From NCBI GenBank assembly GCA_964414715.1, contig CAYPXN010000040.1:5988-69987 (forward strand): a stretch of DNA of 64,000 bases, in the 5' to 3' direction. The notes under the pieces are model-generated. The model saw only the letters and a program-made list of their open reading frames with translations, had not been told where the DNA came from and did no database searches. This DNA comes from an uncultured Pseudomonadota bacterium (GTDB lineage Bacteria > UBA10199 > JADFYH01). Numbering within the stretch: position 1 is the first letter of the stretch; each line of letters starts with the position of its first letter. The translations under genes were made by a program, and so were the position numbers. Of the stretch, positions 1-64,000 are shown piece by piece.

Positions 1-8
1 TCACCACG

Positions 9-3000
9 ATGGTGATGAAAGGTAAAGCAGGTGTTTACGAAGGAGCTCGAGCCCGTTTTTTTGGTTTCATGGTGGAAACGGGTCCTGGTTGGCGATTGGA
101 CGGTTACTTGGGCGGCACTGAAAATAATATTTCAGATCAAGATCTCGCAAAAAGTACTCTCAAGCTTGCCCAGTGGTTTGTAAAAGAAGGAAAATACTCC
201 ACCGCTGCTCAAATCGCCTCTCTTATCAGCGAAGATATCTATGTAGGGGCTGAAGCAAAAAAACTCATCGAAGAAGATATTCCCTCAAGCGCGAAGTGGG
301 ACACGATACTCAACGCAGGTCACGGGCTTTTATATTTTACTCCTCTTGCTCCCGCCGTGGCTTTTGCCGATGTTTCTTCTCCTGCAACCATTGGTGAAGA
401 AAGTGGTGATACTCATGCATTGAATGCCTTAAAGGGAGTGGCTATGAATGCTGCCACCACGATAGTCCCCTTTGGCATTGCTCGCTGGGCAAGAGTGGGA
501 GCTGAAGCTGCATTCGTTGCGCGTGCTGCGACTTTAATTGAAAATCCCGCTGCTTTCAAAATTGCTGGATTTCTAGTCGGAACCACTACTGAAGCAGGAG
601 CCTTTACTCTTTCAAACATGACACTTCAATCCATGATGACGGGAAGTACCGCTAATTGGAATATCAAAAATTTTGGAAAAGAATTTGGATCCATGATGGT
701 GACTTTTGTTCTCTTGCATGGCGTGAGCATGAGAATGGAAAAAGTTGGAAAAAGTTTAGAAAAAGCAGGCGCTCTCGATACTTCTATTGGAAAAACTACT
801 TTTGGAGCGGCTAGCTGGGGAGTACGTGTCGGATCTTTTACAGCCACTGAATATATTAATGAAGCTATTGGCTTGAAAGAGCATGAAAATGTTCCTTTAT
901 GGATGCGTTTGCTGAGCTCGGCCATCACCGATGCACAAATGGTCAAAGCCGGAAAAGTGGTAGACATCCTGAGTGGTGGAAAAATTTCTAAAACAGAACA
1001 GGCAACACAATTAAAATACAAAGCTCATGAAATATTACCGACTTTGAAAAAAATAGGTTTCGATTTTAATCCTAATCCTGACCCCGGTAGTGGCCCTGGC
1101 TCTGGAAACATAATTCATACTGACTTTTCTTCACCCTTTCCTCAAAGTCCTGCGGAACTTGTGTTAAGGATCCTTGTTCAGAACTCTGTTCAAACAGGTC
1201 GTTTGGAAACGCCTCCTCAAGATACCATTGATCGTATTCATCAAATAATTAGCGATGGAAAAACAGACCTCCACTCTCCGGAAGGGCAAGCAAAGCTGGC
1301 GCTTTGGGTAACTTATGCACTGAGAGCAGGCGAGGGAGGAAAAAGTTTAACGGGTCCTGAGTTGGAACGCAATTATCATGAGCTCGATACAGGCACAAAA
1401 ACCTTTATTCAACAATGTGGTATAGACGGCGACTCGGCCTTGGGAAAACAGATCCAGGTCGAGTTGATGAATTTTGTTCTCAGCCGAAACATTTCTCCTA
1501 CCGAGTTCGGAAAATATTTGGAACATACTTCTGATATTTATAACACTTTGCACATGATTGCCTCTTCGCTTACCGGAAAGCCTGCGAGCTCTACTCCGGA
1601 AGGTCAAAAAATTATGGCGGGACTCATGCTGAGTCTTGCCCGCTCCGGAGACAATGCAGATCATATCCACGAATTGTGCGAACGATTAAGTGATGTCGAG
1701 CATGACTTAAGGTCTACGAATTTTTTCACACTGTCCGAAGCAAACACGCCGGATCAAAAACTTGCCCTCTTGTACTGGGCGGTGGAAAATGAAGTGTCGC
1801 AGGGAGATCTTGTTAAAATTGCAAATAACATCGAAGCTGGAAAATTGCATTTCGCATGGGAAAACGGGGATGTAAACTTAAGAAAGGGAGAAGGGGTTTT
1901 TGAACTTCGACCTGAAAACATTATTCATCCTGTGAGCGATGAACAAATTATTTCAGAAACACCCATTCCAGATACGGACAAGAAAGTCGCGGACGTTCAA
2001 GCCCCTCCCGTAGATGAAGCGTCTCAACGTGTGGCAGCCAGAGGAAAAGTCCAGGCTTCCCTGGTAAAGTCTGAACCCGTTGAAATATTGAATCGCTTGG
2101 CGAAGTCTTTTGGTATTTCAAAAAATTCGAGCTTTGTTCATGATCTTTCAGGCACAACAGCAGCTCGACATATTGACCCGGCAAAAGTAGAAAGCATTCT
2201 TAAAAAACTCAATCAAGCCCTTCAGGCAACAAAAATAAATCAGCGCTCCTTTAAAAATCCTGAGGCTGTTCGTGAGGAACTTTTCAAGAGAGTGGTGGAG
2301 GGAAAAATTACTGAACCCTTTGCCCAAATGCTTTTCGAAAAATGTAAAAGCCGAGAAATTAGTCCTGAAGATTTGGATTTTGTTTTGGGTTTTGATGCGA
2401 ATGGACGCAACATAGCTCTATTGGAAGCTGTTCCTGAATTGGGAGTCCAGTCCGCTTGGTTGGAAAAACTGGTCGAAAATCCTAAAGCATTTTACGACAA
2501 AGTAAAACGAGTCACCAATACGGACGGACGCCTTTTTAACCTTTTTAATATCATTTCCAAAGGACGAGAACTTAGCAAAGATGAAAAGGCAATTTTGATT
2601 CACAACCTCGAAGAAGCGGGCTTCAAAATTCCTGCTGCAGACAAAGAACAATATTTCGACGGACTGATTAGCATTATCAAAAATTACAATTCCTTAGGGC
2701 TAGAGGAGGTTTTTTCCTCTTCGGATCTTATCACACTCATGGCGGCACTTCACATGCACGGCGCAACCCCCGTCATTTCTGAGGCAAAAATGAAAGCTCT
2801 GGAGGATATTCCAGATCTTCTCCTTCGAAGACAAGCTTTCTTAAAAGTAATTTTAGAAGGCAATATGTCTGGATCGTCAACATTTGATCCTGTACGAGTA
2901 GCAGAAGGAGTAATGAATAATAAATGGGCTAAATCTGTTTTTTTAGATTTTGAGAATTCTTCTCATACACAAGCAAGACATCTTGCAGAAGGCAGCACGC

Positions 3001-6000
3001 CTTTTGCAAAAGCAGCCAAAGATTTCTTGGCAGGTAAAATTTCCGTTAATCAATACCATGAAACCCAGGATGCAATTGCAAAGCAAATGGTAAAAGATCA
3101 TCGTGTTGCGGGGGCTAAAGTTCTCTCATTTTTAAATATTTTAAGTTCGGATCCCTCTCTTAATATCAGTAAAAAACCACCTCCAACTGCTCGAATGAAA
3201 TCTATCACTGATATCGTGCCTAAAATAATACGACGGGGTTATACTCATGATGCAGCTCTTACTGATATTGCCGCTACTCGTGTGATTGTAAAATCAAATT
3301 CCGATGTAGAAGCAGTCATCGCAAAAATTCAGGAAAAATATCCCATTCGTGAGACTTATACCAAAGAGGGAGAAATAGAACTGGATCTCATGGATCCTGC
3401 TGAAGTGAGAGCACGAGGGCTGCCTGAAGTGGAAAATGAAGTTTGGTTGGATGTAAAGCCTGACAAAGACGCCATTCATCGTTTAGTCGAAGGTCATCCA
3501 GCAAGTGGTTATCGAGCTTTGCATGTCGTGGTTGAAATAGACGGAAAGCCCGTAGAAATCCAAATCAAAACCGAAGCGATGAATGAATGGGGAGAGATCG
3601 AACATAAACTCGTTTATAAAAACAAGAATCTTCCCGATGCAGTTATGGAACCCATCAAGGCATTCCGTAAAGCAGCGGCTGATTATTTAAGCAAGGCAGA
3701 ACATCTCAAACCGGGTGAAACTTTGGGAGAAATGCCCAAAGCCCCAGATATCCCGGACAACATTCCCAATGTAGCTGAAATTCGCAAGCAATTGGAAGCC
3801 ATGACAGCGCTAATGGAAAAATACACACCGGCTGTCGATGAATCACAAATCCCGATAGGCACGGGCTACACACAGGATGTAGGACGCAATTCTCCTCAGG
3901 AAATCCAAGAGATTGGACAAAGAGGAATGGATTTTGCTCAAGCTCTTCGGGAAGGAAACGAAAAAGACATTCCGCCTGCCTGGATCAGAAATATCTCTTG
4001 GACAAGTGAATATGGAAAACCTTTCTCTCGTCAGGCAGCTCTTCTTGCACAAACAGCAGCCCGAAACATTCCAATTTTAGTTCAAGAAATCCGTGCAAAA
4101 GAAATTTCTTATAGAAAAACAGGATCCACAGAAGAAAAAGGAAGAATCCTGAATCAACTGGACGATCTGTATATTCGCCTTGATCATCACAGTCAGGACC
4201 TGGAAAGATGGAAAAGGGTTTCTGATGGCGTAACACAATACGCAAAATCAATTTCAGACTTCTCCTTTCCTTATGTTCGTGATTCGGTAAGACACAGTGT
4301 GCGAAAAAATATGATGGAAACTGGTCGAAATAGGGAACACATGCCTGAACCGCCCTTGTCTCCGGTTTCCTTCGATATAGAAAGACCTGACTGGAGTGAA
4401 AACCCTGATCTGCGGGGAAATTTGATGGAAGCAGGTTTTGCCGGGCGAGATGTTTCATTGAATGACTACTCCATTCACTTTACAGTTTCGACTGAAGCGG
4501 AGCGTCGTAGTCTTTTGAACTTTATCGAACAAAACCCTGAAAGTAGAACTTATCGTATTTCTTCCGAAAGCCCTCATGTACTTCGCGTCCGCACCCCGCA
4601 GGGAAAAGATTTTCTGCTTGAAGTTCATCTTGCAAGCGAACGAAGAAATGCGAATACAGTCCCTGCAGAAGAAGATCTCCTCTTGGCTGCGGAGGCAAAA
4701 CCAAAACCAAAAGCCGTAGAACATGTTGAGTCCGAAGCGATGGTAAATCACGACGGGGGAGAGGGAGATGTAAGCAAAAATGTTTCTCCCAACAGATCTG
4801 AAGAAGCTACCAATCCTGGCATCAGAAGAAGAGGGCTTCCGGATGGCAGCTCCGCTCTCGTTTTGGGGATTCTCGCCGGAGGAGCAGCACTTCTTTACGG
4901 TTCAGATGCTCATGCAGCTGTTCATGAAGCAGGGAAAGCGATTTCAGATCCCGGCCACCTGATTTTTGAAGGTCTAAAATATGCAGCAGGATTCATTCCT
5001 GTTTTGGGAATGTTTTTTGGAAAAGGAGGGGGTGATAAAAAAAGTGTCGCACCAAGCATGGAGGTAAAACCCAATCCTCAGGATTCCGTCATTCTAATCG
5101 GCAGGAAGTACGGGCACTTTACAAATGATACTTCTGTATCCGGAACTCACTGCACACTGTATAAAACTTCTACAGGACAATGGGTTTTGCAAGATGGCGA
5201 CGCACAAGCAGGTCAGATCAAAGCAAGTAAAAATGGGGTTAAAATTTTGGATGCCGCAGGTAATGAAACGCCTCTTCCCAGTGGAGGAAGAACTTTTTTG
5301 CAAGACGGACAAGTGATTCTTGTGGGAAAATCAGCATTCATCTTTCGATCTCCGGATGCTCCTTCTCATCTCCAACAAGCTGTTCCCGGAGTTCCGCATA
5401 ATGCTGCCGCACGGGCTAGCGTAAAGCCTGCGCGCCAAAGCCCTGTGCCTGCAATCGATTTTACACAATATCCCTCTCTGACAATCCCTTCGACTTCGAA
5501 TCCTCGTGAAGAATTTATCATTGGAAATGCTGTGTATGAAGCTGGGGGTGGACAGGTGAATCATCTCACGGAGGACGGAGACCCCCATGCACGAGTTTAT
5601 TTTTCACTTCGAACCAACATTCAGGGCAAGTGGTTTGTTTATGATGGGAGAGTTGGGGGAGCTGAAAAAAGTCCTTATGGTATCGAAGTCATGATTTCGT
5701 CCGGAGAACGAAAAAGGGTTAATGGTTTTTCAGAACTTAATCCTGGAGATTTGATTATCTACAAAACACAGCGGGGAGAGCTTGTATATCGTTTTGATGG
5801 CCAAACTTCAGAAACTCCTTCCAGACCCGTAAGCGCAAACCCGGCAGACAAGGCACCAGAACCACCTCGCGTTTTGGCAGTATATGATGTTTCCAAATTT
5901 GCAGATTTAAGCGAAAACAACCCGAACTGGAAAAACAAACAGGGAGCTATTCCTGGGGTCGCTTTTGCCTCTCATGAAGGTGTGGGATACAAAGATCACA

Positions 6001-8948
6001 ACGAAGATCGTTATTACGCGATGAATTTGGGAGATGGTCGTACCATTACTTTTGCAATCGATGGTATGGGAGGGCAGGTGGGAGCAGAAAGGGCTGCCGA
6101 GATTATTCGTTCTTCCCTCGAAAGAGCCTTTGCGGAAGGTGCCAACATTCATGAAGCCATCGATGTAGCGAAGCGCACTCTAAGGGCTGTCAATCAACCC
6201 ATTGTCGATAACTTTGTTGCAAAAGGTAAAAAAGCTTATGAAGCAGATCCTCACTTACCAGGAGCGGTAGCTGTAGGGGTAAGCACAAAGGCCATTGAAG
6301 GTGGAAAATATGAAGCAGAATTTGTCAGCATTGGAGATGCAGAAGCGATTGTCATTCGACCTTCAGCCGATGGACGTTCAGCTCCCACCGTTCCTTTTTA
6401 TACCTCTAGACCTTCTGCCATGAATCTGCTCCTGCCCGATCGTAAAACTCCCACCCTTCAAGATGGCTCAGGTCGCAGACAAAGAAACTATACACTCGTG
6501 GAACGCCTCAACCCGATTGCAAACATCGTGGCTGAAGGACTGGGTCTTTCTTCTTCTGATATTCACTCTGATAAACAGGTATTGGAAAAAGGAGATATTA
6601 TCATTTCGGGTTCCGATGGATTTTTTGAAAACTTTGGCAGCTTTGATGAAATTGCAAAAGTCGTTCAGGCAAGTGGACAAAAAACTCCCCAGGGAATTCG
6701 GGATGCCTTGATGCGGGAAGCTCTTTTGCGTCAACAATTATTGAAAATGAGACAAAGTGGAGAAGTTCTTGAACTTACACACGAGAAATATGCTCTCGCT
6801 TATCAAACACTATTCCAACAGCAAGCCCCTGCAGGATGGCGTGGAATGTATGAATCCTCTCCCTCTCAACGTTTTGTTTTGGATAATAATGGCAATGTGG
6901 GAAGATGGGAAGACGTTGATCCCGCAAGTAAAACACTCAAAGAGCTCAACAATGTCCCACTGGCGATCACACACTTCAAAAGGGATAATACGACAGTGGG
7001 AGTTCAAATCTTGGGAGACAGCACTCCTCCTGTGCCTGAAGCCAAACCTGTTAAAGTAAGTCCTCCTCCACAAGAAGCACCCGTTGCAAAAGCTCCTGTG
7101 GGCGCAAAATTTCCTGATCCCGTTGCTCCAAGAGCAGGCAATGCCTATCATGTAGATTCGAATCCCACGGTCATCATGCCTGCACTTCGTCCCGAAAAAA
7201 TTCCTTGGCAACAAGTCGTAGGCAGCCCTTATCATTCGGTCATTTTAGGAAGACCTGCCAAGCAGGCTGGAGCCTCAAACCCCGCCAATCTTTTTCCTGT
7301 CGATGACCAGGCCATCGGCAGACGTCACGCTGAAATTGTAGTTGGGGCAGATGGCACGCGTTGGTTAAGAGATCTCAGTTATCAGGGAAGCTCGAAGGGA
7401 GAAAATTATGGAACTTGGGTTGCAGAACAGAACGCCTGGAGAAAACTGGCACCTGGAGAAAATTACCCATTAAAGGCAGGACAATCTTTCGCGCTGGGAA
7501 GCGTGATTGAAGAAGGAATGTCTCTGCCTTCGACAGGTGTAGGTCTTCCCAGCAAAAAATATAACCTCGATAACAGCATCGTTTATATATTGGGAACGGA
7601 TGGAAACACCTTGTTTAGCAATTCCCGTCCAACATCGAGAGGAGATCTTCTTCAAAAACCCGCAGCAGATCCTGTTATCGCAGGACGTGCTGCAATACGT
7701 CCTGTTCCGGTGAAGGATCTTCCACACACACCCTTGAATTCTTCCGGAGTAAGAATAGAAGGGAAATTGTATGGTGAAACGCCGGTACAAAATTTTTCTC
7801 TCCAAAATGTTTCTCAAGATCCAAACAAACCCACTTGGATAAGTGTTGCTTTTGGCGATCAACCTCGCTTGATTCAAGGATTTCCGGATACTTCCGGACA
7901 ACCTTTGTTCAAGGTAACCACCCGCAATGGAAAATACTATCTGCAACTGAATGCGGATCTGAGTCATGATGGTTGGAGCATAGACGGAACTCGACGTAGT
8001 ATGGGACAACAAGTGCTGGAAGGTGGAAAAACTTATCAAATTAAGATTGGAACTCATGATTTTAGTTTAACCTTACCTACTGCAAGTCCTGTCGTGGCAG
8101 AAGCAGCTCCTCCGAATACACAAAACCTTCCCAGAGAATGGCCTCCCTTGGGCAGCGCTGATACTATTATAGGAAGGGCAGATGGAAGTATTGCCCCACT
8201 TCATGATGGAAGAGGAATAAACTTTATCGATGATAGCGAAATTCGTACTATTTTTAGCCGCGCTTCAGAAGCAAAGGGTCGAGCAGATGGTGTTCCCTTT
8301 TCTGTTGACCGCTTTGGTCGTCATGTAATTCAGCAACAGGGGCAACGAGGCTGTACCGCTGCTGCAAGCGGAATGCTTATCCTGGATCAAGGTGGAAACT
8401 TAAGTGGAAGAGAAGTAAGAACTAGAAATTTAGGGAATGAAAAAACTACCGCATCGGATATTTATTATGCAGGACTTATTCCTATTCTTCCTCGGGGTGT
8501 GCAAAATCTTGAAACAGCCATCCAAAAACACGGTTCTATGGTTGTAGGTATTGGTGGAGAAATTGGAGGACATGTTATTGTTGTCGATTATTACTCGGAA
8601 GCAGAAGGAGTCGCCAGAATTCGAGATCCTTTTCATGGCTGGAGCATTGAAACCACGACAGATGCATTGAAAAGTCGGGGGGCTCGTGTTGAAGTGGGCG
8701 CTCAAAATTTTCAAACATTTTTTGCAGGTACTGCGCTTGCTGGAGTGCGTAGCCACGAACAGCTCAAGGATCCTGTCGGACTACTGGAACAGTATCTTCA
8801 AAACAGGGGTCAATGGAACAGCAACAAAATTACTATTGATAAGTTGATTGATTATATCAGGGCTCGCAGTTTCGTCATGGATTCTTATAACGACTCCATG
8901 AAGGCAAAATTGGATACTGTTCTCAGAAAATACGCTTATCCCAACTAA
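9..8948 (+). CDS. Giant multidomain protein of at least 2979 aa, probably 5'-truncated by the window edge. Contains a RelA/SpoT-like nucleotidyltransferase domain, a hydrophobic hairpin, FHA x2, a PP2C phosphatase, FHA x2, and a C-terminal papain-like Cys/His region.
   Basis: Uninterrupted ORF of 8940 nt. The frame is also open in the 8 nt upstream of the first ATG, so the true start probably lies outside the window. Motifs read from the translation: DIAATRVIV...GYRALHVVVE...EIQIKTEAMNEWGEIEHKLVYK (Rel/SpoT synthetase signature); NEDRYY...FAIDGMGGQ...SGSDGF (PP2C); G-R / S-R-x-HA / NG-T FHA signatures (VILGRP...IGRRHAEIV...GSSKGENYGTWV). Confidence 0.85.
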   Translation: MVMKGKAGVYEGARARFFGFMVETGPGWRLDGYLGGTENNISDQDLAKSTLKLAQWFVKEGKYSTAAQIASLISEDIYVGAEAKKLIEEDIPSSAKWDTILNAGHGLLYFTPLAPAVAFADVSSPATIGEESGDTHALNALKGVAMNAATTIVPFGIARWARVGAEAAFVARAATLIENPAAFKIAGFLVGTTTEAGAFTLSNMTLQSMMTGSTANWNIKNFGKEFGSMMVTFVLLHGVSMRMEKVGKSLEKAGALDTSIGKTTFGAASWGVRVGSFTATEYINEAIGLKEHENVPLWMRLLSSAITDAQMVKAGKVVDILSGGKISKTEQATQLKYKAHEILPTLKKIGFDFNPNPDPGSGPGSGNIIHTDFSSPFPQSPAELVLRILVQNSVQTGRLETPPQDTIDRIHQIISDGKTDLHSPEGQAKLALWVTYALRAGEGGKSLTGPELERNYHELDTGTKTFIQQCGIDGDSALGKQIQVELMNFVLSRNISPTEFGKYLEHTSDIYNTLHMIASSLTGKPASSTPEGQKIMAGLMLSLARSGDNADHIHELCERLSDVEHDLRSTNFFTLSEANTPDQKLALLYWAVENEVSQGDLVKIANNIEAGKLHFAWENGDVNLRKGEGVFELRPENIIHPVSDEQIISETPIPDTDKKVADVQAPPVDEASQRVAARGKVQASLVKSEPVEILNRLAKSFGISKNSSFVHDLSGTTAARHIDPAKVESILKKLNQALQATKINQRSFKNPEAVREELFKRVVEGKITEPFAQMLFEKCKSREISPEDLDFVLGFDANGRNIALLEAVPELGVQSAWLEKLVENPKAFYDKVKRVTNTDGRLFNLFNIISKGRELSKDEKAILIHNLEEAGFKIPAADKEQYFDGLISIIKNYNSLGLEEVFSSSDLITLMAALHMHGATPVISEAKMKALEDIPDLLLRRQAFLKVILEGNMSGSSTFDPVRVAEGVMNNKWAKSVFLDFENSSHTQARHLAEGSTPFAKAAKDFLAGKISVNQYHETQDAIAKQMVKDHRVAGAKVLSFLNILSSDPSLNISKKPPPTARMKSITDIVPKIIRRGYTHDAALTDIAATRVIVKSNSDVEAVIAKIQEKYPIRETYTKEGEIELDLMDPAEVRARGLPEVENEVWLDVKPDKDAIHRLVEGHPASGYRALHVVVEIDGKPVEIQIKTEAMNEWGEIEHKLVYKNKNLPDAVMEPIKAFRKAAADYLSKAEHLKPGETLGEMPKAPDIPDNIPNVAEIRKQLEAMTALMEKYTPAVDESQIPIGTGYTQDVGRNSPQEIQEIGQRGMDFAQALREGNEKDIPPAWIRNISWTSEYGKPFSRQAALLAQTAARNIPILVQEIRAKEISYRKTGSTEEKGRILNQLDDLYIRLDHHSQDLERWKRVSDGVTQYAKSISDFSFPYVRDSVRHSVRKNMMETGRNREHMPEPPLSPVSFDIERPDWSENPDLRGNLMEAGFAGRDVSLNDYSIHFTVSTEAERRSLLNFIEQNPESRTYRISSESPHVLRVRTPQGKDFLLEVHLASERRNANTVPAEEDLLLAAEAKPKPKAVEHVESEAMVNHDGGEGDVSKNVSPNRSEEATNPGIRRRGLPDGSSALVLGILAGGAALLYGSDAHAAVHEAGKAISDPGHLIFEGLKYAAGFIPVLGMFFGKGGGDKKSVAPSMEVKPNPQDSVILIGRKYGHFTNDTSVSGTHCTLYKTSTGQWVLQDGDAQAGQIKASKNGVKILDAAGNETPLPSGGRTFLQDGQVILVGKSAFIFRSPDAPSHLQQAVPGVPHNAAARASVKPARQSPVPAIDFTQYPSLTIPSTSNPREEFIIGNAVYEAGGGQVNHLTEDGDPHARVYFSLRTNIQGKWFVYDGRVGGAEKSPYGIEVMISSGERKRVNGFSELNPGDLIIYKTQRGELVYRFDGQTSETPSRPVSANPADKAPEPPRVLAVYDVSKFADLSENNPNWKNKQGAIPGVAFASHEGVGYKDHNEDRYYAMNLGDGRTITFAIDGMGGQVGAERAAEIIRSSLERAFAEGANIHEAIDVAKRTLRAVNQPIVDNFVAKGKKAYEADPHLPGAVAVGVSTKAIEGGKYEAEFVSIGDAEAIVIRPSADGRSAPTVPFYTSRPSAMNLLLPDRKTPTLQDGSGRRQRNYTLVERLNPIANIVAEGLGLSSSDIHSDKQVLEKGDIIISGSDGFFENFGSFDEIAKVVQASGQKTPQGIRDALMREALLRQQLLKMRQSGEVLELTHEKYALAYQTLFQQQAPAGWRGMYESSPSQRFVLDNNGNVGRWEDVDPASKTLKELNNVPLAITHFKRDNTTVGVQILGDSTPPVPEAKPVKVSPPPQEAPVAKAPVGAKFPDPVAPRAGNAYHVDSNPTVIMPALRPEKIPWQQVVGSPYHSVILGRPAKQAGASNPANLFPVDDQAIGRRHAEIVVGADGTRWLRDLSYQGSSKGENYGTWVAEQNAWRKLAPGENYPLKAGQSFALGSVIEEGMSLPSTGVGLPSKKYNLDNSIVYILGTDGNTLFSNSRPTSRGDLLQKPAADPVIAGRAAIRPVPVKDLPHTPLNSSGVRIEGKLYGETPVQNFSLQNVSQDPNKPTWISVAFGDQPRLIQGFPDTSGQPLFKVTTRNGKYYLQLNADLSHDGWSIDGTRRSMGQQVLEGGKTYQIKIGTHDFSLTLPTASPVVAEAAPPNTQNLPREWPPLGSADTIIGRADGSIAPLHDGRGINFIDDSEIRTIFSRASEAKGRADGVPFSVDRFGRHVIQQQGQRGCTAAASGMLILDQGGNLSGREVRTRNLGNEKTTASDIYYAGLIPILPRGVQNLETAIQKHGSMVVGIGGEIGGHVIVVDYYSEAEGVARIRDPFHGWSIETTTDALKSRGARVEVGAQNFQTFFAGTALAGVRSHEQLKDPVGLLEQYLQNRGQWNSNKITIDKLIDYIRARSFVMDSYNDSMKAKLDTVLRKYAYPN

Positions 8949-9018
8949 AAATAATTCCCACACATGTTATTGTGAGTCCTTCGAAGCAGGGTCTTGCAAT
9001 TCATTGATTGCATCAGAT

Positions 9019-11157
9019 CTAAGTCCTCCCCAAAATCCTCTTGTTCACTCCCAAATAATAACTTCTGTCTGCACGGTTGCGCAAAAACATGGGAAGATTT
9101 TCTCCAATTCTTGCTGCATCTCTCCATGTGCTTAATTCATAATGGGTCATGGTCCAGCGTTCTTCTTCGAGATAAGCCATCATTTCAGAAACGATCCTGC
9201 TGTGTCGATCCAGTGAGTAAATGACAGGGTCTGCTCCAACCTCCATTTCATCGTAATTTCCCGTCCTGTGTTTCCAGTGCTCCCATTCATGAATCAGCGC
9301 CTGCAATCGCATGACCACTTCGTCTCGAGCACGAGAAATTCCTTCGTGGGTCTGCATGTTGGGCCGAGGAATATTTTTAATTACAATCAAATCCTCAATC
9401 TCTGTTCTGGGAACAAAAAAAGCCACTCCACAGTCACTGGGGGCATGCAGGGAAGAAGCCATTTCCTGAAACTCTGCTTCATCCACAATAAGAATTTGAA
9501 AAGCATGGGAATGCCATGCCCTTTTCAAACTTTCTATATGAGGAGTAGTATTTGCTTCCAGAAGTAAAATCATTTCTTCTTCTGTAAAAGGTCTTCCTGA
9601 TTCCAGAAATGCAAAGACATTATCAAGCACTCTTCTTTTTGCTTCTTCCACCTTATGTGGATTTTTTAGAGATTCTTCCACGTCCATCATCACCGAAACC
9701 ACTTTTCTGGCCAGACGCTCATCATGGATAAAAGCAGTGGCCGAGCTTCCATTCATGAGATGAGCCACCAACTGGGGATCTATTCCATTGTTTACCATCC
9801 AAGCAATGGAGCCCAGTTTATCTTCCGAATGATCTCCTTCCGTGATTTCTTTCAGCTTGTAAGGAGAATCTTCCACTGCAAAAATTTGGCAGGCTCGTCG
9901 GAACACCAACATTCCTGCTGGACTTCGAAGGGCATAGGCGAGAACTTTATAAATATCCTTGGCCTCGTAACGTCCTCCCCTGAGCGCCTGAACAACAAGA
10001 GTAGAGTTTTTGATAAAGTCACGAAGATCCTGAAGGCTCAAACGATTCGAATAAGAAAACTCATCAAACAGCTTGTAAATTTCTGCCCGAGTGATTCCTT
10101 GCCGCATGGCCTCCAAAATTTTTCCCAAACGTTCTTGACGAAGCTGGGGAGCTTCGGAAATCCCTCGACTCAACAACTCATGCAACAACATGCGGTCAAA
10201 ACCACCTGTAGGCGTTTTATCTGCTTCGGTCGTAAAAACTTCCTGTATCCCTCGTAACACATGAAGTTGTTCCAGTGTTCCCGCTTGTGGCATGCGAGAA
10301 CAAATCTCAAGCAAGCTTGTATAATGACCCATTTTTTCAAAGGGAGTTTCCAGAGCGGTTTCAATAATTTCTTGCACATAATTGTCACGATAGGGGAGAT
10401 CGGGAAAACGCGGTTTCCATGTATCTAACCAATGTTGACGCTCGGCAGGATCCTTGAAATCAAACTCGTCTCGAGGGCTTGCAAAAACTTTCAGACCTCT
10501 TTGCATCGTTTCTTCAAAAACAAAGTCTTGCTTTGAAAGTTCCGGGCCTTGAACAAGACTCTCCATGGCTTTTGTTTCACGAGCTGATATTCCCCCGGTA
10601 ACCAGTTCTCCCAAACTCATTCCCACACCCATTGCCGTATTGGTCATTTCGGCGTGGAGATATTGCTGAGTGAGAGATCCTTCAGGAGCAAGAGTCAGGT
10701 GTAGGGCATAGCTGAGATGTTCTCCCGCCACCATTCCCGTATCCTGGATAAAATGATTGAGGAACAAATGGGAGCTGCCCAATTTCCCAAAAAGTTTCAG
10801 ATTGGCAAAGTTCAGGTAAGTGCCCAGAAATTCTTCGCGCGAAAAAACAGAGGAGAGGGAAGCGTTGTTTAAAAGAATTTGACTTCCGCGATAGGCACTC
10901 ACTTCTGTAAAAAGACCCACCAAAGGAGCCAAGACTTTGCCGGCAAGAGGAGCAATGGCATCATTGGCCAAAACAGCCGCTTTTCCAAAGCGATAAGCGA
11001 GCCCGCCTGCCATCATGGAAAGAGTGTTTCTCCAATTGCACGCCTCTTCCATGAACTGGTGATCCAGGGCATCCATTTCCCTTTGTTGGGAAGTCAAGTT
11101 GTGGGAGGAAGGCAAGGATGAGCTCACGCTCATTCTGCGATCCAAGAGGTTCATCAT
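9019..11157 (-). CDS. Hypothetical 712-aa protein with a C-terminal HExxH (HEWEH) zinc-metallopeptidase-like motif. Convergent with the giant gene. No signal peptide.
   Basis: A 2.1-kb ORF cannot be chance. The motif LIHEWEHWKH lies near the C-terminus. The stop codon is TAG. No family recognised by eye. Confidence 0.7.
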   Translation of the reverse strand: MMNLLDRRMSVSSSLPSSHNLTSQQREMDALDHQFMEEACNWRNTLSMMAGGLAYRFGKAAVLANDAIAPLAGKVLAPLVGLFTEVSAYRGSQILLNNASLSSVFSREEFLGTYLNFANLKLFGKLGSSHLFLNHFIQDTGMVAGEHLSYALHLTLAPEGSLTQQYLHAEMTNTAMGVGMSLGELVTGGISARETKAMESLVQGPELSKQDFVFEETMQRGLKVFASPRDEFDFKDPAERQHWLDTWKPRFPDLPYRDNYVQEIIETALETPFEKMGHYTSLLEICSRMPQAGTLEQLHVLRGIQEVFTTEADKTPTGGFDRMLLHELLSRGISEAPQLRQERLGKILEAMRQGITRAEIYKLFDEFSYSNRLSLQDLRDFIKNSTLVVQALRGGRYEAKDIYKVLAYALRSPAGMLVFRRACQIFAVEDSPYKLKEITEGDHSEDKLGSIAWMVNNGIDPQLVAHLMNGSSATAFIHDERLARKVVSVMMDVEESLKNPHKVEEAKRRVLDNVFAFLESGRPFTEEEMILLLEANTTPHIESLKRAWHSHAFQILIVDEAEFQEMASSLHAPSDCGVAFFVPRTEIEDLIVIKNIPRPNMQTHEGISRARDEVVMRLQALIHEWEHWKHRTGNYDEMEVGADPVIYSLDRHSRIVSEMMAYLEEERWTMTHYELSTWRDAARIGENLPMFLRNRADRSYYLGVNKRILGRT

Positions 11158-11398
11158 CGTTGTGCCCCGTATGAGCTATCATCAAAAACCGATAGCTGCC
11201 CCCGTTATGATTTTTTGAACTAAAACTTTTTCGGAGATTTTGCTCAAAAGTTGCCCTAGAAATCAGGGTTTATAAAAACTTTAATTATGACGCAGAGTGT
11301 TGAAATAAGGGCATTTTCACTGCTTTCCTATCGCAACATTTTTTGTTTGCGACCGATAACTATAAATGTATGAGGGCTATAATTTGGGAGGTTTTAAT

Positions 11399-12406
11399 AT
11401 GCAGGATAGGGGAAAAAAATTAAGTCGATGGATTTATAGTGTACTGACGGCTTTGATCTTTACTTTCGGTGCCTTCGCCTGCGGCGGGGGAGATCAAGCT
11501 CAAGTCGGCGGCATTATCGGAACGGTTTCTTTTAATACCCAAGCTTGCGTGCCTCAACAAAAAATCATCAATTTTCGTAACAGCGATACCCAAAATCCCC
11601 AACGTGTAATGGGCGTTTCCTTTGAATTGGGGACGAATGATAATGGTAATTACAAAATTGATAAAGTGGTGGTTGGCGCTACTGAATATCAACCGAGTTC
11701 AAATTTAGCACAAGATGTATTGATACCTGCCGGTGGTATCATGTCTGTATATACTACTTATACTCCTCGAGTAATTACAACAAAAACAGGCCACAATCTT
11801 AGTTATTTAGATCTGTTTTTAAATGGTCCAAAATTGGGAATTCTCCAAATAAAACTAGATGGTGAGTCGGATACGGCAAAAGAAGGTTGTTCTTCTGACA
11901 ATAAAAAAACATTCAAAGTTACCAAAGCAACTTTCATTATGAATCATCAAGATTTTACTTCAGGGCAACCTAGAGAGTTTGATCTCACAATCAAAAAAGG
12001 AGATTTAAATTTAGGCATGGGAAGTGACGGAAGTTTAACTTTAAGTGAAAGTTCAGATTTTCCTACTTTAACATTACCGCTACCTCCTGAATTGGGTGCT
12101 CCAGTGCCCGAATTAGATATTACCATGGATGCTGGAAGCTACACAGGCACACTTGATGACCAAGGAAAAATGGAGCTCCAAAATTTAAATTTAAAAGCAC
12201 TCGTTATCCCAATTCCAAATGTTACTTTAACAACTGAGCCGGCAAGTATTACTCAACCTAAGGGTAGTGTTAGTGTCGAAGGAAAGAGATTAGCTGATAA
12301 TAAAGCAACACTTGTTGCAGCTATACCAGTCCCCGACGATAGCAACTTAGCAAAACTTAAAGATGGTGCTTTTGGCTTAAAAATAGAAATTGAAGCTCAA
12401 CAATAA
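11399..12406 (+). CDS. Putative lipoprotein, paralog 1 of a tandem pair, with a conserved N-terminal domain and divergent C-terminus.
   Basis: GGGAGG RBS 8 nt upstream of the ATG at 11399. N-terminal signal peptide followed by Cys (FAC-GGG). The first ~170 residues are nearly identical to the downstream paralog. Confidence 0.75.
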   Translation: MQDRGKKLSRWIYSVLTALIFTFGAFACGGGDQAQVGGIIGTVSFNTQACVPQQKIINFRNSDTQNPQRVMGVSFELGTNDNGNYKIDKVVVGATEYQPSSNLAQDVLIPAGGIMSVYTTYTPRVITTKTGHNLSYLDLFLNGPKLGILQIKLDGESDTAKEGCSSDNKKTFKVTKATFIMNHQDFTSGQPREFDLTIKKGDLNLGMGSDGSLTLSESSDFPTLTLPLPPELGAPVPELDITMDAGSYTGTLDDQGKMELQNLNLKALVIPIPNVTLTTEPASITQPKGSVSVEGKRLADNKATLVAAIPVPDDSNLAKLKDGAFGLKIEIEAQQ

Positions 12407-12428
12407 AAACAAACAATTATAAATTGTC

Positions 12429-13448
12429 ATGGGGCACCGGAGAAATCTCATGACAAATCAAAATTCTAAATCCATTCGAACTTTATATTATTATCTGATT
12501 GCAATGTTTATTTGCACCTTTGGTGCTCTTTCTTGCGGTGGAGGAGATCAAGCTCAAGTCGGCGGCATTATCGGAACGGTTTCTTTCAATACCCAAGCCT
12601 GCGTACCCCAACAAAAAATCATCAATTTTCGTAACAGCGATACCCAAAACCCCCAACGTGTAATGGGCGTTTCCTTTGAATTGGGGACGAATGATCAAAA
12701 TAAATATAAAATTGATAAAGTGGTAGTGGGTAATACTGAATATCAGCCTTCCGCAAATTTAGCACAAAATGTATTGATCCCTGCAGGGGGCATCATGAGT
12801 GTCTATACTACTTATAAAACTACTAAAGTTACAGGCTCCTCTAACGACACTTCCTATCTCGACCTATTTTTAAATGGCCCTAAACTTGGTATTTTACAAA
12901 TCAGAATGAATGGACAAGCCCCTACTGCAAAAGAAGGCTGTGGAGAAGGGGAAACAATGACCTTTACCGTTAACAAGGCGACCATGGAAATTAGTATGCC
13001 TGGCAGTTCATTTGATGGTTTTAAAAATGAGGTAACTGCAACAGGTAATTTTGTTTTCCTAGTTGCTGGAGATGGTAGTGCTACTATTGATAAAGATGGT
13101 TTTCCAAAGTTAACCTTTGTTTCTGAAGCATTAAGATCCACTCCTGTAAACAGCAATCAACTCGAGATTAAATTGGATAACGACACCTTTACAGGTACAT
13201 TTACCGACAATAAACTATCAATCGATCATTTAAAGTTAAATGCTCTATTGCCTATTGATGGCGTCACGCTCAAATCCGAAGATCTTGCCATCACAGGTGA
13301 CAATGGTGCCTCCTTAACTCTGCATGGATCAGCTTTAACTGATTCAGGAGATATGAAAGTAGTCATAGGTGTAAAAGTACAAGGATTTAATGCTGCTTTA
13401 GACGGTGCAGCAATCGGAGTGACTTTCGAACTTAAAAAACAGAATTAA
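12429..13448 (+). CDS. Putative lipoprotein, paralog 2 of the tandem pair. Alternative start ATG at 12450.
   Basis: Signal peptide with an ALSC lipobox-like motif. The mature N-terminus (GGDQAQVGGIIGTVSFNTQACVPQQKIINFRNSDTQNPQRVMGVSFELGTND) is identical to paralog 1. Confidence 0.75.
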   Translation: MGHRRNLMTNQNSKSIRTLYYYLIAMFICTFGALSCGGGDQAQVGGIIGTVSFNTQACVPQQKIINFRNSDTQNPQRVMGVSFELGTNDQNKYKIDKVVVGNTEYQPSANLAQNVLIPAGGIMSVYTTYKTTKVTGSSNDTSYLDLFLNGPKLGILQIRMNGQAPTAKEGCGEGETMTFTVNKATMEISMPGSSFDGFKNEVTATGNFVFLVAGDGSATIDKDGFPKLTFVSEALRSTPVNSNQLEIKLDNDTFTGTFTDNKLSIDHLKLNALLPIDGVTLKSEDLAITGDNGASLTLHGSALTDSGDMKVVIGVKVQGFNAALDGAAIGVTFELKKQN

Positions 13449-13466
13449 AAAAAATTAAGATTATTT

Positions 13467-13504
13467 AAAACCCCTAATTGGAATTTCCAATTAGGGGTTT
13501 TTTA
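13467..13504. terminator. Bidirectional rho-independent terminator between convergent genes.
   Basis: aaaa-CCCCTAATTGG-aattt-CCAATTAGGGG-tttttt: perfect 11-bp stem, A-run on one side and T-run on the other. Confidence 0.8.
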
Positions 13505-13506
13505 TT

Positions 13507-14070
13507 CTATTCGCGTGGACAGCAGGCTAGAAAAATAGTTATGCTAACATTTGTTGTTGCATTTGGAGTAAGCACACTACAATACCTACCTCTAATAATA
13601 GCCTCCGAATCAGGAATGCCCCCAAAACACAATGCACCAGGAACAATAAAACTTTTTATTGCTGAACTACATGGACCCTCTAGAAACCAAGTAGGAATTG
13701 CACCATTGGTAGAAATACTACAACCTCCACTTACAGCCACTTGACCAGAGCCGCAATCTAATTCACCTGTAACACCTTGCCTGGCAGTGAAACTTCTGTG
13801 CACTTCCCTACAGCCACTCCAAAGAATCCCAGGCCCCCTCGGCCCAGCAGGCCCTTGCAAACCCATCGGACCTATTGGTCCCTGAGGCCCCTGAATTCCT
13901 TGGGGCCCACGCTCTCCCGCTCTCCCTGGAGGGCCTTGAGGACCCGGATCTCCCGTGAAGCCTCTAGGGCCTTCACTTCCATTTTCTCCTCGCGGACCTC
14001 TTTCTCCAGTACAGCTTTCTAATAACAAGCCTGCCAAAGCAACGGCTCCAATAGCAACAATGGGCAGCAT
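13507..14070 (-). CDS. Collagen-like triple-helix repeat protein (about 25 G-X-Y triplets) with an N-terminal hydrophobic anchor or signal and a Cys-rich C-terminal globular domain.
   Basis: Translation [70 protein letters not shown] 7 nt upstream of the second ATG ([10 protein letters not shown]...). The ORF track starts 11 codons earlier. Confidence 0.75.
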
Positions 14071-14191
14071 AAATACCTCCTTGTTTGGTATCCATGTGCC
14101 CACCTAAAGTTTTACTTTCTTAAATTTTAACTCGATAAAATACAAGAAAAGTTGTTAATATTTCTCAAGCGAACACAACACGGAGCGTTAT

Positions 14192-14671
14192 ATGAAAAAG
14201 ACCTTATTCCTGATTCTTTTATTTTGTAGTCTTCCTCTTTTCGCCGCTGACAAAACGCCCGAAACCCCATCTTACAATTATTCTCCCGAACAAATTCTTT
14301 CGGAATCAAAACTCATCGCAAAAATTAAATGGGAAACTTATCCCTCCCCCCACATTATTTCCGTGCTAGTTCAAAAAGTATTTTGGGGCAGGGGAGACTG
14401 GAAAAAGGGGATTGCCGGCTGGATTGAAGGCAAGGACTATGCTTTAGATATTGCTCCGAACGGCTGGGAAAAAACTTGGGAAGGAATGGATCCCAAATAT
14501 GTACCCTTAGATAAAGAAGCCATTCTTTTTATCGATGCTTCCGGAAAACTAGTGGCCATGGGAGAAATCAAGGGAGACAAAATCATGCTCACTTGTTCTC
14601 TCACAGGGCAGAAATGCCTCATAGGCCCAAAAAATGAAATCGCAACATCTTCACTCAAGGAAATTAAATAA
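14192..14671 (+). CDS. Secreted hypothetical protein with a signal peptide.
   Basis: MKKTLFLILLFCSLPLFA signal sequence. ORF of 159 aa. No family recognised. Confidence 0.55.
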   Translation: MKKTLFLILLFCSLPLFAADKTPETPSYNYSPEQILSESKLIAKIKWETYPSPHIISVLVQKVFWGRGDWKKGIAGWIEGKDYALDIAPNGWEKTWEGMDPKYVPLDKEAILFIDASGKLVAMGEIKGDKIMLTCSLTGQKCLIGPKNEIATSSLKEIK

Positions 14672-14680
14672 ACGCTATCA

Positions 14681-14772
14681 AAGGGTTTGCTTCGTCGTCC
14701 CACAAAGTGGGACTCCTCGCAATGACTCCAGCCAGGGTCATCGCGAACCCTGCGAAGCAGGGTGTGGCGATC
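14681..14772. repeat. Palindrome-bearing repeat element, copy 1 (REP/MITE-like), 3' of the GIY-YIG gene.
   Basis: Contains hairpins GTCCCACaaaGTGGGAC, CTCGCAATGAC-n9-GTCATCGCGA and ACCCTGCgaaGCAGGGT. Shares the GGGwTTGCTTCG...CTCGCAATGAC...GTCATCGCGAnCCTG backbone with copy 2. Confidence 0.55.
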
Positions 14773-14775
14773 CCG

Positions 14776-15060
14776 TTAGTATAAGTGAGAACTTAGATCT
14801 TTCCATTCATGGTTAAGAACTTCTATTAAAGCAACTTTCTTTTTTCTGGAACCTGCCTTTATTTGTTTTTCTCTTTGGATTGCATTTTCAGGATCATCGA
14901 ATACTTCGCAGTAAACAAGTTTGTTTAAATTATACTTCTTCACAAATCCAATACTCTCTTTTGACAGATGTTCATTCAATCTGCGTGATAAGTTATTCGT
15001 AACCCCAGTATAGAGAACAGTATTTCTAGAATTTGTGAGAATATAAACGAAATATGGCAT
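14776..15060 (-). CDS. Small GIY-YIG nuclease superfamily protein (COG2827/UPF0213-like).
   Basis: Translation YFVYILTNSRNTVLYTGVTNNLSRRLNEH carries the GIY...YIG motif. Total length 94 aa. Confidence 0.8.
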   Translation of the reverse strand: MPYFVYILTNSRNTVLYTGVTNNLSRRLNEHLSKESIGFVKKYNLNKLVYCEVFDDPENAIQREKQIKAGSRKKKVALIEVLNHEWKDLSSHLY

Positions 15061-15070
15061 ATTGTTTCAA

Positions 15071-15163
15071 CGGGATTGCTTCGCTCCGCTCGCAATGACT
15101 TCAAGTGTTGTCATCGCGAGCCTGGAAAACGCAGAGATACCACAGATAACACAGATAACACAG
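15071..15163. repeat. Palindrome-bearing repeat element, copy 2, 5' of the GIY-YIG gene, plus an adjacent 9-mer tandem repeat (CACAGATAA x2.5).
   Basis: GGGATTGCTTCG...CTCGCAATGACttcaagtgttGTCATCGCGAG, in the same orientation as copy 1. Tandem 9-mer at 15141-15163. Confidence 0.5.
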
Positions 15164-15252
15164 GGATTTCTTGCTCTCCCTAACTTCCGCATGGCAGCCC
15201 GGAAGGCAGCTATGCTAGGGTTCAATCCGTTCAGGATGACAAAGCTCTGTAA

Positions 15253-15720
15253 TTAAATAGAATCCAACACTTCTTTCCAATGTCCGGCGACTTTTACTTT
15301 TGGAAAAATCTTTTTAATTTTTCCATTCGCATCAATCACAAAGGTGGAGCGGACAATGCCCATGAATTTTTTACCGTATAAACTCTTTTGCTGATAAACC
15401 CCGTAAGCCTCGGAAACTTTTTTATCGGTATCTGCCAAAAGAATGTGTTGCAGTTTGTATTTTTCCGCAAACTTTTGATGTCGAAGTTCATCGTCCAGAC
15501 TTACCCCGATGATAACAGCATTCTTTTTTTCGAATTGTTTCAGGTTTGCACTAAAATCACAGGCCTCTGTTGTACAGCCGGGAGTCATGTCTTTGGGGTA
15601 AAAATAAAGGACTACATTCTTGCCCTTAAAATCCGACGAGCTGACAGCTTTACCAGTTTGATCTTTGAGTTTAAAAGCAGGGGCCTTGTCACCTGATTCT
15701 AAAATGATTTCCTTGCTCAT
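15253..15720 (-). CDS. bcp: Peroxiredoxin Bcp/PrxQ (thiol peroxidase).
   Basis: FYPKDMTPGCTTEA active-site motif. Length 155 aa. Confidence 0.85.
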   Translation of the reverse strand: MSKEIILESGDKAPAFKLKDQTGKAVSSSDFKGKNVVLYFYPKDMTPGCTTEACDFSANLKQFEKKNAVIIGVSLDDELRHQKFAEKYKLQHILLADTDKKVSEAYGVYQQKSLYGKKFMGIVRSTFVIDANGKIKKIFPKVKVAGHWKEVLDSI

Positions 15721-16214
15721 ATGGCCGCACCTTGTTCCAAAATTTTGTCAAAATCGGCATGAAAATTTTTAAAAGCTTCTCCAACGCTTGTGTATAAAAA
15801 CAAAACAACTTGTGTTGCATCAAGTTTGCGACACCAAAGCTCCTGCTGCAATCCATCGGGAGTTTCTACACGAATCATTTGCCAATCTTTTCCAAAAAGA
15901 TTTTTAGATTGCGCAGAAGTAATGCGAGCATTGGGATAAGTTTTTTTATCGTTTAACAAATATCCTCGAATTTGGTTCAGGTAGGTTTTGGCATCCATTG
16001 GGATATCATCTGTACGTCCGGAAATGGTTAGGGCTTTTCCCAGCTTAATGGACTCCATCATGAGAAATTCTTTATCCGACATATTGGGGTTATCTTTTTT
16101 CCACTGAGCACTGGGCACCTGAAATTTTTTTCCCAAATCCTGGACGGAAATGTCTGCCCGAAGAGCAGGGGAGAGAAAAAACAAGAAGAGAAAGAAGGAT
16201 AATGTTTTTTTCAT
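15717..16214 (-). CDS. Periplasmic hypothetical protein with a signal peptide, co-transcribed with bcp and the nudix gene.
   Basis: MKKTLSFFLFLFFLSPALRA signal. 4-nt overlaps with both neighbouring genes. Confidence 0.5.
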   Translation of the reverse strand: MKKTLSFFLFLFFLSPALRADISVQDLGKKFQVPSAQWKKDNPNMSDKEFLMMESIKLGKALTISGRTDDIPMDAKTYLNQIRGYLLNDKKTYPNARITSAQSKNLFGKDWQMIRVETPDGLQQELWCRKLDATQVVLFLYTSVGEAFKNFHADFDKILEQGAAI

Positions 16215-16600
16215 GAGAGGTTTCCTTGTGAAAGATCTTCAAGGAGTTGAAGATCAGCGGCCGGAAATTCATAATTTTTTAATTCTTCAGGACTAGCCCA
16301 GGCAATTCCGGCACAATCAATTGCCTTAGGTTCTCCTGAAACAATCTCACAAAGAAAAAAATAAAGGTGCACACTCACTTCGGGATAATCATGTTGAACT
16401 TCACGATAGAGGCGGGTGGGCTTGATTTGAAGATCAATTTCTTCCTGGCATTCCCGAATAATGCAAGCTTCGGGACTTTCATTCACTTCGAGTTTCCCTC
16501 CAGGAAATTCCCAGAGATGTCCCAAATGAGAATGTTTATGACGACGGGTAATGAGATATTTTCCCTCTTTCTGGATGATGGCTGCTGCAACCTTTAGCAT
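16211..16600 (-). CDS. NUDIX hydrolase (MutT-like). The ORF track extends to 16663, but the likely start is the internal Met of MLKVAAAIIQ.
   Basis: Nudix box GKWEFPGGKLEVNESPEACIIRECQEEIDL. Confidence 0.8.
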   Translation of the reverse strand: MLKVAAAIIQKEGKYLITRRHKHSHLGHLWEFPGGKLEVNESPEACIIRECQEEIDLQIKPTRLYREVQHDYPEVSVHLYFFLCEIVSGEPKAIDCAGIAWASPEELKNYEFPAADLQLLEDLSQGNLS

Positions 16601-16682
16601 TTGAATATCATCCAAAAAGAAAAGAAAAAACCCAAGGAAAATCTTAAGAAAATGAATCTTCACTTGGGTTTTTAATTTTTTA

Positions 16683-16979
16683 TTATAAACCGCTTACCAA
16701 ACTGGAAAGTCTGGAAATCTTGCGAGAGGCGTTGCGGGCATGTAAAACGCCTTTGGATGCGGTCTTTTGAATCACGCGAGAAGCTTGTTTCAAAAGTTCT
16801 GCAGCAAGCTTCTTGTCTTTTTGAACCACTGCGTCTTTTACTTTTTTAATGTAGGTTTTTACTTCTGATTTTAAGGCCACATTGCGAGCGTGACGACGAA
16901 TGCTTTGTTTTTCACGCTTGATCTGACTTTGATGTCGACCTTTAGGTAATTTCTTTTTTGCGGAGGCTGCTTCTGCCAT
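16683..16979 (-). CDS. rpsT: 30S ribosomal protein S20.
   Basis: Basic 98-aa protein, KGRHQSQIKREKQSIRRHARN...ASKGVLHARNASRKISRL, matching the S20 family. Confidence 0.85.
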   Translation of the reverse strand: MAEAASAKKKLPKGRHQSQIKREKQSIRRHARNVALKSEVKTYIKKVKDAVVQKDKKLAAELLKQASRVIQKTASKGVLHARNASRKISRLSSLVSGL

Positions 16980-17167
16980 GGTAAATGCTTTATATTAGTC
17001 TTTATTATCATCCCTTACGGGGTGCGCATGGGTAACAAATCCTTTTATTTCTGTCAACCTCGTAAAATTGCTGGCAATTTCCCCTTATTGTGTTAGCAGC
17101 TTCCCTCTATCATCTATATTAAATGTAAGGTGCAATCCTTCAAGAAAGGGATTGCAGAACCTCTTTC

Positions 17168-18814
17168 ATGACCACTCAAATACCTTTTGATTTTGAACAA
17201 GAAGAAAAAGAAGGCGAAGGTTTTTCCCAAAATATTGCAGAAGAAGGGCCTGAAATAGCCCAGGTTTCCAGTAGGGCAGGGATGGTAGGTTTTTACACCT
17301 TCCTTTCACGAATCTTTGGATTGGGTCGAGATACCCTGATTGCCTACTTGTTGGGAGCCAAAGAAGCCGCAGATGCCTTCTATGTGGCATTTCGTATTCC
17401 CAATCTTTTAAGAAGACTTTTAGCCGAGGGTTGCCTGACCATTTCTTTCATTCCTGTTTTCACGGAATATTTAAGAAAAGATAAAAAAGAGGCTAAGCAG
17501 GTGGCGGATTATACCTTTACTCTTTTAACCCTCCTTTTGTTTGTAATCACTCTCATTGGGGTAGTTTTCGCAGGATTCTTTGTAAAATTGACGGCCTTTG
17601 GATTTACCGAAGATCCCCAAAAATATGCGCTTACGGTACAACTCACCCGTATTACCTTTCCCTATATATTCTTGGTAAGCTTGGGGGCCCTTTCAATGGG
17701 CATCCTGAATTCCCTCAAACATTTTTCAACTCCAGCGGCTTCTCCGATTTTTTTAAATGTCGGGATTATCTTGGGGGCGATTCTTCTCAGACATCACACT
17801 TCCCAGCCTTCTGTGGCCCTGGCAATCGGCGTGATTTTGGGGGGAGTGATGCAGATTCTTCTCCAAATTCCCGCGCTCATCAAATTCGGTTTTCTTCCCC
17901 GAATATCCTGGAATCCGCAACATCCTGGGGTACAAAAAATTCTCAAACTGATGCTCCCTTCGATTTATGGATCGGCAGTTTATCAACTCAATCTTTTTGC
18001 CATTACTTTTATGGCTTCATTTTTAACCACAGGCGCGGTGAGTTACCTTTGGTATGCAGATCGAGTGATGGAATTTCCTTTGGGAGTTTTTGCCATCAGT
18101 TTTGCAACGGTTATTTTGCCCCAACTCTCCGATCATGCGGCAGATAAAAACATCCCCAAATTCAAGTCTTCTTTTTTGGAAGGCTTGAGCATGATTTACT
18201 TTATTAATTTTCCCGCGACCGTGGGACTTATCACTTTGGCAAACCTGATTATTTCAGTATTATTTCAACACGGACACTTTTCCGAAAATTCCACGATCAT
18301 GACCGCTCAAACGCTGCAATGCTTTGCCTTGGGTCTTCCCTTTGTATCGGGCACTCGCATTACCTCCTCTGCCTTTTATGCTGTTCAAGATTCCAAAAGC
18401 CCCGTGAAGGCGGCCAATATCGCCGTATTTGCAAACATCATCATGGGAGCAATTCTTCTAAAACCCTTGGGACACAAAGGTTTGGCCTTGGGCGTGGCCT
18501 TCGGTTCCATGACTAATTTCTTGCTGCATATTTTTGACTTTCGAAAAAAGATGGGGGCCTTGGGACTCAAAAAAATGATCCCATCTGTTTTGAAAATGGT
18601 TGCGGCTTCTTTGGGAATGGGGCTTGTTTTGATTTTTTCCCAAGCTTTCATACGCGCTCATCTGGGCACTTCCACCTTGGGACGTTTTTCCGCTCTTTTA
18701 ATCTTGATCGCTTTGGGAGGAGGGACTTATATTCTTTTTGCAAAATTACTTAAGATTCCCGAAACGGAACATTTTTTAAGTATCTTAAAAAGAAAGCTGA
18801 AAAAGAAAAAATGA
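17168..18814 (+). CDS. murJ: Lipid II flippase MurJ (MviN).
   Basis: FLSRIFGLGRDTLIAYLLGAKEAADAFYVAFRIPNLLRRLLAEG with about 14 TM segments. Length 548 aa. Confidence 0.9.
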   Translation: MTTQIPFDFEQEEKEGEGFSQNIAEEGPEIAQVSSRAGMVGFYTFLSRIFGLGRDTLIAYLLGAKEAADAFYVAFRIPNLLRRLLAEGCLTISFIPVFTEYLRKDKKEAKQVADYTFTLLTLLLFVITLIGVVFAGFFVKLTAFGFTEDPQKYALTVQLTRITFPYIFLVSLGALSMGILNSLKHFSTPAASPIFLNVGIILGAILLRHHTSQPSVALAIGVILGGVMQILLQIPALIKFGFLPRISWNPQHPGVQKILKLMLPSIYGSAVYQLNLFAITFMASFLTTGAVSYLWYADRVMEFPLGVFAISFATVILPQLSDHAADKNIPKFKSSFLEGLSMIYFINFPATVGLITLANLIISVLFQHGHFSENSTIMTAQTLQCFALGLPFVSGTRITSSAFYAVQDSKSPVKAANIAVFANIIMGAILLKPLGHKGLALGVAFGSMTNFLLHIFDFRKKMGALGLKKMIPSVLKMVAASLGMGLVLIFSQAFIRAHLGTSTLGRFSALLILIALGGGTYILFAKLLKIPETEHFLSILKRKLKKKK

Positions 18815-19311
18815 CGGAACCCGTCAAGCCGGTATCTAAAGTAGAAAAGGTCACTTCCCTGGAGAAGGGAAAGTCTCCTTCTGTCACATCTTCTGAAAGC
18901 TCATCGAATATTTCTTCTCCAAATCCTTCTTTTCAAATTCCTGTAGCAGATGTTTTTATAAAAGATCAAACTTCCGCTTTTGTAGGACCCGATTCCTTTG
19001 TATCAGGTGAAGAAGTACTTTCTGCCTCCTTGGCTCTTTTTGCACCCGAAACCCAAAAGAAAGAAAACGATTTGACTCCCGCCCAAAAAACAATGGAATT
19101 GACTAATTTGGACTACCTGCTCGGAATTTCCTCGACGCGCGTCGCTCCAAAGAGTGAGGGGAGCTCTGCTGAACTCTCGAAACACCGGGAAGAAATGCTG
19201 GCCTTGTATGCCGCTCATGCCTCCGGACAAGCGCGCTTAGCTGAAAAAAAGAAAAAAAATCTTTGGAAAAGAATTTCTGGATTCTTGAAGTCTATCTTCC
19301 TGAATAGTTGA
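18811..19311 (+). CDS. Ser-rich hypothetical protein, translationally coupled to murJ.
   Basis: ATGA overlap with the murJ stop. 166 aa. No family recognised. Confidence 0.45.
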   Translation: MTEPVKPVSKVEKVTSLEKGKSPSVTSSESSSNISSPNPSFQIPVADVFIKDQTSAFVGPDSFVSGEEVLSASLALFAPETQKKENDLTPAQKTMELTNLDYLLGISSTRVAPKSEGSSAELSKHREEMLALYAAHASGQARLAEKKKKNLWKRISGFLKSIFLNS

Positions 19312-19369
19312 GCTTATTTTACTTCTGTTGCTTGACTTTGTTTATCCCATTTGGGAATAGGCATAAGTT

Positions 19370-20854
19370 ATGGAAGATACAAATATTTATCGCGAACAGC
19401 GCCTCGAAAAAGTCAAAAAAATGCAGTCGGATGGAGTGAATCCCTATCCGAATGGTATCAAGCCTGAACACCTTGCCGGAAAAATTCATCAACAATTCGG
19501 CGACATGTCCAAGGAAGAACTGGAAGCCCGCCCGGATGTTTACTCTCTTGCAGGCCGAGTGATGGCCATCCGTTCTTTCGGAAAAGCTTCTTTCATTCAA
19601 GTTCGCGACCGTAGCGGACAAATCCAGATTTTTATCCAAAAAGATTCTCTTACAGAAGCCGAATTCAATCTTTTTAAAACTTTGGATGTGGGAGACTTTG
19701 TTTTTGTAAAAGGCACTTTGTTTCGCACAAAAACAAATGAACTGACAATCAAAGCTCAAACTTTTTCCATTGCAGTAAAATCGATTCGAAATCTTCCCGA
19801 AAAATGGCACGGTTTATCGGATGTTGAAACACGCTATCGTCAACGCTATGTGGATATGATCGCCAATCCCGAAGTGAAAAATACCTTCGTGATGCGTTCG
19901 AAGATTATCCAGTTTATCCGTGAATTTTTTACCCAACGGGATTTTCTGGAAGTGGAAACTCCCATGATGCATCCCATTCCCGGAGGAGCCACAGCCCGAC
20001 CTTTTATTACGCATCATAATACCTTGGATATGAAATTGTTCTTACGTATTGCTCCCGAACTCTATCTCAAAAGACTTGTGGTGGGGGGCTTGGAACGTGT
20101 TTTTGAAATCAATCGCAATTTCCGTAATGAAGGAATTTCCATCCAGCACAATCCCGAATTTACGATGCTTGAATTCTATCAAGCTTATGCGACCTATGAA
20201 GATTTGATTGAGTTGAGTCAGGAACTTTTGAGTCAGCTCGCACTCAAAGTCTGCGGAAGCACAGAGATCGAATATCAGGGAACTCCGATTAGCTTTAAAG
20301 CTCCCTTCAAGCGTTGCCGTTTCATGGATTCTTTGGTGGAAATCGGGGGAGCTCCCGCTGAAATACTGACTTCCAGGGATGCAGCCTATCAATTCGCCCA
20401 AAAACTTGGGATAAAGTTGAAATATGAAAGCGAAGGACACCTTGCAATTTTGACAGAAATTTTTGAAGAAATCGTAGAACCGAAACTGATCAATCCAACC
20501 TTTATCACTCATTACCCCACGGAAGTTTCACCGCTTTCGCGCAAAAATGATCAGGATCCAAACTTTACCGATCGTTTCGAGCTTTTTATTTATGGTCGTG
20601 AATTGGCCAATGCCTTCTCGGAGCTGAATGACCCCGTCGATCAAAAAGAACGTTTTTTAAAACAGGTGGAATCTCGGGAAAAAGGCGACGACGAAGCCAT
20701 GTTTTTCGATGAAGATTACATCCGTGCTCTGGAGTATGGCATGCCTCCCACCGCAGGGCAGGGAATTGGTATAGATCGTTTAGTCATGCTCTTAACCAAT
20801 CAGGCTTCGATTCGTGATGTCATTTTGTTTCCGCAATTGAGAAAAGAAAAATAG
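19370..20854 (+). CDS. lysS: Lysine--tRNA ligase, class II.
   Basis: N-terminal OB-fold anticodon-binding domain, class II motifs (FRNEGIS..HNPEFTMLEFY; GGQGIGIDRLVM). Length 494 aa. Stop codon TAG. Confidence 0.95.
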   Translation: MEDTNIYREQRLEKVKKMQSDGVNPYPNGIKPEHLAGKIHQQFGDMSKEELEARPDVYSLAGRVMAIRSFGKASFIQVRDRSGQIQIFIQKDSLTEAEFNLFKTLDVGDFVFVKGTLFRTKTNELTIKAQTFSIAVKSIRNLPEKWHGLSDVETRYRQRYVDMIANPEVKNTFVMRSKIIQFIREFFTQRDFLEVETPMMHPIPGGATARPFITHHNTLDMKLFLRIAPELYLKRLVVGGLERVFEINRNFRNEGISIQHNPEFTMLEFYQAYATYEDLIELSQELLSQLALKVCGSTEIEYQGTPISFKAPFKRCRFMDSLVEIGGAPAEILTSRDAAYQFAQKLGIKLKYESEGHLAILTEIFEEIVEPKLINPTFITHYPTEVSPLSRKNDQDPNFTDRFELFIYGRELANAFSELNDPVDQKERFLKQVESREKGDDEAMFFDEDYIRALEYGMPPTAGQGIGIDRLVMLLTNQASIRDVILFPQLRKEK

Positions 20855-20885
20855 GAAAGCTAGGCTGGAGGCCCCAAAGAAATTA

Positions 20886-22118
20886 ATGAAACTCGAAACC
20901 CAAATTGCACAGCGCTATCTCCTGAAAAGTGGCCAGGGAAATTTGGGTTCTTTATTGGCGGTCATTGCTCTATTGGGAGTCATCGTCAGCGTTTTTTCTC
21001 TCCTCAGTATTCAATTTGTCATGACAGCCTTTTCAAAGGATGTCCGAAGTAAAATACTTCACTTTTCATCTCCTTTGGTTCTTACACCGACAGATCCCAC
21101 TTTATTCGCAGGAAAATCCCTCCCTGAAATGCCAAAATCATTTCAATCTCAGAAACTCTTTCCTTATCTTGAAACAGAGGGAGTGATTCGTACGGGAGAC
21201 GAAGCGGTTCAAGGTTTAAAGATCAAGGGACTCGATCTGCAGGATCCTATTCTTACTCAAAAGTTGAAGGTTGATTATGAAGAAGGCTATTCCCTGAACG
21301 ACCTGCCTTCCAAAGAAGAGGTCTTACCCGGAATTATTCTGGGAGTAGAACTCGCAAAACGCCTCAACATCTACCCAAGCCTTAATGAAGAAGTGGATTT
21401 GATTTACCCTTTTGGAGACGTAGATCCTTCCGGCGAGATGAGACCGCGCGTCCGTCGATTTCGGGTGATAGGCACTTTTAAGAGCGGTTATTACGAATAT
21501 GATAACAAGTTTGCCATTCTTGCTTTGGGAGAAGCCCGACGCTTGATACCTGCCACAGAAGTTCCCACCCAATGGGCCTTGCAAGACCTTTCCATTTTTG
21601 AATCTCAAAAAAAAGCCGAAGAACTCAATCAGTTTTTCTCTGGAAAATGGAAGGCCGAAAGTTGGGGGGAACATAACAAAAAACTTCTCACCTCCTTGCA
21701 ATTGGAACGATTTACCATGACCTGCGTCCTAGCCCTCATGATCATCATTGCGACCTTTAATATTTTCAGTTTGATCATGATGATTGTAGTCGATAAGCAA
21801 AAAGAAATTGCGGTCTTTCGGGCCATGGGCTTGGCAAAAAATCGGGTGGTCTCCATTTTTACCCGTATTGCTTTGTTAATAGGAAGCTTGGGAGCTGTGA
21901 TAGGTTCTTCCTTGGCAATACTTGCTGCATTGATTCTGAAATGGCATCCCCTCAAAATGCCGACTCCTTATTATCTGGATAATTTACCCATACAAATTGA
22001 TGTCCCCACACTGATCATTGTTTTATTGCTGGCACCCTTGTTTTCATTTTTGGCAGCCTGGTATCCGGCCTACAGGGGAGGACGTTTCGAAATTTCGGAC
22101 TCTCTACGCTATGAGTAG
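20886..22118 (+). CDS. Lipoprotein-release ABC transporter permease, LolC/E family (FtsX-like).
   Basis: 4-TM FtsX/MacB architecture with a large periplasmic loop. Followed by a paralog and the lolD ATPase. Confidence 0.8.
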   Translation: MKLETQIAQRYLLKSGQGNLGSLLAVIALLGVIVSVFSLLSIQFVMTAFSKDVRSKILHFSSPLVLTPTDPTLFAGKSLPEMPKSFQSQKLFPYLETEGVIRTGDEAVQGLKIKGLDLQDPILTQKLKVDYEEGYSLNDLPSKEEVLPGIILGVELAKRLNIYPSLNEEVDLIYPFGDVDPSGEMRPRVRRFRVIGTFKSGYYEYDNKFAILALGEARRLIPATEVPTQWALQDLSIFESQKKAEELNQFFSGKWKAESWGEHNKKLLTSLQLERFTMTCVLALMIIIATFNIFSLIMMIVVDKQKEIAVFRAMGLAKNRVVSIFTRIALLIGSLGAVIGSSLAILAALILKWHPLKMPTPYYLDNLPIQIDVPTLIIVLLLAPLFSFLAAWYPAYRGGRFEISDSLRYE

Positions 22119-22150
22119 CTTTTTGCGGACTGGAGCATATTTTAATTTTT

Positions 22151-23395
22151 ATGTGGAAACTTAGTTTTCAAATTGCCTTACGTTCTCTTTTTTCACCGAG
22201 GTCGCGCTATGCTCATTCCGCGATTGGCTGGGTCGCTCTCATTGGTTTAATCTTGGGAGTAGCTGCTCAGGTAGTGGCGATTTCAATTCTGGGCGGATTC
22301 GAAAAACAGTTTACAGAATCAATTTTGGGATTCAATGCAGACCTTGTTTTATTGCGTGATGGAGAAATCAGTAATCCTTCGGAAGTTTTGGCTGAATTAA
22401 AAAGCTATGAAAAAGAGGGGGTTCGCGCCATCACCCCCTTCCTTTATAGAGAAGGCTTGGTGGCCCACAAATCGAAAGTAAAAGGCTTTATCATTAAAGG
22501 AATCGATACAAACACATTTTCAAATGTTTACAACTTAACCTTTAAAGGTTTTAATGATTATTCAAATCCTTTTCAAACTTCTTTATTGGAAAAAATCCCC
22601 TCCCAGCCAGAAGAGGGGATTCCCATTGTTTTAGGTTCTGATCTGGCGGAATACTTAGGAGTAAGTCCGGAAGAACCCATGGTTTCCATTCTGCTGCCCA
22701 AGGGAAACCTTCAGAAAATCACGGATTCACATGCCTTCAAAAAATTTCGGGTGATTGCCACTTTTTCGAGCGGCCTTTATGAGTTTGATTCCCAATTTGC
22801 CTTAATGGATCTTTCTCAAGCCCAACAACTCTTTGACCTTCCTAACGTGGTAACCGGTTATGAAATGAAGGTTCGGGATTTAAAAAAAGCCTCTCAAATT
22901 GCAGAAAGCATGGCCAAAGATTTTCACTTTCCCTACCAAGCTTTATCCTGGGATGAACTGAATGCAGAAATATTTCACGCCTTAAAGCTCGAAAAGAAAC
23001 TTTTCTTTATCATTATGGGATTAATTGTGTTAGTAGCCGCAGCCAACTTGATCGGCTTGGTGGTAATTCTGATCTCGGAACAGTCAAAAGAAATATCGAT
23101 TCTCAAGGTTATGGGCATGAAAAACAAGATCCTCAAGAGAATCTTCACGTTACAGGGGCTCATTTTGGCAATTTTGGGTGTGAGCTTGGGATGTCTTTTG
23201 GGTTGGCTCCTCACAAGCTACCTTACTCATCACTCTATAGTAAATATCGCCAAGGAAGTTTATTTGGTGTCTCACTTGCCGATAGAACTTTCACTCAAAA
23301 CGATGGGCTGGATATTCACCTTTGGGATTTTAAGCTCTTATCTCAGTGCAAAACTCGCTTCACGCAAGGTTTTGGGGCTGAAACTGGATTTATAA
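22151..23395 (+). CDS. Lipoprotein-release ABC transporter permease, LolC/E family, second copy.
   Basis: Paralogous to the upstream gene. Same FtsX-like topology. Confidence 0.8.
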   Translation: MWKLSFQIALRSLFSPRSRYAHSAIGWVALIGLILGVAAQVVAISILGGFEKQFTESILGFNADLVLLRDGEISNPSEVLAELKSYEKEGVRAITPFLYREGLVAHKSKVKGFIIKGIDTNTFSNVYNLTFKGFNDYSNPFQTSLLEKIPSQPEEGIPIVLGSDLAEYLGVSPEEPMVSILLPKGNLQKITDSHAFKKFRVIATFSSGLYEFDSQFALMDLSQAQQLFDLPNVVTGYEMKVRDLKKASQIAESMAKDFHFPYQALSWDELNAEIFHALKLEKKLFFIIMGLIVLVAAANLIGLVVILISEQSKEISILKVMGMKNKILKRIFTLQGLILAILGVSLGCLLGWLLTSYLTHHSIVNIAKEVYLVSHLPIELSLKTMGWIFTFGILSSYLSAKLASRKVLGLKLDL

Positions 23396-24067
23396 ATGGA
23401 AAGCATTCTCGAAGCAAAAAACATTCATAAGTCCTATGGAAAAGAAGGGCAGAAGATCGAAGTTTTAAGAGGCATAAGTTTTAGTTTGCAGAAAAGTGAA
23501 CCCGTAGTAATTGAGGGCGCCTCAGGTGCGGGAAAATCCACCTTACTTCATATATTAGGAGCTCTGGATAAGCCCACTGAAGGTTCGGTCTTTTTTAAAA
23601 AAAGTGACCTGTTCGAAAAAACTGAGAAGGAACTTTCAGACTTTCGAAACAAGGAATTGGGTTTTGTATTTCAGTTTCACCATCTTCTTCCATTGTTTAC
23701 AGCTTTGGAGAACGTAATGATGCCGGCCCTGATTGCAGGGATTTCAAAGATGGAAACCCTTGAAATGGCAAAACTCCTTCTGCAACAGGTTGGCCTAGAG
23801 CATCGATTGAGTCATAAAGCAAACGAACTCTCAGGAGGAGAACAACAGCGCGTAGCCATTGCCCGGGCACTGATTATGAAACCCAAATTGTTGCTGGCGG
23901 ACGAACCCACGGGAAACTTGGATGCTGAAAATTCTCGGATGATTTTCGACTTGCTTTTAAAAATGAGTGAGCACTATCAAACGACACTTGTTTTAGTAAC
24001 CCATAATGAAGTATTGGCATCGAGTCTGAAAAAACGAATTCGAATCCAGGATGGAAAAATTGTTTAG
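23396..24067 (+). CDS. lolD: Lipoprotein-release ABC transporter ATP-binding protein LolD.
   Basis: Walker [13 protein letters not shown] signature [15 protein letters not shown], Walker B LLLADEPT. Confidence 0.9.
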
Positions 24068-26015
24068 AAGATTTTGTTCAAAAATAATTTCAATTTCACT
24101 CAACAAAAGAACTTTGGCACTTTGTTGCCTGCTTACTTTTTCCCTTTCTCTTTTTCCTATCAACTCTTGGGCCGCTGAAACCATCACTTCAGTAGACGTG
24201 GAAGGTTTGTCCAAAGTCGACAAAGTCACCGCTCTCAAGGCAATCAAAACAAAGGCGGGAGATTCCTATTCCTTGGAAGCAGTTCACCAAGATCTGAAAA
24301 GCCTTTACGCTTTGGGAATTTTTTCCGATATCGAAGTAAACAAGGAAGCTGCCGGTTCAGGGGTAAAAATCATTTTCAAGGTCAAGGAACGCCCCGTCAT
24401 CACCAAAATTTCTATTCAGGGAGCAAAGGGAGTTTCAGATTCAAAGGTTCGTGAAGTAATCGTTCAGAAAGAAGACCAACCTTTGGATGAAAAGAAGGTA
24501 GGGGAGTCCAAAGAAAAGATCAAAGAACTTTACTCCAAAGAAGGTATGGGCTTGGCGGTTGTAAATACCGAGATAAAAAACCTCAAAAACGATGAAGCTG
24601 AACTGATATTCAAAATTAGCGAAAACAAGAATCTCAAAGTCAAAAAAATCACTTTTGAAGGAAATACCGTTTTTTCTTCGCGCAAACTTCGTAGCTTTAT
24701 GGCTACCAAAGAAAAAGGCTTTCTTTCCTTTTTGACGGGTTCCGGAAAATACCGCGATGAAATGATTGAAAGAGATACTGCTTTTCTGACTTATCAGTAT
24801 CTCAATAAAGGCTACTTAAAGGTTCAAGTCGATAAACCTGAAATCATCCCTTTGGCGAAAGGAAATGGAATTGAAGTTCATTATAAGATCGTTGAAGGGG
24901 AGCGTTATAAAATCAGAAATGTGACCCTTCAAGGAGATGTCCTTACCACCAAAGAAGAACTTCTTTCAAAATTCACCACGCTAAAAGGCAACTATTATTC
25001 TCAAAAGTTATTGGAAGATGATATTCAAAAACTTACAGAACTTTACGGAAACCAAGGTTATGCCTTCGCCAACATCCGTCCACAGCCCAATCCCGATGAT
25101 GCCAGCAAAGAGGTGGACATTAATGTTCTCATCGATAAAGGCGACAAAATTGCAGTCGAAAAAATTAATATCACAGGGAATACCATCACTCGAGACAAGG
25201 TGATTCGTCGCGAATTAAAAATCACCGAGAACAGTTTTTACAATGAAGAACTCGTTCAACAATCCAAGAAAAAACTGGAAGCCTTGGGTTATTTTGAAAA
25301 AGTTGAAATTTCTACCCCCAAAGGGACCGCAGACGACAAACTCAATCTCAATATTAATGTGAAAGAAAAGCCGACCGGCTCTTTTTCTGTGGGAGCAGGT
25401 TACAGCTCGGTAGAAAGTTTCCTGGTCACGGCATCTATCACCAAGCAAAACTTCATGGGTTTGGGAATCAGCGGATCCGTGTTGGCTGAAGTTTCAAAAC
25501 TCCGACAACAATTTTCTCTTCAATATGCAGACCCATACTTCCTAGACACGAAATGGATCTTTTCAGGAAACGTTTCCAAACTATTGACTCGTTTCGACGA
25601 CTTCGACCGTGATGCCCTCAGTGGCGAAGTAAATATGGGACGACATCTCTTTGACAATTCTTCTGCAACCCTGGGATACCGTATTGAAAAAGTGAAAGTA
25701 GACAATTTCTCTCTCGTTGTTCCCCAATTCTTTCAACAAGACACGAGTGGGGTAACCTCCAGCGCCCTTGTTGCAATGGAAAGAGACACGCGTAACAATC
25801 GTTTGGCAGCGACCAAGGGGGATTATGAGCAGGTCGTCGCAGAATATGCGGGCTTGGGTGGGAACAACCACTTTTTCCGAGTAAATGCCAATGCCCGCTA
25901 CTTTTTGCCGGTCCCAGTTCCCTTTTTAAAATCTTCGGTCTTTAAAGCCAATTTAAGAATTGGTTATATTAAATCTCTTGAAAACGGCACTCCCGTTCCC
26001 TTGTTTGAACGCTAG
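24051..26015 (+). CDS. bamA: Outer-membrane protein assembly factor BamA, major N-terminal part (signal peptide, POTRA repeats, most of the barrel), ending at an in-frame TAG.
   Basis: POTRA-like repeats followed by beta-barrel sequence. The ORF stops at ...PVPLFER* while the conserved BamA motif continues in the same frame downstream. Confidence 0.85.
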   Translation: MEKLFRRFCSKIISISLNKRTLALCCLLTFSLSLFPINSWAAETITSVDVEGLSKVDKVTALKAIKTKAGDSYSLEAVHQDLKSLYALGIFSDIEVNKEAAGSGVKIIFKVKERPVITKISIQGAKGVSDSKVREVIVQKEDQPLDEKKVGESKEKIKELYSKEGMGLAVVNTEIKNLKNDEAELIFKISENKNLKVKKITFEGNTVFSSRKLRSFMATKEKGFLSFLTGSGKYRDEMIERDTAFLTYQYLNKGYLKVQVDKPEIIPLAKGNGIEVHYKIVEGERYKIRNVTLQGDVLTTKEELLSKFTTLKGNYYSQKLLEDDIQKLTELYGNQGYAFANIRPQPNPDDASKEVDINVLIDKGDKIAVEKINITGNTITRDKVIRRELKITENSFYNEELVQQSKKKLEALGYFEKVEISTPKGTADDKLNLNINVKEKPTGSFSVGAGYSSVESFLVTASITKQNFMGLGISGSVLAEVSKLRQQFSLQYADPYFLDTKWIFSGNVSKLLTRFDDFDRDALSGEVNMGRHLFDNSSATLGYRIEKVKVDNFSLVVPQFFQQDTSGVTSSALVAMERDTRNNRLAATKGDYEQVVAEYAGLGGNNHFFRVNANARYFLPVPVPFLKSSVFKANLRIGYIKSLENGTPVPLFER

Positions 26016-26390
26016 TTCACTGGGGGTGTAAACTCTTTGAGAGGTTTTGCCCCTCGAACCATTGGTCCCAAACTTCAAATTCCACCCAGCACCACGGCAG
26101 GAGATCAAACCTTCGTCTATGGGGGGGATAAGTTACTGGTATTCAATATGGAATATGAATTCCCCATTTATGATCCCGCCAACTTTAGAGGAGTTATTTT
26201 CATTGATGCCGGTAATGCTTATGCTGAGAATCAGGACTTAAACCCATTGAAAGTCCGCACAGATTGGGGTTTTGGAGTCCGTTGGGTTTCTCCATTTGGA
26301 CCTTTACGATTTGAATGGGGTTTACCTTTCCATAAGCAACCTGGAGAACAAAGCATCGTCTTCAACTTCACAATTGGTACTTTCTTTTAA
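26016..26390 (+). CDS. bamA: C-terminal barrel segment of BamA, in the same frame as 24051..26015 and separated from it only by the TAG at 26013-26015.
   Basis: FTGGVNSLRGFAPRTIGPK...ends ...TIGTFF, with a C-terminal aromatic residue. 26037-24051 = 1986 = 3x662, so the frames are identical. Confidence 0.8.
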   Translation, partial: FTGGVNSLRGFAPRTIGPKLQIPPSTTAGDQTFVYGGDKLLVFNMEYEFPIYDPANFRGVIFIDAGNAYAENQDLNPLKVRTDWGFGVRWVSPFGPLRFEWGLPFHKQPGEQSIVFNFTIGTFF

Positions 26391-26511
26391 TTTTTCACAA
26401 AATTCATAACACCCATATCCTGATTTCAGCGTTGCTGAACGAATTGTGCTTGTTTTTAAAAAAATATTCTTATAGAAAAACAAAAACATTCCTTTAAGGA
26501 GGCAATATAAA

Positions 26512-27039
26512 ATGAAAAAGATTCTGATTTCTGTAGCAGTGTTAGGTTCACTTTTTTTGGGTCATGCCGTGATGGCTCAGGAAAAAGTAGGTTTGATTGA
26601 TCTTCAAAAAGCTCTCAATGAAGTGGAAGAAGGTAAAGCTGCAAAGGCACGTTTGAAAGCCGAATTTGATGCAAAACAAAAAACTTTGGATGCATTGCAA
26701 AATGATCTCAAAGCGATGAAAGACAACTTGGAAAAACAAAAACTTGTTTTAAGTCAGGATGCTCTCAAACAAAAAGAAATTGAATACCGCGATAAATTTA
26801 TCGAACTCCAAAAGAAGCTGGCAGAATTCCGAGGAGAGCTTCAACAAAAAGAAGCCCAGTACACAGGAGACATCATCATTGCTTTAAAGCAATTAGTCAG
26901 TGAAGTTGGGGCAAAAGACAAATACACTCTTATTTTCGAAAAAGGACAAGACGTGGTTTTGTATGCACCTAATGCAACCGATCTGACTCCTGCATTAATT
27001 CAGCTGTACAACTCCAAACCCCATCCTGCAAAAAAATAG
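26512..27039 (+). CDS. skp: Periplasmic chaperone Skp/OmpH.
   Basis: Signal peptide followed by a coiled-coil Lys/Glu-rich sequence. Sits immediately after bamA, as in many Gram-negatives. Confidence 0.8.
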   Translation: MKKILISVAVLGSLFLGHAVMAQEKVGLIDLQKALNEVEEGKAAKARLKAEFDAKQKTLDALQNDLKAMKDNLEKQKLVLSQDALKQKEIEYRDKFIELQKKLAEFRGELQQKEAQYTGDIIIALKQLVSEVGAKDKYTLIFEKGQDVVLYAPNATDLTPALIQLYNSKPHPAKK

Positions 27040-27050
27040 ATTAAAGCTTC

Positions 27051-27707
27051 ATGGCTATAAGCACTGAACTTCTGAAACTACTTGTTTGCCCCAAGTGCAA
27101 AAAGGCTCTTCAGTATCAATCTAAAGAAGATGCTTTGCTATGTTCTTCTTGTTCACTTTTGTACCCTATACAGGAAGGCGTTCCTGTGATGAGCGAAGAA
27201 GAAGCTTTTGAAATCGGAAAGGGAGGGGAACTTATGACCAAAGCTACAAAGTCACCGGTAGCTATTTTCAAAATCAAAGAGGGTCCCAACCAAGGTGAGT
27301 CTCTTAAGCTCCCTCTCGATTCTTGTCGAGCCATTGGAAGAAGCATCGACGATGTGAACAAAACCCAAATCTTCAACATGGAGCCTATTGTTCCACTGGA
27401 TGACTTTACCAAAAAACTCGTCTTGAATTATCTTTCCAAGAAAAAGGGTAAAGCAGCTCCTGCAAAAGCAAACACTGAAAATGCCTTTGGAAGTTTTAAA
27501 AGACTTCCAGACTTGGTCCTCAACGATCCAGCCATTTCCAGACTTCATGCCATGCTTTTTTATGATGAGAGTGGGGCGGGAATATTAGATTTGGTTTCCA
27601 GAAATGGTACTTTTGTAAATGGTCAAGAAGTGGAGTCTCGTACTTTAAAAGAAGGGGACCTCATTGAAATTGGTGCCACTAAAATTGCATTTTCAATGTC
27701 GAACTAG
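27051..27707 (+). CDS. Trm112-like zinc-ribbon domain fused to an FHA domain.
   Basis: N-terminus LLKLLVCPKCKKALQY...LLCSSCSLLYPIQEGVPVM (Trm112/UPF0434). C-terminus AIGRS...ISRLHAML...SRNGTFVNGQ (canonical FHA motifs). Confidence 0.7.
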   Translation: MAISTELLKLLVCPKCKKALQYQSKEDALLCSSCSLLYPIQEGVPVMSEEEAFEIGKGGELMTKATKSPVAIFKIKEGPNQGESLKLPLDSCRAIGRSIDDVNKTQIFNMEPIVPLDDFTKKLVLNYLSKKKGKAAPAKANTENAFGSFKRLPDLVLNDPAISRLHAMLFYDESGAGILDLVSRNGTFVNGQEVESRTLKEGDLIEIGATKIAFSMSN

Positions 27708-27722
27708 AAACGTGGTAATCCT

Positions 27723-28592
27723 ATGAAAAGCATGACAGGTTATGGAACGGGTGAATATAAAGGAAAATACAAACATTTTTCTTTTGAGGTCAAAACCGTC
27801 AATCATCGATTTTGTGAAGTGAACATCAGACTTCCACAGCGTTTTTATCATTTCGAAGGAGAGCTTACCGAATTTACCAAGAAGCATTTTAAAAGAGGAA
27901 GGATTGATATTTTCATTCGAGAGCTCGGTTCTAATGTCCGTGGAAAAGTAAAAATCGACGAAGAACAGCTTAAACATTATTTAAAGCTTATTCGAAAAAT
28001 CAATAAACAAGTAAAACTCCCTGAAAGCATAAAAATCGAACATCTTCTCAATCTTCCTCATGTTGTTTTACTGGAAGACGATGAAGAAGATTTAAAACTT
28101 CTTCTCTCACATCTCAAAAAAAACCTTTCCGAAGTATTTCAAAAAGTTGAAAAAATGAGAGAAAAAGAAGGGGCTGGTGTCCGCAAAGACCTTGAAGAAA
28201 GGTTGGATTTGATTCAAGAACATGTGGCATTGGTCCAAAAAAAGGTTCCCGAAGTAATCTCCGATTACCAAAAACGCCTGAAGGAACGCATTGAAAAATT
28301 AAGCCAACAAAGTCCTGACGAATGGAGACTTGCCCAGGAAGTAGCTTACTTCGTAGATCGCACCGATGTTTCTGAAGAACTTCAAAGATTACAAAGCCAC
28401 CTCAAACATTTCAGGGAAGTCACAAAAGAAAAAGATGCGGTGGGAAGAAAGTTAGATTTCATTCTTCAGGAAATTAATCGTGAGATCAACACTCTCGGCG
28501 CAAAATCACAACACAGTGATATTTCAAAGCATGTGGTTGCATGCAAACATGAACTTGAAAAAATGAGAGAACAAGTTCAAAACGTAGAATAG
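27723..28592 (+). CDS. yicC: YicC-family protein.
   Basis: MKSMTGYG N-terminus. 289 aa. Sits upstream of gmk, as is typical. Confidence 0.85.
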   Translation: MKSMTGYGTGEYKGKYKHFSFEVKTVNHRFCEVNIRLPQRFYHFEGELTEFTKKHFKRGRIDIFIRELGSNVRGKVKIDEEQLKHYLKLIRKINKQVKLPESIKIEHLLNLPHVVLLEDDEEDLKLLLSHLKKNLSEVFQKVEKMREKEGAGVRKDLEERLDLIQEHVALVQKKVPEVISDYQKRLKERIEKLSQQSPDEWRLAQEVAYFVDRTDVSEELQRLQSHLKHFREVTKEKDAVGRKLDFILQEINREINTLGAKSQHSDISKHVVACKHELEKMREQVQNVE

Positions 28593-28636
28593 ACCCTGTT
28601 AAAGTCTAAATATTCCAAACTTAAAAGGGAACTTGA

Positions 28637-29212
28637 ATGACCAAGAAGGGAATCTTATTTGTAGTCTCTGGCCCCTCCGGTAGTGGAAAAACTACTCTAT
28701 GTCGCCAAGTAGAACAACACTTGAGAATCCCTCACTCTGTTTCTTACACCACACGAGCTCCCCGTAAGGGTGAGATTGAGGGAAAAGATTATCATTTTTT
28801 AAGTCTGGAAAAATTTGAGGAAATGGAAAAAAGGGGAGAGTTTCTGGAAAGTGCCTGGGTACATGGCAATCGATATGGTACCGCCCTTCAATACACCCAA
28901 GACATTATCAACAAGGGAAATGACCTGATTCTGGATCTGGACACACAGGGAGCTCTCGCTGTAAAATCAAAAATTAAAGATGCTGTCCTGATTTTTATCG
29001 ATGCTCCTGATGACGAAAGCTTGGCAAATCGCTTGGGGCAAAGAGGCACTGAAGATCCAGAAATAAAAGCAAAACGCCTTGCCCAAGCAAGTCACGAAAG
29101 AAGCTTTAAAGAAGAATATCACTACCACGTAACAAACGACTCGCTAGAAAAAACTTTACAGTTCATAATTCATGTTATTGAAAATGAAAGGAAAATAAAA
29201 AGGTCTACCTAA
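28637..29212 (+). CDS. gmk: Guanylate kinase.
   Basis: P-loop GPSGSGKTT plus YHFLSLEKFEEM... Confidence 0.9.
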   Translation: MTKKGILFVVSGPSGSGKTTLCRQVEQHLRIPHSVSYTTRAPRKGEIEGKDYHFLSLEKFEEMEKRGEFLESAWVHGNRYGTALQYTQDIINKGNDLILDLDTQGALAVKSKIKDAVLIFIDAPDDESLANRLGQRGTEDPEIKAKRLAQASHERSFKEEYHYHVTNDSLEKTLQFIIHVIENERKIKRST

Positions 29213-29223
29213 GCAATCCCTCT

Positions 29224-31383
29224 ATGGTCACTCTCGAAAAGATCATTCAGAACATCAAATCCTACAACCCCCAAGGGGATTTTTCTCTCATTCAAAAAGC
29301 AGGGGATTTTGCCAGTAAGGTTCATAAAGGCCAAGAAAGGCAATCCGGAGAACCTTATATTATTCATCCTCTCGAAGTTGCTGAAATTCTTGTTCAAATG
29401 AAACTCGATGTTCCGTCTATTGTTGCAGCACTGCTTCACGATACGATAGAAGATACTTCTGCAACTCTCGACGAAATCAAAAAAGAATTCGGACCTGAAA
29501 TTGCCCACTTGGTAGATGGCGTAACCAAACTCAGCAAAATTCAATTTTCGAGCGCACAAGAAAAACAGGCCGAAAATTTTCGCAAAATGATCATGGCTAT
29601 GGCGAAAGACATCCGGGTTATTCTGATCAAGCTTGCGGATCGCCTCAACAACATGAGAACTCTGAAACACCTCTCCGAAGAAAGACAACAAAACATTGCC
29701 CGCGAAACCATGGATATCTATGCTCCTTTAGCAAACCGTTTGGGAATCCAGTGGATGAAGGTTGAACTCGAGGAGTTATCTTTCAAATATCTTAAACCTG
29801 AAGCCTATAAAGATATTGATGAAAAAATGAGGCAGGTTAAAAAAGAATCTGCTCCTTATATTGAGAAAGTGCTCCAGGAAGTTTCAAGCAAGCTGAATGA
29901 GTATAAAGTTCCCCATCAAATTTATGGTCGCCTCAAACATTATTTTAGTATTTACAGAAAAATGGCGGCCCAAAACATTTCTTTTGAACAAGTAAATGAC
30001 TTGATTGCTTTCCGAATTATCGTGGACAACATTACACAGTGTTATACTGCCCTAGGAATTATTCACGAACTTTGGACCCCCATCCCCGGGCGATTCAAGG
30101 ATTACATTGCCATGCCCAAGGCAAACAACTATCAATCACTCCATACCACTGTAGTATGCATGGAAGGAGAGCGTGCAGAATTCCAGATTCGAACGAAAGA
30201 AATGAATGAAGTGGCGGAAAAAGGGATCGCTGCACACTGGAACTACAAAGAAAATGGTTCGATCGACGACAAAGATCAGCAAAAATTTCAGTGGGTACAG
30301 GAACTGCTAAAATGGCAAAACGAACTCAAAGACCCGGCCGAATTTCTCGATACCGTCAAACTTGATTTATTTGCCACAGATGTTTATGTTTTTACACCCA
30401 ATGGTGATGTGAAAGAACTTCCTCACGGAGCCACTCCTATTGATTTTGCCTATTCCATTCACTCTGACGTGGGAAATCGCTGTGTGGGTGCAAAAGTAAA
30501 TGAAAAGATTGTCCCTCTTAATTATCGCTTACGAAGCGGTGACACCATAGAAATTCTCACAAGTGCCCATCACAAACCCTCCAAAGACTGGCTTAAATTC
30601 GCCGTCACTTCCCGGGCAAAATCCAGGATTCGCCAAGTAATTCAACACGAACAACGAGAAAAAAGTATTATCCTGGGAAAAGAGTTAATTGAAAAGGAAT
30701 TCGAAAAATTCAAACTTTCCCCCTCAAAATACATGAAAGGGGAAGAACTCAAGCACGCCATTCAGGAAATGGGCTATCAAAATCTTGAAACCTTACAAAT
30801 GCACGTGGGTTATGGAAAAATTTCTCCCTTACAATTTATTTCAAAACTCGTTCCACGTGAACTTCTTGCAGAAAAAGCTTCAGAAGAAACAAAAGCCGAA
30901 AGTACTCTTTCCAGAATTTTCAAAAAGGTAAAAGAACGTGGTAAGAGCATTGTAAAAGTAGGTGGCTACGACGACATCATGGTATCTTTGGGGCGTTGCT
31001 GCTCCCCTCTACCTGGAGATCCTATCATAGGATTTATTACGCGAGGCAGGGGAGTTGTGGTTCACATTATGGACTGTGCCAAGGTTCTTTCCACAGACCC
31101 CGAACGAAGAGTGGAGGTTGCTTGGGACAAACACAGTGAAGCTTCTCATCAGGCAAAACTGAAAATTGTAAGTGCAGACAGACCTGGCCTCTTAGCATCC
31201 ATGAGTAAAACTATTGCCAATGAAGGGGTCAATATCTCTCAGGCTTCCATACGAACCACGAGTGACGAAAAAGCAGTAAATATCTTTGAAGTGGAAATCA
31301 AAAACATCTCCCAATTAAAAGGAGTATTACGGGCCTTGGAAAAATTGGGAGGAGTAATCAGCGTGGAGAGAATAAGGAATTAA
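29224..31383 (+). CDS. spoT: Bifunctional (p)ppGpp synthetase/hydrolase, Rel/SpoT long RSH.
   Basis: HD hydrolase domain (HPLEVAEIL..HDTIED), synthetase domain, and TGS plus ACT C-terminal domains. Length 719 aa. Confidence 0.9.
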   Translation: MVTLEKIIQNIKSYNPQGDFSLIQKAGDFASKVHKGQERQSGEPYIIHPLEVAEILVQMKLDVPSIVAALLHDTIEDTSATLDEIKKEFGPEIAHLVDGVTKLSKIQFSSAQEKQAENFRKMIMAMAKDIRVILIKLADRLNNMRTLKHLSEERQQNIARETMDIYAPLANRLGIQWMKVELEELSFKYLKPEAYKDIDEKMRQVKKESAPYIEKVLQEVSSKLNEYKVPHQIYGRLKHYFSIYRKMAAQNISFEQVNDLIAFRIIVDNITQCYTALGIIHELWTPIPGRFKDYIAMPKANNYQSLHTTVVCMEGERAEFQIRTKEMNEVAEKGIAAHWNYKENGSIDDKDQQKFQWVQELLKWQNELKDPAEFLDTVKLDLFATDVYVFTPNGDVKELPHGATPIDFAYSIHSDVGNRCVGAKVNEKIVPLNYRLRSGDTIEILTSAHHKPSKDWLKFAVTSRAKSRIRQVIQHEQREKSIILGKELIEKEFEKFKLSPSKYMKGEELKHAIQEMGYQNLETLQMHVGYGKISPLQFISKLVPRELLAEKASEETKAESTLSRIFKKVKERGKSIVKVGGYDDIMVSLGRCCSPLPGDPIIGFITRGRGVVVHIMDCAKVLSTDPERRVEVAWDKHSEASHQAKLKIVSADRPGLLASMSKTIANEGVNISQASIRTTSDEKAVNIFEVEIKNISQLKGVLRALEKLGGVISVERIRN

Positions 31384-31389
31384 CTCCTC

Positions 31390-31415
31390 CATCTCACTTC
31401 GTGAGATGCCTCCTC
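31390..31415 (+). terminator. Stem-loop with a UUCG tetraloop immediately after the spoT stop codon. Weak U-tract.
   Basis: CATCTCAC-ttcg-GTGAGATG followed by cctcctcttt. Confidence 0.4.
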
Positions 31416-31452
31416 TTTAAGTTAAAAGGAAGCAAGAGGAATGGAAATTATC

Positions 31453-31641
31453 TTAAGCTTTCTGAACGTGACCTGAACGAATACAACGGGTGCAAGCCAA
31501 AATACTCTTCACTTTACCTGCCACAATTGCCTTCACTTTTTGCAAATTTGGGAAATTACGTGTGTGAGACTTGTTGTTGGCATGACTCACTGTATTGCCA
31601 GCTTGGGGTGTTTTTTCACAAACAAAACATTTTCTCGACAT
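31453..31641 (-). CDS. rpmB: 50S ribosomal protein L28.
   Basis: MSRKCFVCEKTPQAGNTVSHANNKSHTRNFPNLQKVKA matches the L28 family. Confidence 0.85.
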   Translation of the reverse strand: MSRKCFVCEKTPQAGNTVSHANNKSHTRNFPNLQKVKAIVAGKVKSILACTRCIRSGHVQKA

Positions 31642-31717
31642 AATAAAACTCCTTAAAAAGAGGGGCTTCTCTACACAAGATATTGAAACTATGCAAGATT
31701 TTTAATAAACAGGAGAC

Positions 31718-32095
31718 ATGAAAAAGCCTTCAGAACAAACAAAGGGGCAACAGGGCGAAGAATGGGCCGCCGAATATTTAAAGCAAAAAGGCCTTAAAAT
31801 CATTGAAAAAAACTGGAAATGTCGCTGGGGAGAAGTGGATTTAATCGCTCAAACGGGAAATAAAATTGTTTTTGTAGAGGTTAAAAGCCGTCAAAGTCCC
31901 GAGTTCGGATCAGGCTTTGAGGCGGTCAATAAGCGCAAACAGGAGAAAATTCTTCGAAGTGCCTTAAGCTATCTTCAGAAAAAATCGAATAATTCAAATA
32001 TCCATTTTGGAGTCATTCAGGTCAATTTGAAAGAGGGTAAAAACTCCATTGAATATCTCGAGTTTCCACTGGACGGATTGGGTGGTTATTATTAG
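31718..32095 (+). CDS. yraN: YraN-family endonuclease (UPF0102).
   Basis: GEEWAAEYLKQKGLKIIEKNWKCRWGEVDLIAQ...VFVEVKSR. Confidence 0.8.
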   Translation: MKKPSEQTKGQQGEEWAAEYLKQKGLKIIEKNWKCRWGEVDLIAQTGNKIVFVEVKSRQSPEFGSGFEAVNKRKQEKILRSALSYLQKKSNNSNIHFGVIQVNLKEGKNSIEYLEFPLDGLGGYY

Positions 32096-32125
32096 AAAGG
32101 TTCAATTTTTAATGGAGTCAATAGA

Positions 32126-33895
32126 ATGAAATACCAAAACGTAATCGCCCAGTTCGCACAAAAAGCCCAAGAAATGGGAGCTAAACCCTGTTTTAAATAT
32201 AAATCCAAAGATAAATGGAAAACTCTCGATTGGTTTGAAGTAAAGGATGCCGTTGAAAAACTTGCCTCGGCTTTGGACGAAAAAGGGGTAAAAACAGGAG
32301 ACAAAGTAGCCATTTTTTCCACCACACGCTACGAGTGGACGATTTGTGATTTGGCCATCCTTTCCTTGGGAGCTGTCACAGTTCCCATTTACCACTCCAC
32401 ACTCCCCAATGAAGCAGAGTTTATTCTCAATCATTCTGAAGCAAAGCTGCTGTTTGTGGAAGATAAAAACCAATTAAAAAAAATTGAGAGCATTCGCAAA
32501 AATCTTTCTTCCTTAAAAGATATTATTCTCTTCGAAGGACAAGCTCCCAACACCACTTCATTTCAAAAACTGCTTGAAGGGGATGCAGCAGATGCTTTGA
32601 GTCTCGAAGTCAGAACCGACAAAATACCCTTGGATGCCATTGCCACCATTGTTTACACCAGTGGAACCACCGGAAAGCCCAAAGGAGTGGTTCTTACTCA
32701 TAAAAACCTGGCTTCCGAAATGGATGCTTTGCAAAAAATATTTATTTTTCCTTCCGATCAAGAAGCTTTGATCTTTTTGCCTCTGGCCCATATTTTTGCG
32801 AGAGCTTTTCAGTTCTATCAGCTTTGTACCGGATTTATTCAGGTTTATGCCGAGAGCATCGATAAACTTCTGGATAATATTTCAGAAGTACGTCCTCATT
32901 TCATTGCCTGTGTTCCCAGAATTTTTGAAAAAATTCACTCCAAAATCTTGCACGACGTTCATTCATCCAGTCCTCTTAAACAAAAAATATTCCATTGGGC
33001 AGTCAAAGTGGGCGCTGAAGTTAGCCGCTTAAAACAAGCTAACAAAGGCATTTCACCGATTCTTGCGGCTCAATATCAAATCGCCAAAAATTTGGTATTT
33101 TCAAAACTCCATAAAAAACTCGGGGGCAGAATACGCTTCTTCCTTTCCGGAGGAGCGCCCTTGGCTGCAGAAGTTGCAGAGTTTTTTCATGCCGCGGACA
33201 TCCTGATTTTGGAAGGTTATGGACTTACAGAAACCACCGCTGCCATTAATGTAAATCTTCCCACTCACTACAAGTTTGGAACCGTAGGGCCCATCGTGGC
33301 TCATACAGAAGAAAAGCTGGGGGCTGACGGTGAAATTTTGGTCAGGGGAGACCATGTATTCAAGGAATACTATCGAGATCCCGAAGCGACAAAAGAAGTA
33401 TTTACCGCAGATGGTTTTTTCCACACGGGAGATATTGGAGTTTATGACAAAGAAGGATTCTTGAAAATCACGGATCGTAAAAAAGATATTATTGTGACCG
33501 CTGCCGGAAAAAACATTGCTCCTCAATATATTGAAAACCTTTTAAAAATGGATAGCATTATCAGCCAAGTCATGGTTCATGGTGATCGCCGTAAGTTTCT
33601 TTCTGCTTTAATCACCCTGAATATGGATGAGGTAAAAAAGATTGCTCAGCATCAAAAAATTGAAACAAGCGACCATGGCGAGCTTGCAAAACATCCCAAA
33701 ATTCATGAGCATGTTCGAAAGAAAATTGAAGAAAAAAACAAACAGCTTCCGAGCTATGAAACCATTAAACGATTTGCCATTCTGGAAAAAGATTTCAGCA
33801 TTGAAGGTGGGGAACTTACTCCAACCCTGAAAGTAAAAAGAAAGTTGGTCACGGAACGCTACAAAGAAATTCTGGATTCTTTCTACAATGAATAG
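32126..33895 (+). CDS. Long-chain fatty-acid--CoA ligase (AMP-binding family).
   Basis: AMP-binding motif YTSGTTGKPKGV. Adenylate-forming enzyme architecture. Length 589 aa. Confidence 0.85.
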   Translation: MKYQNVIAQFAQKAQEMGAKPCFKYKSKDKWKTLDWFEVKDAVEKLASALDEKGVKTGDKVAIFSTTRYEWTICDLAILSLGAVTVPIYHSTLPNEAEFILNHSEAKLLFVEDKNQLKKIESIRKNLSSLKDIILFEGQAPNTTSFQKLLEGDAADALSLEVRTDKIPLDAIATIVYTSGTTGKPKGVVLTHKNLASEMDALQKIFIFPSDQEALIFLPLAHIFARAFQFYQLCTGFIQVYAESIDKLLDNISEVRPHFIACVPRIFEKIHSKILHDVHSSSPLKQKIFHWAVKVGAEVSRLKQANKGISPILAAQYQIAKNLVFSKLHKKLGGRIRFFLSGGAPLAAEVAEFFHAADILILEGYGLTETTAAINVNLPTHYKFGTVGPIVAHTEEKLGADGEILVRGDHVFKEYYRDPEATKEVFTADGFFHTGDIGVYDKEGFLKITDRKKDIIVTAAGKNIAPQYIENLLKMDSIISQVMVHGDRRKFLSALITLNMDEVKKIAQHQKIETSDHGELAKHPKIHEHVRKKIEEKNKQLPSYETIKRFAILEKDFSIEGGELTPTLKVKRKLVTERYKEILDSFYNE

Positions 33896-33962
33896 AGCTT
33901 TTTATCTAAAATAATTTTACTTGAAACTCTTTCAGTATTTTCTTTTAATCATTGCAATAAAT

Positions 33963-33995
33963 CTGTAAATTACTCAAAATATTGAGTAAATTCCT
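33963..33995. promoter_or_regulatory. Candidate operator: perfect 8-4-8 palindrome flanked by CTGTAA direct repeats, upstream of the DUF4870 gene.
   Basis: ctgtaaaTTACTCAAaataTTGAGTAAattcctgtaa. Confidence 0.3.
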
Positions 33996-34027
33996 GTAAC
34001 CCCATCTATATTAAAAGGAGATGAAAC

Positions 34028-34408
34028 ATGGCAGATCAAAACACACAAGGCTCAGGCGGATCCGGCTTGGCTCCCAATGTTGCCTCACTACTTTGCTATC
34101 TTTGTACATTTATTACCGGTATTATCTTTTTGCTCATCGAAAAAGATAACAAGCAGGTGAAATTCCATGCTTGGCAGGCCATTTTTCTCGGGGCAGGCTC
34201 CATTGTCATTCAAATTGCAGTGGCCATTCTTACCGCCATTATGGGAGCAATCTCAGGTGCTTTAGCAACTATCATTAGCCTCCTAGGAACCTTGGTGTAT
34301 CTTGGAATTTTCGTAATCTGGATTGTTGCCATGGTAAAAGCCTATCAAGGTCAACAATGGAAAATTCCATTCATTGGTGATCTGGCTGAAAAACAAGCTG
34401 CAAAATAA
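34028..34408 (+). CDS. DUF4870-like small membrane protein.
   Basis: Translation ...KFHAWQAIFLG... with 3 TM segments. Confidence 0.6.
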   Translation: MADQNTQGSGGSGLAPNVASLLCYLCTFITGIIFLLIEKDNKQVKFHAWQAIFLGAGSIVIQIAVAILTAIMGAISGALATIISLLGTLVYLGIFVIWIVAMVKAYQGQQWKIPFIGDLAEKQAAK

Positions 34409-34442
34409 TCTGCCTCAGGCGGATCATTCTGAGCAAAGTTGA

Positions 34443-34838
34443 ATGATTTATATGAATTCCACAAAGAGGAATTCGCTCCTTGCTGTGTTGGTGCTGATAG
34501 GAATATTTAGCTTCAGCGCTTTTTTAAAAATCAACAGCATCGAACGGATTCCTCTTTGTTTTTTTAAATACCTTACTCATTTAGATTGCCCAGGATGTGG
34601 CTTAACTCGTTCTTTCATTGCTATTTCCCATGGTGATTGGAAAGGAGCTCTTCACTTTAATGTTTTGGGTCCCTTGATTTATCTTTATCTTCTTTTTTAT
34701 CTTATTAAGCATTTGATTTTTCTCATTTGGAATCAGCAGCTTTCTTGGCAAATGCCTCTTTGGTTTCAATGGAGCTTCGGACTTCTCTTCCTTGGACAAT
34801 GGATTTGGAAGCTCATGATTGGCCTGAATATTGTTTGA
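34443..34838 (+). CDS. DUF2752-like membrane protein.
   Basis: LDCPGCGLTRS motif plus TM helices. Confidence 0.6.
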   Translation: MIYMNSTKRNSLLAVLVLIGIFSFSAFLKINSIERIPLCFFKYLTHLDCPGCGLTRSFIAISHGDWKGALHFNVLGPLIYLYLLFYLIKHLIFLIWNQQLSWQMPLWFQWSFGLLFLGQWIWKLMIGLNIV

Positions 34839-34942
34839 ATTTCTTGACCTGCTCAAAAATCTTGTGTTAGCAGAAAAATTCACCGTGTATCTTTTCTTCA
34901 TAGGGAGGGAAGGGTAGCTGCGGAAACCAAAGGAGGAACACC

Positions 34943-35269
34943 ATGGCTCTTACGCCGACTGAGATTTTTACCGAACGTTTACCTGCTAGACTTCAAAAAC
35001 GCGCAGACAAAATCGCCAACATCAAGGCAATTTACCAATTCAACATCACCGGCGACAATGGAGGGACATGGGTATTGGATCTTACCCAACCAGGTGGAAA
35101 AATCACTGAAGGTCCTTCTGAAAGTGCAAAATGTACCGTCATTATGGATTCTGCCAAATTCTCCGATCTCATCGAAGGCAAACTGAATCCCCAAATGGCT
35201 TTCATGACAGGTAAATTAAAAGTAAAAGGTGACATGGGACTTGCCCTGAAATTAGGGTCTATCCTCTAA
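34943..35269 (+). CDS. SCP2 sterol-binding-domain protein.
   Basis: 108-aa SCP-2-like sequence ending ...MAFMTGKLKVKGDMGLALKLGSIL. Confidence 0.75.
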   Translation: MALTPTEIFTERLPARLQKRADKIANIKAIYQFNITGDNGGTWVLDLTQPGGKITEGPSESAKCTVIMDSAKFSDLIEGKLNPQMAFMTGKLKVKGDMGLALKLGSIL

Positions 35270-35300
35270 GAAATCCTTTACAAATTTCCGATTATTTTCC

Positions 35301-35331
35301 AAAAGGGACCTTACACAAGGTCCCTTTTTTT
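35301..35331 (+). terminator. Rho-independent terminator abutting the start codon of the next gene.
   Basis: aaaaGGGACCTTacacAAGGTCCCttttttt. Confidence 0.7.
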
Positions 35332-36201
35332 ATGAAAAAAAACATTCTACCTCTCAGAGGCATTCAAATTCTGGATTTCAGTCGCCACTTACCCGGACCC
35401 TTCGCCACTTTTCTTCTTCAAAAATGGGGCGCAAAAGTAATCCGGGTCGTAAAACCGGAGGATGACGAAGTCTTAAGCTTTCCCAATGTCATGAAGGGAA
35501 AAAACAAAATCGAAGCAGACCTGAAAAATCCCCAAACACTTCTTCAAATCAAAATGCTCTCAAAAAAAGCCGACGTGCTCATCGAAAGCTTCCGCCCCGG
35601 AGTGATGGACAAACTTGGCATGGGTTTTCGGGACATTTCAAAACTCAATTCCCGAATTATTTATGCTTCCCTGAACAGCTATGGTTCAAAAGACAAAAGA
35701 GCAGGGCACGACTTGAATTATCTCGCAGACTCCGGAATGCTGCGTGCTATTTTTCCTGAACATACAAAAGTCCCAGGCCTTCCTCTGGCAGACTTGATCG
35801 GTGGACTGAGTGCCGCTTTTCAAATAAGTACTTTTTTAAATATCCCAAAAATGAAAAGAAAAGCCGTTTACCTCGATATTCCTATTACTGAAACAGTTTC
35901 AGAGTTTGTCCATACCCTGGATCCTGCCGTCAAACAAACCATGAAAAAAGTAGCAGCGGGACATTTGGCACGTTATCATGTCTATCAATGCAAGGATAAA
36001 AAAGAATTGGTGGTAGCTTGTCTGGAAGAAAAATTTTGGAAAAAATTTGTTCACCATCTCAAGATCCCCTCCAAGATTCTAGGCGGCCAGGAAAACCAAA
36101 TTGTTCAGCACTTAAGTAAGCGCTTCAAATCCAAAACACAGAAAGAATGGTTGAAAATTCTCTCAGATCCTGATTTGTGTGTAAGTCCGGTAAACACATG
36201 A
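35332..36201 (+). CDS. CoA-transferase family III (CaiB/BaiF-like) protein. Shorter than typical family members.
   Basis: N-terminus LRGIQILDFSRHLPGPFATFLLQKWGAKVIRV is typical of the family. 289 aa. Confidence 0.65.
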   Translation: MKKNILPLRGIQILDFSRHLPGPFATFLLQKWGAKVIRVVKPEDDEVLSFPNVMKGKNKIEADLKNPQTLLQIKMLSKKADVLIESFRPGVMDKLGMGFRDISKLNSRIIYASLNSYGSKDKRAGHDLNYLADSGMLRAIFPEHTKVPGLPLADLIGGLSAAFQISTFLNIPKMKRKAVYLDIPITETVSEFVHTLDPAVKQTMKKVAAGHLARYHVYQCKDKKELVVACLEEKFWKKFVHHLKIPSKILGGQENQIVQHLSKRFKSKTQKEWLKILSDPDLCVSPVNT

Positions 36202-37832
36202 AAATTGCCCTTGCACAAATTAATACCCAGATCGGTAATTTTGCACTGAATCTTGAAAAAATTACCCAAGCCATCGACAAAGCAAAACAGAAGGGCGCTC
36301 AACTGATCATATTTCCCGAACTGACTCTTACCGGTTATCCTCCTCGGGATTTGCTCGAAAAAACACAGTTCGTAGATAAAAACCTGAACCTTCTAAACCA
36401 GCTTGCCAAAAAAGTTAAAAATATTGTGTGTGTGGTAGGCTTTGTGGAACCCAACCTGGAAGACAAGGGAAAACCGCTTTATAATGCCGCCGCCTTTTTA
36501 CAAGATGGCCACATTGAAAAAATTATTCGGAAGCGACTTCTTCCCACCTACGATGTTTTTGATGAAAACAGATATTTTGAACCCGGCCATGAAAGCTGTG
36601 TCTTTTATTACAAGGGATACAATATTGGATTATCTATCTGCGAAGATATCTGGAATGATGAAAGTATTTTGGGCAGGAAACTTTACGCAGAAGATCCCAT
36701 TGATGACCTTTCGCGCAAGGGCGCCAATCTTTTCATCAACATTTCCGCATCACCTTATTCCATGGGGAAAAGAAGTATCCGTGAAAAACTTCTTTCTCAG
36801 GTAGCGCGCTCCAAGAAAGCACCTTTGGTTTATGTAAATCTTGTCGGTGGTAATGACGACCTTATTTTTGATGGAAGCAGCCTGGTCTTTAACGAAGAAG
36901 GTGAAATCTGTACTCGCTTAAAAAGTTTCGAGGAAGATTTTTCCATCGTGGATCTCCAAAGTCTGAAACCAGAACCTTTTTATCAGGTTCACGAAATGGA
37001 AAAAGTCCGCAAGGCCCTGGTTTTGGGTATTCGGGATTACATGGCAAAATCAGGTTTTAAAAAAGCGATTTTGGGCCTTTCAGGAGGCATCGATTCCTGT
37101 CTTGTGGCCAATCTGGCAGCAGAAGCTTGTGGTGCAAAAAATGTTCTCGGAGTTTCTCTTCCTTCTCCTTACTCCAGTCAAAGCAGCCTGACGGATGCCA
37201 AGGCTCTTGCCAAAAATTTGGGGATTCAACACCGTACGATTCCTATCGGAGATATCTACAAAGCATATCCCTTGGCACTCGAATGGGATAGCAAGCCCAG
37301 AAAAGTTGATGTCGCCTTGCAAAATATTCAGGCCCGTATTCGTGGCAATATTCTCATGGCGCTTTCAAACCGTGAGGGCTATCTCTTGTTAAGCACTGGA
37401 AACAAATCTGAAATGGCAGTGGGTTATTGTACGCTCTACGGAGATATGGCAGGAGGATTGGCGGTAATTTCCGACCTCCCCAAAACCCTTGTCTACCAAC
37501 TCTCTCGTTATTTGAATAAAAAACACCGGGCAATTCCGGAATCTGTGTTCCGCAAAGCTCCTTCAGCGGAGCTGGCACCCAATCAGAAAGACCAGGATGA
37601 TCTTCCTCCCTATGAAACCCTGGATGAAATCTTAAGACTTTATATTGAAGAAAATAAAAGCAGTGCCCAAATCATCAAAGCAGGATTTGCAAAAAAGACA
37701 GTTTTAGATGTGATTCAACGGGTTGACCGCAACGAATACAAAAGACAACAAGCTCCTCCGGGTCTGCGCATCACTTCTAAAGCCTTTGGTTTTGGGCGAC
37801 AAATCCCCCTCACAAACGGATTTAAGGAATGA
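36198..37832 (+). CDS. nadE: Glutamine-dependent NAD+ synthetase (nitrilase domain plus NAD synthase domain).
   Basis: MKIALAQIN nitrilase N-terminus. SGGIDS PP-loop. About 544 aa from the ATG at 36198 (ORF track starts at 36177). Confidence 0.9.
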   Translation: MKIALAQINTQIGNFALNLEKITQAIDKAKQKGAQLIIFPELTLTGYPPRDLLEKTQFVDKNLNLLNQLAKKVKNIVCVVGFVEPNLEDKGKPLYNAAAFLQDGHIEKIIRKRLLPTYDVFDENRYFEPGHESCVFYYKGYNIGLSICEDIWNDESILGRKLYAEDPIDDLSRKGANLFINISASPYSMGKRSIREKLLSQVARSKKAPLVYVNLVGGNDDLIFDGSSLVFNEEGEICTRLKSFEEDFSIVDLQSLKPEPFYQVHEMEKVRKALVLGIRDYMAKSGFKKAILGLSGGIDSCLVANLAAEACGAKNVLGVSLPSPYSSQSSLTDAKALAKNLGIQHRTIPIGDIYKAYPLALEWDSKPRKVDVALQNIQARIRGNILMALSNREGYLLLSTGNKSEMAVGYCTLYGDMAGGLAVISDLPKTLVYQLSRYLNKKHRAIPESVFRKAPSAELAPNQKDQDDLPPYETLDEILRLYIEENKSSAQIIKAGFAKKTVLDVIQRVDRNEYKRQQAPPGLRITSKAFGFGRQIPLTNGFKE

Positions 37833-38527
37833 ACTTTGGAACCCTCTACATTGTTGCTACTCCTATTGGAAATCTGGCAGACATCACCTATCGAGCGGTT
37901 CAAGTATTAAAAGAAGTGGATTGCATTGCCTGCGAAGACACACGGCATAGTTTAAAACTTCTTAACCACTATCAAATTTCAAAACCTCTTTTAAGTTTTT
38001 ACGCCCACAATCAACAGGGACGCATTCCTCAAATCATCGAAAAACTCAAAGCTGGGGAAAGTATTGCCTTGATTAGCGATGCGGGAACCCCAGGCATTTC
38101 AGATCCGGGTGCTTTGCTCATTTCAAAATGTATTCAAGAAGAAATTAAAGTAGTTCCCATTCCCGGCGCCTGCGCTGCGATTACCGCACTTTGCGCCTCA
38201 GCTTTGCCGACGGATCGTTTTTACTTTCAGGGTTTTCTCCCTCTCAAACCCGGCAAAAAAAGGAAAGTATTGGAAAATCTCAAAACTCTTGAAGCAACGA
38301 TTATTATTTATGAAGCAGGCAACCGAATGTCCGGTCTCATGAAAGAAATTGCCCAGATTTATCCTGAAGCCCAAGTGGTGATTGGTCGCGAGCTGACAAA
38401 AATGTATGAAGAATTCCTTCGCGGAAAAGCTGCAGATCTCTCGGAAAAAATCCCCCGAGAAGGTCTCAAGGGAGAGTGTGTGGTTTTGATTCACTCTTAT
38501 TTTTCAAAAGAAGAAGAAAAGGAATGA
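37829..38527 (+). CDS. rsmI: 16S rRNA (cytidine1402-2'-O)-methyltransferase RsmI.
   Basis: LYIVATPIGNLADIT...ACEDTRHS. Stop codon TGA. Confidence 0.85.
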   Translation: MNFGTLYIVATPIGNLADITYRAVQVLKEVDCIACEDTRHSLKLLNHYQISKPLLSFYAHNQQGRIPQIIEKLKAGESIALISDAGTPGISDPGALLISKCIQEEIKVVPIPGACAAITALCASALPTDRFYFQGFLPLKPGKKRKVLENLKTLEATIIIYEAGNRMSGLMKEIAQIYPEAQVVIGRELTKMYEEFLRGKAADLSEKIPREGLKGECVVLIHSYFSKEEEKE

Positions 38528-38528
38528 T

Positions 38529-39764
38529 TTACTGCTCCATAAATTCCACAATTTCTTCGTGACGGGATTTCATGTCTTCAAAACCCAATTGCAATAAACG
38601 TTGGAGGTAACTGGGTAAAAAGCTGATATAAGACAACATATCAATACCGCCTTTTGTATCAGCATCCAAAAATCGGATCAAAAACTTCTCAAAAGAAGTG
38701 AAATGCTCGCTGCCTTCATGCCGAAAACACTGGCTAAAAATATTTCCAATATCTTGGGAAGGTCGAATACGAAATACCGATATTTTCTTAAGACCTCTTT
38801 CTCCAAAAGCGCCCACATCTTTCTTTTTTCCCAAAAAGGAGTTCATTTTCGAAAGGAAACTTTTTCCCTGCATTTCTTCGCACCATTCTATTATTTTGTT
38901 GATGCGTTCGAGTTGTTCCATGTCGTTCTGAATTTTATCCAGAAACATCGCATTCATCACGCGACCCAAAACCTGACCCAAGGCAGGCGGTTCTCCTTTT
39001 ACACCTTGAACCGGAACTTTTTCTCCCGGCTTGGCACGATGATTCAAACCAATCACCAAAATTGCATCTGCACCCAAGTGAATAGCGGGAGAGAGAGGGG
39101 TATTCAAGCGCAAACCTCCATCGGTATAAGCGACATCATTGATCATCACGCTGGGGAAAATCACAGGGATGGCAGCAGAGGCAGCGGCATGAACGGGTTG
39201 AATAGGTCCGTTATGAATAATCGCTTCTCCCCGGTAAGGAACTTTTTCATTTTTTTGAACAAAGAGTTCCAGGCGTCCGGTAAAAACATTTGTCGTCACA
39301 ATCGAAATAGCATCTAAAAAACCTTCCTGAATATTGCGTCCAATTCTTTTCCAGGGGATTGCCTGTTCGATAAAGGGAAGAAAAGGGGAGGTGTCCAAGA
39401 AGCCCGGAAAGTGCGGTGATTCCGTTCCCGAACGCCGAAGAAACTTCATCATCATTCCCTTTGAATTCTTACCCAAAAATTCAAATAGAGCTTTCAGATT
39501 TCTCTTATAAATATTTTCTTCGCGAACGTTTTCCCAGAGACGATAAATTTCATTTCCCTGAAGCTCGGGTACATGGGCTGTAGAAGCCATAAAGCAACTA
39601 TTCAGGGCGCCCACAGAAGCCCCACAAATAATCTCAAAATTTCTGTTTTTGCAAGAAGGGGGGAGTTGGGTGCGCAGATAATGCAAAACGCCCGCTTCAT
39701 AGGCACCTCGCGCACCTCCACCTGACAAAACCAAGGCCAACTTCTTTTTGGATTTTCCTCCCAT
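38529..39764 (-). CDS. Patatin-like phospholipase, paralog A.
   Basis: GGGARGAYEAGV plus GASVGALN (G-x-S-x-G) plus DGG motif. Confidence 0.85.
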   Translation of the reverse strand: MGGKSKKKLALVLSGGGARGAYEAGVLHYLRTQLPPSCKNRNFEIICGASVGALNSCFMASTAHVPELQGNEIYRLWENVREENIYKRNLKALFEFLGKNSKGMMMKFLRRSGTESPHFPGFLDTSPFLPFIEQAIPWKRIGRNIQEGFLDAISIVTTNVFTGRLELFVQKNEKVPYRGEAIIHNGPIQPVHAAASAAIPVIFPSVMINDVAYTDGGLRLNTPLSPAIHLGADAILVIGLNHRAKPGEKVPVQGVKGEPPALGQVLGRVMNAMFLDKIQNDMEQLERINKIIEWCEEMQGKSFLSKMNSFLGKKKDVGAFGERGLKKISVFRIRPSQDIGNIFSQCFRHEGSEHFTSFEKFLIRFLDADTKGGIDMLSYISFLPSYLQRLLQLGFEDMKSRHEEIVEFMEQ

Positions 39765-39858
39765 GTTTTTAGATTATAGCGGCAGTTATGATCAAGCGCA
39801 CCTAAGATTTATCATTCACCCCAAGAAAATGAGTGATTTTAACAACAAAATACAAGTT

Positions 39859-40743
39859 TTAACTTCCCGACAAAACTCTCTGGTCAGAAAGCTCATTTAA
39901 ATATACCTCGAGATTACTATAACCCTCCGAAGAAAGACTCGTTTCATTGTGATCTTGAACATGAGGATTGAGCCCGTGAGCCACTTCCCAATCATCCGGC
40001 ATTCCATCTTGATCTGTATCTGTGAGCGTCGTTCCTGAAAGAGAAGGGTAGGCATCATTGGCGGGGTTTGTCCCTGCCGTTCCCCGAGTAATTGTGGGAG
40101 TAGCTTCCACACTGCCTGACAAATATCCCATCAAACGAGCATCCATATTATCGCGAGGAAAAGCCCCATTGTTTGAACGAACATAAGAATTTAAAGTCGC
40201 TGTACTTGTATTCGTAATTTCGGGAAAATCTAATCGAGTGGAGGAGGGACTTGCAATACTGGGGTTCACATCTTCCAAACTTCCATTTCCAATCATTCTC
40301 TGATTTCCCGATGCATAAACCAGATTACCACTGGTTTCATTCAAATCTGCAAGCATCATCAAAGGATCACTTCCTGATTTGAATACATCCAGGTTTCCTA
40401 TCCAATTTAGGTTTAAATATTGAGAATTCGAATCACTAGAACTGCAATTATTTCCGTCATTATTTCCCGTGCAACGATTGTAATAAAGGGGATTTTGCGC
40501 ATCCCACACTAAATTATGTGACACTTCTACATTCAGATGATGTGCATTACAATTTGGAGTTAAACCACCATCGGTATTGAGTTCGCAACTCAGCTCTGCC
40601 GGAGTGCGGCCCCCCAAACGAACATATACATTATGATGAAGAGAAATATTTTGCAGATCATGCTCGCTTGTTGAATAGTTGACGAGCAAGCCACCATTTT
40701 CATTATGGTCTGTAAGGGTTTCAGCCAAAATTGAGTTTTGCAA
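39859..40743 (-). CDS. Pectate lyase (PL1, right-handed beta-helix), C-terminal part. In the same frame as 40876..41385.
   Basis: The frame is open from 40875 down to 40744 (RGDSGAVQGDAIRVGGSSIFIGDHLSLENATDEATEISRSKNVTLQNSILAE), which is the PL1 vWIDH / DAI core. Confidence 0.7.
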   Translation of the reverse strand: MQNSILAETLTDHNENGGLLVNYSTSEHDLQNISLHHNVYVRLGGRTPAELSCELNTDGGLTPNCNAHHLNVEVSHNLVWDAQNPLYYNRCTGNNDGNNCSSSDSNSQYLNLNWIGNLDVFKSGSDPLMMLADLNETSGNLVYASGNQRMIGNGSLEDVNPSIASPSSTRLDFPEITNTSTATLNSYVRSNNGAFPRDNMDARLMGYLSGSVEATPTITRGTAGTNPANDAYPSLSGTTLTDTDQDGMPDDWEVAHGLNPHVQDHNETSLSSEGYSNLEVYLNELSDQRVLSGS

Positions 40744-40875
40744 AGTGACATTCTTCGATCGAGATATTTCTGTTGCTTCATCGGTGGCATTCTCAAGTGA
40801 AAGATGATCTCCTATGAAAATTGAAGAACCACCTACTCTGATAGCATCACCCTGAACAGCCCCAGAATCTCCTCG

Positions 40876-41385
40876 TCACATCCTTAAGTGACGAACGATA
40901 ATATTCTGGCAATCGTAAGGGTCATAGACATTGTCGCAAATCAAACCTCCATGAATCACAATGCCACCAGGAGAAGTTTGACCTGCAATAGTCATATTGG
41001 GTTCTTTGATGATAATATCCGAGTTGATGACGCCACTGGTTGCAAAAACAATATATTTATTTCCCACGACATCAACCGCTGCCTGCAGGGAACCAGGTCC
41101 ATCGGCATTTGTATTCGTCACATAAACTACCTGAGCTGAATTGGAACGTGCTCCGCTAGAACAAGCTCCAAAACCTTCCGCGCCTGGGAAAGAAGGGATG
41201 CTGCCCGTACAACTTGTCAGGCCCTCTAATCCCGTTCCTCCTCCGCCGTGATCTCCGGTATTGCCACCGCCTCCGGATCCGTCACTATTTCCAGATCCAT
41301 TTCCGGACGAGCCTCCACAGGAAATCGTTCCCAGACTTAAAAGAAGAAATAAAATGTTAAGGAAAGTGAAAAGACGTTTACACAT
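40876..41385 (-). CDS. Pectate lyase N-terminal part (lipoprotein-type signal, Gly-rich linker, first beta-helix turns), terminated by an in-frame TGA.
   Basis: MCKRLFTFLNILFLLLSLGTISCGG...AGQTSPGGIVIHGG...IIVRHLRM*. Same reading frame as the downstream segment. Confidence 0.7.
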   Translation of the reverse strand: MCKRLFTFLNILFLLLSLGTISCGGSSGNGSGNSDGSGGGGNTGDHGGGGTGLEGLTSCTGSIPSFPGAEGFGACSSGARSNSAQVVYVTNTNADGPGSLQAAVDVVGNKYIVFATSGVINSDIIIKEPNMTIAGQTSPGGIVIHGGLICDNVYDPYDCQNIIVRHLRM

Positions 41386-41460
41386 AATGACCTCTCTTCA
41401 TCATGTGTCCCCAGGCAGACTTAATATCATCTCATAAAAGAAAGTCTAAAGCCATACCCA

Positions 41461-42099
41461 TTATAAATCTGACAAAAAAGGATTTTCTTTGCGCTCATAA
41501 CCAATCGAAGTGGAAGGACCGTGTCCGGGATGGACGATTGTGTCGTCATCGAATTGCAATATTTTATCCTGAATGGACTTGAGAATCAGGTTGTAATCTC
41601 CGCCCCACAAATCTGTACGCCCGATACTTTGCATAAACAAAGTATCCCCCGTAAAAAGAAGCGGAATCTCCGCATTCAAATGAAAAGTCAAACTTCCCGG
41701 GGTATGACCCGGTGTGTGCAAGATTTCTACTTTATGTTCTCCGAACTTCAATTCATCCCCTTGCTGGAGAAAATGTGTTACTTGAGGAACTGCTTTGGGA
41801 GCAAATCCAAAAAGGGCACATTGCATGGGAACATTTTCATAAAGAAACATATCTTCTTTATGTAAACATACTTCCGACTTTGTTTTATCGTAAACAGCTT
41901 GGGTAGCTCCCAGATGATCAAAATGTGCATGGGTATGAAGAATGTATTTCACCTTCAAATCATGTTGTTTCAAAACAGCGATAATCTTTTCTGCTTCGTC
42001 ACCCGGATCGATTACAATTGCTTCGCCTGATTTTTTATCTCCCAGTATTGTGCAAGTGCATTGGAGAGGACCGAGAGGCATTTGTTCAATAATCATATT
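41461..42099 (-). CDS. MBL-fold metallo-hydrolase (hydroxyacylglutathione hydrolase-like).
   Basis: HTHAHFDHLGA metal-binding motif. Likely start at MNMIIEQ. Confidence 0.8.
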   Translation of the reverse strand, partial: NMIIEQMPLGPLQCTCTILGDKKSGEAIVIDPGDEAEKIIAVLKQHDLKVKYILHTHAHFDHLGATQAVYDKTKSEVCLHKEDMFLYENVPMQCALFGFAPKAVPQVTHFLQQGDELKFGEHKVEILHTPGHTPGSLTFHLNAEIPLLFTGDTLFMQSIGRTDLWGGDYNLILKSIQDKILQFDDDTIVHPGHGPSTSIGYERKENPFLSDL

Positions 42100-42227
42100 C
42101 ATTCCTAAAATAAGTGATGAGACCCTAATCAATAATCTAAAAAACAATAGACAGCAACCCCTTCTTTGCCCTTAAAATAGTGGAATTCCGAGGAGCGGGA
42201 CTTTTTTTCACACTTCAGGGGAGGCTT

Positions 42228-43484
42228 ATGGGACATTTGGGATTGGTATTATCAGCAGGAGGCGCTCGCGCTGCTTATGAAGCGGGAGTTTTACATTATA
42301 TTCGCACAGGACTTCCCAAACATATTGCGGCAAAACCCTTTGATGTTCTCTGTGGCAGCTCCGCGGGAGCTATCAACACTGTAGGACTTGCGGCTCTGGC
42401 ACACGACCCCGTTTATCAGGGAGAACAAATCAAAAATCTTTGGCTGAACCTCACCCAAGACAATATCTATAAAAGAGATTTTTCAACCACTGCAGGATTT
42501 GTCATGAGTTCTTTGGGAGGAATTGTTCGAAACCTCACCACACTCAGTCCTTTTGATTTGGGAAATAAAAAAGGACCTCACCTGACTGCTTTTTTCGACA
42601 CCAGCCCCTTAAAAGAACTTCTCAAGAAAATTATCCCTTTTGATCAAATCCAGAAAAATATTGATAACAATCTCATCAAGGCAATTAGCGTTACCACGAC
42701 AAATACTCGCAGTGGTCGCAGTGAACTCTTCATGCAAAAACGGAAAGATGTGGAATACACGGGAGAATATATTCATCATCTGGGTCCCTTGAAGGTTGAC
42801 CACGTTATGGCTTCGGCTGCCATTCCGGTAATTTTTCCCTCTGTAAAAATCGGCAAAGTATACTACACGGACGGGGGACTGCGTTTGTTTACGCCCATGT
42901 CTCCTGCAATACAGTTGGGGGCAGACCGCATCATCATTATCGGACTTCGTCATCGTCCCACACCGGAAGAAATGATTGAATATGATAGCAAGGAAATGAC
43001 CCATCCTCCTTCTGTGGCAGAACTGATGGGACGAGTAATGAACGGAATTTTTCTGGATCGTATCCAGTTCGATTTGGAACAGGCCCAACGCATTAATAAA
43101 ATCATTGATTGGAGCCAGAAAGTTTTTGGAGACGATTACCTTGATCAAATCAACCGTTTCCTGAAAAAGCAGGGCATTATTGGAGACATTGCCAGCCGAG
43201 GATTAAGGAAATTACGCTATGTAGAAATTTTACCTTCTGAATTCGTAAGCAATCTTTTTGAACGTTGGTTCAAAAAAGCCAGAAAAGACGGTTCGATTGA
43301 TTTCTCCAGCATGGAAAAACTTCTCACCCGACTTTTGGATGTCAATACGGATGGCGCGATCGAACTTCTGAGCTACCTGACTTTTTCAAAAGATTACCTA
43401 AAAGAACTCATTGACTTGGGCTACGAGGATGCCAAAAGACAGAGAAATCGATTGATAGACTTAATGGATGATGATGAGGAATAA
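42228..43484 (+). CDS. Patatin-like phospholipase, paralog B.
   Basis: LVLSAGGARAAYEAGV plus GSSAGAIN plus DGG. The C-terminal region is also paralogous to 38529..39764. Confidence 0.85.
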   Translation: MGHLGLVLSAGGARAAYEAGVLHYIRTGLPKHIAAKPFDVLCGSSAGAINTVGLAALAHDPVYQGEQIKNLWLNLTQDNIYKRDFSTTAGFVMSSLGGIVRNLTTLSPFDLGNKKGPHLTAFFDTSPLKELLKKIIPFDQIQKNIDNNLIKAISVTTTNTRSGRSELFMQKRKDVEYTGEYIHHLGPLKVDHVMASAAIPVIFPSVKIGKVYYTDGGLRLFTPMSPAIQLGADRIIIIGLRHRPTPEEMIEYDSKEMTHPPSVAELMGRVMNGIFLDRIQFDLEQAQRINKIIDWSQKVFGDDYLDQINRFLKKQGIIGDIASRGLRKLRYVEILPSEFVSNLFERWFKKARKDGSIDFSSMEKLLTRLLDVNTDGAIELLSYLTFSKDYLKELIDLGYEDAKRQRNRLIDLMDDDEE

Positions 43485-44240
43485 ATGAAACTTATTTCCT
43501 GGAATGTAAATGGTATCCGAGCCGTCCTTCAAAAAGGATTTTTGGATTGGCTTAAGAAAGAAAATCCGGATGTACTTGCCCTTCAAGAAACCAAGGCAAA
43601 GCCTTCCCAACTCACAGAAGAAATTCTCAATCCTGTGGGTTATAAAACTTATTGGTCCGCTGCAAAAAAACCAGGCTATAGTGGTGTTGCTTTATTTATC
43701 AAAGATGGCGGAAAAGAAATCCAAGAAGGCTTGGGAATTCAAAAATTCGATGACGAAGGAAGAACTCTCATTGCAGAGTTTGACGATTTTTTTCTCATGA
43801 ATGGATATTACCCCAATGGACGGGATGACCTCTCTCGTGTCGATTTCAAACTCGAATACAGTGATGAAGCTCTCAGTTTCGCTAACAAGTTAAAGAAAAA
43901 CAAACCCGTCATTCTCTGTGGTGATTTCAATACCGCACACAAAGAAATCGACTTGGCACGACCCAAAGAAAATGTGGAAAATACGGGCTTTCTTCCCATT
44001 GAGCGTGCATGGATTGATAAATTTCTTTCACAGGGTTACGTAGATATTTTTAGAAATTTTGAAAAAAGTGGGGGATGGTATTCTTGGTGGTCTTATCGGG
44101 CAGGTGCTCGCCCCCGAAATGTGGGTTGGAGAATTGACTATTTTTTCGTAACAGAAGACATTCAACATTCTGTTAAAAACTCTTATTATCAAACCCAAGT
44201 GATGGGATCGGATCATTGCCCAGTAGTTTTAGAATTGTAG
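43485..44240 (+). CDS. xth: Exodeoxyribonuclease III.
   Basis: MKLISWNVNGIRA...; EEP-family motifs. Confidence 0.9.
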   Translation: MKLISWNVNGIRAVLQKGFLDWLKKENPDVLALQETKAKPSQLTEEILNPVGYKTYWSAAKKPGYSGVALFIKDGGKEIQEGLGIQKFDDEGRTLIAEFDDFFLMNGYYPNGRDDLSRVDFKLEYSDEALSFANKLKKNKPVILCGDFNTAHKEIDLARPKENVENTGFLPIERAWIDKFLSQGYVDIFRNFEKSGGWYSWWSYRAGARPRNVGWRIDYFFVTEDIQHSVKNSYYQTQVMGSDHCPVVLEL

Positions 44241-44246
44241 GTTTTT

Positions 44247-45002
44247 ATGTTCGGAAACAAAAAAGACGTCGAAAATCTTGAAGTAGAAATTCAAAAACTT
44301 CACAAAAAGATCGAAAATCTTGAAAAAACTCACGAAGAAGAGCTCAAGGTTTTAAAAAACCAAATCGCTTTTCTTGTAAAAGGTTTACCTCTTAACACTC
44401 AAAGTGTTTTTTCTGGCTTGGCTTATTCAGAAGTTCCCAAAGAAAAAGTTCCCAGCTTCATTCAGGAAACACCGAACTTACTGGTTTTGGATGTCAGAAG
44501 CGATGAAGGTTGGATGAATGGTCATATTCCCAACGCGAAACATATACCTGCACAACAAGTATTCTCACGTCTTGTAGAACTCTCAGATAAGAATCGCCCC
44601 TTATTAACCATCTGTGCAAATGGAAACACAGCCCTCACAGTTGCCCAACTGCTGGTCAAAGAAGGTTATCGTTATGTCTTCAATGCTTTGGGAGGTATGG
44701 CAGGTTACAATGGACCTTTGGAACTTCCTTCGATTGAAAAAACAGATGAAGCTTTTATCAAAGGGGATAACCGTGACTTAATCCAAAAAGTTATTGAAAT
44801 TTTGGATCGCGATGTAAGACCTGGCTTGAAACGCGATGGGGGAGACCTCAAGCTTTTGGCGGTAGAACAAGGAATCGTAAAAGTAAAAATGACGGGTGCC
44901 TGCTTGGGTTGCGGTTCTCAAAAAAGAACTGTTGAAGATGGAATTAAAACTCACTTAATGAAACTGATTCCTGAAATAAAAGGAATAGAGGATCATAGCT
45001 AA
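44247..45002 (+). CDS. Coiled-coil, rhodanese and Nfu/NifU-C fusion protein.
   Basis: Rhodanese segment LVLDVRSDEGW..HIPNAKHIP...ICANGNTA. C-terminal KLLAVEQGIVKVKMTGACLGCGS (Nfu CxxC). Confidence 0.7.
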   Translation: MFGNKKDVENLEVEIQKLHKKIENLEKTHEEELKVLKNQIAFLVKGLPLNTQSVFSGLAYSEVPKEKVPSFIQETPNLLVLDVRSDEGWMNGHIPNAKHIPAQQVFSRLVELSDKNRPLLTICANGNTALTVAQLLVKEGYRYVFNALGGMAGYNGPLELPSIEKTDEAFIKGDNRDLIQKVIEILDRDVRPGLKRDGGDLKLLAVEQGIVKVKMTGACLGCGSQKRTVEDGIKTHLMKLIPEIKGIEDHS

Positions 45003-45082
45003 AGAACACAAGGCCCCCTGGCCCCCTCTTAAAATTAAGAGGAGCTTGGGAGGAGTTGTGATATGAAAAAGAAAGGAAATTT

Positions 45083-45628
45083 ATGAAAAAATTGATTTAT
45101 CTTCTCTCTGCTTCTTTTTTATTTTTTACCCTTCCTACTCATGCCAAACAAAAGAAAGAAGCTCCCCCTAATTATCAAGCAAAAGCAGAAATTTTTAATG
45201 CCGATGGCCAACAGGTAGGACGTGCTGTTTTTTTTGAAAACGGAGACAGTGTTCGCATGATCGTAGAAACAATCGGTCTACCTGCGGGAAATCACGGAAT
45301 TCATATCCACGAATTTGGTGTTTGCGAAAGACCTGAATTTAAAACTGCAGGAAACCATTTCAATCCCAAATCCAAACATCATGGTCTTCAAAACAAATCG
45401 GGCGCCCATGGAGGCGACATGCCCAATTTGAAAGTGGAAGATGGAAGTATGGCTGGCCGATTGGAATATATCCTGCCTGACGTGAATTTGGGATCCGGCA
45501 AAGATGGGCTTCTGAAAAAAGACGGTACCAGTATTGTGATTCATGCTTCTTATGACGATCAAACCTCGGACCCCTCGGGAAATTCTGGAGCACGCATCGC
45601 CTGTGGGGTAATTGAATCAAGCCGATAA
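45083..45628 (+). CDS. sodC: Periplasmic Cu/Zn superoxide dismutase.
   Basis: Signal peptide followed by GIHIHEFG...GGDMPNL... Confidence 0.9.
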   Translation: MKKLIYLLSASFLFFTLPTHAKQKKEAPPNYQAKAEIFNADGQQVGRAVFFENGDSVRMIVETIGLPAGNHGIHIHEFGVCERPEFKTAGNHFNPKSKHHGLQNKSGAHGGDMPNLKVEDGSMAGRLEYILPDVNLGSGKDGLLKKDGTSIVIHASYDDQTSDPSGNSGARIACGVIESSR

Positions 45629-46338
45629 TGGAAATCCTTGAACTTTTACAAGCAGAGAAGGGATATCGTTACAACATCGACTCCATGCTTCTCGCCCGCT
45701 TCGCGAATTTTAAAGAATCGGAAAAAGTTTGTGACCTAGGAAGTGGCGTAGGAATCCTGGCCATCCTCGCTCTCCTTCGAGGTAAAGCTTCAAAAGTCTG
45801 GGCGATAGAAGTTCAAGAAGAGCTTTCAAAATATCTCCATAAAAACATTGAAAAATATAGCTTAAAAGACAGCCTAACTGTTTTGGAAACAAACTGGAAA
45901 GAAGTCAAAAAGCATCTCAAAGCTGCAAGTATGGATCTGCTCATCAGCAATCCTCCTTACCGCAAAGCACAGAGTGGAAAAATTCCGCAACATTCGGTCA
46001 AAGCAATCGCAAAACAAGAAATTGAAGGCTGTATGAGCGATTTAATTGCAGCAGCTTCCTATTTAATGAAACCCAAAGGCAGATTTGTAGTCATTTATCC
46101 CTGCTTGCGTCTGGAAGAATTCATGCTCGAAATCGCCAAGAAAAAACTTAAAATTCAAAGGATGCAATTCATTCATCCTTTTTTAGAAAAGAAGGCCACT
46201 CACTTTATGGCGGAAACCGTAAGGTCTGTCGCGGGAGAAATCACTCTCGAAAAACCCCTCATCATTTACAAAGATCCTGATCATTATATGCCGGAAATTG
46301 AAAATTGGTTGGGGAGTAAGAAAACTAAATCCCTTTAA
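45628..46338 (+). CDS. SAM-dependent N6-adenine methyltransferase (TrmN6/YfiC-like).
   Basis: DLGSGVGILAI SAM-binding site. NPPY motif. Confidence 0.7.
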   Translation: MEILELLQAEKGYRYNIDSMLLARFANFKESEKVCDLGSGVGILAILALLRGKASKVWAIEVQEELSKYLHKNIEKYSLKDSLTVLETNWKEVKKHLKAASMDLLISNPPYRKAQSGKIPQHSVKAIAKQEIEGCMSDLIAAASYLMKPKGRFVVIYPCLRLEEFMLEIAKKKLKIQRMQFIHPFLEKKATHFMAETVRSVAGEITLEKPLIIYKDPDHYMPEIENWLGSKKTKSL

Positions 46339-47119
46339 AAACAGGCGGTCTTTTCTCCTGTATCGCCGCAATTCCTTCCTTCAGATCAGCAGTTTGAAAG
46401 CACTGTGCCTGCCCGGAAGATTCATAATCAAAGACTTCATGCAAATCTGCAATCACGGCTTTTTGAATCCCTTTTTTCATGATTTTGATCGCTAAAGGCG
46501 CATTGGCGGCAATTTGTTCGGCAAAATCCATCGTCACTTTTTCTAAATCAGAAAGAGGACAGAGTTTGTTCAGCAAGCCCAACTCTTTTGCCTCGGCGGC
46601 ATCCAGTGTTCGACCTGTAAAAAGAAGATCCGCTGCTCCCGCAGGGCCCAACAACTTCGTAATAAAATACAAGCCACCCATTCCGGAACTTAAGCCCAAT
46701 TTTGCAAAATTGGCCCCCATCTTGGCATTATCTGAAGCAATTCTCAGATCACAAGCCAAAGCCACACAAAATCCGGCTCCAATCGCAGGGCCGTTGATCA
46801 TCGCGATAGTGGGCATCTCCAAATTTCGAACCGAAAGAAATTTGGAATAAAACTCAATCATGTCTTGTTTGTTTTGTTCCGCATTACGTTGGGTACGATC
46901 CAAAATAAATTGAAGATTTCCTCCCGCAGAAAAGGCCTTTCCCGCGCCGGTAATGATAACGACTTTTAAATCTTTTTTCTGATTCAAGGTTGGAATCAAG
47001 GCTTTGAGCTCATCTCCCATTTCAGGATTAATCGCGTTGAGCTGTTCGGGTTTGTTTAAAGTAATTTTTCCAATCGGGCCTTGTTGTTCAAATAAAACTA
47101 AAGACATATTTTTCTCCAT
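46325..47119 (-). CDS. Enoyl-CoA hydratase/isomerase (crotonase family).
   Basis: Crotonase-fold motifs ITGAGKAFSAGGNL...INGPAIGAG. Confidence 0.85.
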   Translation of the reverse strand: MEKNMSLVLFEQQGPIGKITLNKPEQLNAINPEMGDELKALIPTLNQKKDLKVVIITGAGKAFSAGGNLQFILDRTQRNAEQNKQDMIEFYSKFLSVRNLEMPTIAMINGPAIGAGFCVALACDLRIASDNAKMGANFAKLGLSSGMGGLYFITKLLGPAGAADLLFTGRTLDAAEAKELGLLNKLCPLSDLEKVTMDFAEQIAANAPLAIKIMKKGIQKAVIADLHEVFDYESSGQAQCFQTADLKEGIAAIQEKRPPVFKGI

Positions 47120-47165
47120 TGTTATAATTATCCCCTCTCTTTATCTAAGGAGAGGGGAAATTGCT

Positions 47166-48116
47166 ATGAACAAAATTGGCATTTTACAAGATCCTCATTA
47201 TCTCGAACATCTCACAGGCCCCATGCATCCAGAGCGGCCAGAACGCTTGAAGGCTATTCAGAAGATGCTCGAAAATTCGGGTTTAGCAAACAAAGCCCAT
47301 TCACTCATCCCTCGTGAAGCAACAGAGGATGAAATTGCTCTGATACACACACGCGATCTTATTGAAGAAGTAAAACATACAGAAGGACACACCTCTACTT
47401 ACCTTGATGGAGATACCCATGCGTCGGCACATTCCTGGAAAGCCGCAAAACTTGCGGTGGGAGGCCTTCTTGTTGCCAGCGATGAATTGCTCCAAGGGAC
47501 ACTAGACGAAGCTTTCGCCTTTCCCCGTCCTCCGGGACATCATGCCGAACGGGATCATGCCATGGGTTTTTGTCTTTTTAACAATGTTGCAATTGCTGCA
47601 GAATATGCACTCAAAAAATACGGTCTCAAAAAAATAGTCATTCTCGATTTCGATGTTCACCATGGAAATGGCACTCAACATATCTTCGAAAACCGCTCGG
47701 ATGTATTTTATATTTCTACCCATCAATATCCTTTTTATCCGGGAACAGGCGCTTTCTCTGAACGAGGAAAGGGAGCAGGGGAGGGTTACACTCTCAACTT
47801 TCCACTGCCCGCAGGCAGTGATGATGCCATCTACGCTGACATTTTCAAGGAACGCATCGAAGGAGAAGTCATTCAGTATAAACCAGACTTCTTGATTATT
47901 TCTGCCGGATTTGATGCCCACAAGAGAGACCCACTCGGTGGTATGGAAGTCAGTCGTTTTGGATTTAAGGCAATGGCCGAGTCGATTGAAAAAATGAAAA
48001 AAGCTTGTGGGAATATTCCGGTATTGTATGCTCTCGAAGGCGGTTATGACTTAGAAGGCTTATCGGAATCCGTAAAGGAAGTCGTAGACGTCATGCTAAA
48101 AGGAGAAAACAAATGA
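47166..48116 (+). CDS. Histone deacetylase-family protein (AcuC/AphA-like).
   Basis: GGAG RBS before the ATG at 47166. PPGHHAE...DFDVHHGNGTQ... Confidence 0.85.
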   Translation: MNKIGILQDPHYLEHLTGPMHPERPERLKAIQKMLENSGLANKAHSLIPREATEDEIALIHTRDLIEEVKHTEGHTSTYLDGDTHASAHSWKAAKLAVGGLLVASDELLQGTLDEAFAFPRPPGHHAERDHAMGFCLFNNVAIAAEYALKKYGLKKIVILDFDVHHGNGTQHIFENRSDVFYISTHQYPFYPGTGAFSERGKGAGEGYTLNFPLPAGSDDAIYADIFKERIEGEVIQYKPDFLIISAGFDAHKRDPLGGMEVSRFGFKAMAESIEKMKKACGNIPVLYALEGGYDLEGLSESVKEVVDVMLKGENK

Positions 48117-48676
48117 AAAAAATCATTTTGAGCGCCGTAATGGCTCTCAGTTTAATCTATACAGGAGAAGTTATGTCAAAAGCAGTCAATGTGTCTGAAC
48201 CTAAAAAAATTACCATCGATGTAAACAAACATTACGAAGCCATTATTGAAACCAATAAAGGAGATATCAAAGTAAGTCTGGATGCCAAAAAAGCTCCCTG
48301 GTCTGTTAACAACTTCGTGTATCTTGCGAAAGCAGGTTACTATGATGGGCTTACCTTTCATCGTGTAGAACCTGGATTTGTCATTCAAGGGGGAGATCCC
48401 AAAGGAGATGGAACCGGCGGACCGGGCTATACGGTTGTCAGTGAAGCCACCAACGGTTTAAAACATGACAAAGGTGCTTTGGCTTGGGCACGTTTGGGAG
48501 ACCAGATGAACCCTCAGCGTCGATCGAGCGGCTCTCAATTCTACATCACTCTTGCACCCACCCCTTTCCTCGATGGAGCTTATACGGTTTTTGGTCATAC
48601 CCTCGCGGGACAAGATGTCGCCGAAAAAATTAGTCGGGGAGATACAATCAAGAAGATTACAATTGTAGAAAAGTAA
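48113..48676 (+). CDS. Peptidyl-prolyl cis-trans isomerase, cyclophilin type, secreted.
   Basis: FHRVEPGFVIQGGDP motif. Signal peptide. Confidence 0.85.
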   Translation: MKKIILSAVMALSLIYTGEVMSKAVNVSEPKKITIDVNKHYEAIIETNKGDIKVSLDAKKAPWSVNNFVYLAKAGYYDGLTFHRVEPGFVIQGGDPKGDGTGGPGYTVVSEATNGLKHDKGALAWARLGDQMNPQRRSSGSQFYITLAPTPFLDGAYTVFGHTLAGQDVAEKISRGDTIKKITIVEK

Positions 48677-48687
48677 GTTTTACCAAA

Positions 48688-48733
48688 AACCTCGCCAGAT
48701 AATTTTGTAAGATTGATCTGGTGAGGTTTTTTA
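48688..48733. terminator. Bidirectional terminator between convergent genes.
   Basis: AACCTCGCCAGAT-n15-ATCTGGTGAGGTT-ttttt. Confidence 0.65.
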
Positions 48734-50056
48734 TTCTAAATCAAGCCTCAGAATATGATCCGATCCGTAGAGAGAAACTCCGTATAAAAATCCATCTGGG
48801 CCTTCTTGAAGTGAAGTGAGACCTGTCAAATGTCCCAGATGAGAATCGCTCAACACATTGTTACTGGAATCCAGATGTAAAGCACGCACCCATCCCTGAT
48901 AAAACTCGCTGTAAATCAGACGATTCGAAAGAAATCCATTGTATTGGGAACCTTGATACAAGATTCCCAACATGATTGCTTCTCCATCACCCAGTCCTCC
49001 TGGATTGTCTTGAGGATCTTCATTGTTATGATTTGTAATGTCGGATCCGTGGTTATAACCTCCGATGGGATTTACAAAACTAGCTCCCGGACCTTCCTCC
49101 AAAGGCCAGCCAAAATTCATACCTGCGCTAGTCGCTCGATCAATTTCTTCATAAGTATCCAAACCCACGTCTCCAATAAAAAGGGCCCCATTTCCATAAA
49201 AGAGCGTAAAAGGATTTCTTAAACCCAAGGCATAAATTTCTGACAGATTACTTCCGGCATTATTTCCAGAAGAGGGGATGGAATAGCCTCCTTGTCCTGC
49301 CGTATGCGAAGGAACAATTCTCAAAATTTTTCCCAGACGTGTTTGACCATTTTGAGCAATGGCTTCTGTCGTATCAGAGCTGGCAGATCCTCCTCCATCA
49401 CCCACACCTATGAATAAATTATTATCATCTTCAAAAAAGAGAGAACCTCCATTGTGATTATCTCCCGGGCTGGAGGAAAAGTTTTTGTTAAAATCAATAA
49501 TTGTCTGCTGATCAGAAAGTGAGAAGCTATTGTTTTGTAAATTCACAGCCACGGTGGCCCGTATCACACGATTCACACCTCCTCCAGAAACCGTATGATA
49601 AAAATAAACCATGCAATTCGATGCGTAAGAAGGATCCGCGACAACATTCAACAAACCTTGTTCTCCTGAATATTCTACATCCAAGGTCACAGAAGAGGAG
49701 AGGTGAGTAAAATCATTTTTCATGTAGTACACAGCACCACTTTGCCCAATTACAAGAGCATCTCCGTTTTGATGGGGAAGAAACTCCAGATCAATCAAGT
49801 CATTATTAGGGAAGGTTGAGCCCACTTCTGTAAATTTTATCCCCGTAGGAGAAGAAGGCTGTGTCACAGATGAGGAAAAGCTACTCGTACTTCCCGCACA
49901 GGCTGTATTCTGCTGAAGAATATCTGTTTTTTGATTTCCACCCTGATTATTGGAAGTAGTAGAGTTACTGCATTGAAATAAAAACCAAACTACTTGAAGT
50001 GACAATACTAAAAATAATATTTTGATTTTTTTATTGGGGTAAATGAAGGGCTTCAT
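48731..50056 (-). CDS. PQQ-dependent sugar (glucose/sorbosone) dehydrogenase, beta-propeller.
   Basis: GDNHNGGSLFFEDDNNLFIGVGDGGG motif. Secreted. Length 441 aa. Confidence 0.75.
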   Translation of the reverse strand: MKPFIYPNKKIKILFLVLSLQVVWFLFQCSNSTTSNNQGGNQKTDILQQNTACAGSTSSFSSSVTQPSSPTGIKFTEVGSTFPNNDLIDLEFLPHQNGDALVIGQSGAVYYMKNDFTHLSSSVTLDVEYSGEQGLLNVVADPSYASNCMVYFYHTVSGGGVNRVIRATVAVNLQNNSFSLSDQQTIIDFNKNFSSSPGDNHNGGSLFFEDDNNLFIGVGDGGGSASSDTTEAIAQNGQTRLGKILRIVPSHTAGQGGYSIPSSGNNAGSNLSEIYALGLRNPFTLFYGNGALFIGDVGLDTYEEIDRATSAGMNFGWPLEEGPGASFVNPIGGYNHGSDITNHNNEDPQDNPGGLGDGEAIMLGILYQGSQYNGFLSNRLIYSEFYQGWVRALHLDSSNNVLSDSHLGHLTGLTSLQEGPDGFLYGVSLYGSDHILRLDLE

Positions 50057-50903
50057 AGATTCTTTTAATCGGCCCTGGTTGATTCAAAATATAAAAATGA
50101 AGACCAGGCGCGCCTCTCTCTAAAAGATTTTTGCACTGTTGAATGGCATACGCAATGCCATACTCACGCACCTGCTTTGAATTGTTTTTAAATTCTAACA
50201 GATCCTGACTCATCTTATCAGGTATCTTCGCCCCACACATTTTTGTAAAAGTACTCAATTGAGAATAGCTTGTCACGGGCATAATTCCCGGAAGCACAGG
50301 AATTTTGATTCCTGCCTTTCGAACTTTCTCCAGAAAGTTGAAATAATCCTCGTTATTAAAAAACAATTGGGTAATCATGAAGTCTGCACCCGCATCCACT
50401 TTTCTTTTGAGATTAATCAGATCTGCATGTTTGTTGGGACTTTCAATGTGTGCTTCAGGATAAGCTGCAATTCCCAAGGTAAAATGATCACCCGTTTCTT
50501 TTCGGATAAACTCCACCAATTCATTTGCATAGTGAAAACCATCTTCTGGAGGCACATAATTTGGATCTTTAGGAGGATCTCCTCTTAAACACAAAAGGTG
50601 AATAATATTCTTTTTTCGAAGTTCCTCCAAAGATTCCCGAATTTTATTTTTACTCGCTCCTATACAAGTGAGATGGGCAACTCCGGCAATATCGTGTTTA
50701 CTCTGTATGTGTTCAACAATTTCAAAAGTATTACGCTGATTAGAACCCATGGCTCCCATCGTCACTGAAATAAAGTCCGGTCTTAACTTTTCTAATTCTT
50801 CAAGGTTTTGAAAAAGCTGAACCTGAGCTTCAGGGGTTTTAGGGGGAAAAATTTCAAAGGAAAATATTTTTTGTTTAGGCAATATCTGACGAATAGATTT
50901 CAT
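50031..50903 (-). CDS. metF: 5,10-methylenetetrahydrofolate reductase.
   Basis: FSFEIFPPKT...TMGAMGS... TIM-barrel MetF motifs. Confidence 0.85.
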   Translation of the reverse strand: MKSIRQILPKQKIFSFEIFPPKTPEAQVQLFQNLEELEKLRPDFISVTMGAMGSNQRNTFEIVEHIQSKHDIAGVAHLTCIGASKNKIRESLEELRKKNIIHLLCLRGDPPKDPNYVPPEDGFHYANELVEFIRKETGDHFTLGIAAYPEAHIESPNKHADLINLKRKVDAGADFMITQLFFNNEDYFNFLEKVRKAGIKIPVLPGIMPVTSYSQLSTFTKMCGAKIPDKMSQDLLEFKNNSKQVREYGIAYAIQQCKNLLERGAPGLHFYILNQPGPIKRIYEALHLPQ

Positions 50904-51669
50904 GATTTTGTTCCAAGACCACTCCAGAAACGATAGGCAGAGTTTTACGAGAAGATTGACGTACCTGTTTTAATTTATTTCTCAGATTCCAAGTTTTCAA
51001 AAAGGCTTCAACGATGATTCCTTTGGACATTTTTGAATGTCCTGCAACACGATCCACAAACAAAAAGGGAATTTCGTGGTATTGAAATCCCGCAGCTCGG
51101 GCAAAGCTCGTTGTTTCAATTTGAAAAGAATAACCACTCGAATCCAAGGGACAATTCAAAAGAAATGCAACGACTTCTTTGCGAAATGCCTTGAAGCCAC
51201 CCGTTAAATCTTTGATCGGTGTATTTAGAACCCATCTTGCATAGAAATTACCCCCTCGACTGATGAGTTTTCTCATGAAGCCCCAATTTTGGGTTCCACC
51301 TCCCGAAATATAACGAGAAGCAAGTGCGAAATCATGCGTTTCCAGAGAATTCAAAAGGGAAGGGATTAAGGAAACCGGATGGGAAAAATCACAATCCATT
51401 TGGATTACAAAGTCCGCTCCCAAATCGAGAGCCTTACGAAAGCCTTCCAAATAGGCTTTTCCCAAACCTTCTTTGCGTGGACGATGACACACAAACACTT
51501 TGTCAGGATAGGCTTGAGAAAGTTGATCCGCCAACTTACCCGTTCCATCTGGCGAATTATCGTCTACAATGAGTATCTGCAAAGGAGATTGTTGGGCCAA
51601 AAGACTTTCAACCATCCTCTTTAAATTACTCATTTCATTATAAGTCGGCAAAACGACCATTGCTTTCAT
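50875..51669 (-). CDS. Family 2 glycosyltransferase (polyprenol-phosphate mannose/glucose synthase-like).
   Basis: VVLPTYNEMSNL...IVDDNSPDGT (GT2 DxD region). Confidence 0.8.
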   Translation of the reverse strand: MKAMVVLPTYNEMSNLKRMVESLLAQQSPLQILIVDDNSPDGTGKLADQLSQAYPDKVFVCHRPRKEGLGKAYLEGFRKALDLGADFVIQMDCDFSHPVSLIPSLLNSLETHDFALASRYISGGGTQNWGFMRKLISRGGNFYARWVLNTPIKDLTGGFKAFRKEVVAFLLNCPLDSSGYSFQIETTSFARAAGFQYHEIPFLFVDRVAGHSKMSKGIIVEAFLKTWNLRNKLKQVRQSSRKTLPIVSGVVLEQNHEIYSSDIA

Positions 51670-51759
51670 AAGGCTGTCCTTTTTATAGGAAAGAAGGGGG
51701 AAAGAAAAGAGTAAATTTATAATGAATTCTCGAGCCTTTTATGCCAGAAAAGGGCCAAA

Positions 51760-52377
51760 ATGGAGGATACAATGATTGCTTGCCTTGATTTAGAAGGGGT
51801 TTTGGTCCCCGAAATATGGATTAATGTCGCTGAAAAAACCGGAATAAAGGAATTACGTCTCACCACCCGAGACATTTCAGACTATGATGTTTTAATGAAA
51901 AAACGCCTGAAAATCTTGGAAGAAAACAAACTCAAGATCAAAGATATTCAGGATGTAATCGCAACACTCAATCCCCTTGAAGGAGCCAAACAGTTTGTCG
52001 ATTGGTTGAGAACTGAGTTTCAAGTCATTATTTTATCGGATACTTTTTATGAGTTTGCTCATCCCTTGATGCAACAACTCGATTTTCCCTGTTTGTTTTG
52101 CCATTCTCTTGAAATTAGTCCCCAGGGTCAAATCACAAACTATCGTCTACGTATGAGCGATCAAAAAACAAAATCCGTAAAAGCTTTACAAGATTTGAAC
52201 TTCAAAGTTATTGCCGCAGGGGATTCGTACAACGACACAGGGATGCTTCAACAGGCAAACCGTGGAATTCTTTTCAAACCTCCCCAGAATGTGATTGATG
52301 AATTTCCACAATTTCAAGTCACCACCAACTATCAGGAATTGAAGGACGCTTTTTTAAAAGGAAAAAAAGAATTGTAA
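51760..52377 (+). CDS. HAD-family phosphoserine phosphatase-like protein (ThrH type).
   Basis: MIACLDLEGVLVPEIW...AAGDSYNDTGML. Confidence 0.75.
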   Translation: MEDTMIACLDLEGVLVPEIWINVAEKTGIKELRLTTRDISDYDVLMKKRLKILEENKLKIKDIQDVIATLNPLEGAKQFVDWLRTEFQVIILSDTFYEFAHPLMQQLDFPCLFCHSLEISPQGQITNYRLRMSDQKTKSVKALQDLNFKVIAAGDSYNDTGMLQQANRGILFKPPQNVIDEFPQFQVTTNYQELKDAFLKGKKEL

Positions 52378-52380
52378 AAA

Positions 52381-54282
52381 TTAAGCGTGACGATGTGCTC
52401 TATTACTATAAACCCAAATAAGAGCAATAAGCGCCAAAATCATGCACTGTGGAATTAAAGTTTCCATACTGGGGAACAACCCCAACAAAGGAAACTGAAA
52501 AGGAATTGAGAGGGAAGTAGTGGGTAAATAACCTGCACTTTGCAAGGCATGCAATCCCTTGCCAGTCAAAATCACAGCCAAAATCACCATCATCCCGGCG
52601 GAGAGATTAAAGAGTTTTCCAATCGGTAACTTGACACTCCATCTTAAAAAAACATTTGCGAGAAAAAAAATGACTGCAAAAGAAGTCAGAATTCCCATCA
52701 TTAAGGCATTTTTATCGGAAGACCCGCCTTCCAACCAAAGAGCTCGCAAGAATAAAACGGTTTCAAAGACTTCGCGGAACACCGCCACGAAAGAAATGGC
52801 CCATATTCCAAACAACTTGCTTCCTTGTAAGGCTGAATCCATCTGTTGTTTGATAAAGGAAGTCCATTTTCCAATTTCACTTTTATTGTGTAACCAAAAA
52901 CCGACATAGAGCAGGACTAAAACCGCAAATAAAGAAGTAAAACCTTCCATGCTTTCGCGACTTGCACCGCTCATCCCTAACAACCATCCAGAAAAAAACC
53001 AGGCCAGCACACCACAAAGAAGGGCGCTTATCCATCCTGCATGGGTCCAAAGCACTGCTTTTTTGGCCCCCAACATTTTTACTACACCTAAAATAGTTAC
53101 CAGAATCAATACGGCTTCAAAACCTTCTCGAAGGATAATCGAAAAGGCCATCAAGAAAACAAAACCACGAGTTTGGGCATAAGAAGAAGCTAAAAGTTCC
53201 TCTGCTTTACTGAGCAATCCTTTTACTTCTAAAATCTTTTGATCGATAAGTTCCACTGAGGCTGAAGTTCCCATTTGAGTTCTCAAGTCAGCCATTTTCC
53301 CTTCAATTTGAGTTACTAAATTCAAATCCAAACTTCTGAGTTTTTGTTCTATGGGTTCAACGCCTTCTAAATAAGAAGTGAGGGCGTAAGCTTTGGCCTG
53401 AGCAAAATCACCTTGATGATAAGCATCTTGGGCAAGCTGTAAATTCTGATGAGCAAGTTCCAAGCTATTACCATCTGAATGAGGCTGATATAATCTCAAA
53501 TAAGCAAGTTCGGAGTTTGCATTTTGTGAATTCAAATGCAATTTTTTAAACAAGGCATCATCTGAAAGGGAAGAAAGTTGATCGAGAGAAAGATTTTCTA
53601 AATCTCCAGATACAGGCCTCTGAAAATCAGAGTAGCGTAAAGACTGAATATAAAAAGCAAGATCCCAAACTTCCTTGTCACTCAACTTTTCAAACGCAGG
53701 CATTGAAGTTCCCGTAACTCCCAAACGAATCGTATTGAATATTTGGAAAGAAGAAAGCTGTTTCATGCGATCGACGTTCCAAAAATTTGTGGGGGGAGGA
53801 GTAATATTTTTTGCCAAAGCCCCGTCTCCTTTTCCCAAGGCTCCGTGACAAGACACACAGTTTTGCTCAAACAAAGCTTGTCCTTTTGCCAAACGAGGCC
53901 ACTCTTTGGGAGCTAGCTCTATTTTAGAAGCCTGGATTAACTGAGACTGAATCTGTCTCGCTTTCTGAGAAACCACTTCTGCAGATTCTTTATTCAAAAT
54001 GGATTGTTGAAGACGAGAGAGTTCTTCCAATAGTGGAACATTATTCTTCGTTTCATCCAAATTATGGGCAATCCGCAAGGCAGAGGCTACAAACTCGGTC
54101 TGTTCTTGATATTCATAAGCATTGATTATCTTTCCCTGAGAAACAGCCCCTGAATAATCTTGGGCCAAATAATCCAGTATATGAATGAGCATGCGAGGAT
54201 TGTTTTCCTGGGCCCGTAAAAATAATGAAAAGATGCTCAAAAGAAGAAAGGAAACTAGCAAAGTCAGTCTTTTTTTACCCAT
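52381..54282 (-). CDS. Fusion of a periplasmic class-I cytochrome c with an FTR1-family high-affinity iron permease.
   Basis: Signal peptide. CVSCHG heme site and GTSMPAF Met ligand. Two RExxE motifs (REGFEAV, REVFETV) in 7 TM helices. Confidence 0.8.
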   Translation of the reverse strand: MGKKRLTLLVSFLLLSIFSLFLRAQENNPRMLIHILDYLAQDYSGAVSQGKIINAYEYQEQTEFVASALRIAHNLDETKNNVPLLEELSRLQQSILNKESAEVVSQKARQIQSQLIQASKIELAPKEWPRLAKGQALFEQNCVSCHGALGKGDGALAKNITPPPTNFWNVDRMKQLSSFQIFNTIRLGVTGTSMPAFEKLSDKEVWDLAFYIQSLRYSDFQRPVSGDLENLSLDQLSSLSDDALFKKLHLNSQNANSELAYLRLYQPHSDGNSLELAHQNLQLAQDAYHQGDFAQAKAYALTSYLEGVEPIEQKLRSLDLNLVTQIEGKMADLRTQMGTSASVELIDQKILEVKGLLSKAEELLASSYAQTRGFVFLMAFSIILREGFEAVLILVTILGVVKMLGAKKAVLWTHAGWISALLCGVLAWFFSGWLLGMSGASRESMEGFTSLFAVLVLLYVGFWLHNKSEIGKWTSFIKQQMDSALQGSKLFGIWAISFVAVFREVFETVLFLRALWLEGGSSDKNALMMGILTSFAVIFFLANVFLRWSVKLPIGKLFNLSAGMMVILAVILTGKGLHALQSAGYLPTTSLSIPFQFPLLGLFPSMETLIPQCMILALIALIWVYSNRAHRHA

Positions 54283-54397
54283 AGATGAAAATCACTTTCA
54301 TTTTTGAAATATCCCTTTCTTCTTCTTTTGTCAAGAAGGGGAGTGATTTTGAGGAGATGGCCTTGACAATTTATGCCGCTCATTCAATAAGAGAAAC

Positions 54398-55345
54398 ATG
54401 TCAAAATCATCTTATAAGCCATTGGAAGTGATTGTAGCCCGCAGCTCAGGGACTTGTTTTGGAGTCGAAGCAGCCATTGATTTGGCTCAAAAACATCGTA
54501 AACCTATTTTGGGTCCTATTGTCCACAACCCTAAAATTGTTCAAGATCTGGCCAATGATGGAATTCCTATTCTGGAAAGATATCAAGATCTCAGCACCTT
54601 GGAAAACAAGGGAATTAATCAGGTGGTAATCACCGCTCACGGCTATCCCAAAGAACTCAAAGATGATCTTTTGACCCGAGGTATTGAATTTCACGATGCT
54701 ACTTGTCCGGTATTACTCAAATGGGTTTATCGTAAAATTAGTACTTTTGAATCACAAGGTTACAATATTATCCTCGTAGGAAACCCTCACCACGCTGAAA
54801 TCATCGCCAGTCGAAGTTATGGGAAGAATATTCATGTTGTTTATTCTGAGGAAGAAGTTGATCAACTTCCCACAAATCTCGGAAAAACCATTGCGATTTG
54901 CCAAACCACCATTACGCGTGAAAAATTTCAAAAGCTTGTCGATTATATCCGCAAAACCAAATATGCTGATATGAAGGCTGTAGATACGCGCTGCAAACCG
55001 GTTAAAAACCAACAACAAGCGGTAAGTGACTTGGCTCAGTGGGTAGATGCCATGCTGATTATTGGAGGCTACGATTCTTCCAATACCACTAACCTGGCAA
55101 AACTTGCCCAGAAATATCTTCCTGAAAAGACCTACCATATCGATTCCCCGAATTTGGTAAAACTTGAGTGGTTGGAAGGAATTTCAAACTTGGGTATCGG
55201 CGCTGGAACTTCCACTCCAAAATCCCAAATCGACGATGTCCAAAGGAAAGTCGCCGAAATTTATCCCGGAGAAGTCTTTTTCAGAAAAGAAAGTACCGCT
55301 GGAGAAATTCTGGATGGAGACTTTTCGATATCCGATGAATTTTAA
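54398..55345 (+). CDS. ispH: 4-hydroxy-3-methylbut-2-enyl diphosphate reductase.
   Basis: LytB family: VIVARSSGTCFGVEAAI and conserved Cys residues. Length 315 aa. Confidence 0.9.
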   Translation: MSKSSYKPLEVIVARSSGTCFGVEAAIDLAQKHRKPILGPIVHNPKIVQDLANDGIPILERYQDLSTLENKGINQVVITAHGYPKELKDDLLTRGIEFHDATCPVLLKWVYRKISTFESQGYNIILVGNPHHAEIIASRSYGKNIHVVYSEEEVDQLPTNLGKTIAICQTTITREKFQKLVDYIRKTKYADMKAVDTRCKPVKNQQQAVSDLAQWVDAMLIIGGYDSSNTTNLAKLAQKYLPEKTYHIDSPNLVKLEWLEGISNLGIGAGTSTPKSQIDDVQRKVAEIYPGEVFFRKESTAGEILDGDFSISDEF

Positions 55346-56151
55346 TGTGATTTAAAGAGAAAATATACCACCAGGATCATTATTGAAAAAACAAAACGGT
55401 ATATTACAAAAACGCGGTAACTATACTTCTGCACATAAGCCAACATGTATTTGATACTCAGTAGACCAAACAAGGCAGAAACCCCAATCCCAATCAAAGA
55501 TTCTTTTGTCAAACCTGAATGAATAAAAGTTTTTGCCTTCAACAATGCAGCCCCAGCAATAATGGGAGTAGAAAGCAAAAAGGAAAATCGAGCTGCTGCA
55601 ACCCGAGATAAGCCTAAACCCAGACCGGTAGTAATGGTAACACCCGATCGAGACACGCCTGGAATAATTGCAAAAGCCTGAGACAAGCCAATCAAAAAAC
55701 TCTCTTTTAAGCCAATTTGCTCAATACTTTTGTTCTTTTTAGAAACAGTGTCTACCCACCACAACAAAAAACCCATAACCGTCATACTCCCTGCAATAAG
55801 AAGAGGGGAGCGAAAGGCTTCTTCCGCATATTTTTCTAGCATATAGCCAACAGCTGCTCCGGGAACCGAAGCAATTACCAAATACCAAAAGAGTTTTTCT
55901 TCATGAGTAGCAGGACGATTTTTTTTGTTAAAGGAGTTAAAAGCTGCCTTAAAAAGTAAAAGCCAATCCTTCCAAAAATAAGCCAAAATCGCGATAAGAG
56001 TTCCAAAATGAAGAGCCACATCAAAAGTTAAGCCAGGATCTTCAAAATTAAACAACCAAGGGATAATCACCAAATGAGCAGAACTTGAGATCGGAAGAAA
56101 TTCGCCCAAACCTTGAACAATTCCTAACAACACTGACTGCCATAGCAACAT
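55342..56151 (-). CDS. uppP: Undecaprenyl-diphosphatase.
   Basis: BacA family, 8 TM helices, GVSRSG motif. Confidence 0.9.
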   Translation of the reverse strand: MLLWQSVLLGIVQGLGEFLPISSSAHLVIIPWLFNFEDPGLTFDVALHFGTLIAILAYFWKDWLLLFKAAFNSFNKKNRPATHEEKLFWYLVIASVPGAAVGYMLEKYAEEAFRSPLLIAGSMTVMGFLLWWVDTVSKKNKSIEQIGLKESFLIGLSQAFAIIPGVSRSGVTITTGLGLGLSRVAAARFSFLLSTPIIAGAALLKAKTFIHSGLTKESLIGIGVSALFGLLSIKYMLAYVQKYSYRVFVIYRFVFSIMILVVYFLFKSH

Positions 56152-56258
56152 GAATCACCTCATTTGACGATAAAAGTTAGAAGAAGAAAAAAAGATTGGG
56201 ATTTTTTTAAATGAAATTGTTAAAATTAGGAAGTACTTTTTGGGAAAAGGAGAAAATC

Positions 56259-56468
56259 ATGAAGCGTTTTTTGTTTATTTCTTTGATGCTCACCTTAGGA
56301 CTCTCTGGAGCAATTTCATGTGGTGAGTCTGCAAATCAAGAAGGGGGTAGTCCTGTAGTCACAGACCAAAATACTCCCACGAATCCTCCCTCAAATAATG
56401 CAACGGATGTACCTGCAGATTTAGAGGGAACCAACCTCAACCCACCCCCTGCGCCTCCCAGCCATTAA
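56259..56468 (+). CDS. Small secreted/lipoprotein-like protein. The ORF track starts at 56211.
   Basis: AAGGAG RBS before the ATG at 56259. MKRFLFISLMLTLGLSGAISC signal. Confidence 0.45.
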   Translation: MKRFLFISLMLTLGLSGAISCGESANQEGGSPVVTDQNTPTNPPSNNATDVPADLEGTNLNPPPAPPSH

Positions 56469-57040
56469 AGAGCATCTTCTGCTGTACTTGAAGTTTTTGG
56501 TTTAGACTTAGCAGGAGTCGTTGGCTTTACCGCCGTTGTTTGATTTGATTTAGAAGAAGTTATTTGAGAGTTTTCCTGCGTAGATTTTGAAGACTTTGCA
56601 TTAGACCCATTGTTTTTTTCAGTGGGTTTTTCTTTTTCTTTTAACTTCTCATTTTTAGCCGCTTCTGCGTCCAACTTTTCCCGGTTATAACCTGACTTGT
56701 AACCCTTTAAAAATCCCCCCTGATATCCATTGATAAAGTTGGCCCGACTTCCATACTCATAGCGGTATTTCTTTTCCCCCATTTTATATTCTTCATGAGA
56801 AGACGGATTTTCTTTTTTACCCACTTTTTTATCTTCTTTGCCCGCCTTGACACCTTCGTCATAACCCAGAACAAATCCTCGTTTAGCAGAAGGATCTCCC
56901 ATGTAAGGCTTTCTGGTTCCTTCGGCAGCATTGGATTTGTCTGATTTTGCTGACTTTGCAGAACTATCTGCTGAAAAGAGCATAAAAGGATGGGAGAAGA
57001 ATGCAACGACACAAGTCCAAAAGATTATTTTTTTCATCAT
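56465..57040 (-). CDS. Secreted Lys-rich hypothetical protein.
   Basis: Signal peptide MMKKIIFWTCVVAFFSHPFMLFSA. Low-complexity K/S-rich C-terminus. Confidence 0.5.
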   Translation of the reverse strand: MMKKIIFWTCVVAFFSHPFMLFSADSSAKSAKSDKSNAAEGTRKPYMGDPSAKRGFVLGYDEGVKAGKEDKKVGKKENPSSHEEYKMGEKKYRYEYGSRANFINGYQGGFLKGYKSGYNREKLDAEAAKNEKLKEKEKPTEKNNGSNAKSSKSTQENSQITSSKSNQTTAVKPTTPAKSKPKTSSTAEDAL

Positions 57041-57280
57041 ATAAAAATTTGTTAACAGAAGTGAGTTTTTTTATGGATCCCCGATATAAAAAGTAATAAT
57101 ATGTTTTTACTTTTCTCACAAGAGAAAGCAAGAAAATTACGCTTCCATTTTGGGGTCAGTTTTACTATCCCTCTCTTTTATTAACAGATTCTGATGTCAG
57201 GGCTTGGCACCTAACATTATAAAATCTTGATAGAGGAAAGGTGATAAAGCAACCTTTTCAAAACTTAACCGATAAACTCA

Positions 57281-57302
57281 TTAAGAGGTTCACACCTCTT
57301 AA
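57281..57302. promoter_or_regulatory. Perfect 9-4-9 palindrome abutting the ORF start. Candidate operator or RBS-sequestering hairpin.
   Basis: TTAAGAGGTtcacACCTCTTAA directly before ATG 57303. An alternative GTG start at 57324 has an AAGGAAAGGG RBS. Confidence 0.3.
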
Positions 57303-57716
57303 ATGAAAGGAAAGGGCGTACCTGTGATCAATCAAATTGAACACACCAAGCTTCTTATCAACCGCATCATCAAGGATTACCAAACAGAAGGTCCTTTACC
57401 CTCTATCAAAGACTTGAATGTCTGTCTCGAACACATGGACCCTCAAGAGCTTGCACAAGCTATCTACTGTCTTGAATATAAAGATTATCTTAAAAACAGC
57501 CTCGAAACCCCAGTCTTCAATACAGGAAAATTTGAAAATCTCATGAATAATTCTCTCGATGTAAAAAATGACATCGAAAAGATTTTCATGGCTGTTGCAG
57601 AACACTTCCGCAGAGTTCCTTCAGAAGCAGCTCCTATGGTTGATCAAATGTTCCAATACTTTTACAAGACTTTGGTGCATCTTTCCAGCAACCGTCGCTT
57701 AACCAGTCTAAATTAA
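57303..57716 (+). CDS. Hypothetical protein, possible GTG start at 57324.
   Basis: ORF of 137 aa. No family recognised. Confidence 0.45.
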   Translation: MKGKGVPVINQIEHTKLLINRIIKDYQTEGPLPSIKDLNVCLEHMDPQELAQAIYCLEYKDYLKNSLETPVFNTGKFENLMNNSLDVKNDIEKIFMAVAEHFRRVPSEAAPMVDQMFQYFYKTLVHLSSNRRLTSLN

Positions 57717-57718
57717 AA

Positions 57719-58951
57719 TTATTTTTTATTAATTTTTAAAACCTTTGAAGATGCAGGAAGCATTTCTTGCACTCGATCAAGAATGATTCCTGCAATAGTT
57801 TTTTTGGAGGCAAGGGGAGTTTCAATCTTTTGACCGTCCTTCAGAAAAAGAGTCATCTGGTTTTCATCTGAAGCAAAGCCGATCCCGGCAGTTGAGACAT
57901 CATTCGCACAGATCATGCTCAGGTTTTTGTTTTTAAGCTTCTTTAAAGCCTCATCTTCAAGCTTTTGAGTTTCAGCGGCAAAACCTACCAAAATCTGAGA
58001 GGGCTTCTTCTGTTTACCCAATTCTGCGAGGATATCCGGATTCTGAACCAGCTCGACAGTCAAATCCGCATCTTTCTTTTTTTCTTTTTGAGGGAGCACT
58101 TTTTTGGGGCGAAAGTCAGAAACGGCCGCACTCGAAATAAAAATATCAGAATTTGAAAATTCTTTCAAAACAGCTTCTTTCATTTCCAAAGCTGTCTTTA
58201 CTTTCAAGAGTTTAATTCCTGGAGGAGGTGTTAAATACGTAGGTCCAGACACTAAAATAACCTCGGCACCTCGTTTGCGGGCTTCTTCAGCCAAAGCATA
58301 ACCCATTTTACCCGTCGAAGGATTCGAAATGTAACGAACCGGATCGATCGCTTCCCAAGTAGGGCCTGCTGTAATCAAAACTTTCTTACCCTGAAGAGGG
58401 CTTTCTTTAAAATGAATCAAAACTTCCCGGACAATCTCCTCAACTTCTGGGAGACGGCCGGTACCTTCCCAACCACAAGCCAATGAGCCTGATGCAGGCG
58501 AAATCACCTGATGCCCACGTTCCTGCAAAATTTTCACATTACTTTGTGTGGCAGGATGCTTCCACATATTCACATTCATCGAAGGACAAATCATAATCGG
58601 TGAGCGAGTTGCACAGAGAAGGGTAGTTAAAAGGTCATCACAGTTCCCTTGAACCATCTTTGCCATCAAGTCTGCTGTTGCCGGGGCAAGAATGATCAAA
58701 TCAGGCATGTCTGCCAATTGAATATGACTAATTTTGGATTCCTGTTCCAAATCAAAGAGGTCAATATGGACCTCATGACCCGAAAGAACTTGGAGAGTAA
58801 AAGGAGTAATAAATTGGGTAGCAGCCTTGGTCATTACCACATAAACATCCGCGCCTTGATCCTGAAGGCGACGTACAAGATCGCATGATTTGTAAGCAGC
58901 AATTCCACCTGAGACACCCAAGAGTATCTTTTTATCTGAAAGAGGGAGCAT
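57719..58951 (-). CDS. coaBC: Bifunctional phosphopantothenoylcysteine decarboxylase/phosphopantothenate-cysteine ligase.
   Basis: N-terminal flavoprotein domain (GVSGGIAAYK) plus C-terminal DFP domain. Length 410 aa. Confidence 0.9.
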   Translation of the reverse strand: MLPLSDKKILLGVSGGIAAYKSCDLVRRLQDQGADVYVVMTKAATQFITPFTLQVLSGHEVHIDLFDLEQESKISHIQLADMPDLIILAPATADLMAKMVQGNCDDLLTTLLCATRSPIMICPSMNVNMWKHPATQSNVKILQERGHQVISPASGSLACGWEGTGRLPEVEEIVREVLIHFKESPLQGKKVLITAGPTWEAIDPVRYISNPSTGKMGYALAEEARKRGAEVILVSGPTYLTPPPGIKLLKVKTALEMKEAVLKEFSNSDIFISSAAVSDFRPKKVLPQKEKKKDADLTVELVQNPDILAELGKQKKPSQILVGFAAETQKLEDEALKKLKNKNLSMICANDVSTAGIGFASDENQMTLFLKDGQKIETPLASKKTIAGIILDRVQEMLPASSKVLKINKK

Positions 58952-59021
58952 AGATCTCTAATGTAAATGATAGGATGGGCATAAGGCAATGACAGATATT
59001 TGGATGTGTTGTGCTGGCTGA

Positions 59022-59064
59022 ATATTATGTTATATTTTGCAATTAGCAAAATATAACATAATAT
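59022..59064. promoter_or_regulatory. Perfect 19-bp inverted repeat with a 5-nt spacer (43 bp total) in the coaBC/shc divergent region.
   Basis: ATATTATGTTATATTTTGC-aatta-GCAAAATATAACATAATAT. Confidence 0.5.
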
Positions 59065-59094
59065 ATCTTATACGACATTATATAAAAGGTCAGC

Positions 59095-59122
59095 TTGACA
59101 CTTGTAAGGCCCAGACTATATT
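59095..59122 (+). promoter_or_regulatory. Sigma70-like promoter for shc.
   Basis: TTGACA, 16 nt, TATATT. AAGGAG RBS before the ATG at 59164. Confidence 0.45.
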
Positions 59123-59163
59123 CCTTTTCATTCTACTCAATTTAAAAGCCCTTAAGGAGTTCT

Positions 59164-61218
59164 ATGCTGAGTGACGCTGCCCAGAATATCAGTTCCCTAC
59201 GTAGTCCCGAAAACCTACTACTTCGGGTCGATCATGCTATTCACAAATCCCAGAATTTAATCCTTTCCCAACAATTCAAGGAAGGCTTTTGGTGGTATAC
59301 CCTGGAGGCAAATGAATCCATTTGCGCAGAATACATCATGATGCTCCATATATTGGATATCGTCAAAGATCATAAAAAAATTCAGGAAGGTCTTTTAAAA
59401 CGCATTCTTAAAAAACAACAAGCGGACGGATCCTGGTTGCTCTTTCACGAAGGTCCTGGAGATATTTCTACCACGGTGGAATGTTACTTCGCCTTAAAAC
59501 TTGCCGGGCACTCCATTCAAGAACCTTACATGCTTAAAGCCAAGGACTTCATCCTAAAACATGGAGGCATCACCCAAACCCGCGTGTTTACCAAAATTCA
59601 TCTGGCTCTTTTCGGAATCGTTCCCTGGAGCGCCTGCCCGGTAATGCCAATTAGTTTTGTTTTATTTCCCGACTGGCTTCCCTTGAACATTTATGAATTT
59701 TCAAGTTGGGCCCGAGCCTGCATTGTACCTTTACTTGTGGTTCTCGAGAAAAAACCTCTGTACAAATTACCACTCGCAAACCTTGAAGAGCTCTTTGTTG
59801 AAAAACCTGAAAAACGCGATTATTCCTACAAAACCAGCAAAGGTTTCTTTTCTCTGGAAAACCTCTTTATCCAACTCAATAAAATTTTAAAAATCGCAGT
59901 TCCACTAATCCCTTCCTCAAATCCCATTACCTCCAAAGCTCTCTCAAAAGCTGGAAAATGGATTGAGGAACATATTCAAAAAACTGAGGATATATACCCT
60001 GCCCTTGCCTACTCTTTGCTTGCCATGACTCTATTGGGCAAAAAAATCTCCGACCCACTTCCCCAAAAATGTTTGAAAGGTTTACAACTTTTTCAACAAT
60101 ACTGTATTGAAGATCTCCCTGAAATTCCCAGCACTCTTTATACAAAAGACAAAAAAATCAAGGCTCCCGATCATTACCTCATTCCCGAAGAACAGGCTCA
60201 ATACATACACCAACAATGCTGCATTTCACCGGTATGGGATACCCCCTGGACTTCTATTGCTCTTTTGGAATCCGGTCTTGCCAACAATCACCCCGCTCTT
60301 CTCAAGGCTGCTCGCTGGCTCATCTCCAAGCAAATCATGGACACCAAAGGTGATTGGAATATCAAAAACAAAAAAACTCAAGCAGGCGGTTGGTCTTTCG
60401 AATTTGAAAATGATTATTTTCCTGATGTCGACGATAGCATCGAAGTCCTTCATTTACTTTTCAAAGTGGACTTGCCTCGTCAAGAAATGATGGAGTCATT
60501 CCAACGCGGTTTGGATTGGAGTCTCTCCATGCAATCTAAAAATGGAGGCTGGGCCGCTTTTGATGTAGACAATACAGCACAATGGGTAAACAAAATTCCT
60601 TTTTCAGATCATGGTGCCTGCCTGGACCCTCCTACTCCAGACATCACTGGCAGAATGTTGGAACTTCTTGCTCTCATTGGACACTCCAAAGACTACCCTC
60701 CTTGCGAAAAAGCTCTTCAATTTATATTCAAGCATCAGGAAAAAAATGGTTCCTGGGAAGGACGCTGGGGTGTGAATTACATCTATGGTACTTGGTGTGT
60801 GCTTCAAGGTTTACATCAAATGGGAATTTCCAATAACGACACTCGTATACGAAAAGCTGCTAAATGGTTGAAGTCCGTTCAAAATGAGGATGGAGGCTGG
60901 TCAGAATCCTGTAATAGTTATATCCAGAAAAAACATGTCCCCCTGAAAGAATCCACTGCCTCCCAAACTGCCTGGGCTCTCATGGGGCTCATTGCTGCCG
61001 GAGAACATGATTCTGAAGAGGTTCATAAGGGCATTGAATATCTTTTAAAACAACAAGCGGCATTCGGTGGATGGAATGAAGAAGCTTATACTGGAACGGG
61101 TTTCCCTGGACATTTCTATATTCGTTATCACGGTTACAGACATTATTTCCCTTTATTGGCTTTGGGGAAATTTAAAAATGCCTATCAACTAAAAAACAAG
61201 ACTTCTGCTGCCTTTTAA
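59164..61218 (+). CDS. shc: Squalene-hopene cyclase.
   Basis: Multiple QW repeats (QxxxGxW). DVDDS aspartate-rich catalytic motif. Length 684 aa. Confidence 0.9.
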   Translation: MLSDAAQNISSLRSPENLLLRVDHAIHKSQNLILSQQFKEGFWWYTLEANESICAEYIMMLHILDIVKDHKKIQEGLLKRILKKQQADGSWLLFHEGPGDISTTVECYFALKLAGHSIQEPYMLKAKDFILKHGGITQTRVFTKIHLALFGIVPWSACPVMPISFVLFPDWLPLNIYEFSSWARACIVPLLVVLEKKPLYKLPLANLEELFVEKPEKRDYSYKTSKGFFSLENLFIQLNKILKIAVPLIPSSNPITSKALSKAGKWIEEHIQKTEDIYPALAYSLLAMTLLGKKISDPLPQKCLKGLQLFQQYCIEDLPEIPSTLYTKDKKIKAPDHYLIPEEQAQYIHQQCCISPVWDTPWTSIALLESGLANNHPALLKAARWLISKQIMDTKGDWNIKNKKTQAGGWSFEFENDYFPDVDDSIEVLHLLFKVDLPRQEMMESFQRGLDWSLSMQSKNGGWAAFDVDNTAQWVNKIPFSDHGACLDPPTPDITGRMLELLALIGHSKDYPPCEKALQFIFKHQEKNGSWEGRWGVNYIYGTWCVLQGLHQMGISNNDTRIRKAAKWLKSVQNEDGGWSESCNSYIQKKHVPLKESTASQTAWALMGLIAAGEHDSEEVHKGIEYLLKQQAAFGGWNEEAYTGTGFPGHFYIRYHGYRHYFPLLALGKFKNAYQLKNKTSAAF

Positions 61219-61256
61219 CTTTCAATAAATAGTTTGGAGTTAAAAACGTTGGATTT

Positions 61257-61634
61257 TTATTGGTCTTTTTCCCGAACATTCACATTCACTTCGTGTGAGG
61301 TCGCCTTACCTTTGGGAGTAAAAGAAAATTTTGCATCGATGTGAATTTGCAATCGACTCAAAGCTTTCACAATTTCTTCATGGACGTTGATCTTGGAAAA
61401 AAAATTTGAAAACTCACTCGCCAAAACAGCCATCATGTCATCTTTTTGTTTTTTAGCCTGGTCTACCACATAACCCATGGCATCTTTGGGAAGCTTCAAA
61501 TCTCCCAAGGTAGAACGAATCGACTCTTCCGTCATAAAAATGGCTCCGATACCCGTCAAAAGCAGCTTACGAGCCATATCTGTCAGAAGGCCCCCCTTCC
61601 CCTCTTTCGTTTCTTTTTTTTCTTTATTAGCCAT
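61257..61634 (-). CDS. Phasin-family (PHA granule-associated)-like protein.
   Basis: 125-aa helical protein. ARKLLLTGIGAIFMT resembles the TIGR01837 phasin N-terminus. Confidence 0.45.
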   Translation of the reverse strand: MANKEKKETKEGKGGLLTDMARKLLLTGIGAIFMTEESIRSTLGDLKLPKDAMGYVVDQAKKQKDDMMAVLASEFSNFFSKINVHEEIVKALSRLQIHIDAKFSFTPKGKATSHEVNVNVREKDQ

Positions 61635-62052
61635 GCTCGATTCGTTTTTTAAACTCCTTCATCATGACAGGCAAATTCTTGCCAATCAAAACTGAAGAAA
61701 TCGATTTGGGCACCAAAAGACCAAAACCCACCTCAATTTCATAGGTAGCTTCTGTAATCCCTTTTTTACTTTCTTCCAATTTCCAAGAACCTTTATTCGA
61801 TTTCATAAAATCCCCTTCTACCAAAGTCCAATGAAGCCCATGAGGGGGATCTAAAGTGATATCGAGAGTGTAATGGATTGTTTTGATCATATCCATCTCA
61901 AATTCAACCTGAACTTTTTTTCCGCTTTTTTTGAGAATCTTTGCCCCTTTACTGCCCGTCAAAAACTCATGATAACTCTCAAAGTCTGAAATCACTTCAT
62001 ATACTTTTTTAAGTGGGGCTTTAATTTCAATAGAAGTCGACGTTGCTGACAT
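61627..62052 (-). CDS. SRPBCC (polyketide cyclase/CoxG/RatA-like) domain protein.
   Basis: 141-aa START/Bet v1-like sequence. Confidence 0.65.
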   Translation of the reverse strand: MSATSTSIEIKAPLKKVYEVISDFESYHEFLTGSKGAKILKKSGKKVQVEFEMDMIKTIHYTLDITLDPPHGLHWTLVEGDFMKSNKGSWKLEESKKGITEATYEIEVGFGLLVPKSISSVLIGKNLPVMMKEFKKRIEHG

Positions 62053-62085
62053 ATCTTTGCTCTCTCCAATAAATTTTAATGAATT

Positions 62086-63039
62086 TTAGTAAACTGGCTT
62101 TGTTTTGAAATGATGGGTGGCATGAATAAAACGAATGGTTTTTGTTTTGGATCGCATCACGATGGAATGGGTTTCTGCACCTCCTCCATAAAAACGTACC
62201 CCTTGGAGAAAATCGCCTGTGGTCACACCGGTAGCCGCAAACATCACATCGCCTTTAGCCAAATCTTCAATACCAAAAATCTGATCCAGATTTTTGATTC
62301 CCATTTTTTTCGCGCGTTCTTTTTCTTCCTCATTGCGGAACTTTAAACGCCCCTGCATATCCCCATCCACACAACGCAATGCTGCAGCAGCCAAAACTCC
62401 TTCCGGAGCCCCACCAATACCAAAGAGAATATCCACTCCCGTTTCGGGTTTGCAGGTTGCAATGGCTGCCGAAACATCTCCATCCGGAATCAACTTGATA
62501 CGCGCACCCGCTTTACGAACTTCTTTAATCAATTCTTCATGACGGGGACGATCCAAAATAATCGCCGTAAGGTCCGATACATTACACTCTTTTGCTTTAG
62601 CTAATGACTCTAAATTCCAGGTGGGAGATTTTGTAATATCAATCTTTCCCTTGCCCGCAGGTCCTACTGCCACTTTTTCCATATAGGTATCAGGGGCATG
62701 AAGAAAATTTCCATGTTCGGCAATTGCAATCACCGCCAAGGCATTGGGAGCACCTTGAGCGCACAAATTCGTACCTTCCAGGGGATCTAAAGCTATATCT
62801 ACTTTATACCCATTCCCCTTCCCTACTTTTTCCCCGATATAGAGCATCGGGGCTTCATCCCTCTCCCCTTCTCCAATTACTACCGTTCCTTCAAAAGGGA
62901 TGGAATTCAAGGCACGTCGCATGGCATCTACTGCAGCTTGATCTGCCGCATGATTATCGCCACGACCCATCAAACGGGCGCACTCCAAAGCTGCAGACTC
63001 CGTAACACGAACCATCTCAAGAGCTAGATTTCTATCCAT
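62086..63039 (-). CDS. glpX: Fructose-1,6-bisphosphatase class II.
   Basis: MDRNLALEMVRVTESAALE N-terminus and the GlpX family pattern. Length 317 aa. Confidence 0.9.
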   Translation of the reverse strand: MDRNLALEMVRVTESAALECARLMGRGDNHAADQAAVDAMRRALNSIPFEGTVVIGEGERDEAPMLYIGEKVGKGNGYKVDIALDPLEGTNLCAQGAPNALAVIAIAEHGNFLHAPDTYMEKVAVGPAGKGKIDITKSPTWNLESLAKAKECNVSDLTAIILDRPRHEELIKEVRKAGARIKLIPDGDVSAAIATCKPETGVDILFGIGGAPEGVLAAAALRCVDGDMQGRLKFRNEEEKERAKKMGIKNLDQIFGIEDLAKGDVMFAATGVTTGDFLQGVRFYGGGAETHSIVMRSKTKTIRFIHATHHFKTKPVY

Positions 63040-63176
63040 ACATTTTCTCTCATAAAATAAGCAGGATGATTTTGAAAAACTTTCAGCCGTAATATTCAGA
63101 TCTCAACACCCAACAAAAACATCAAAGGAGGATCTGAAAGTTTTGAGAAATTATCCTGATTGTTTCTTTTGAAGAT

Positions 63177-64000
63177 TTACAATTTGAGTGCTTGCCTGAG
63201 TTCTTCGGTATTCGCATTAATCACGGTGGGCTGAGGCGACACCCGAATTGCATTGTCAGGATCCTTTAACCCATGTCCTGTTAATGTGCAAACTAATATG
63301 TCACCGCTTTTGAAGAATTTTTTCTTCGCTAATTTCAAAGCACCTGCCACCGAAGCCGCAGAAGCAGGCTCGCAGAAATAACCTTCAGATCGCGCAATCC
63401 ATTGGTAAGCTTCCAGAATTTCTTCATCGGTCACACTATCAATCAAACCTTTTGATTCAGACAAGGCCGCCAAAGCACCGTCTTTGTTTGCAGGATTTCC
63501 AATTCGAATTGCAGTCGCAATGGTTTCAGGATTCTTTACTGTTTGGCCCAAAACGAGAGGAGCCGCACCTGCCGCCTGAAAGCCGAGCATCGCTGGTAAA
63601 CGTGTAGAATTTTTAGCATCCAGATAATCTTTATAACCCGCCCAGTAAGCAGTAATATTCCCTGCATTTCCCACCGGAAGTGCATGATAGGTAGGAGCAT
63701 CTCCCAGAGCTTCCACCACTTCATAGGCCGCAGATTTTTGACCAATCAATCGATAAGGATTTACGGAATTCACAAGGGTAATTTTTCCACCCTGTGCAAT
63801 TTCTTTCACCATCTTGAGTGCATCGTCAAAATTTCCTTTTACCTGAAAAACTTTTGCTCCATGCATCATCGCTTGAGAAAGCTTTCCCAGGGCAATTTTA
63901 CCTTCAGGAATCAAAACCGCAGCTTCAATTCCCGCACGTGCAGCATAGGCAGCTGCCGCAGCAGAAGTATTTCCCGTTGAGGCACAAATAATCGCTTTGG
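63177..64000 (-). CDS. thrC: Threonine synthase, 3' portion. The gene continues beyond the window end.
   Basis: The frame stays open to position 64000. Translation ...[40 protein letters not shown] (PLP-binding region). Confidence 0.85.

Follow-up and report, generated by a model that had tools for sequence, protein, structure and literature searches.

Several described systems resemble parts of the locus presented here. In polymorphic and giant toxins, releasing peptidases are dedicated to very large multidomain proteins and exist either as embedded or as stand-alone modules, and the immunity genes are small, single-domain, non-enzymatic and located in the operon of the toxin (PMC3482391). 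In effector-associated-domain systems (Kaur, Burroughs, Iyer and Aravind, eLife 2020; PMC7159879), copies of small, non-enzymatic, mostly helical domains are found on a core protein and on enzymatic proteins encoded nearby. Thr-phosphorylation modules of the type VI secretion pathway comprise a Hanks kinase, a PP2C phosphatase and an FHA protein (PMC5995506). At the level of single domains, the M48/M56-like minigluzincins, ImmA/IrrE (M78) and the SprT-like zincins all place an HExxH active-site helix after a small sheet and a backing helix, and the third ligand of the gluzincin layout is a Glu, usually within ExxA, that lies on a glutamate helix further downstream (PMC6414381).

The window, by which we mean the whole stretch of 64,000 nucleotides that was analysed, contains a gene for a 712-aa HExxH protein that converges on the gene of a giant protein. 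As with the releasing peptidases, a probable peptidase appears to be dedicated to a very large multidomain protein, and its module can be embedded in that protein, as in the giant of one related locus (L012); unlike them, the giant lacks trafficking domains, repeats and a toxin/immunity organisation, and the putative peptidase is normally a separate gene without an export signal. The giant has FHA and PP2C-like domains in common with the Thr-phosphorylation modules, and Ser/Thr kinase domains are likewise present, here on paralogous proteins that have the same N-terminal domain (N-domain) as the 712-aa protein. However, the domains are here fused in proteins of 2,600 to >7,000 aa, a RelA_SpoT domain and a seemingly dedicated metallopeptidase are added, and no secretion-system genes lie nearby. 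The effector-associated-domain systems likewise have a helical domain, here seemingly non-enzymatic, that heads many enzymes, a position beside a large core that here seemingly has a related copy, and a likeness of copies within a genome, which holds here for four proteins of one metagenome-assembled genome (MAG) and not for the giant's own copy. They differ in that the core here is a giant with FHA, PP2C-like and RelA_SpoT domains and no MoxR-vWA, STAND or GTPase, the domain (~185 aa) is not small, the core copy is very divergent, and the genes are convergent rather than operonic.

The convergent gene pair

A preliminary description had recorded a 712-aa reading frame ending tail-to-tail with the giant gene, 70 bp from its stop, with HEWEH near its C-terminus. 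The ORF list and the translation agree on every point: the frame runs from an ATG on the minus strand at 9019-11157, HEWEH occupies residues 623-627 (nt 9277-9291), and the giant gene stops at 8948, which leaves a spacer at 8949-9018. The features of the pair are as follows.

1-8948, plus strand: 3' part of the giant gene (ORF; identical contig L002; Pfam)
483-1031, plus strand: N-domain-like internal region of the giant (hmmsearch E 5e-6, two collinear pieces)
7701-8084, plus strand: conserved ~130-aa domain of the giant (iterated local HMM search, BLAST)
8085-8945, plus strand: 287-aa C-terminal extension of the giant (comparison with other giants)
8949-9018, no strand: 70-bp spacer between the convergent stops (sequence)
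9019-11157, minus strand: complete 712-aa gene, whose product comprises N-domain, linker, central helical region and zincin-like module (ORF list, translation, homologues, AlphaFold2 model)
9022-9507, minus strand: zincin-like (gluzincin-type) module, aa 551-712 (AlphaFold2 secondary-structure order)
9175-9186, minus strand: EMMA, aa 658-661, ExxA with the predicted third zinc ligand (translation, conservation)
9277-9291, minus strand: HEWEH, aa 623-627, predicted zinc-binding and catalytic motif (translation, conservation)
9508-10452, minus strand: central all-helical region, aa 236-550 (alignments A3 and A4; pLDDT mostly >95)
10453-10545, minus strand: flexible linker, aa 205-235 (pLDDT <50 at residues 205-230)
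10546-11100, minus strand: N-domain, aa ~20-204, all-helical and Gly/Ala-rich (HMMER matches, model)

The 712-aa gene is a real coding gene beyond chance, since homologues at 22-46% identity exist (712-984 aa in size) and an AlphaFold2 model based on 67 of them reaches high confidence; its start site is supported by the conservation of its first residues, LDRR, in homologue P0002. By our own estimate, an HExxH motif would occur by chance in a few percent of such proteins, but here nearly all homologues keep it. The protein had been called an orphan with HEWEH as its only recognisable feature. This holds for curated resources, as the whole protein matches no Pfam family at E up to 1, gives no meaningful match in NCBIfam and none in a PDB sequence search; an exhaustive HMMER search, however, recovers 760 related protein clusters and reveals two more conserved modules besides the one with HEWEH. 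It should be noted that the family was recovered by the exhaustive search alone, and that a word-indexed protein search returned just two to three matches and missed nearly all homologues. PDB searches with profiles A3, A5 and A2 returned nothing or low-complexity noise.

The giant ORF leaves the window at its 5' end. Counted from the first ATG inside the window it encodes 2,979 aa, and the identical Logan contig L002 extends it to at least 3,309 aa. Its Pfam matches, numbered from nt 9, are RelA_SpoT (aa 1062-1207) and FHA (aa 1706-1773, the best of two stretches), together with a PP2C/SpoIIE-like match (aa 1996-2240) that is below the gathering score. Pfam detected no RHS or filamentous-haemagglutinin repeats, trafficking domain or known toxin domain in the part of the giant within the window, and the full-length giants of L013 and L018 have no signal peptide. 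The conserved ~130-aa domain forms the very C-terminus of the giants of L006 and L018, from which the 287-aa extension is missing; the giant of L015 has a tail of similar length, and neither Pfam nor a PDB sequence search gave a match for the 287-aa extension. In the spacer, a consensus scan found a weak hairpin followed by a T-run (minus strand, 8976-8957), which is terminator-like and not above the expectation from shuffled sequences.

Linkage of the pair across genomes

The linkage of the two genes was assessed in 14 independent stand-alone loci that were retrieved only by similarity to the 712-aa protein (24-46% identity, GC 42-68%). A giant, or a large gene cut by the contig end, directly adjoins the HExxH gene in 12 of these loci, and in 11 of the 12 this neighbour resembles the window's giant in one or another region (FHA, PP2C-like, RelA_SpoT or others); the giant of L019 has no detectable similarity to it. 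The pair is convergent in 11 of the 12 linked loci and divergent in the twelfth, and in L016 (one MAG) the orientation has changed with adjacency kept. Family members without a giant neighbour are found in L008 and L003. In L012, the HExxH module is fused into a giant of >2,471 aa, with residues 449-704 aligning to residues 1598-1860 of that giant. This adjacency, the similarity of the neighbours and the fusion support the proposal of a specific partnership between the 712-aa protein and the giant gene, and the suggested search for homologues spread widely without giants gave the opposite picture. It is thus very likely that the 712-aa protein and the giant work together. Counting against a partnership, the genes converge and are not co-transcribed, an unusual arrangement for the subunits of a single machine.

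The housekeeping neighbours evolve far more slowly than the pair: relative to the L015 locus, identity is 43% for the HExxH protein and 48% for the giant, against 86% for MurJ, 84% for LysRS and about 75% for AhpC and NUDIX. The surrounding genes include BamA, LolCE-like, SpoT, LysRS, NadE and hopene cyclase, and in the window's lineage the locus has a fixed, vertically inherited position among MurJ, S20, NUDIX and AhpC. A mobile island or prophage was rejected, as the context is of the housekeeping type and syntenic in relatives. Two uncharacterised genes upstream (11366-13448) were also considered as members of the module and rejected; their conservation stops at the close lineage (L013, L015) and does not extend to distant loci. 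No description of the gene pair or of its domains was found in the literature, and both the family and the gene-pair module are new.

Modules of the 712-aa protein

The structure of the 712-aa protein was modelled with AlphaFold2, which reached a pLDDT of 41 from only two sequences and a mean pLDDT of 89.8 (pTM 0.70) when redone with 67 homologues. In this model the C-terminal module runs in the order strand 553-558, helix 560-569, strands 579-582 and 589-594, and helices 604-632 and 651-672, with pLDDT mostly 88 or higher from strand 553-558 to helix 604-632. HEWEH lies inside helix 604-632, and E658-M-M-A661 inside helix 651-672. This is the gluzincin order of strand, backing helix, two strands, HExxH helix and Glu helix, in terms of element order only and not of three-dimensional packing. 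Among homologues, H623 is conserved in 67 of 67, E624 in 65 of 67 and H627 in 64 of 67; E658 is found in 64 of 66, and A661 in 60 of 66 with Ser in the remaining six, in a family whose overall identity is only 21-46%. The spacing from H627 to E658 is 31-32 residues in 53 of 64 sequences. As modelled, the module shares with the minimal gluzincins an active-site helix after a small sheet and backing helix, and a downstream helix with the predicted ExxA third-ligand Glu ~31 residues from HExxH. It differs from them in having no HMM match to these families (whole protein and 36 trimmed modules) and in always following a conserved helical region of ~315 aa, usually also with the N-domain. An extra conserved His, H630 (HExxHxxH, 57 of 67), and the invariant R654, four residues before the Glu, likewise set it apart.

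A Pfam scan of the 36 trimmed C-terminal modules (alignment A5) at E up to 10 found no family matched by more than one member, and M78 was matched by a single member at E 0.12. Foldseek gave no significant match of the model to any solved peptidase, and the sole fold hint for this module is a SprT-like match in BFVD (probability 0.72, E 1.3). The family of the 712-aa protein is thus undescribed. The conserved motifs and the modelled order of elements nevertheless suggest that its HExxH/ExxA module is a zinc metallopeptidase of the gluzincin type that is competent for catalysis, and the members of this new family are probable zinc proteases. Because the general-base Glu, both His and the ExxA Glu are all kept, the module does not look like a decayed pseudo-enzyme.

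The central region has the motifs HPxGxLxxxR (412-421), K434 and NGTxxTAFxxDxRLARKVVSV (469-489), and in the window's protein it is shorter, missing ~50 aa of most homologues. The linker before it varies in length among homologues, and scattered conserved Pro residues are found in the N-domain-only set.

The N-domain (~185 aa) is present in 110 of the best 150 matches of the exhaustive HMMER search, mostly within the first 40 residues. Its family, which is absent from Pfam and NCBIfam, comprises 553 clusters at E <1e-10, and the domain is common to hundreds of proteins with other C-terminal enzymes. Fusion partners include Pkinase, FGE-sulfatase, ResIII helicase, HTH, sigma-70, SIR2, hydrolase and RNA-polymerase alpha-CTD. 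The AlphaFold2 model shows helices over residues 23-202 (pLDDT mostly >90) and the invariant polar residues are E85, H135, Q138, E170 and N173; the domain has no Pfam or PDB relative and no known catalytic motif. A transmembrane N-domain was considered and rejected, the median of the maximum 19-residue hydropathy window being 1.25; the best window of the domain is 1.5, and 6 of 88 family members exceed 1.6. Since the 712-aa protein has no signal peptide or transmembrane segment by sequence and hydropathy, and since its N-domain is elsewhere fused to cytoplasmic-type enzymes, it is presumably cytoplasmic.

A region related to the N-domain is also detected inside the giant. The N-domain profile matches the same internal region in the giants of L013, L015 and L016, with E-values of 1e-6 to 1e-4 for the four giants. 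When compared by hhalign with the four giants, the profile yields a probability of 87% (E 3.7e-6), and 20 column-shuffled controls all stay at or below 0.4%. The likeness is weak (~21% identity), and the four giants are homologous in this region and hence not independent. The giant's copy is the most divergent copy of the domain, not the most similar, and in the giant of L016 this region exceeds the transmembrane threshold. In the MAG GCA_046346885.1, four different proteins have N-domains that share 42-60% identity with one another and only 32-35% with the N-domains of HExxH orthologues elsewhere (one genome), a pattern that is expected if N-domains co-evolve with a common partner.

Proposed function and alternative explanations

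The explanation that we favour, at roughly an even chance of being right, is that the 712-aa protein is a cytoplasmic, catalytically competent metallopeptidase of the gluzincin type and the dedicated partner of the neighbouring giant. The giant would be a hub, whose FHA domains would bind phospho-threonine and which also has PP2C-like phosphatase and RelA/SpoT-like nucleotidyltransferase domains. The 712-aa protein would be tethered to it through the N-domain, which may contact the giant's related region or a receptor common to N-domain proteins, and the HExxH/ExxA module, on its flexible linker, would cleave either the giant itself or proteins that the giant captures. Processing of the giant would then be a trans reaction in this locus and a cis reaction wherever a giant includes the module. 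A processing role, one of those initially suggested, is compatible with the data. What we infer comprises zinc binding, proteolysis, N-domain docking, which substrate is cleaved, and whether the biological role lies in signalling or in conflict.

The other roles initially suggested, immunity or chaperone, fare differently. That the 712-aa protein is an immunity protein, antitoxin or chaperone that neutralises or folds a toxic C-terminal domain of the giant is an idea which we consider largely refuted and to which we would assign hardly any probability. The genes are tightly adjacent, and the giant combines a variable C-terminal tail with a RelA_SpoT-like domain; toxins are known among stand-alone RelA_SpoT enzymes. 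However, the preliminary premise of a polymorphic toxin finds no support in the signalling-type RelA_SpoT, FHA and PP2C-like domains of the giant or in its Pfam matches, which include no trafficking domain, RHS or filamentous repeats. Because the protein is large (712-984 aa in the family), with three modules, an HExxH...ExxA catalytic signature and convergent transcription (11 of 12 linked loci), it does not resemble the immunity genes of PMC3482391, and it stays conserved where the C-terminus of the giant differs. We also think it improbable, to a lesser degree, that the HExxH module is a pseudo-enzyme that binds metal or acts as a scaffold, or a hydrolase of another kind than a peptidase, in which case the protein would be a subunit of the giant with a purely structural or regulatory role. 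The lack of a significant fold match to any solved peptidase and the third His (H630) and invariant R654, which are not standard gluzincin features, would fit such a role, and related multi-domain systems often contain peptidase domains that are inactive (PMC7159879); the retention of the general-base Glu, both His and the ExxA Glu is unlike decayed pseudo-enzymes.

It is unlikely, but deserves more weight than the pseudo-enzyme, that the N-domain is a delivery or membrane-insertion module, that N-domain proteins and giants are exported effectors of a predatory or host-associated bacterium, and that the HExxH protein acts after secretion, as a toxin or an effector protease, instead of being a partner that acts on the giant. 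Many sets of secreted effectors are built in this way, with one N-terminal module shared by proteins whose C-terminal enzymes vary (PMC3482391). The N-domain is also Gly/Ala-rich and moderately hydrophobic, with the L016 giant's region passing the transmembrane threshold, the pair evolves fast, and the nearest named relatives are MAGs of uncultured 'Deltaproteobacteria'. Against export, a signal peptide is lacking, neither the window nor the fetched loci contain a secretion-system gene, most N-domains are below the transmembrane threshold, and fusions to sigma-70, HTH, RNA-polymerase alpha-CTD and helicase make unlikely cargo; in addition, the peptidase beside a giant in 12 of 14 loci is left unexplained. 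Slightly less doubtful is a place for the pair in an anti-phage or conflict system, in which the giant would be a sensor and the N-domain would resemble an effector-associated adaptor, bringing in effectors that can replace one another; the favoured explanation is thereby narrowed to one defined biological role. The logic of PMC7159879 is partly mirrored by a domain found on enzymes beside a core with a related copy, N-domain copies within one genome are more alike, SIR2 and peptidases are typical effectors, the pair evolves rapidly, and the giant weakly matches the PADLOC candidate PDC-S33 (E 2e-8, aa 1010-1110). In contrast, the HExxH protein has no match in PADLOC-DB 2.0, none of the giants or neighbours scanned showed an NTPase core (MoxR-vWA, STAND, GTPase), the locus has a fixed housekeeping position in the window's lineage rather than lying in a mobile island, and the N-domain is larger than the described domains and most divergent in the giant.

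A broader reading may be put forward tentatively, as something that we think possible but would not expect: the N-domain would define an undescribed adaptor network of uncultured bacteria labelled 'Deltaproteobacteria', in which giant FHA/PP2C-like/RelA-SpoT (and kinase) hubs recruit interchangeable enzymes through homotypic contacts between ~185-aa helical domains. The recruited enzymes would include the new gluzincin, SIR2, Ser/Thr kinases and helicases, with the metallopeptidase obligatory and co-inherited. If true, signalling or immunity machines centred on giant proteins would constitute a class of their own, which is new. Metagenomes commonly encode giant bacterial proteins, which have hardly been characterised, and one class of them now gains a fixed, small and tractable partner. 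As a probable zinc protease, this partner offers a clear active site to mutate and, if the partnership is physical, a handle with which to purify, cleave or activate proteins of 3,000-7,000 residues, which are out of reach of direct study. Neither Pfam nor NCBIfam contains the metallopeptidase family or the widespread N-terminal domain described here, and the latter, as a putative docking domain, would link giants to hundreds of other enzymes. N-domain proteins occur in tandem beside giants in L016, L021 and L012.

Linkage of the HExxH gene and the giant gene

The preliminary description placed a 712-aa orphan gene tail-to-tail with a giant gene and proposed that the two may be partners, and both the arrangement and the proposed association were borne out. 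The following features define the locus:

9019-11157 (-): 712-aa HExxH protein, ATG start
9277-9291, within that gene: HEWEH, residues 623-627, the predicted zinc-binding motif
stop at 8948 (+): giant gene, open at the 5' edge of the window and encoding at least 3,309 aa on the identical public contig L002; 70-bp spacer between the convergent stop codons

The label of orphan holds in that Pfam and NCBIfam (E up to 1), PDB sequences and PADLOC gave no match to the 712-aa protein, and a word-indexed search of 5.8 billion proteins returned only itself and one homologue (42% identity, groundwater). It fails, however, under exhaustive HMMER searching of 1.84 billion cluster representatives, which gave 760 matches at E <=1e-3 (553 at <=1e-10).

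Loci were gathered by similarity to the 712-aa protein only, from GTDB genomes, JGI metagenomes and exact-protein look-ups, and 14 stand-alone loci were left after duplicate removal.

Neighbours of the HExxH gene in the 14 independent stand-alone loci (L numbers are collected loci)
Window: convergent giant, 70-bp gap
L006: convergent, at least 1,850 aa, gap of ~10 nt
L013: convergent, 2,663 aa, three FHA stretches
L015: convergent, at least 3,965 aa, 20-nt overlap of the called genes
L004: convergent, 1,456 + 1,917 aa, RelA_SpoT, FHA
L011: convergent, 2,998 aa, FHA, TPR
L009: convergent contig-cut fragment, similarity to FHA region
L010: convergent contig-cut fragment, PP2C-like/FHA similarity
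L018: convergent, 3,315 aa, 4-nt overlap
L019: convergent, at least 3,869 aa, 4-nt overlap, similarity to window giant not detectable
L021: convergent, at least 7,278 aa, Response_reg, FHA, PP2C-like
L016/L017: divergent giant, at least 4,617 aa, RelA_SpoT, FHA
L008: no giant neighbour
L003: no giant neighbour; 449-aa version with truncated N-terminus

A giant or a contig-cut large neighbour is thus present in 12 of the 14 loci, with 11 similar to the giant of the window and 11 convergent. The loci span 42-68% GC, and adjacency was kept through one change of orientation. Genes of such length are rare among bacterial genomes, and the adjacency is therefore not due to chance. A gene fusion in L012, where query residues 449-704 (the HExxH module) correspond to residues 1598-1860 of a giant exceeding 2,471 aa, points the same way. 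The fused ORF lies at 7646-15058 (+), preceded on the same strand by a gene for a 1,068-aa protein carrying the N-terminal domain described below (N-domain). The 3' ends of the pair are separated by only -20 to +70 nt over deep divergence, and this near-universal convergence, unusual for partners, hints at regulation by transcript overlap.

Predicted active site and the N-terminal domain

Splitting the query revealed two independent modules, with residues 1-215 matched by 110 of the 150 top entries, mostly within 40 residues of the protein's start, and residues 236-712 by 67 of the 150; loci that apparently matched the C-terminal part only also carry divergent N-domains. An AlphaFold2 model built on an alignment of 67 homologues (mean pLDDT 89.8, pTM 0.70) has the following parts:

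aa ~20-204: helical bundle (N-domain)
aa 205-235: disordered linker
aa 236-550: all-helical region
after aa 550: C-terminal alpha/beta module

In the model, the C-terminal module runs from a strand (553-558) through a helix (560-569) and two strands (579-582 and 589-594) to a helix with HEWEH (604-632) and a helix (651-672) with E658-M-M-A661. This order matches that of gluzincins, in which three strands and a backing helix are combined with an active-site helix and with a glutamate helix bearing ExxA (PMC6414381).

Conservation of predicted active-site residues among homologues
H623: 67/67
E624: 65/67
H627: 64/67
E658: 64/66
A661: 60/66, Ser in the other 6

Family members are only 21-46% identical to the 712-aa protein, and conservation of this kind would be expected of an active enzyme. 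In the central helical region, the window protein is missing ~50 residues (at aa ~385-393) that are present in most homologues, corresponding to positions 144-194 of the C-region profile, and the gap also appears in the alignment with the homologue P0002. A disordered, Ser/Thr-rich leader (aa 5-22; 11092-11145, -) includes a conserved L-(T/S)-x-x-Q immediately before the N-domain; as pure speculation, it could be a phospho-acceptor site for the FHA domains of the giant.

No relatives of the N-domain were found in Pfam or PDB. It is all-helical and Gly/Ala-rich, with invariant polar residues and a hydropathy that is not transmembrane-like. Among 59 N-domain proteins lacking the HExxH region, most have no identified C-terminal domain; the others include Ser/Thr kinase (6), FGE-sulfatase (5) and ResIII/DEAD helicase (3) domains, and one case each of HTH, sigma-70, RNA-polymerase alpha-CTD, GHKL ATPase, alpha/beta-hydrolase and phosphoribosyltransferase. 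N-domain proteins also cluster beside giants (L016, L021, L012 and L020). For instance, L016 10001-16534 (= L017; MAG GCA_046346885.1) contains three successive genes that each begin with the N-domain (the HExxH protein, a 528-aa N-domain-SIR2 protein and an 845-aa N-domain protein) between the RelA_SpoT/FHA giant and a second giant, of at least 5,420 aa, that carries a kinase domain. L021 has a 2,255-aa N-domain protein, the HExxH family member and the convergent giant in that order, and L012 and L020 have similar tandems.

The N-domain profile also matches a stretch inside the giants of the window, L013, L015 and L016 (E 1e-6 to 1e-4), as two collinear pieces. An hhalign comparison of the N-domain with the giant profile gave 87% probability (E 3.7e-6), against <=0.4% for 20 column-shuffled controls. 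Four N-domains on different proteins of one MAG share 42-60% identity with each other, but with the N-domains of HExxH orthologues from other genomes they share only 32-35%. This higher identity inside one MAG fits co-evolution with a common partner.

The giant protein and functional interpretation

The window giant has a RelA_SpoT nucleotidyltransferase domain, FHA and a PP2C/SpoIIE-like region (below the Pfam threshold), and other giants have subsets of these along with TPR, receiver or kinase domains. Since a canonical long RelA/SpoT (HD, RelA_SpoT, TGS, ACT) is encoded 20 kb away at 29224-31383 (+), the RelA_SpoT domain of the giant is an additional, non-housekeeping copy. The preliminary description had reasoned from polymorphic toxin loci; RHS or filamentous repeats, toxin domains and signal peptides were sought in the giants and none were found, and the domain content suits a signalling hub or sensor rather than a polymorphic toxin. 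The defining features of immunity proteins and antitoxins listed in PMC3482391 are likewise absent from the HExxH protein, and the toxin-immunity framing was rejected.

These data support the probable zinc metallopeptidase and the giant FHA/PP2C-like/RelA-SpoT protein being dedicated functional partners. In the most economical mechanism, the peptidase would be tethered to the giant by the common helical domain, or by a receptor for all N-domain proteins, and would then cleave the giant itself or giant-bound proteins; the occasional giant with the module fused into it would represent this arrangement in cis. We would like to stress that we infer each of zinc binding, proteolysis, docking and substrate. 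It is also possible that the HExxH and N-domain proteins are secreted effectors, or that the pair is an anti-phage system, a possibility that parallels the effector-associated-domain principle (PMC7159879) but is opposed by the lack of an NTPase core and of a PADLOC match. New here are a gluzincin-type family, the N-terminal domain, which is widespread, and the conserved pairing of peptidase and giant genes.

The L006 and L018 giants lack the last 287 aa of the window giant (8085-8945, +), for which Pfam and PDB gave no match; the L015 tail is similar in length. The window tail has QQQGQRGCTAAA, which is reminiscent of the Gln...Cys motif seen in cysteine peptidases of the papain/C39 type. At aa 1010-1110 (3036-3338, +), a weak PADLOC match to the candidate defence protein PDC-S33 (E 2e-8) runs into the first part of the RelA_SpoT-like domain.

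Chromosomal setting

The window is ordinary chromosome (MurJ, S20, NUDIX, AhpC, LysRS, LolCE-like permeases, BamA, SpoT, NadE and squalene-hopene cyclase), and the nearest named LysRS sequences, found in MAGs labelled 'Deltaproteobacteria bacterium', are 74-79% identical. In L013 and L015 the pair lies beside MurJ-S20-NUDIX-AhpC, the same place as in the window, which indicates vertical inheritance in this lineage. Between the window and L015, identity is 43% for the HExxH protein and 48% for the giant, versus 86% for MurJ and 84% for LysRS; the pair is evolving much faster than its neighbours. Despite the similarity of MurJ, there is a large GC shift between these close relatives (L015 versus window: MurJ GC3 0.72 versus 0.43; locus GC 0.56 versus 0.42).

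Other genes observed near the pair are:

11366-12406 (+) and 12429-13448 (+): tandem paralogues of 346 and 339 aa, head-to-head with the HExxH gene
13507-14103 (-): 198-aa protein with collagen triple-helix repeats

The paralogues, which have no match in Pfam or PADLOC, are ~44% identical to each other's orthologues; both are kept in the close relatives L013 and L015, whereas distant loci do not have them. Collagen-repeat genes occupy the equivalent position in L015. In L003, from a high-GC 'Deltaproteobacteria' MAG, the DNA polymerase III alpha gene (438-5495, -) contains an intein that includes a LAGLIDADG endonuclease domain.

Follow-up and report, generated by a model that had tools for sequence, protein, structure and literature searches.

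Two tandem lipoprotein genes, A and B, share a nearly identical tract of 152 nt in the window, the 64-kb stretch of DNA from an uncultured bacterium that was analysed here. The locus very probably combines segmental gene conversion of a conserved N-terminal segment with modular C-terminal domains, the distribution of which is discordant with genome relatedness, at a conserved position in the core genome. The tract carries a conversion signature that recurs in related genomes, trees of the tract and of the C-terminal domain conflict, and replacement breakpoints are found at related loci. The mechanism is textbook, and the case is one of clean but unsurprising concerted evolution without a new principle; nevertheless, it illustrates sub-genic gene conversion in a well-controlled natural setting, next to a domain that is held as discrete ancient types, and it brings an unannotated, rare lipoprotein family to notice.

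Layout of the locus and features of the lipoproteins

Genes A and B probably represent a co-transcribed pair of co-oriented tandem paralogues (Table 1). The 43-nt spacer between them contains no credible terminator, a terminator is located directly after gene B, and no small ORF was found 3' of either gene. Lipoprotein signals were assigned by a PROSITE PS51257-type criterion for Lgt/LspA substrates, which combines a basic n-region and a hydrophobic h-region with the lipobox [LIVMFWSTAG]2-[LIVMFYSTAGCQ]-[AGS]-C, whose cysteine has to be located at residues 15-35. Both proteins possess such a signal, and the lipobox pattern is present in 14 of the 17 family members, with the remaining three keeping the cysteine at the aligned position. 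Both proteins are predicted to be lipidated and may be exposed on the cell surface, and the proposal of the sequence-only reading that they are variable surface proteins is plausible. The AlphaFold2 model of protein A (pLDDT 84) contains two beta domains, and the predicted order is a signal peptide with the lipobox cysteine, a short glycine linker and two beta-sandwich domains, of which the N-terminal one is conserved and the C-terminal one variable.

Profile searches of A, B and the 17-member alignment against Pfam, NCBIfam, PADLOC and PDB sequences revealed no family, only sub-threshold noise, including faint Pfam hints to Cep192_D4 and TMEM131_like_N. Foldseek gave probabilities of 0.95-1.0 for PDB 3sot, the SPD-2/ASH domain of CEP192 and Hydin, with low TM-scores of 0.2-0.5. 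The lipoprotein family is rare, lacks a model in both Pfam and NCBIfam, and is confined to uncultured bacteria; related metagenome-assembled genomes are labelled UBA10199, Deltaproteobacteria or Myxococcota. Nothing about the family was found in the literature on UBA10199, and a scan of viral contigs revealed no relative and hence no phage link. It had also been suggested that the genes form a receptor/immunity module; however, searches of Pfam, NCBIfam and PADLOC gave no toxin, immunity or defence match for A, B or their neighbours. No recombinase is encoded near the two genes, the sole homopolymer is an A7 run, and Tandem Repeats Finder detected no repeats within A or B.

Table 1. Features of the tandem lipoprotein locus (window coordinates)
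Feature	Position	Strand	Description
Gene A RBS (GGGAGG)	11386..11391	+	7 nt 5' of ATG; read from sequence
Gene A	11399..12406	+	predicted lipoprotein, 335 aa, P0001, type-A C-terminal domain; basis: ORF, identical database protein
Signal peptide and lipobox of A	11399..11482	+	MQDRGKK...ALIFTFGAFAC, Cys28 (codon 11480-11482); PROSITE-like regex, model helix 5-25
Extended repeat, copy 1	11453..11752	+	86% ungapped; beyond 11640 pS 0.45
Conversion tract, copy 1	11489..11640	+	gene A residues G31-D81; pS 0.15, pN 0
C-terminal beta domain of A, type A	11909..12403	+	orthologue: L001 gene a, pN 0.22, pS saturated
A-B spacer	12407..12449	+	43 nt; contains gene B RBS GGAG at 12439-12442
Gene B	12450..13448	+	predicted lipoprotein, 332 aa, P0003, type-B C-terminal domain; basis: ORF
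Signal peptide and lipobox of B	12450..12536	+	MTNQNSK...MFICTFGALSC, Cys29 (codon 12534-12536); PROSITE-like regex
Extended repeat, copy 2	12507..12806	+	partner of 11453..11752
Conversion tract, copy 2	12543..12694	+	gene B residues G32-D82
C-terminal beta domain of B, type B	12960..13445	+	closest: L002 single-copy gene, pN 0.13; L036 gene 1, pN 0.28
Terminator hairpin	13467..13501	.	perfect 16-bp stem, then T run; common to gene B and convergent collagen-like gene
Convergent collagen-like lipoprotein gene	13507..14070	-	187 aa, Cys-rich C-terminal head; Pfam Collagen

The near-identical tract and its silent sites

The two tract copies, which are offset by 1054 nt, differ at exactly five positions (11533, 11545, 11551, 11554 and 11596), corresponding to 96.7% identity and bearing out the earlier estimate of about 97% with some five differences. 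All five mismatches are synonymous transitions at third codon positions, and the 51 encoded residues are identical. The identity had been thought to start exactly after the lipobox cysteine, but the tract really begins two glycine codons beyond it. The extended repeat of 300 nt (86% identity) is the sole long direct repeat in the window, and a 41-nt tract probe matches only at the two copies (chance expectation 0). The search for further copies that had been suggested thus yielded these two sites within 64 kb, along with other tandem pairs in the related genomes L001 and L036. A conserved block with diverged flanks was seen as described, but the divergence is graded rather than two-state: amino acid identity between A and B amounts to 43% in the signal peptides (pN 0.43), 100% in the tract, 85% in the 40 codons 3' of it (about 80% at the nucleotide level), 60% in the remainder of the N-domain and 32% across 158 aligned residues of the C-terminal domain. 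The part of the extended repeat 3' of position 11640 is older or has been converted in part only.

Contigs from five other samples (L037-L041) match the window at 99.85-100% identity. Two contigs from other samples begin inside the first tract copy (window positions 11587 and 11597), which shows that assemblers break at the repeat; in practice, the tract disrupts short-read assemblies at this locus. Mixed-strain assembly can nevertheless be regarded as a practically negligible explanation of the tandem genes or of the identical stretch, since L037 (17.8 kb) and L038, which come from independent samples, cover both genes with a match of 99.99-100%, one further contig was made by a different assembler, and the exact-match blocks are at most 45 nt long, well under the k-mer sizes used.

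The silent sites carry the case for conversion. Between A and B, pS is 0.15 in the tract, 0.45 in the next 40 codons and 0.68 in the C-terminal domain, whereas tract pS between orthologues of different genomes ranges from 0.58 to 0.91. At degenerate codons with identical amino acids, A and B use the same codon in 44 of 49 cases within the tract, compared to 57 of 122 elsewhere (Fisher p = 1e-7). A similar excess was found for the L001 pair (36/45 in the tract, 33/95 elsewhere; p = 6e-7), but not for the orthologue control of gene A and L001 gene a (18/38 and 84/185, respectively; p = 0.86). The orthologue values show that nucleotide-level constraint or codon bias cannot explain the identity of A and B. 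The tract is the best-conserved part of the family (mean pairwise amino acid identity of 0.61), and around 45 nt of it (FNTQACVPQQKIINx) are 82-91% identical even across genomes, which indicates that part of the tract identity results from constraint on two-fold degenerate codons. It is very improbable, however, that strong purifying selection and codon bias alone keep the stretch identical without recombination: silent sites of the tract are saturated between orthologues (pS 0.66-0.91), where the codon test detects no tract effect, and an equally conserved block downstream (SYLDLFLNGPKLGILQ...EGC) has a pS of 0.78 between A and B. Even less probable is a conserved nucleic-acid element in both coding regions, be it an RNA structure or a regulatory or recombination site. 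The DNA identity does exceed what the protein needs, and the tract is located near the 5' end of both mRNAs; yet it has no Rfam match (two sub-threshold matches lie over the terminator hairpin only), silent sites vary freely between genomes, and the five differences amount to random transitions at third positions.

The patch of low pS between copies of the same genome recurs in the tandem pairs of L001 and L036, in the former with statistical significance and in the latter suggestively (89% bootstrap; codon test p = 0.31, with a second gene that is partial at 84 aa). In L001, the tract pS between the paralogues is 0.36 and not below the L001/L002 divergence of 0.32, so the conversion event in L001 is older. 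Eight tract residues are common to both window copies and occur in no other family member, and both L036 copies have EMSFST and NAKS in common. For the tract only, paralogues are closer to each other than to orthologues, with a pS of 0.15 within the window and of 0.66-0.80 to orthologues. Gene conversion, which had been proposed from the sequence, is upheld by locally low pS between same-genome copies alone in three genomes and by the conflict between the tract and C-domain trees, but no sign of 'ongoing' conversion was seen, as none of the five strain-level contigs contained informative conversion variants.

According to the proposed mechanism, a segment of about 150 nt at the start of the N-domain would have been copied between A and B by homologous recombination in the form of non-reciprocal gene conversion. 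This event would be recent, with only five silent transitions since copying. Next to it, some 120 nt would retain the trace of older or rarer conversion; silent sites are saturated in the remainder of both genes. Independent homogenisation of the 150-nt segment appears to have taken place in one further genome with a tandem pair at least, and probably in two.

C-terminal domain types and the neighbouring collagen-like gene

Neighbour-joining trees with bootstrap were calculated separately for the tract and the C-terminal domain; W_A and W_B denote the window genes, and the other labels denote genes of the related loci. The tract tree groups the genes by genome, with (W_A,W_B) at 100%, (L1_a,L1_b,L2) at 81% and (L36_1,L36_2) at 89%; L1_a and L1_b on their own form no supported clade. 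The C-domain tree groups them by type, with (W_A,L1_a) and (W_B,L2) at 100% each, (L1_b,L32) at 99% and (W_A,W_B) at 0%. Within a type, pN is 0.13-0.28 and pS is saturated, which points to purifying selection on old types that predate the genome splits. The C-terminal domains are thus old, discrete types (A, B, C and D), and their distribution is discordant with genome relatedness.

These data also bear on the origin of the pair. Tandem pairs occur at 3 of about 30 loci, which argues that duplication is not ancient across the family and would fit a recent tandem duplication in each genome, followed by very fast divergence of signal peptides and C-terminal halves under positive selection. This scenario is highly unlikely, because each of the two C-domains has a clear orthologue in a different genome (pN 0.22 for W_A/L1_a and 0.13 for W_B/L2), and the saturation of silent sites outside the tract reflects old divergence of A and B rather than fast amino acid change. 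Moreover, the tract is internal, with diverged signal peptides 5' and diverged sequence 3', which disfavours a simple recent duplication.

Some related genes are mosaics. The L002 gene is chimeric, with a 5' end that is 97-98% identical to L1_a and a 3' end of type B like that of gene B, and in the first gene of L036, the signal peptide is A-like and the C-domain B-like. The close relatives L003, L004 and L032 possess a single copy each, each with a different C-domain. The flanks of L001 and L002 are 84-91% identical at the nucleotide level, but the homology is lost inside the gene (L001 position 10596, L002 position 10488) and returns within the collagen-like one; L003 and L004 show the same pattern. 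The cassette-type recombination suggested earlier is supported in a loose sense only: genes are chimeric and C-domain types discordant with genomes, but silent cassettes are absent and there are two copies only, with no copy beyond a tandem pair at any of the approximately 30 related loci. In the proposed mechanism, the conserved N-domain DNA would serve as a homology anchor for conversion between the copies, for deletion or fusion events that yield chimeric single genes and, possibly, for allelic replacement of the C-terminal half between lineages.

The same pattern of C-domain types could also arise without cassette exchange, if copies of an ancestral array were lost differentially. For the types shared across genomes, such loss from an array of at least three tandem copies by inter-tract deletions, instead of lateral or allelic exchange, is a serious candidate, although it falls somewhat short of being the probable one. 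An inter-tract deletion in an a-B pair would give exactly such a chimera as the L002 gene, the first L036 gene is likewise mixed, and saturated pS within types fits vertical descent. On the other hand, the single, differing C-domains of L003, L004 and L032 would demand a large array and many independent losses, and the heads of the adjacent collagen-like genes have been swapped as well.

In relatives, a replaced lipoprotein C-domain goes along with a replaced head of the collagen-like gene, and a type-A lipoprotein co-occurs with a 'type-1' collagen head in the window and L001 only. The collagen-like neighbour is restricted to a close clade; more distant family members are surrounded by unrelated housekeeping genes, and no neighbour conserved across the family was found that would indicate a pathway. 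An upstream 712-aa gene and a giant RelA/FHA gene were considered as parts of the module and rejected, as both are absent at L003, L004 and L032, where the lipoprotein is still present. The A/B lipoproteins and their collagen-like neighbours form a hypervariable spot in an otherwise conserved core-genome region. Hypervariable spots usually mark molecules that are met by phages or neighbouring cells, which makes the locus a candidate handle on the surface biology of a lineage without a cultured member. The diversity of the C-domains may be kept by diversifying selection, e.g., through phage or cell-cell recognition. A more specific and rather unlikely model is a polymorphic surface-recognition region, in which distal lipoprotein domains and collagen-like heads would be exchanged as modules between lineages, anchored by the N-domain tract and the collagen repeats. 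Conversion would keep the membrane-proximal domain uniform for one common partner, and the type-A lipoprotein and type-1 collagen head could be a matched receptor-ligand pair. If this were true, the locus would have a role in phage-receptor variation or self/non-self recognition.

Relation to known systems

Silent-cassette systems consist of an expression locus and promoterless, truncated donors, whereas both A and B are full length with RBS, start codon and signal peptide. In Neisseria pilE/pilS and Borrelia vlsE, gene conversion acts on surface genes that contain variable segments as well as conserved ones, the latter being the homology anchors; in A and B, conversion affects the conserved part instead of the variable one. 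The Mycoplasma Vsp/Vlp/Vsa proteins are characterised by a conserved 5' UTR and signal peptide, C-termini with tandem repeats and phase-variation switches in the form of an invertible promoter or a homopolymer tract, whereas the signal peptides of A and B are among their least conserved parts and the genes lack tandem repeats. The SusE/F-like proteins of Bacteroides (e.g., BACOVA_03322, PDB 3sot) are multi-domain surface lipoproteins and, as predicted for A and B, consist of tandem beta-sandwiches; a fold like that of the ASH/PapD-like beta-sandwich domains is a putative assignment given the low TM-scores. A and B have no sequence-level match to either and no PUL or SusC/D context.

Long-lasting concerted evolution of prokaryotic paralogues, for example of tuf and amoCAB, is defined by paralogues of the same genome being closer than orthologues, recurring across lineages (PMC6053082), and the tract of A and B agrees with this definition. 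In tuf and amoCAB, whole genes of core complexes are affected, whereas in A and B a sub-domain segment is homogenised and the rest is kept different. The LigA and LigB proteins of Leptospira are paralogous beta-sandwich lipoproteins that are almost the same in their N-terminal part and differ in their C-terminal ones. They possess many Big_2 repeats and an identical region of about 630 aa, and are reported to be mosaic between species. In contrast, A and B consist of two domains only, share a tract of around 50 aa and contain no Big or other Pfam domain.

In the babA/babB and homA/homB genes of Helicobacter pylori, one segment is similar within a strain while another groups by allele type between strains, and chimeric genes arise by recombination between the paralogues (PMC3960876). 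These genes encode beta-barrels of the Hop family, which act as host adhesins, and are located at dispersed loci with a homogenised 3' segment; A and B, on the other hand, are tandem lipoproteins of an environmental, uncultured host, have no sequence relation to the Hop proteins and are homogenised in a 5' segment. As a case of segmental concerted evolution likewise, babA/babB is the closest analogue of the tandem lipoprotein genes.

Gene layout and encoded proteins

The lipoprotein genes A and B lie in the same orientation, separated by a spacer of 43 nt. In-frame ATGs upstream open longer ORFs (11366 and 12429), and database proteins P0001 and P0003 agree with the shorter forms. No credible terminator was found in the spacer and a hairpin follows gene B; thus, both genes are likely located on one transcript. 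An A7 run preceded by GGGG falls within codons 5-7 of the gene A signal peptide; it is too short for a phase-variation tract, and the five strain contigs show no length variants.

Coordinates of features in the window and in related loci
Feature	Coordinates	Strand	Remarks
Giant ORF	9-8948	+	at least 2979 aa, runs past window start
712-aa gene	9019-11157	-	HEWEH (HExxH-like) motif near C-terminus
Shine-Dalgarno of A	11386-11391	+	GGGAGG, 7 nt upstream
Gene A	11399-12406	+	335 aa; ORF, matches P0001
A7 run	11412-11418
Tract, copy 1	11489-11640		in gene A
Shine-Dalgarno of B	12439-12442	+	GGAG, 7 nt upstream
Gene B	12450-13448	+	332 aa; ORF, matches P0003
Tract, copy 2	12543-12694		in gene B
Hairpin	13467-13501		perfect 16-bp stem and T run, 3' of B
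Collagen-like gene	13507-14070	-	convergent
GIY-YIG gene	14776-15060	-	94 aa, between 159-aa gene and AhpC
L001 tandem pair	10109-11101, 11132-12070
L001 collagen-like genes	12184-12804, 12914-13864
L002 collagen-like genes	11035-11697, 11794-12774
L036 tandem pair	158-1153, 1183 to contig end
L003; L042 toxin-antitoxin pairs	11815-12334; 11535-12081		ParE + Unstab_antitox antitoxin; BrnT + CopG-like antitoxin

A PROSITE-type lipoprotein signal is present in 14 of the 17 family members, including A and B. In the AF2 model of A (mean pLDDT 84), residues 5-25 form the signal helix, and a linker of low confidence leads to two all-beta domains (38-156 and 169-333). Two Cys residues are conserved in every family member, Cys49 (in ACVPQ) and Cys164 (in EGC); they may form a disulfide. 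Foldseek returned only generic beta-sandwich matches (TM-scores 0.2-0.5), such as ASH/PapD-like domains of CEP192 and Hydin, a Bacteroides multi-domain lipoprotein (3sot) and the FmlH lectin. Searches of Pfam, NCBIfam, PADLOC and PDB sequences gave zero matches for A and B, and a search for viral relatives found none. Related MAGs are labelled 'bacterium' (isolates e.g. STL-UBA1, STL-UBA2, UBA10199-1), Deltaproteobacteria, Myxococcota or 'uncultured Pseudomonadota'. Distant family members have no genomic neighbours in common, which makes it impossible to infer a pathway.

Gene conversion versus protein constraint in the tract

The sequence-only reading had described a near-identical 152-nt stretch beginning exactly after the lipobox Cys. 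The stretch itself is confirmed, with 5 mismatches, and the pair is unique within the 64-kb window; it does begin near the Cys, but two Gly codons later. All mismatches are silent third-position transitions. Four of the five fall within 22 nt (window 11533-11554), and the exactly matching blocks measure 44, 41 and 44 nt; this clustering may stem from two distinct patches of conversion or repair instead of one event. An assembly artefact is ruled out, since the locus is reproduced at 99.85-100% identity in contigs from five other samples, two of which span both copies. Two of the remaining contigs (L040 and L039) start inside tract copy 1 (window 11587-11597), where assemblers thus stumble on the repeat, and L041 starts at 12420, a short way 5' of gene B; short-read assemblies are broken up by the repeat at this locus.

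Identity between A and B is graded along the genes. Protein constraint alone, as an explanation for the identity of the tract, is ruled out by the pS contrast between segments, by codon choice and by orthologues. At degenerate codons for identical amino acids, A and B use the same codon in 44/49 cases in the tract vs 57/122 elsewhere (Fisher p = 1e-7). Orthologues provide the decisive control: compared with the window, the syntenic locus L001 has a tract saturated at silent sites (pS 0.80 for gene A and its orthologue L1_a), and all between-genome pairs have a tract pS of 0.58-0.91. In the codon test on A and L1_a, the tract effect is absent (p = 0.86). Codon bias and an embedded nucleotide element are thus both excluded as the cause of the silent-site identity, and an Rfam search of the tract found nothing. 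Diverged sequence flanks the patch on either side, and an internal patch of this kind is the signature of conversion and not of recent duplication. Gene conversion, as proposed in the earlier reading, is supported by a pS that is low in the tract only between same-genome copies, by recurrence and by the conflict between tract and C-domain trees.

Divergence between genes A and B by segment (pS and pN are Nei-Gojobori estimates)
Segment	aa identity	nt identity	pS	pN
Signal peptides	43%
Tract	100%	97%	0.15	0
Next 40 codons	85%	about 80%	0.45	0.14
Rest of N-domain	60%
SYLDLFLNGPKLGILQ...EGC block (aa-conserved)			0.78	0.18
C-terminal domain	32%		0.68	0.52

Recurrence and replacement in related genomes

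Family members are few: 17 at E < 1e-3 in a 5.8-billion-protein set, and 92 representatives in a 1.84-billion-protein set. Among about 30 loci fetched, a tandem pair occurs in only three: the window, L001 and L036. The L001 copies are 93-98% identical in the tract segment, where the whole-tract pS is 0.36, falling to 0.26 in the core window, vs 0.7-0.85 elsewhere (p = 6e-7). Support from L036 is weaker because the contig ends within its second gene; the two copies there have EMSFST and NAKS in common, residues found nowhere else. A and B share eight tract residues present in no other family member. In NJ trees, the tract unites A with B (bootstrap 100%), both L001 genes with the single L002 gene (L1_a, L1_b, L2; 81%) and the L036 pair (L36_1, L36_2; 89%). 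The C-domain unites A with L1_a (100%), B with L2 (100%), B with L2 and L36_1 (100%) and L1_b with the L032 gene (99%), and A with B at 0%. The groupings are opposite: the front segment sorts by genome and the rear domain by type. Within one C-domain type, pN is 0.13-0.28 and pS is saturated, which indicates that the types are old and under purifying selection.

The locus lies in a conserved core region (collagen-like gene, 159-172-aa gene, AhpC, NUDIX, S20, MurJ, class-II aaRS, FtsX/MacB). L001 and L002 have flanks of 84-91% nt identity; between these, a break in homology opens within the lipoprotein gene (at 10596 in L001 and 10488 in L002) and closes only at 12614 and 11525, respectively, in the collagen-like gene. 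L003 and L004 show a like pattern, with a break from 10467 to 11506. Over its signal peptide, the L002 gene matches L1_a at 97-98% identity, and over the tract at 89-98%; past the tract it is of type B (pN 0.13 vs gene B). It is thus the chimera that recombination within the conserved tract would be expected to give; deletion from a larger ancestral array and import of a foreign C-half are roughly equally likely origins.

The collagen-like lipoproteins are mosaic as well. The window protein combines an N-part as in 'col1' genes (MLPIVAIG...LESC) with a Cys-rich head as in L001 'col2' (47% identity). Between the close relatives L001 and L002, both genes differ in their heads; one of the L002 heads is Cys-poor (2 vs 8-9 Cys in other heads) and of unrelated sequence. 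The collagen repeats may serve as recombination anchors. The 'type-1' head was found together with a type-A lipoprotein, in two genomes only.

The giant ORF has an unusual architecture, joining a RelA/SpoT synthetase-like domain to an FHA domain, and matches PP2C/SpoIIE weakly; L001, L002 and L042 have counterparts that are 2663-3965 aa long. The gene for the 712-aa protein, which has zero matches in Pfam, NCBIfam and PADLOC, is conserved as a neighbour in L001, L002 and L042 and absent from L003, L004 and L032. The GIY-YIG gene is present in strain contig L037 and missing at that position in L001-L004, which suggests the insertion of a selfish or nuclease gene. The toxin-antitoxin pairs are inserted at differing points of the same conserved region, which fits an insertion hotspot.

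Proposed mechanism and known systems

The compared genes establish that a signature of conversion is present and recurs. It is proposed that the tandem copies undergo RecA-type homologous recombination, which would repeatedly copy the start of the N-domain from one gene to the other. The tract ends in the codons after ELGTN, at a loop that varies across the family and is prone to indels (P0013, P0015 and P0017 have 10-20-aa insertions there), and heterology at this loop probably stops branch migration. Conversion would keep the membrane-proximal N-domain uniform, perhaps for a common partner, and the distal C-domains would remain distinct. Judging from the pattern alone, C-domain diversity might stem from phage or cell-cell recognition.

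The sequence-only reading had considered a receptor/immunity module. The defining features of a toxin/immunity module were tested and not found at the locus; the same holds for silent-cassette systems and Mycoplasma variable lipoproteins. The best analogue is provided by babA/babB and homA/homB of H. pylori, which show intra-strain similarity in one segment, inter-strain allele types in another, and chimeras (PMC3960876), matching the segment-wise split and the chimeras seen here. The pattern of A and B also qualifies as concerted evolution as defined in PMC6053082.

Follow-up and report, generated by a model that had tools for sequence, protein, structure and literature searches.

A GIY-YIG nuclease gene and its hairpin repeats, very probably an Ssn–SRM pair, found as a discrete insertion between two convergent genes

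A gene for a 94-aa GIY-YIG nuclease that lies between two copies of a palindrome-containing repeat raises two questions, namely what the repeats are to the nuclease and whether gene and repeats together make up a small mobile unit. A sequence-only reading of this DNA had suggested such a unit and had likened it to REP/MITE-like repeats that travel with small homing-type nucleases. Below, we lay out the architecture of the locus, its relation to a described nuclease family, and the traces that the module has left at its borders and in related genomes.

Architecture of the repeats around the gene

The window, by which we mean the whole 64-kb stretch of DNA that was analyzed, carries the ssnA-type gene at 14776-15060 on the minus strand. 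Its product matches Pfam PF01541 (E=3e-18) over residues 3-74 of its 94 residues, with no further domain detected, and no second Ssn-like gene was found in the 64 kb. The window contains exactly two occurrences of each of the patterns CTCGCAATGAC-N-GTCATCGCGA and TTGCTTCG-N-CGCAATGAC, in the same orientation, at 14687-14746 and 15076-15119, and neither pattern turned up in 100 dinucleotide-preserving shuffles, which bears out the earlier description of a GIY-YIG ORF bracketed by two same-orientation repeat copies. A search of the remaining window for further repeat units above chance found none, leaving the gene-flanking copies only.

Each repeat copy was resolved into two hairpin units located on opposite strands and arranged head-to-head with a 10-nt spacer between them. 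The general unit consists of (Y)GTC, a five-nucleotide arm (X5), GA, a variable inner stem-loop delimited by G and C, GAA, the reverse complement of X5, and C(YC). In the copy past the stop codon, unit U3 (14683-14726, minus strand) reads GTC-ATTGC-GA-[inner stem GGAGTCCCAC/GTGGGACGAC]-GAA-GCAAA-CCC, exhibiting one outer-stem mismatch and an inner 7-bp hairpin, and is separated by the spacer at 14727-14736 from unit U4 (14737-14772, plus strand), which reads GTC-ATCGC-GA-[ACCCTG CGAAG CAGGGT]-GTG-GCGAT-CCC and folds as DNA with -13.3 kcal/mol (z=-4.2). The extra hairpin previously ascribed to this copy, GTCCCAC-aaa-GTGGGAC, is indeed present. In the copy ahead of the gene, unit U1 (15074-15099, minus strand) comprises the minimal 26-nt form GTCATTGCGAGCGGAGCGAAGCAATC with the stem arm ATTGC and ends 13 nt upstream of the ssn start codon; beyond the spacer at 15100-15109, unit U2 (15110-15139, plus strand) keeps an intact 5' box, GTCATCGCGAG, with the stem arm ATCGC, whereas its 3' half is degenerate. 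Overlapping this 3' end of U2 is the tandem repeat that the sequence-only reading had placed after this copy, which comprises 3.2 copies of AGATAACAC with a 9-nt period at 15135-15163 on the plus strand (TRF score 51). Farther out, a remnant 5' box, TTTGTCATCCTGAAC, was found at 15229-15243 on the minus strand without a convincing 3' partner. The interval 15160-15250 was also considered as a fifth full unit and rejected; since its fold is no better than that of shuffles, only the 5' box remnant is claimed there.

The stem arms follow the strands, with ATTGC in the minus-strand units (U1 and U3) and ATCGC in the plus-strand units (U2 and U4), which explains the asymmetry between CAATGAC and GTCATCG that had been remarked upon earlier. 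The ssn gene lies between U4 and U1, and its nearest surroundings, read along the gene strand, are a unit, the gene, and an inverted unit. Three of the four window units have A, G or A ahead of GTC, a position at which Y dominates elsewhere. The minimal unit has a weak fold by standard DNA parameters (-2.7 kcal/mol, which does not surpass shuffles); its inner region contains GCGAAGC, known as a very stable DNA mini-hairpin.

Kinship with SsnA and distribution of the repeat class

Approximately 8,000 database proteins match the window protein, the best 120 of them with 62-74% identity; the top relative in the PDB was UPF0213 BH0048 (1ZG2), with only E=5e-6, and no NCBIfam model scored above its cut-off. 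The closest characterized relative is SsnA of Neisseria meningitidis, likewise a 94-aa single-domain GIY-YIG protein (cd10448), which binds the hairpin repeat NTS (CGTCATTCCCGCGMAVGCGGGAATCYRG) in ssDNA only and on one strand only, cuts a few nucleotides upstream, and does not bind the RNA form of the repeat (Chenal et al., Nat Commun 2025, PMC11893778). In that system the GTC ahead of the NTS stem governs cleavage, binding depends most on the C that follows the stem, and mutation of Y6, Y17 or E64 abolishes cutting (PMC11893778). The enzymes characterized so far, from Neisseria and Wolbachia, act on ssDNA beside their own hairpin only and have neither a DNA-binding domain nor an intron or intein context. 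Ssn-related motifs (SRMs) lie beside Ssn homologues across bacteria, with at least one in 71% and both sides occupied in 42% (PMC11893778).

Sequence features of SsnA recur at the locus under study. Y6, Y17 and E64 are found in the window protein under the same numbering as in SsnA and are invariant in 25 homologues, and all 28 invariant columns of our protein alignment (A1) are kept. On a Neisseria gonorrhoeae chromosome (L083:1489-1773) we found an ORF, also of 94 aa and flanked by canonical NTS repeats, with which the window protein shares 44% identity over 85 residues in a gap-free alignment (E=2e-22); by its length, its NTS flanks and its residues, this ORF would be the SsnA orthologue. 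The window repeats, for their part, preserve the tag GTC, the stem that opens with AT and the C behind it, which are the positions reported as critical for SsnA cleavage and binding. An Aeromonas homologue has classical SRMs around it, again arranged as unit, gene and inverted unit. On the grounds of protein length, the residues Y6, Y17 and E64, homology to the NTS-flanked gonococcal ORF and the Aeromonas layout, we file the locus as an Ssn–SRM pair, and we hold it very probable that it consists of an ssnA-type gene and its cognate SRM repeats. The system has been known since 2025 and no new category is needed.

The published degenerate SRM pattern, HGTCWYN(0-2)YYVSBRHN(0-5)WNVSBRGN(0-2)RNCYNB, read literally and with no mismatches, matched none of the window units and nothing near the gene in any of 81 loci, while the same pattern did find the Neisseria and Aeromonas repeats. 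Because it misses the window-type hairpin, surveys that use it will undercount Ssn–repeat pairs. A literature search for the exact DNA words of the repeat returned unrelated primers only.

The loci span more than 15 phyla; 80 of them were fetched as genomic loci encoding homologues of 57-68% identity, from Desulfobacterota, Chloroflexota, Nitrospirota, Atribacterota, Bacteroidota, Cyanobacteria, Planctomycetota, Bacillota, Elusimicrobiota, several candidate-phyla-radiation groups, Proteobacteria, Acidobacteriota and others. The general unit pattern was located within 250 nt of the gene in 73 of the 81 loci, and the pairing of repeat and nuclease thus holds well beyond the window. The usual layout is again a unit, the gene and an inverted unit. 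Shared DNA words stand upstream of the homologous genes (GTCATTGCGAG and CGAAGCAATC) and directly past their stop codons (GATTGCTTCG and CTCGCAATGAC), and nearly all loci hold one Ssn-like gene, a single locus having a second, weaker match. Together, these comparisons delineate a window-type Ssn clade that is very large and strongly conserved.

The outer stem varies across these loci in a manner that preserves pairing. ATTGC/GCAAT is the commonest form, and ATCGC, ATCCT, ATTCT, ATCCC, ATTAC, ATTCC, ATGCT, ACCCT, ACTGC and ATAGC occur with the matching complement. Among 275 non-canonical YGTC-N5-GAR boxes, which the covariation test did not select for complementarity, 62 had their own complement (followed by Y) within 80 nt; swapping arms between boxes gave 10 on average and at most 19 over 200 permutations. 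The covariation fits a hairpin made by one strand; on its own, it may also be compatible with co-varying protein recognition of two half-sites. Box sequence that is near-identical over 21 nt, a covarying 5-bp stem and an inner loop tolerant of insertions would amount to a natural matched series of enzymes and substrates for the ssDNA-cutting tools to which this family has been proposed to lend itself.

Away from the gene, the motif is widespread. Among the matches listed in an exact scan of metagenome contigs, 2 of 182 motif copies had an Ssn ORF within 150 nt. The motif was also present in at least 120 IMG/VR viral contigs, and there none of the 181 copies among the matches listed had such an ORF within 2 kb. 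Gene-less pairs were mostly tail-to-tail, with 67 tail-to-tail vs 22 head-to-head pairs in metagenomes and 40 vs 5 in viral contigs (among the matches listed), and this is the very geometry seen around the gene. Y precedes GTC in about 95% of the 91 gene-less dimers among the matches listed. Taken as a whole, these observations support the view that the repeats are REP-like and mostly gene-less.

The same distribution bears on the idea that the repeats act in RNA, as a 5'-UTR regulator, terminator or mRNA stabilizer of the nuclease gene with no role in DNA. Both repeats would be co-transcribed with the gene, and the copy past the stop codon folds well as RNA (z ~ -5.4). However, about 98% of the copies elsewhere (among the matches listed) stand away from the gene; searches against Rfam found no family, be it at E<=5 for the surroundings of the locus or at gathering score for all 64 kb; and a terminator-like T tract is lacking. 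In addition, the inversion of the flanking units means that the conserved unpaired GTC, GA and GAA are read as their complements on one side, and SsnA does not bind the RNA form of its repeat (PMC11893778). We consider a purely RNA-level role very improbable.

For the Ssn–SRM reading, the properties of the Neisseria and Wolbachia enzymes suggest how the parts might work together. Each unit, when its own strand is single-stranded, would fold into a hairpin whose outer stem of 5 bp leads through the conserved GA/GAA internal loop to the variable inner stem-loop; GTC would stay unpaired as a tag on the 5' side, with C on the 3' side. By homology, the nuclease would recognize this hairpin only as ssDNA and only in the GTC...C orientation, and would hydrolyze the same strand a few nucleotides 5' of GTC, cutting neither dsDNA nor RNA. 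The spacer at 14727-14736 lies 5' of both GTC tags of its pair, so cleavage is predicted there; as the four units form two head-to-head pairs, both 10-nt spacers of the window are predicted to be cut, with one cut on either strand. That the window nuclease binds and cuts ssDNA, where it would cut, and whatever share it may have in insertion are inferences.

The insertion and its possible origins

Comparison with syntenic relatives showed that the module interrupts a gene order shared with them. In the relatives, whose bcp is 77-81% identical to the window bcp, the genes run MurJ, S20, NUDIX, a hypothetical gene, bcp, a convergent homologue of the window's 159-aa ORF, and a collagen-like gene. 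Between bcp and the 159-aa homologue, ssn is absent in all of them (L336-L343 and L085; seven syntenic contigs in one tally). The intergenic distance there amounts to 26 nt in three relatives (L336-L338) and 35 nt in three others (L339-L341), and in L342, L343 and L085 both convergent genes overlap at their stop codons. The empty site in L085, ...GAGATTAAATAGCATCCAACAC..., contains a single ATTAAATAG that both convergent genes use. A homologue search for the 159-aa neighbor returned one distant relative only, on the 1.1-kb contig that carries this empty site.

Aligned with the empty site, the window reveals an inserted segment of 580 bp (14672-15251) that holds ssn, five unit-like sequences and the short tandem repeat. 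At its left border, the 9-bp target ATTAAATAA (14663-14671, plus strand) forms the last codons and stop of the 159-aa ORF, and at its right border the duplicate ATTAAATAG (15252-15260, plus strand; alignment A2) supplies, on the minus strand, the end of bcp with its stop. The duplication leaves both neighboring ORFs intact, and no compositional anomaly was seen at the insert. A 580-bp module is inserted here between two convergent genes with duplication of 9 bp of target; being absent in syntenic relatives and bordered by a duplicated 9-bp target, it behaves as a discrete insertion. The search for empty sites in related genomes that the sequence-only reading had called for has succeeded, and its proposal of a small mobile unit is supported as regards mobility, with the nuclease as no more than a possible driver. 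The insertion evidence extends the published account, in which the arrangement NTS-ssnA-NTS was speculated to resemble an insertion sequence and which makes no mention of target duplications or empty sites (Chenal et al. 2025, PMC11893778); with both now at hand, that speculation becomes directly testable. Direct evidence of insertion and a hairpin architecture that evades the published pattern are what this locus adds beyond the accessible literature.

Two further loci show genuine duplications at the module borders. In L063, the module (2359-2805) stands between the two copies of a perfect 112-bp duplication of a gene start, with the intact gene after the second copy, and in L020 the upstream ORF has its end duplicated around the module over 72 bp (92% identity), at 10 nt and 11 nt from the outward-facing GTC tags. 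The remnant 5' box of the window insert has its GTC 11 nt inside the right junction. Element ends about 10-11 nt outside an outward GTC would be situated where the module's own ssDNA nuclease is expected to cut.

One possible reading of these borders, which we put forward tentatively, is that of an autonomous, selfish IS-like element whose own nuclease makes the breaks for insertion, and whose MITE-like derivatives are the gene-less tail-to-tail pairs; this would add a mode of life to the identification as Ssn. Besides the empty sites, the duplications and the junction distances, it is favored by the match between the unit, gene and inverted unit of the module and the prevailing geometry of gene-less dimers, by protein identities of 57-74% over more than 15 phyla, which suggest horizontal spread, and by Planktothrix plasmids with one and the same repeat array, where a single strain has ssn and two others lack it. 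Several observations weigh against it. GIY-YIG enzymes are hydrolytic, with no known strand-transfer activity. The characterized Ssn enzymes cut ssDNA only (PMC11893778). Duplications of 9, 72 and 112 bp are unlike the product of a fixed-stagger transposase, and they could equally derive from Campbell-type recombination or from selection for intact neighboring genes. The left end of the window insert is a unit tail with no outward-facing GTC. A scan of the 81 loci for flanking direct repeats yielded a weak excess only; most long matches were parts of units or arrays (L012, L064, L078 and L080), and those in L063 and L020 were genuine. Among the matches listed, no target duplication abutted any of 91 isolated gene-less dimers, and none was found at any offset up to 150 nt for 82 such dimers.

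Stated for the whole clade, the proposal would be that its Ssn–SRM modules are autonomous mobile elements that move through staggered single-strand breaks, leave target duplications of variable length (9, 72 and 112 bp), have their ends about 10-11 nt outside the outward GTC tags, and give rise to gene-less tail-to-tail pairs as non-autonomous derivatives. We regard this generalization as doubtful. If it were true, the 'orphan' CGTC-type REPs would gain a mobilizing enzyme, and a hydrolytic GIY-YIG ssDNA nuclease would have to be reckoned with as the basis of a transposition-like mechanism.

The nuclease may instead serve its host, restricting or trimming motif-bearing ssDNA in transformation, conjugation, or phage and plasmid replication, as SsnA and NTS do in N. 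meningitidis. There, SsnA lowers transformation by NTS-bearing DNA, and its deletion raises such transformation about 5-fold (PMC11893778). The motif copies in viral contigs, none of the listed ones with an Ssn ORF within 2 kb, are in line with this role, as is one Planktothrix plasmid in which the gene stands between an MmeI-type R–M gene and the DISARM gene drmA. Against this, the neighbors in the window are housekeeping genes (bcp, NUDIX, S20 and MurJ), and the motif occurs in the 64 kb at the gene itself only, hence no genomic target set is visible. A domesticated host function, too, we put forward tentatively. The self-mobilizing selfish module and host restriction of ssDNA both fit the data, and we give them equal weight, committing ourselves to neither.

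Insertion sites also speak to a homing explanation, in which a free-standing GIY-YIG homing endonuclease of the I-TevI type would act on a dsDNA site in gene-less alleles. The catalytic domain agrees with this, as does a weak, sub-threshold match of the window protein to TIGR01453, the group I intron endonuclease model (22.9 bits vs a cut-off of 56). Nevertheless, the protein has 94 aa in total and there is no DNA-binding domain, intron or intein; insertion sites differ among loci, falling at ends or starts of unrelated genes; and the closest characterized relatives are ssDNA-specific (PMC11893778). We judge such homing extremely improbable. Of the original likening to REP/MITE-like repeats with a small homing-type nuclease, the REP-like half thus holds, in keeping with the 2 of 182 listed copies near an Ssn ORF, and the homing-type half falls on the single-domain protein and its ssDNA-specific relatives.

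Comparison with known repeat and nuclease systems

Two classes outside the mobile repeats were considered for the repeats themselves. Integron attC sites were rejected, given that the units on the two sides of the gene occupy opposite strands and that a GTTRRRY core is lacking, and small ribozymes, considered for the hammerhead-like GA...GAA core, had no Rfam match.

Among nucleases, the I-TevI family of GIY-YIG homing endonucleases has its catalytic fold in common with the window protein; the DNA-binding domain, the cutting of dsDNA and the intron or free-standing phage context of that family do not apply to the window gene, which is chromosomal and intergenic. Among mobile elements, MITEs and classical IS have terminal inverted repeats and a target duplication of fixed length. 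Here, inverted units flank the gene, and duplications of 9, 72 and 112 bp occur at three loci, with none found at the 82-91 gene-less dimers among the matches listed. The IS200/IS605 elements come closer in that their subterminal hairpins are recognized in ssDNA and cleavage is offset from the hairpin. Nonetheless, they bear both hairpins on one strand, generate no target duplication and employ a Y1 transposase, in contrast to the inverted units and the duplications of 9 to 112 bp described above.

The REP/BIME and REPIN systems with their RAYT (TnpA-REP) enzymes resemble the present module in having one protein gene flanked by a hairpin repeat that its product recognizes, and in having repeats dispersed as gene-less singles, inverted pairs and clusters. 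They differ in the enzyme, as RAYTs are HUH Y1 enzymes that act through covalent intermediates, whereas the sole gene in this module encodes a hydrolytic GIY-YIG nuclease and no HUH Y1 transposase. They also differ in conservation, REP sequences being lineage-specific, while 21 nt of box sequence are near-identical across phyla here.

A partial likeness in the repeat itself, in the GTC tag and in the AT that begins the stem, is offered by the CGTC REPs. By their description, these are short palindromes in which an unpaired CGTC or TGTC tag precedes a stem that starts with AT, followed by a short 3' tail; they form homo- and heterodimers and apparently have no dedicated transposase (Di Nocera et al., BMC Genomics 2013, PMC3733652). 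Compared by that description, they have 8-9-bp stems, 4-5-nt loops and CCA tails, whereas the units here have five Watson-Crick pairs plus G.A pairs, a CYC tail and a variable inner part. The CGTC REPs are described there as mostly head-to-head (PMC3733652). The gene-less units of the present class show the opposite bias among the matches listed.

The most complete correspondence is with the Ssn/SRM system itself, in the 94-aa GIY-YIG protein with Y6, Y17 and E64, the oriented GTC-tagged hairpins on both sides of the gene, the many gene-less copies elsewhere and the wide spread over phyla. Within this common plan, the window-type class is set apart by several features. Its hairpin combines a covarying 5-bp outer stem and the GA/GAA internal loop with an inner stem-loop that measures 3 to ~60 nt, as opposed to the 8-bp stem and 4-nt loop of NTS, and tail-to-tail dimers predominate in it. 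Since the 64 kb hold two repeat dimers only, the window gives no sign of a genome-wide expansion like that in Neisseria. In protein identity, the clade reaches 57-74% internally, across phyla, as against only 44% to the Neisseria enzyme.

Insertion site of the window module

In the closest relatives, the stop codons of bcp and of the convergent lipoprotein-like gene overlap (loci L342, 645-650; L343, 690-695; and L085, 1070-1078), and the insertion in the window moved these two genes apart, the bases that they shared being duplicated. A far longer duplication, perfect over 112 bp, was observed in locus L063 (2247-2917), where the first copy comprises a truncated gene start fused to the module; the reading frame of this gene start continues into the repeat unit and ends in ...AALSAAGSCKE*. 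Beside the module, the window also harbors a collagen-like ORF of 198 aa with Gly-X-Y repeats (13507-14103, minus strand), exhibiting a local G+C content of 54-57% against approximately 40% in its surroundings; a collagen-domain gene occupies the equivalent position in relatives.

Repeat classes and unit arrangements

Classical Neisseria-type Ssn-related motifs (SRMs; e.g., CGTCATTCCCGCGAAAGCGGGAATCCAG) were detected in three loci (L058, 4572-4639; L079, 1834-1861; and L073, 5243-5273) in which ssn itself is flanked by units of the ATTGC type, named after their 5-nt stem arm, and one genome can therefore hold two repeat classes. In the rhizobial homologues, which show 39-49% identity and are located on Sinorhizobium and Rhizobium replicons (L330 and L333), the flanking repeat is of another kind and bears a CGTCAC tag (CGTCACAGGRATCCAGC...); the published SRM pattern (Chenal et al. 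2025; PMC11893778) does not match it. The rhizobial homologue and its CGTCAC-tagged repeat constitute another cognate pair. Direct tandem arrays of units, located upstream of or near ssn, comprise seven copies with a 34-nt period in L070 (1460-1690) and four copies with a period of approximately 40 nt in L006 (159-300), and represent a third arrangement besides the head-to-head and tail-to-tail pairs.

The exact ATTGC-type unit was also found in at least 120 IMG/VR contigs classed as viral (L210-L329), some of which (L224, L245, and L286) carry five to six copies; among these listed contigs, no Ssn-like ORF was detected within 2 kb of a motif copy.

Arrays and gene context in Planktothrix plasmids

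The array edges in the Planktothrix agardhii plasmid NZ_LR882964.1 (L084) exhibit tandem "stutters" of duplicated half-units (1189-1259, 1830-1900, and 1960-2053), composed of TGTCATTCTGAG plus 11 nt repeated two to three times, with a 32-nt version on the opposite strand. In the same plasmid, the half-unit GTCATTCTGAG directly precedes the ssn-specific segment and recurs at its far side. Among the three plasmids inspected (L084, L088, and L089), one strain carries ssn between an MmeI-type restriction–modification gene and the DISARM gene drmA; the two other strains share its array, composed of three tail-to-tail dimers, but lack ssn, and near the array lies a small-ORF/PIN pair that we read as a toxin–antitoxin pair. 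The setting in the Planktothrix plasmids is that of a defence island, whereas in the window ssn is surrounded by housekeeping genes.

Follow-up and report, generated by a model that had tools for sequence, protein, structure and literature searches.

The bamA gene in one metagenome-assembled contig is interrupted by a single in-frame amber codon, and this TAG is most probably, with a likelihood that we put at about 80%, a T-to-G consensus error of that contig. In eight further contigs from this organism the codon at this place is one for tyrosine and the gene is intact, and comparison with them points to TAT (Tyr655) as the correct reading. The stretch of DNA analysed here, called the window below, comprises 64,000 nucleotides, and the features on which the argument turns are as follows.

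23396-24067, plus strand: ABC-transporter ATPase of 223 aa, the upstream neighbour of bamA, with a functional TAG stop and a 17-nt overlap with the bamA start
24051-26390, plus strand: bamA, which encodes five POTRA repeats and a 16-strand Omp85 barrel in 779 codons before the final TAA; codon 655 is its sole defect
26013-26015, plus strand: the in-frame TAG, codon 655 of bamA; TAT (Tyr) in all other assemblies of the organism
26015, plus strand: the sole differing base, G in the window and T in 8/8 other distinct contigs (9 loci)
26016-26390, plus strand: the part of bamA that follows the TAG, 124 codons and the stop; Omp85 profile positions 200-325, E 6.8e-29
26037-26048, plus strand: LRGF, the conserved loop-6 (V/L)RGF motif of Omp85 proteins by its sequence, aligned to NSVRGF of the solved BamA 9pxj
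26512-27039, plus strand: skp/ompH, 175 aa, the downstream neighbour, with a functional TAG stop

The bamA frame and its surroundings

Translation of bamA in one frame (24051-26390) gives 654 residues, the TAG and a further 124 residues, the last of them FNFTIGTFF, up to the natural TAA; no frameshift lies between the two pieces. The window reads GAA CGC TAG TTC ACT GGG GGT at 26007-26027. The Omp85 profile (PF01103) is matched from position 1 to 198 of its 325 positions upstream of the TAG and from 200 to 325 downstream; exactly one profile position is absent, which indicates that the lesion is a pure codon substitution without an indel. The POTRA profile (PF07244) recognises five stretches in the gene (E 2.4e-63), and the joined product aligns end to end with the solved BamA structure 9pxj_A (E 2.5e-85). 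The joined product has matches to more than 3,000 database proteins as well; the top 120 are all full-length BamA proteins of 691-816 aa except one, a 654-aa truncated product (P0005). Judged by these similarities, the joined gene is BamA, an Omp85-family outer membrane protein assembly factor.

The 16-strand barrel of BamA is closed by its last strand, which pairs against strand 1. The segment that follows the TAG encodes the remainder of loop 6 and the C-terminal strands, and the product ends in GTFF, i.e., the C-terminal aromatic residue is present. Seven sense codons separate the TAG from LRGF, which forms part of SLRGF at 26034-26048. The orphaned C-terminus has been gene-called as a 117-aa ORF with a TTG start at 26037. 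Among the 55 genes of the window, bamA alone contains an internal stop; the uninterrupted frame proper to BamA is broken here at codon 655 and is preserved in all eight conspecific contigs.

These results bear out what an earlier note, made from the letters of the window, had said of the site: that an in-frame TAG at 26013-26015 lies inside bamA (CGC TAG TTC ACT at 26010-26021) and that the frame runs on through it within the conserved motif (PVPLFER*FTGGVNSLRGF). The note had also assigned the terminal strands with their C-terminal aromatic residue to the downstream part, correctly, but had given this part 125 codons, and it consists of 124 sense codons and the stop.

The genes around bamA are arranged in the order lysS, two FtsX/MacB-type permeases, the ABC ATPase, bamA, skp/ompH, Trm112-FHA, yicC, gmk and relA/spoT. 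This layout suggests that the ATPase encoded at 23396-24067 is LolD and that, together with the two upstream FtsX/MacB_PCD permeases, it may form a lolCDE-like set. The gene just after skp, at 27051-27707 (plus strand), encodes a 218-aa protein that combines an N-terminal Trm112p-like zinc ribbon with a C-terminal FHA / YscD-cytoplasmic-type domain.

Several other genes of the window deserve mention in their own right. Within a giant ORF of 2,979 aa at 9-8948 (plus strand), Pfam recognises two regions only, a RelA/SpoT nucleotidyltransferase at residues 1062-1207 and, at 1706-1773, an FHA domain. For a (p)ppGpp-synthetase-like domain this architecture is unusual; the window also contains a canonical relA/spoT gene of 719 aa, at 29224-31383. 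The 198-aa protein encoded at 13507-14103 (minus strand) carries collagen triple-helix (G-X-Y) repeats, which are uncommon among bacteria. A squalene-hopene cyclase (59164-61218, plus strand; E 3.6e-140) indicates hopanoid synthesis, a small membrane protein of the MamF/MmsF family is encoded at 34028-34408 (plus strand), and two patatin-like phospholipase genes are found less than 4 kb apart at 38529-39764 (minus strand) and 42180-43484 (plus strand). The ORFs of 712, 346, 339, 159 and 166 aa gave no Pfam match at E <= 1e-5; the positions of these Pfam-less ORFs are 9019-11157 (minus strand), 11366-13448 (plus strand), 14192-14671 (plus strand) and 18811-19311 (plus strand).

Codon 655 in conspecific contigs and in homologues

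Eight conspecific contigs that span the site, with 99.6-99.99% DNA identity to the window, were collected from ENA, Logan and JGI assemblies, six of them being pulled with the skp gene downstream of bamA as a handle; these eight are not fully independent, as some ENA and Logan assemblies may share runs with each other. TAT is read in the ENA contigs of ERZ27282891, ERZ17987007 (a contig seen in four samples), ERZ27282920 and ERZ27282949, in the Logan contigs of SRR6837549, SRR6837557 and SRR6837571, and in the JGI contig of 3300015610 (1,441 bp). A G at 26015 thus occurs in none of the eight. The Logan SRR6837549 contig differs from the window by one mismatch in 15,352 nt, and this mismatch is position 26015 (T vs G). 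The ENA ERZ27282891 contig k141_1621911 differs by four mismatches in 19,389 nt, 26015 among them.

The contigs fall into two local haplotypes, which are split by a linked synonymous triple at 26210, 26213 and 26225; the second haplotype is represented by SRR6837557, ERZ27282920 and JGI 3300015610. TAT is present in both haplotypes, which points to T as the ancestral base and to G as derived and private to the assembly of the window. Of the 64,000 bases of the window, 45,952 are represented in conspecific contigs, with differences at 25 positions. The only position at which the window is contradicted by three or more independent contigs is 26015. The variants common to at least two distinct contigs comprise seven synonymous, two nonsynonymous and one intergenic change; being mostly silent, they look like true polymorphism that has passed through purifying selection, against which a private nonsense change stands out.

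The same picture is obtained at the protein level. In a collection of about 15 billion proteins, the 654-aa truncated product is recorded on a single NCBI contig (72,872 bp), to which the 117-aa C-terminal product is likewise confined. The 90%-identity cluster of the 654-aa product has one other member, an intact 779-aa protein (P0121), in which the two bamA pieces of the window are joined by Tyr655 and which is 778/779 identical to the window by tblastn. P0121 is encoded by both the ENA ERZ27282891 contig k141_1621911 and the Logan SRR6837549 contig. A 41-nt pattern of the site that allowed any base at the variable position had no match in the GTDB representative genomes, which means that the source genome does not represent its species there, and none in the JGI metagenome collection, from which the known JGI contig is apparently absent. 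Exact look-ups of the 654-aa product, the 712-aa gene and a 434-aa gene returned no indexed contig, for the last two probably on account of differing recorded starts. The peptide by which the site could be detected in metaproteomes is ...TPVPLFERYFTGGVNSLR.

Two of the conspecific contigs show irregularities at their ends. The Logan SRR6837557 contig has five mismatches in its first 100 nt (window 24595-24691), four of them nonsynonymous in bamA; this cluster looks like contig-end assembly errors, and such artefacts thus occur in these data. The ENA ERZ27282891 contig k141_1621911 begins with a leftover Illumina TruSeq adapter (GACGTGTGCTCTTCCGATCT, bases 1-19) and matches the window from base 20.

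Beyond the species, the residue at codon 655 is aromatic in all 118 homologues with the ER-x-F-x-GG-xxx-LRG[FY] motif (F in 76, Y in 42), and the closest relatives have Y at this position. In the nearest other species the codons at the site are CGT TAT TTT. Among the species-level genomes of GTDB the closest, at 80% protein identity, is a MAG of an uncultured member of the Pseudomonadota, and the organism of the window is accordingly an uncultured bacterium recorded from metagenomes only. Codons for F and for Y never end in G, which rules out import of the G from a related strain; a chimeric join with such a strain was rejected because no homologue has a G-ending codon at the site. The earlier note had guessed that the lost residue was Y, W or F and had stated that TAT, TGG or TTT on re-sequencing would make the TAG a plain error; the residue is Y in every conspecific contig, and the eight other assemblies of the same population, all reading TAT, favour an error among the origins that the note had listed.

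Possible origins of the stop

The course of events that we consider most probable is a replacement of T by G at 26015, the third position of the Tyr codon TAT, in the consensus of one deposited contig. The G would have arisen in sequencing, assembly or polishing and not in cells, the likely route being low read depth combined with a miscalled or unsupported base. The real bamA of the organism would then be an ordinary intact gene of 779 codons with Tyr655, yielding normal BamA. The G is private to one assembly, as is typical of an artefact, and is absent from other assemblies of the same strain. About 4.5% of the possible single-base substitutions in the window genes create a stop, so that a small number of false nonsense codons is to be expected among a few dozen consensus errors in a draft genome, and these are precisely what a search for in-frame stops brings to light.

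Local consensus errors are documented for uncurated MAGs, and through them faulty gene sequences enter public databases (PMC7111523). The present case resembles those described by Chen et al. (2020, Genome Res., PMC7111523) in that an isolated lesion corrupts one gene and is not supported by independent assemblies; it differs from them in that theirs were mostly short unsupported stretches or scaffolding gaps recognised by read mapping, whereas here one base is concerned and was recognised by comparison of contigs. The direction of the change also agrees with the substitution bias of Illumina data, in which T suffers errors most often and the wrong base is preferentially G (Schirmer et al. 2016, PMC4787001), and T replaced by G is the commonest substitution class in HiSeq/GAII metagenome data (PMC4787001). 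The link to Illumina comes from the TruSeq adapter in the sister assembly ERZ27282891, and the platform of the deposited assembly may differ. The three bases before the site are CTA, unlike the GG-ending motif to which the strongest Illumina substitution bias is tied (PMC4787001), and this counts against an error. Contig names from several samples give the organism a coverage of 2.6-8.8x. Taken together, the T-to-G class, the low coverage and the known errors of MAGs are suggestive but weak support for a consensus error.

The alternative that survives best, unlikely as we find it, is that the TAG is a real private variant, present in the reads of one sample, functionless, and picked by the assembler. 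Its carriers could be a subpopulation with a recent TAT-to-TAG mutation, dying cells, or one chromosome copy of a polyploid cell. Real single-base polymorphism is present in this population, and with the G the inverted repeat at 26006-26019 (TGAAC-GCTA-GTTCA; 5-bp stem, 4-nt loop), otherwise imperfect, becomes perfect. Such a perfect repeat would result if a quasi-palindrome were corrected by template switching, whether in cells or during a polymerase step. Around 5.4% of random substitutions in the window likewise complete such a repeat, and quasi-palindrome template switching was set aside as the source of the G, the coincidence not being significant at this chance rate.

Against a real variant stands the absence of the G from all eight other contigs, one of which is otherwise identical over 15 kb, and the function of the protein points the same way. 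In E. coli BamA, loop 6 is anchored to strands 12-14 by the VRGF663 motif, and both BamA itself and its substrates depend on the RGF motif for their assembly (PMC4890855; PMC12712708). BamA being essential and its RGF motif required (PMC4890855; PMC12712708), a nonsense allele should not reach the majority that an assembler would normally take. If the stop were real, the 654-aa product would be devoid of LRGF and the C-terminal strands and hence inactive; such a truncated allele should be lethal and, therefore, should not be the majority in the population. Furthermore, the shared variants, being mostly synonymous, suggest a population under purifying selection, in which a bamA nonsense allele would not survive.

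Decoding of the TAG, by programmed readthrough, a Tyr-inserting supF-like suppressor, pyrrolysine or reassignment of the codon, would allow full-length BamA to be made from the gene as deposited, and we regard it as very improbable. The perfectly continuous frame and the full conservation of both bamA halves would fit such decoding, as would the identity of the lost residue, since classical amber suppressors insert Tyr. However, the stop is not conserved: TAT is found in all eight conspecific contigs and in the nearest species, and F or Y in 118/118 homologues. All members of the species, at the least, should share a programmed stop, which they do not here. TAG is, moreover, an ordinary terminator here, ending 12 of the 55 window genes (TAA 33, TGA 10), including both neighbours of bamA as well as lysS (19370-20854) and the 712-aa gene (9019-11157), for both of which the earlier note had rightly taken TAG to be a genuine stop. 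The genes that follow the TAG-terminated genes of the lolD-like ATPase and skp lie in other frames, and no internal TAG was found in any other of the 55 window genes. ARAGORN detected no tRNA in the 64-kb window, and no stimulatory RNA structure was found from the TAG onward (120 nt, 26005-26124; z = +0.26 vs shuffles).

Comparison with known systems leads to the same assessment. The change has the form of a classical amber mutation (TAT/TAC to TAG), i.e., a third-position transversion that turns a Tyr codon of an essential gene into TAG; unlike in laboratory amber alleles rescued by a supF-type tRNA-Tyr(CUA), TAG terminates 22% of the window genes and the allele is confined to one assembly. 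An in-frame TAG inside a conserved enzyme-like gene also recalls pyrrolysine or reassigned-TAG decoding. In contrast to such systems, each of the 118 homologues has Tyr or Phe at the site, the TAG lacks conservation, this codon is widely used as a stop, and no pyrrolysine pathway (pyl) family occurs among the annotated window genes. We likewise see a very slight chance that the TAG is a genuine allele of living cells in which full-length BamA is supplied through a Tyr-inserting amber suppressor tRNA or by a second intact chromosome copy (polyploidy). If true, this would show that a gene essential to the outer membrane can depend, in nature, on nonsense suppression or heterozygosity.

It is hardly credible that bamA is a true pseudogene with another Omp85 protein in its role: beyond the stop itself nothing speaks for decay, the lesion is single and without a frameshift in a sequence otherwise 778/779 identical to the intact conspecific protein, the conspecific gene is intact, no relative shares the lesion, and the features of gene decay (several lesions, relaxed constraint, the lesion in close relatives) are missing. 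No second Omp85 gene was found in the window by tblastn, and the statement of the earlier note that bamA is single-copy stands with these 64 kb as its scope. As to the three origins between which the note had left the choice, an error is the one retained, a recent private nonsense variant keeps a minor place, and readthrough or suppression is contradicted by the lack of conservation within the species, the wide use of TAG as a terminator, and the absence of a downstream structure and of a tRNA in the window.

Significance for the contig and the organism

The biological weight of this TAG is small, and its value is in the quality control of one deposited contig. An essential gene has been split into products of 654 aa and 117 aa, both of which are already in protein databases, and the correct 779-aa protein, with TAT encoding Tyr655, is available from other assemblies. 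In-frame stops in MAGs can be tested cheaply in the way used here: conspecific contigs are fetched via a neighbouring gene and the codon is compared. For the organism itself, a T-to-G consensus error would mean that its bamA is an ordinary intact gene.
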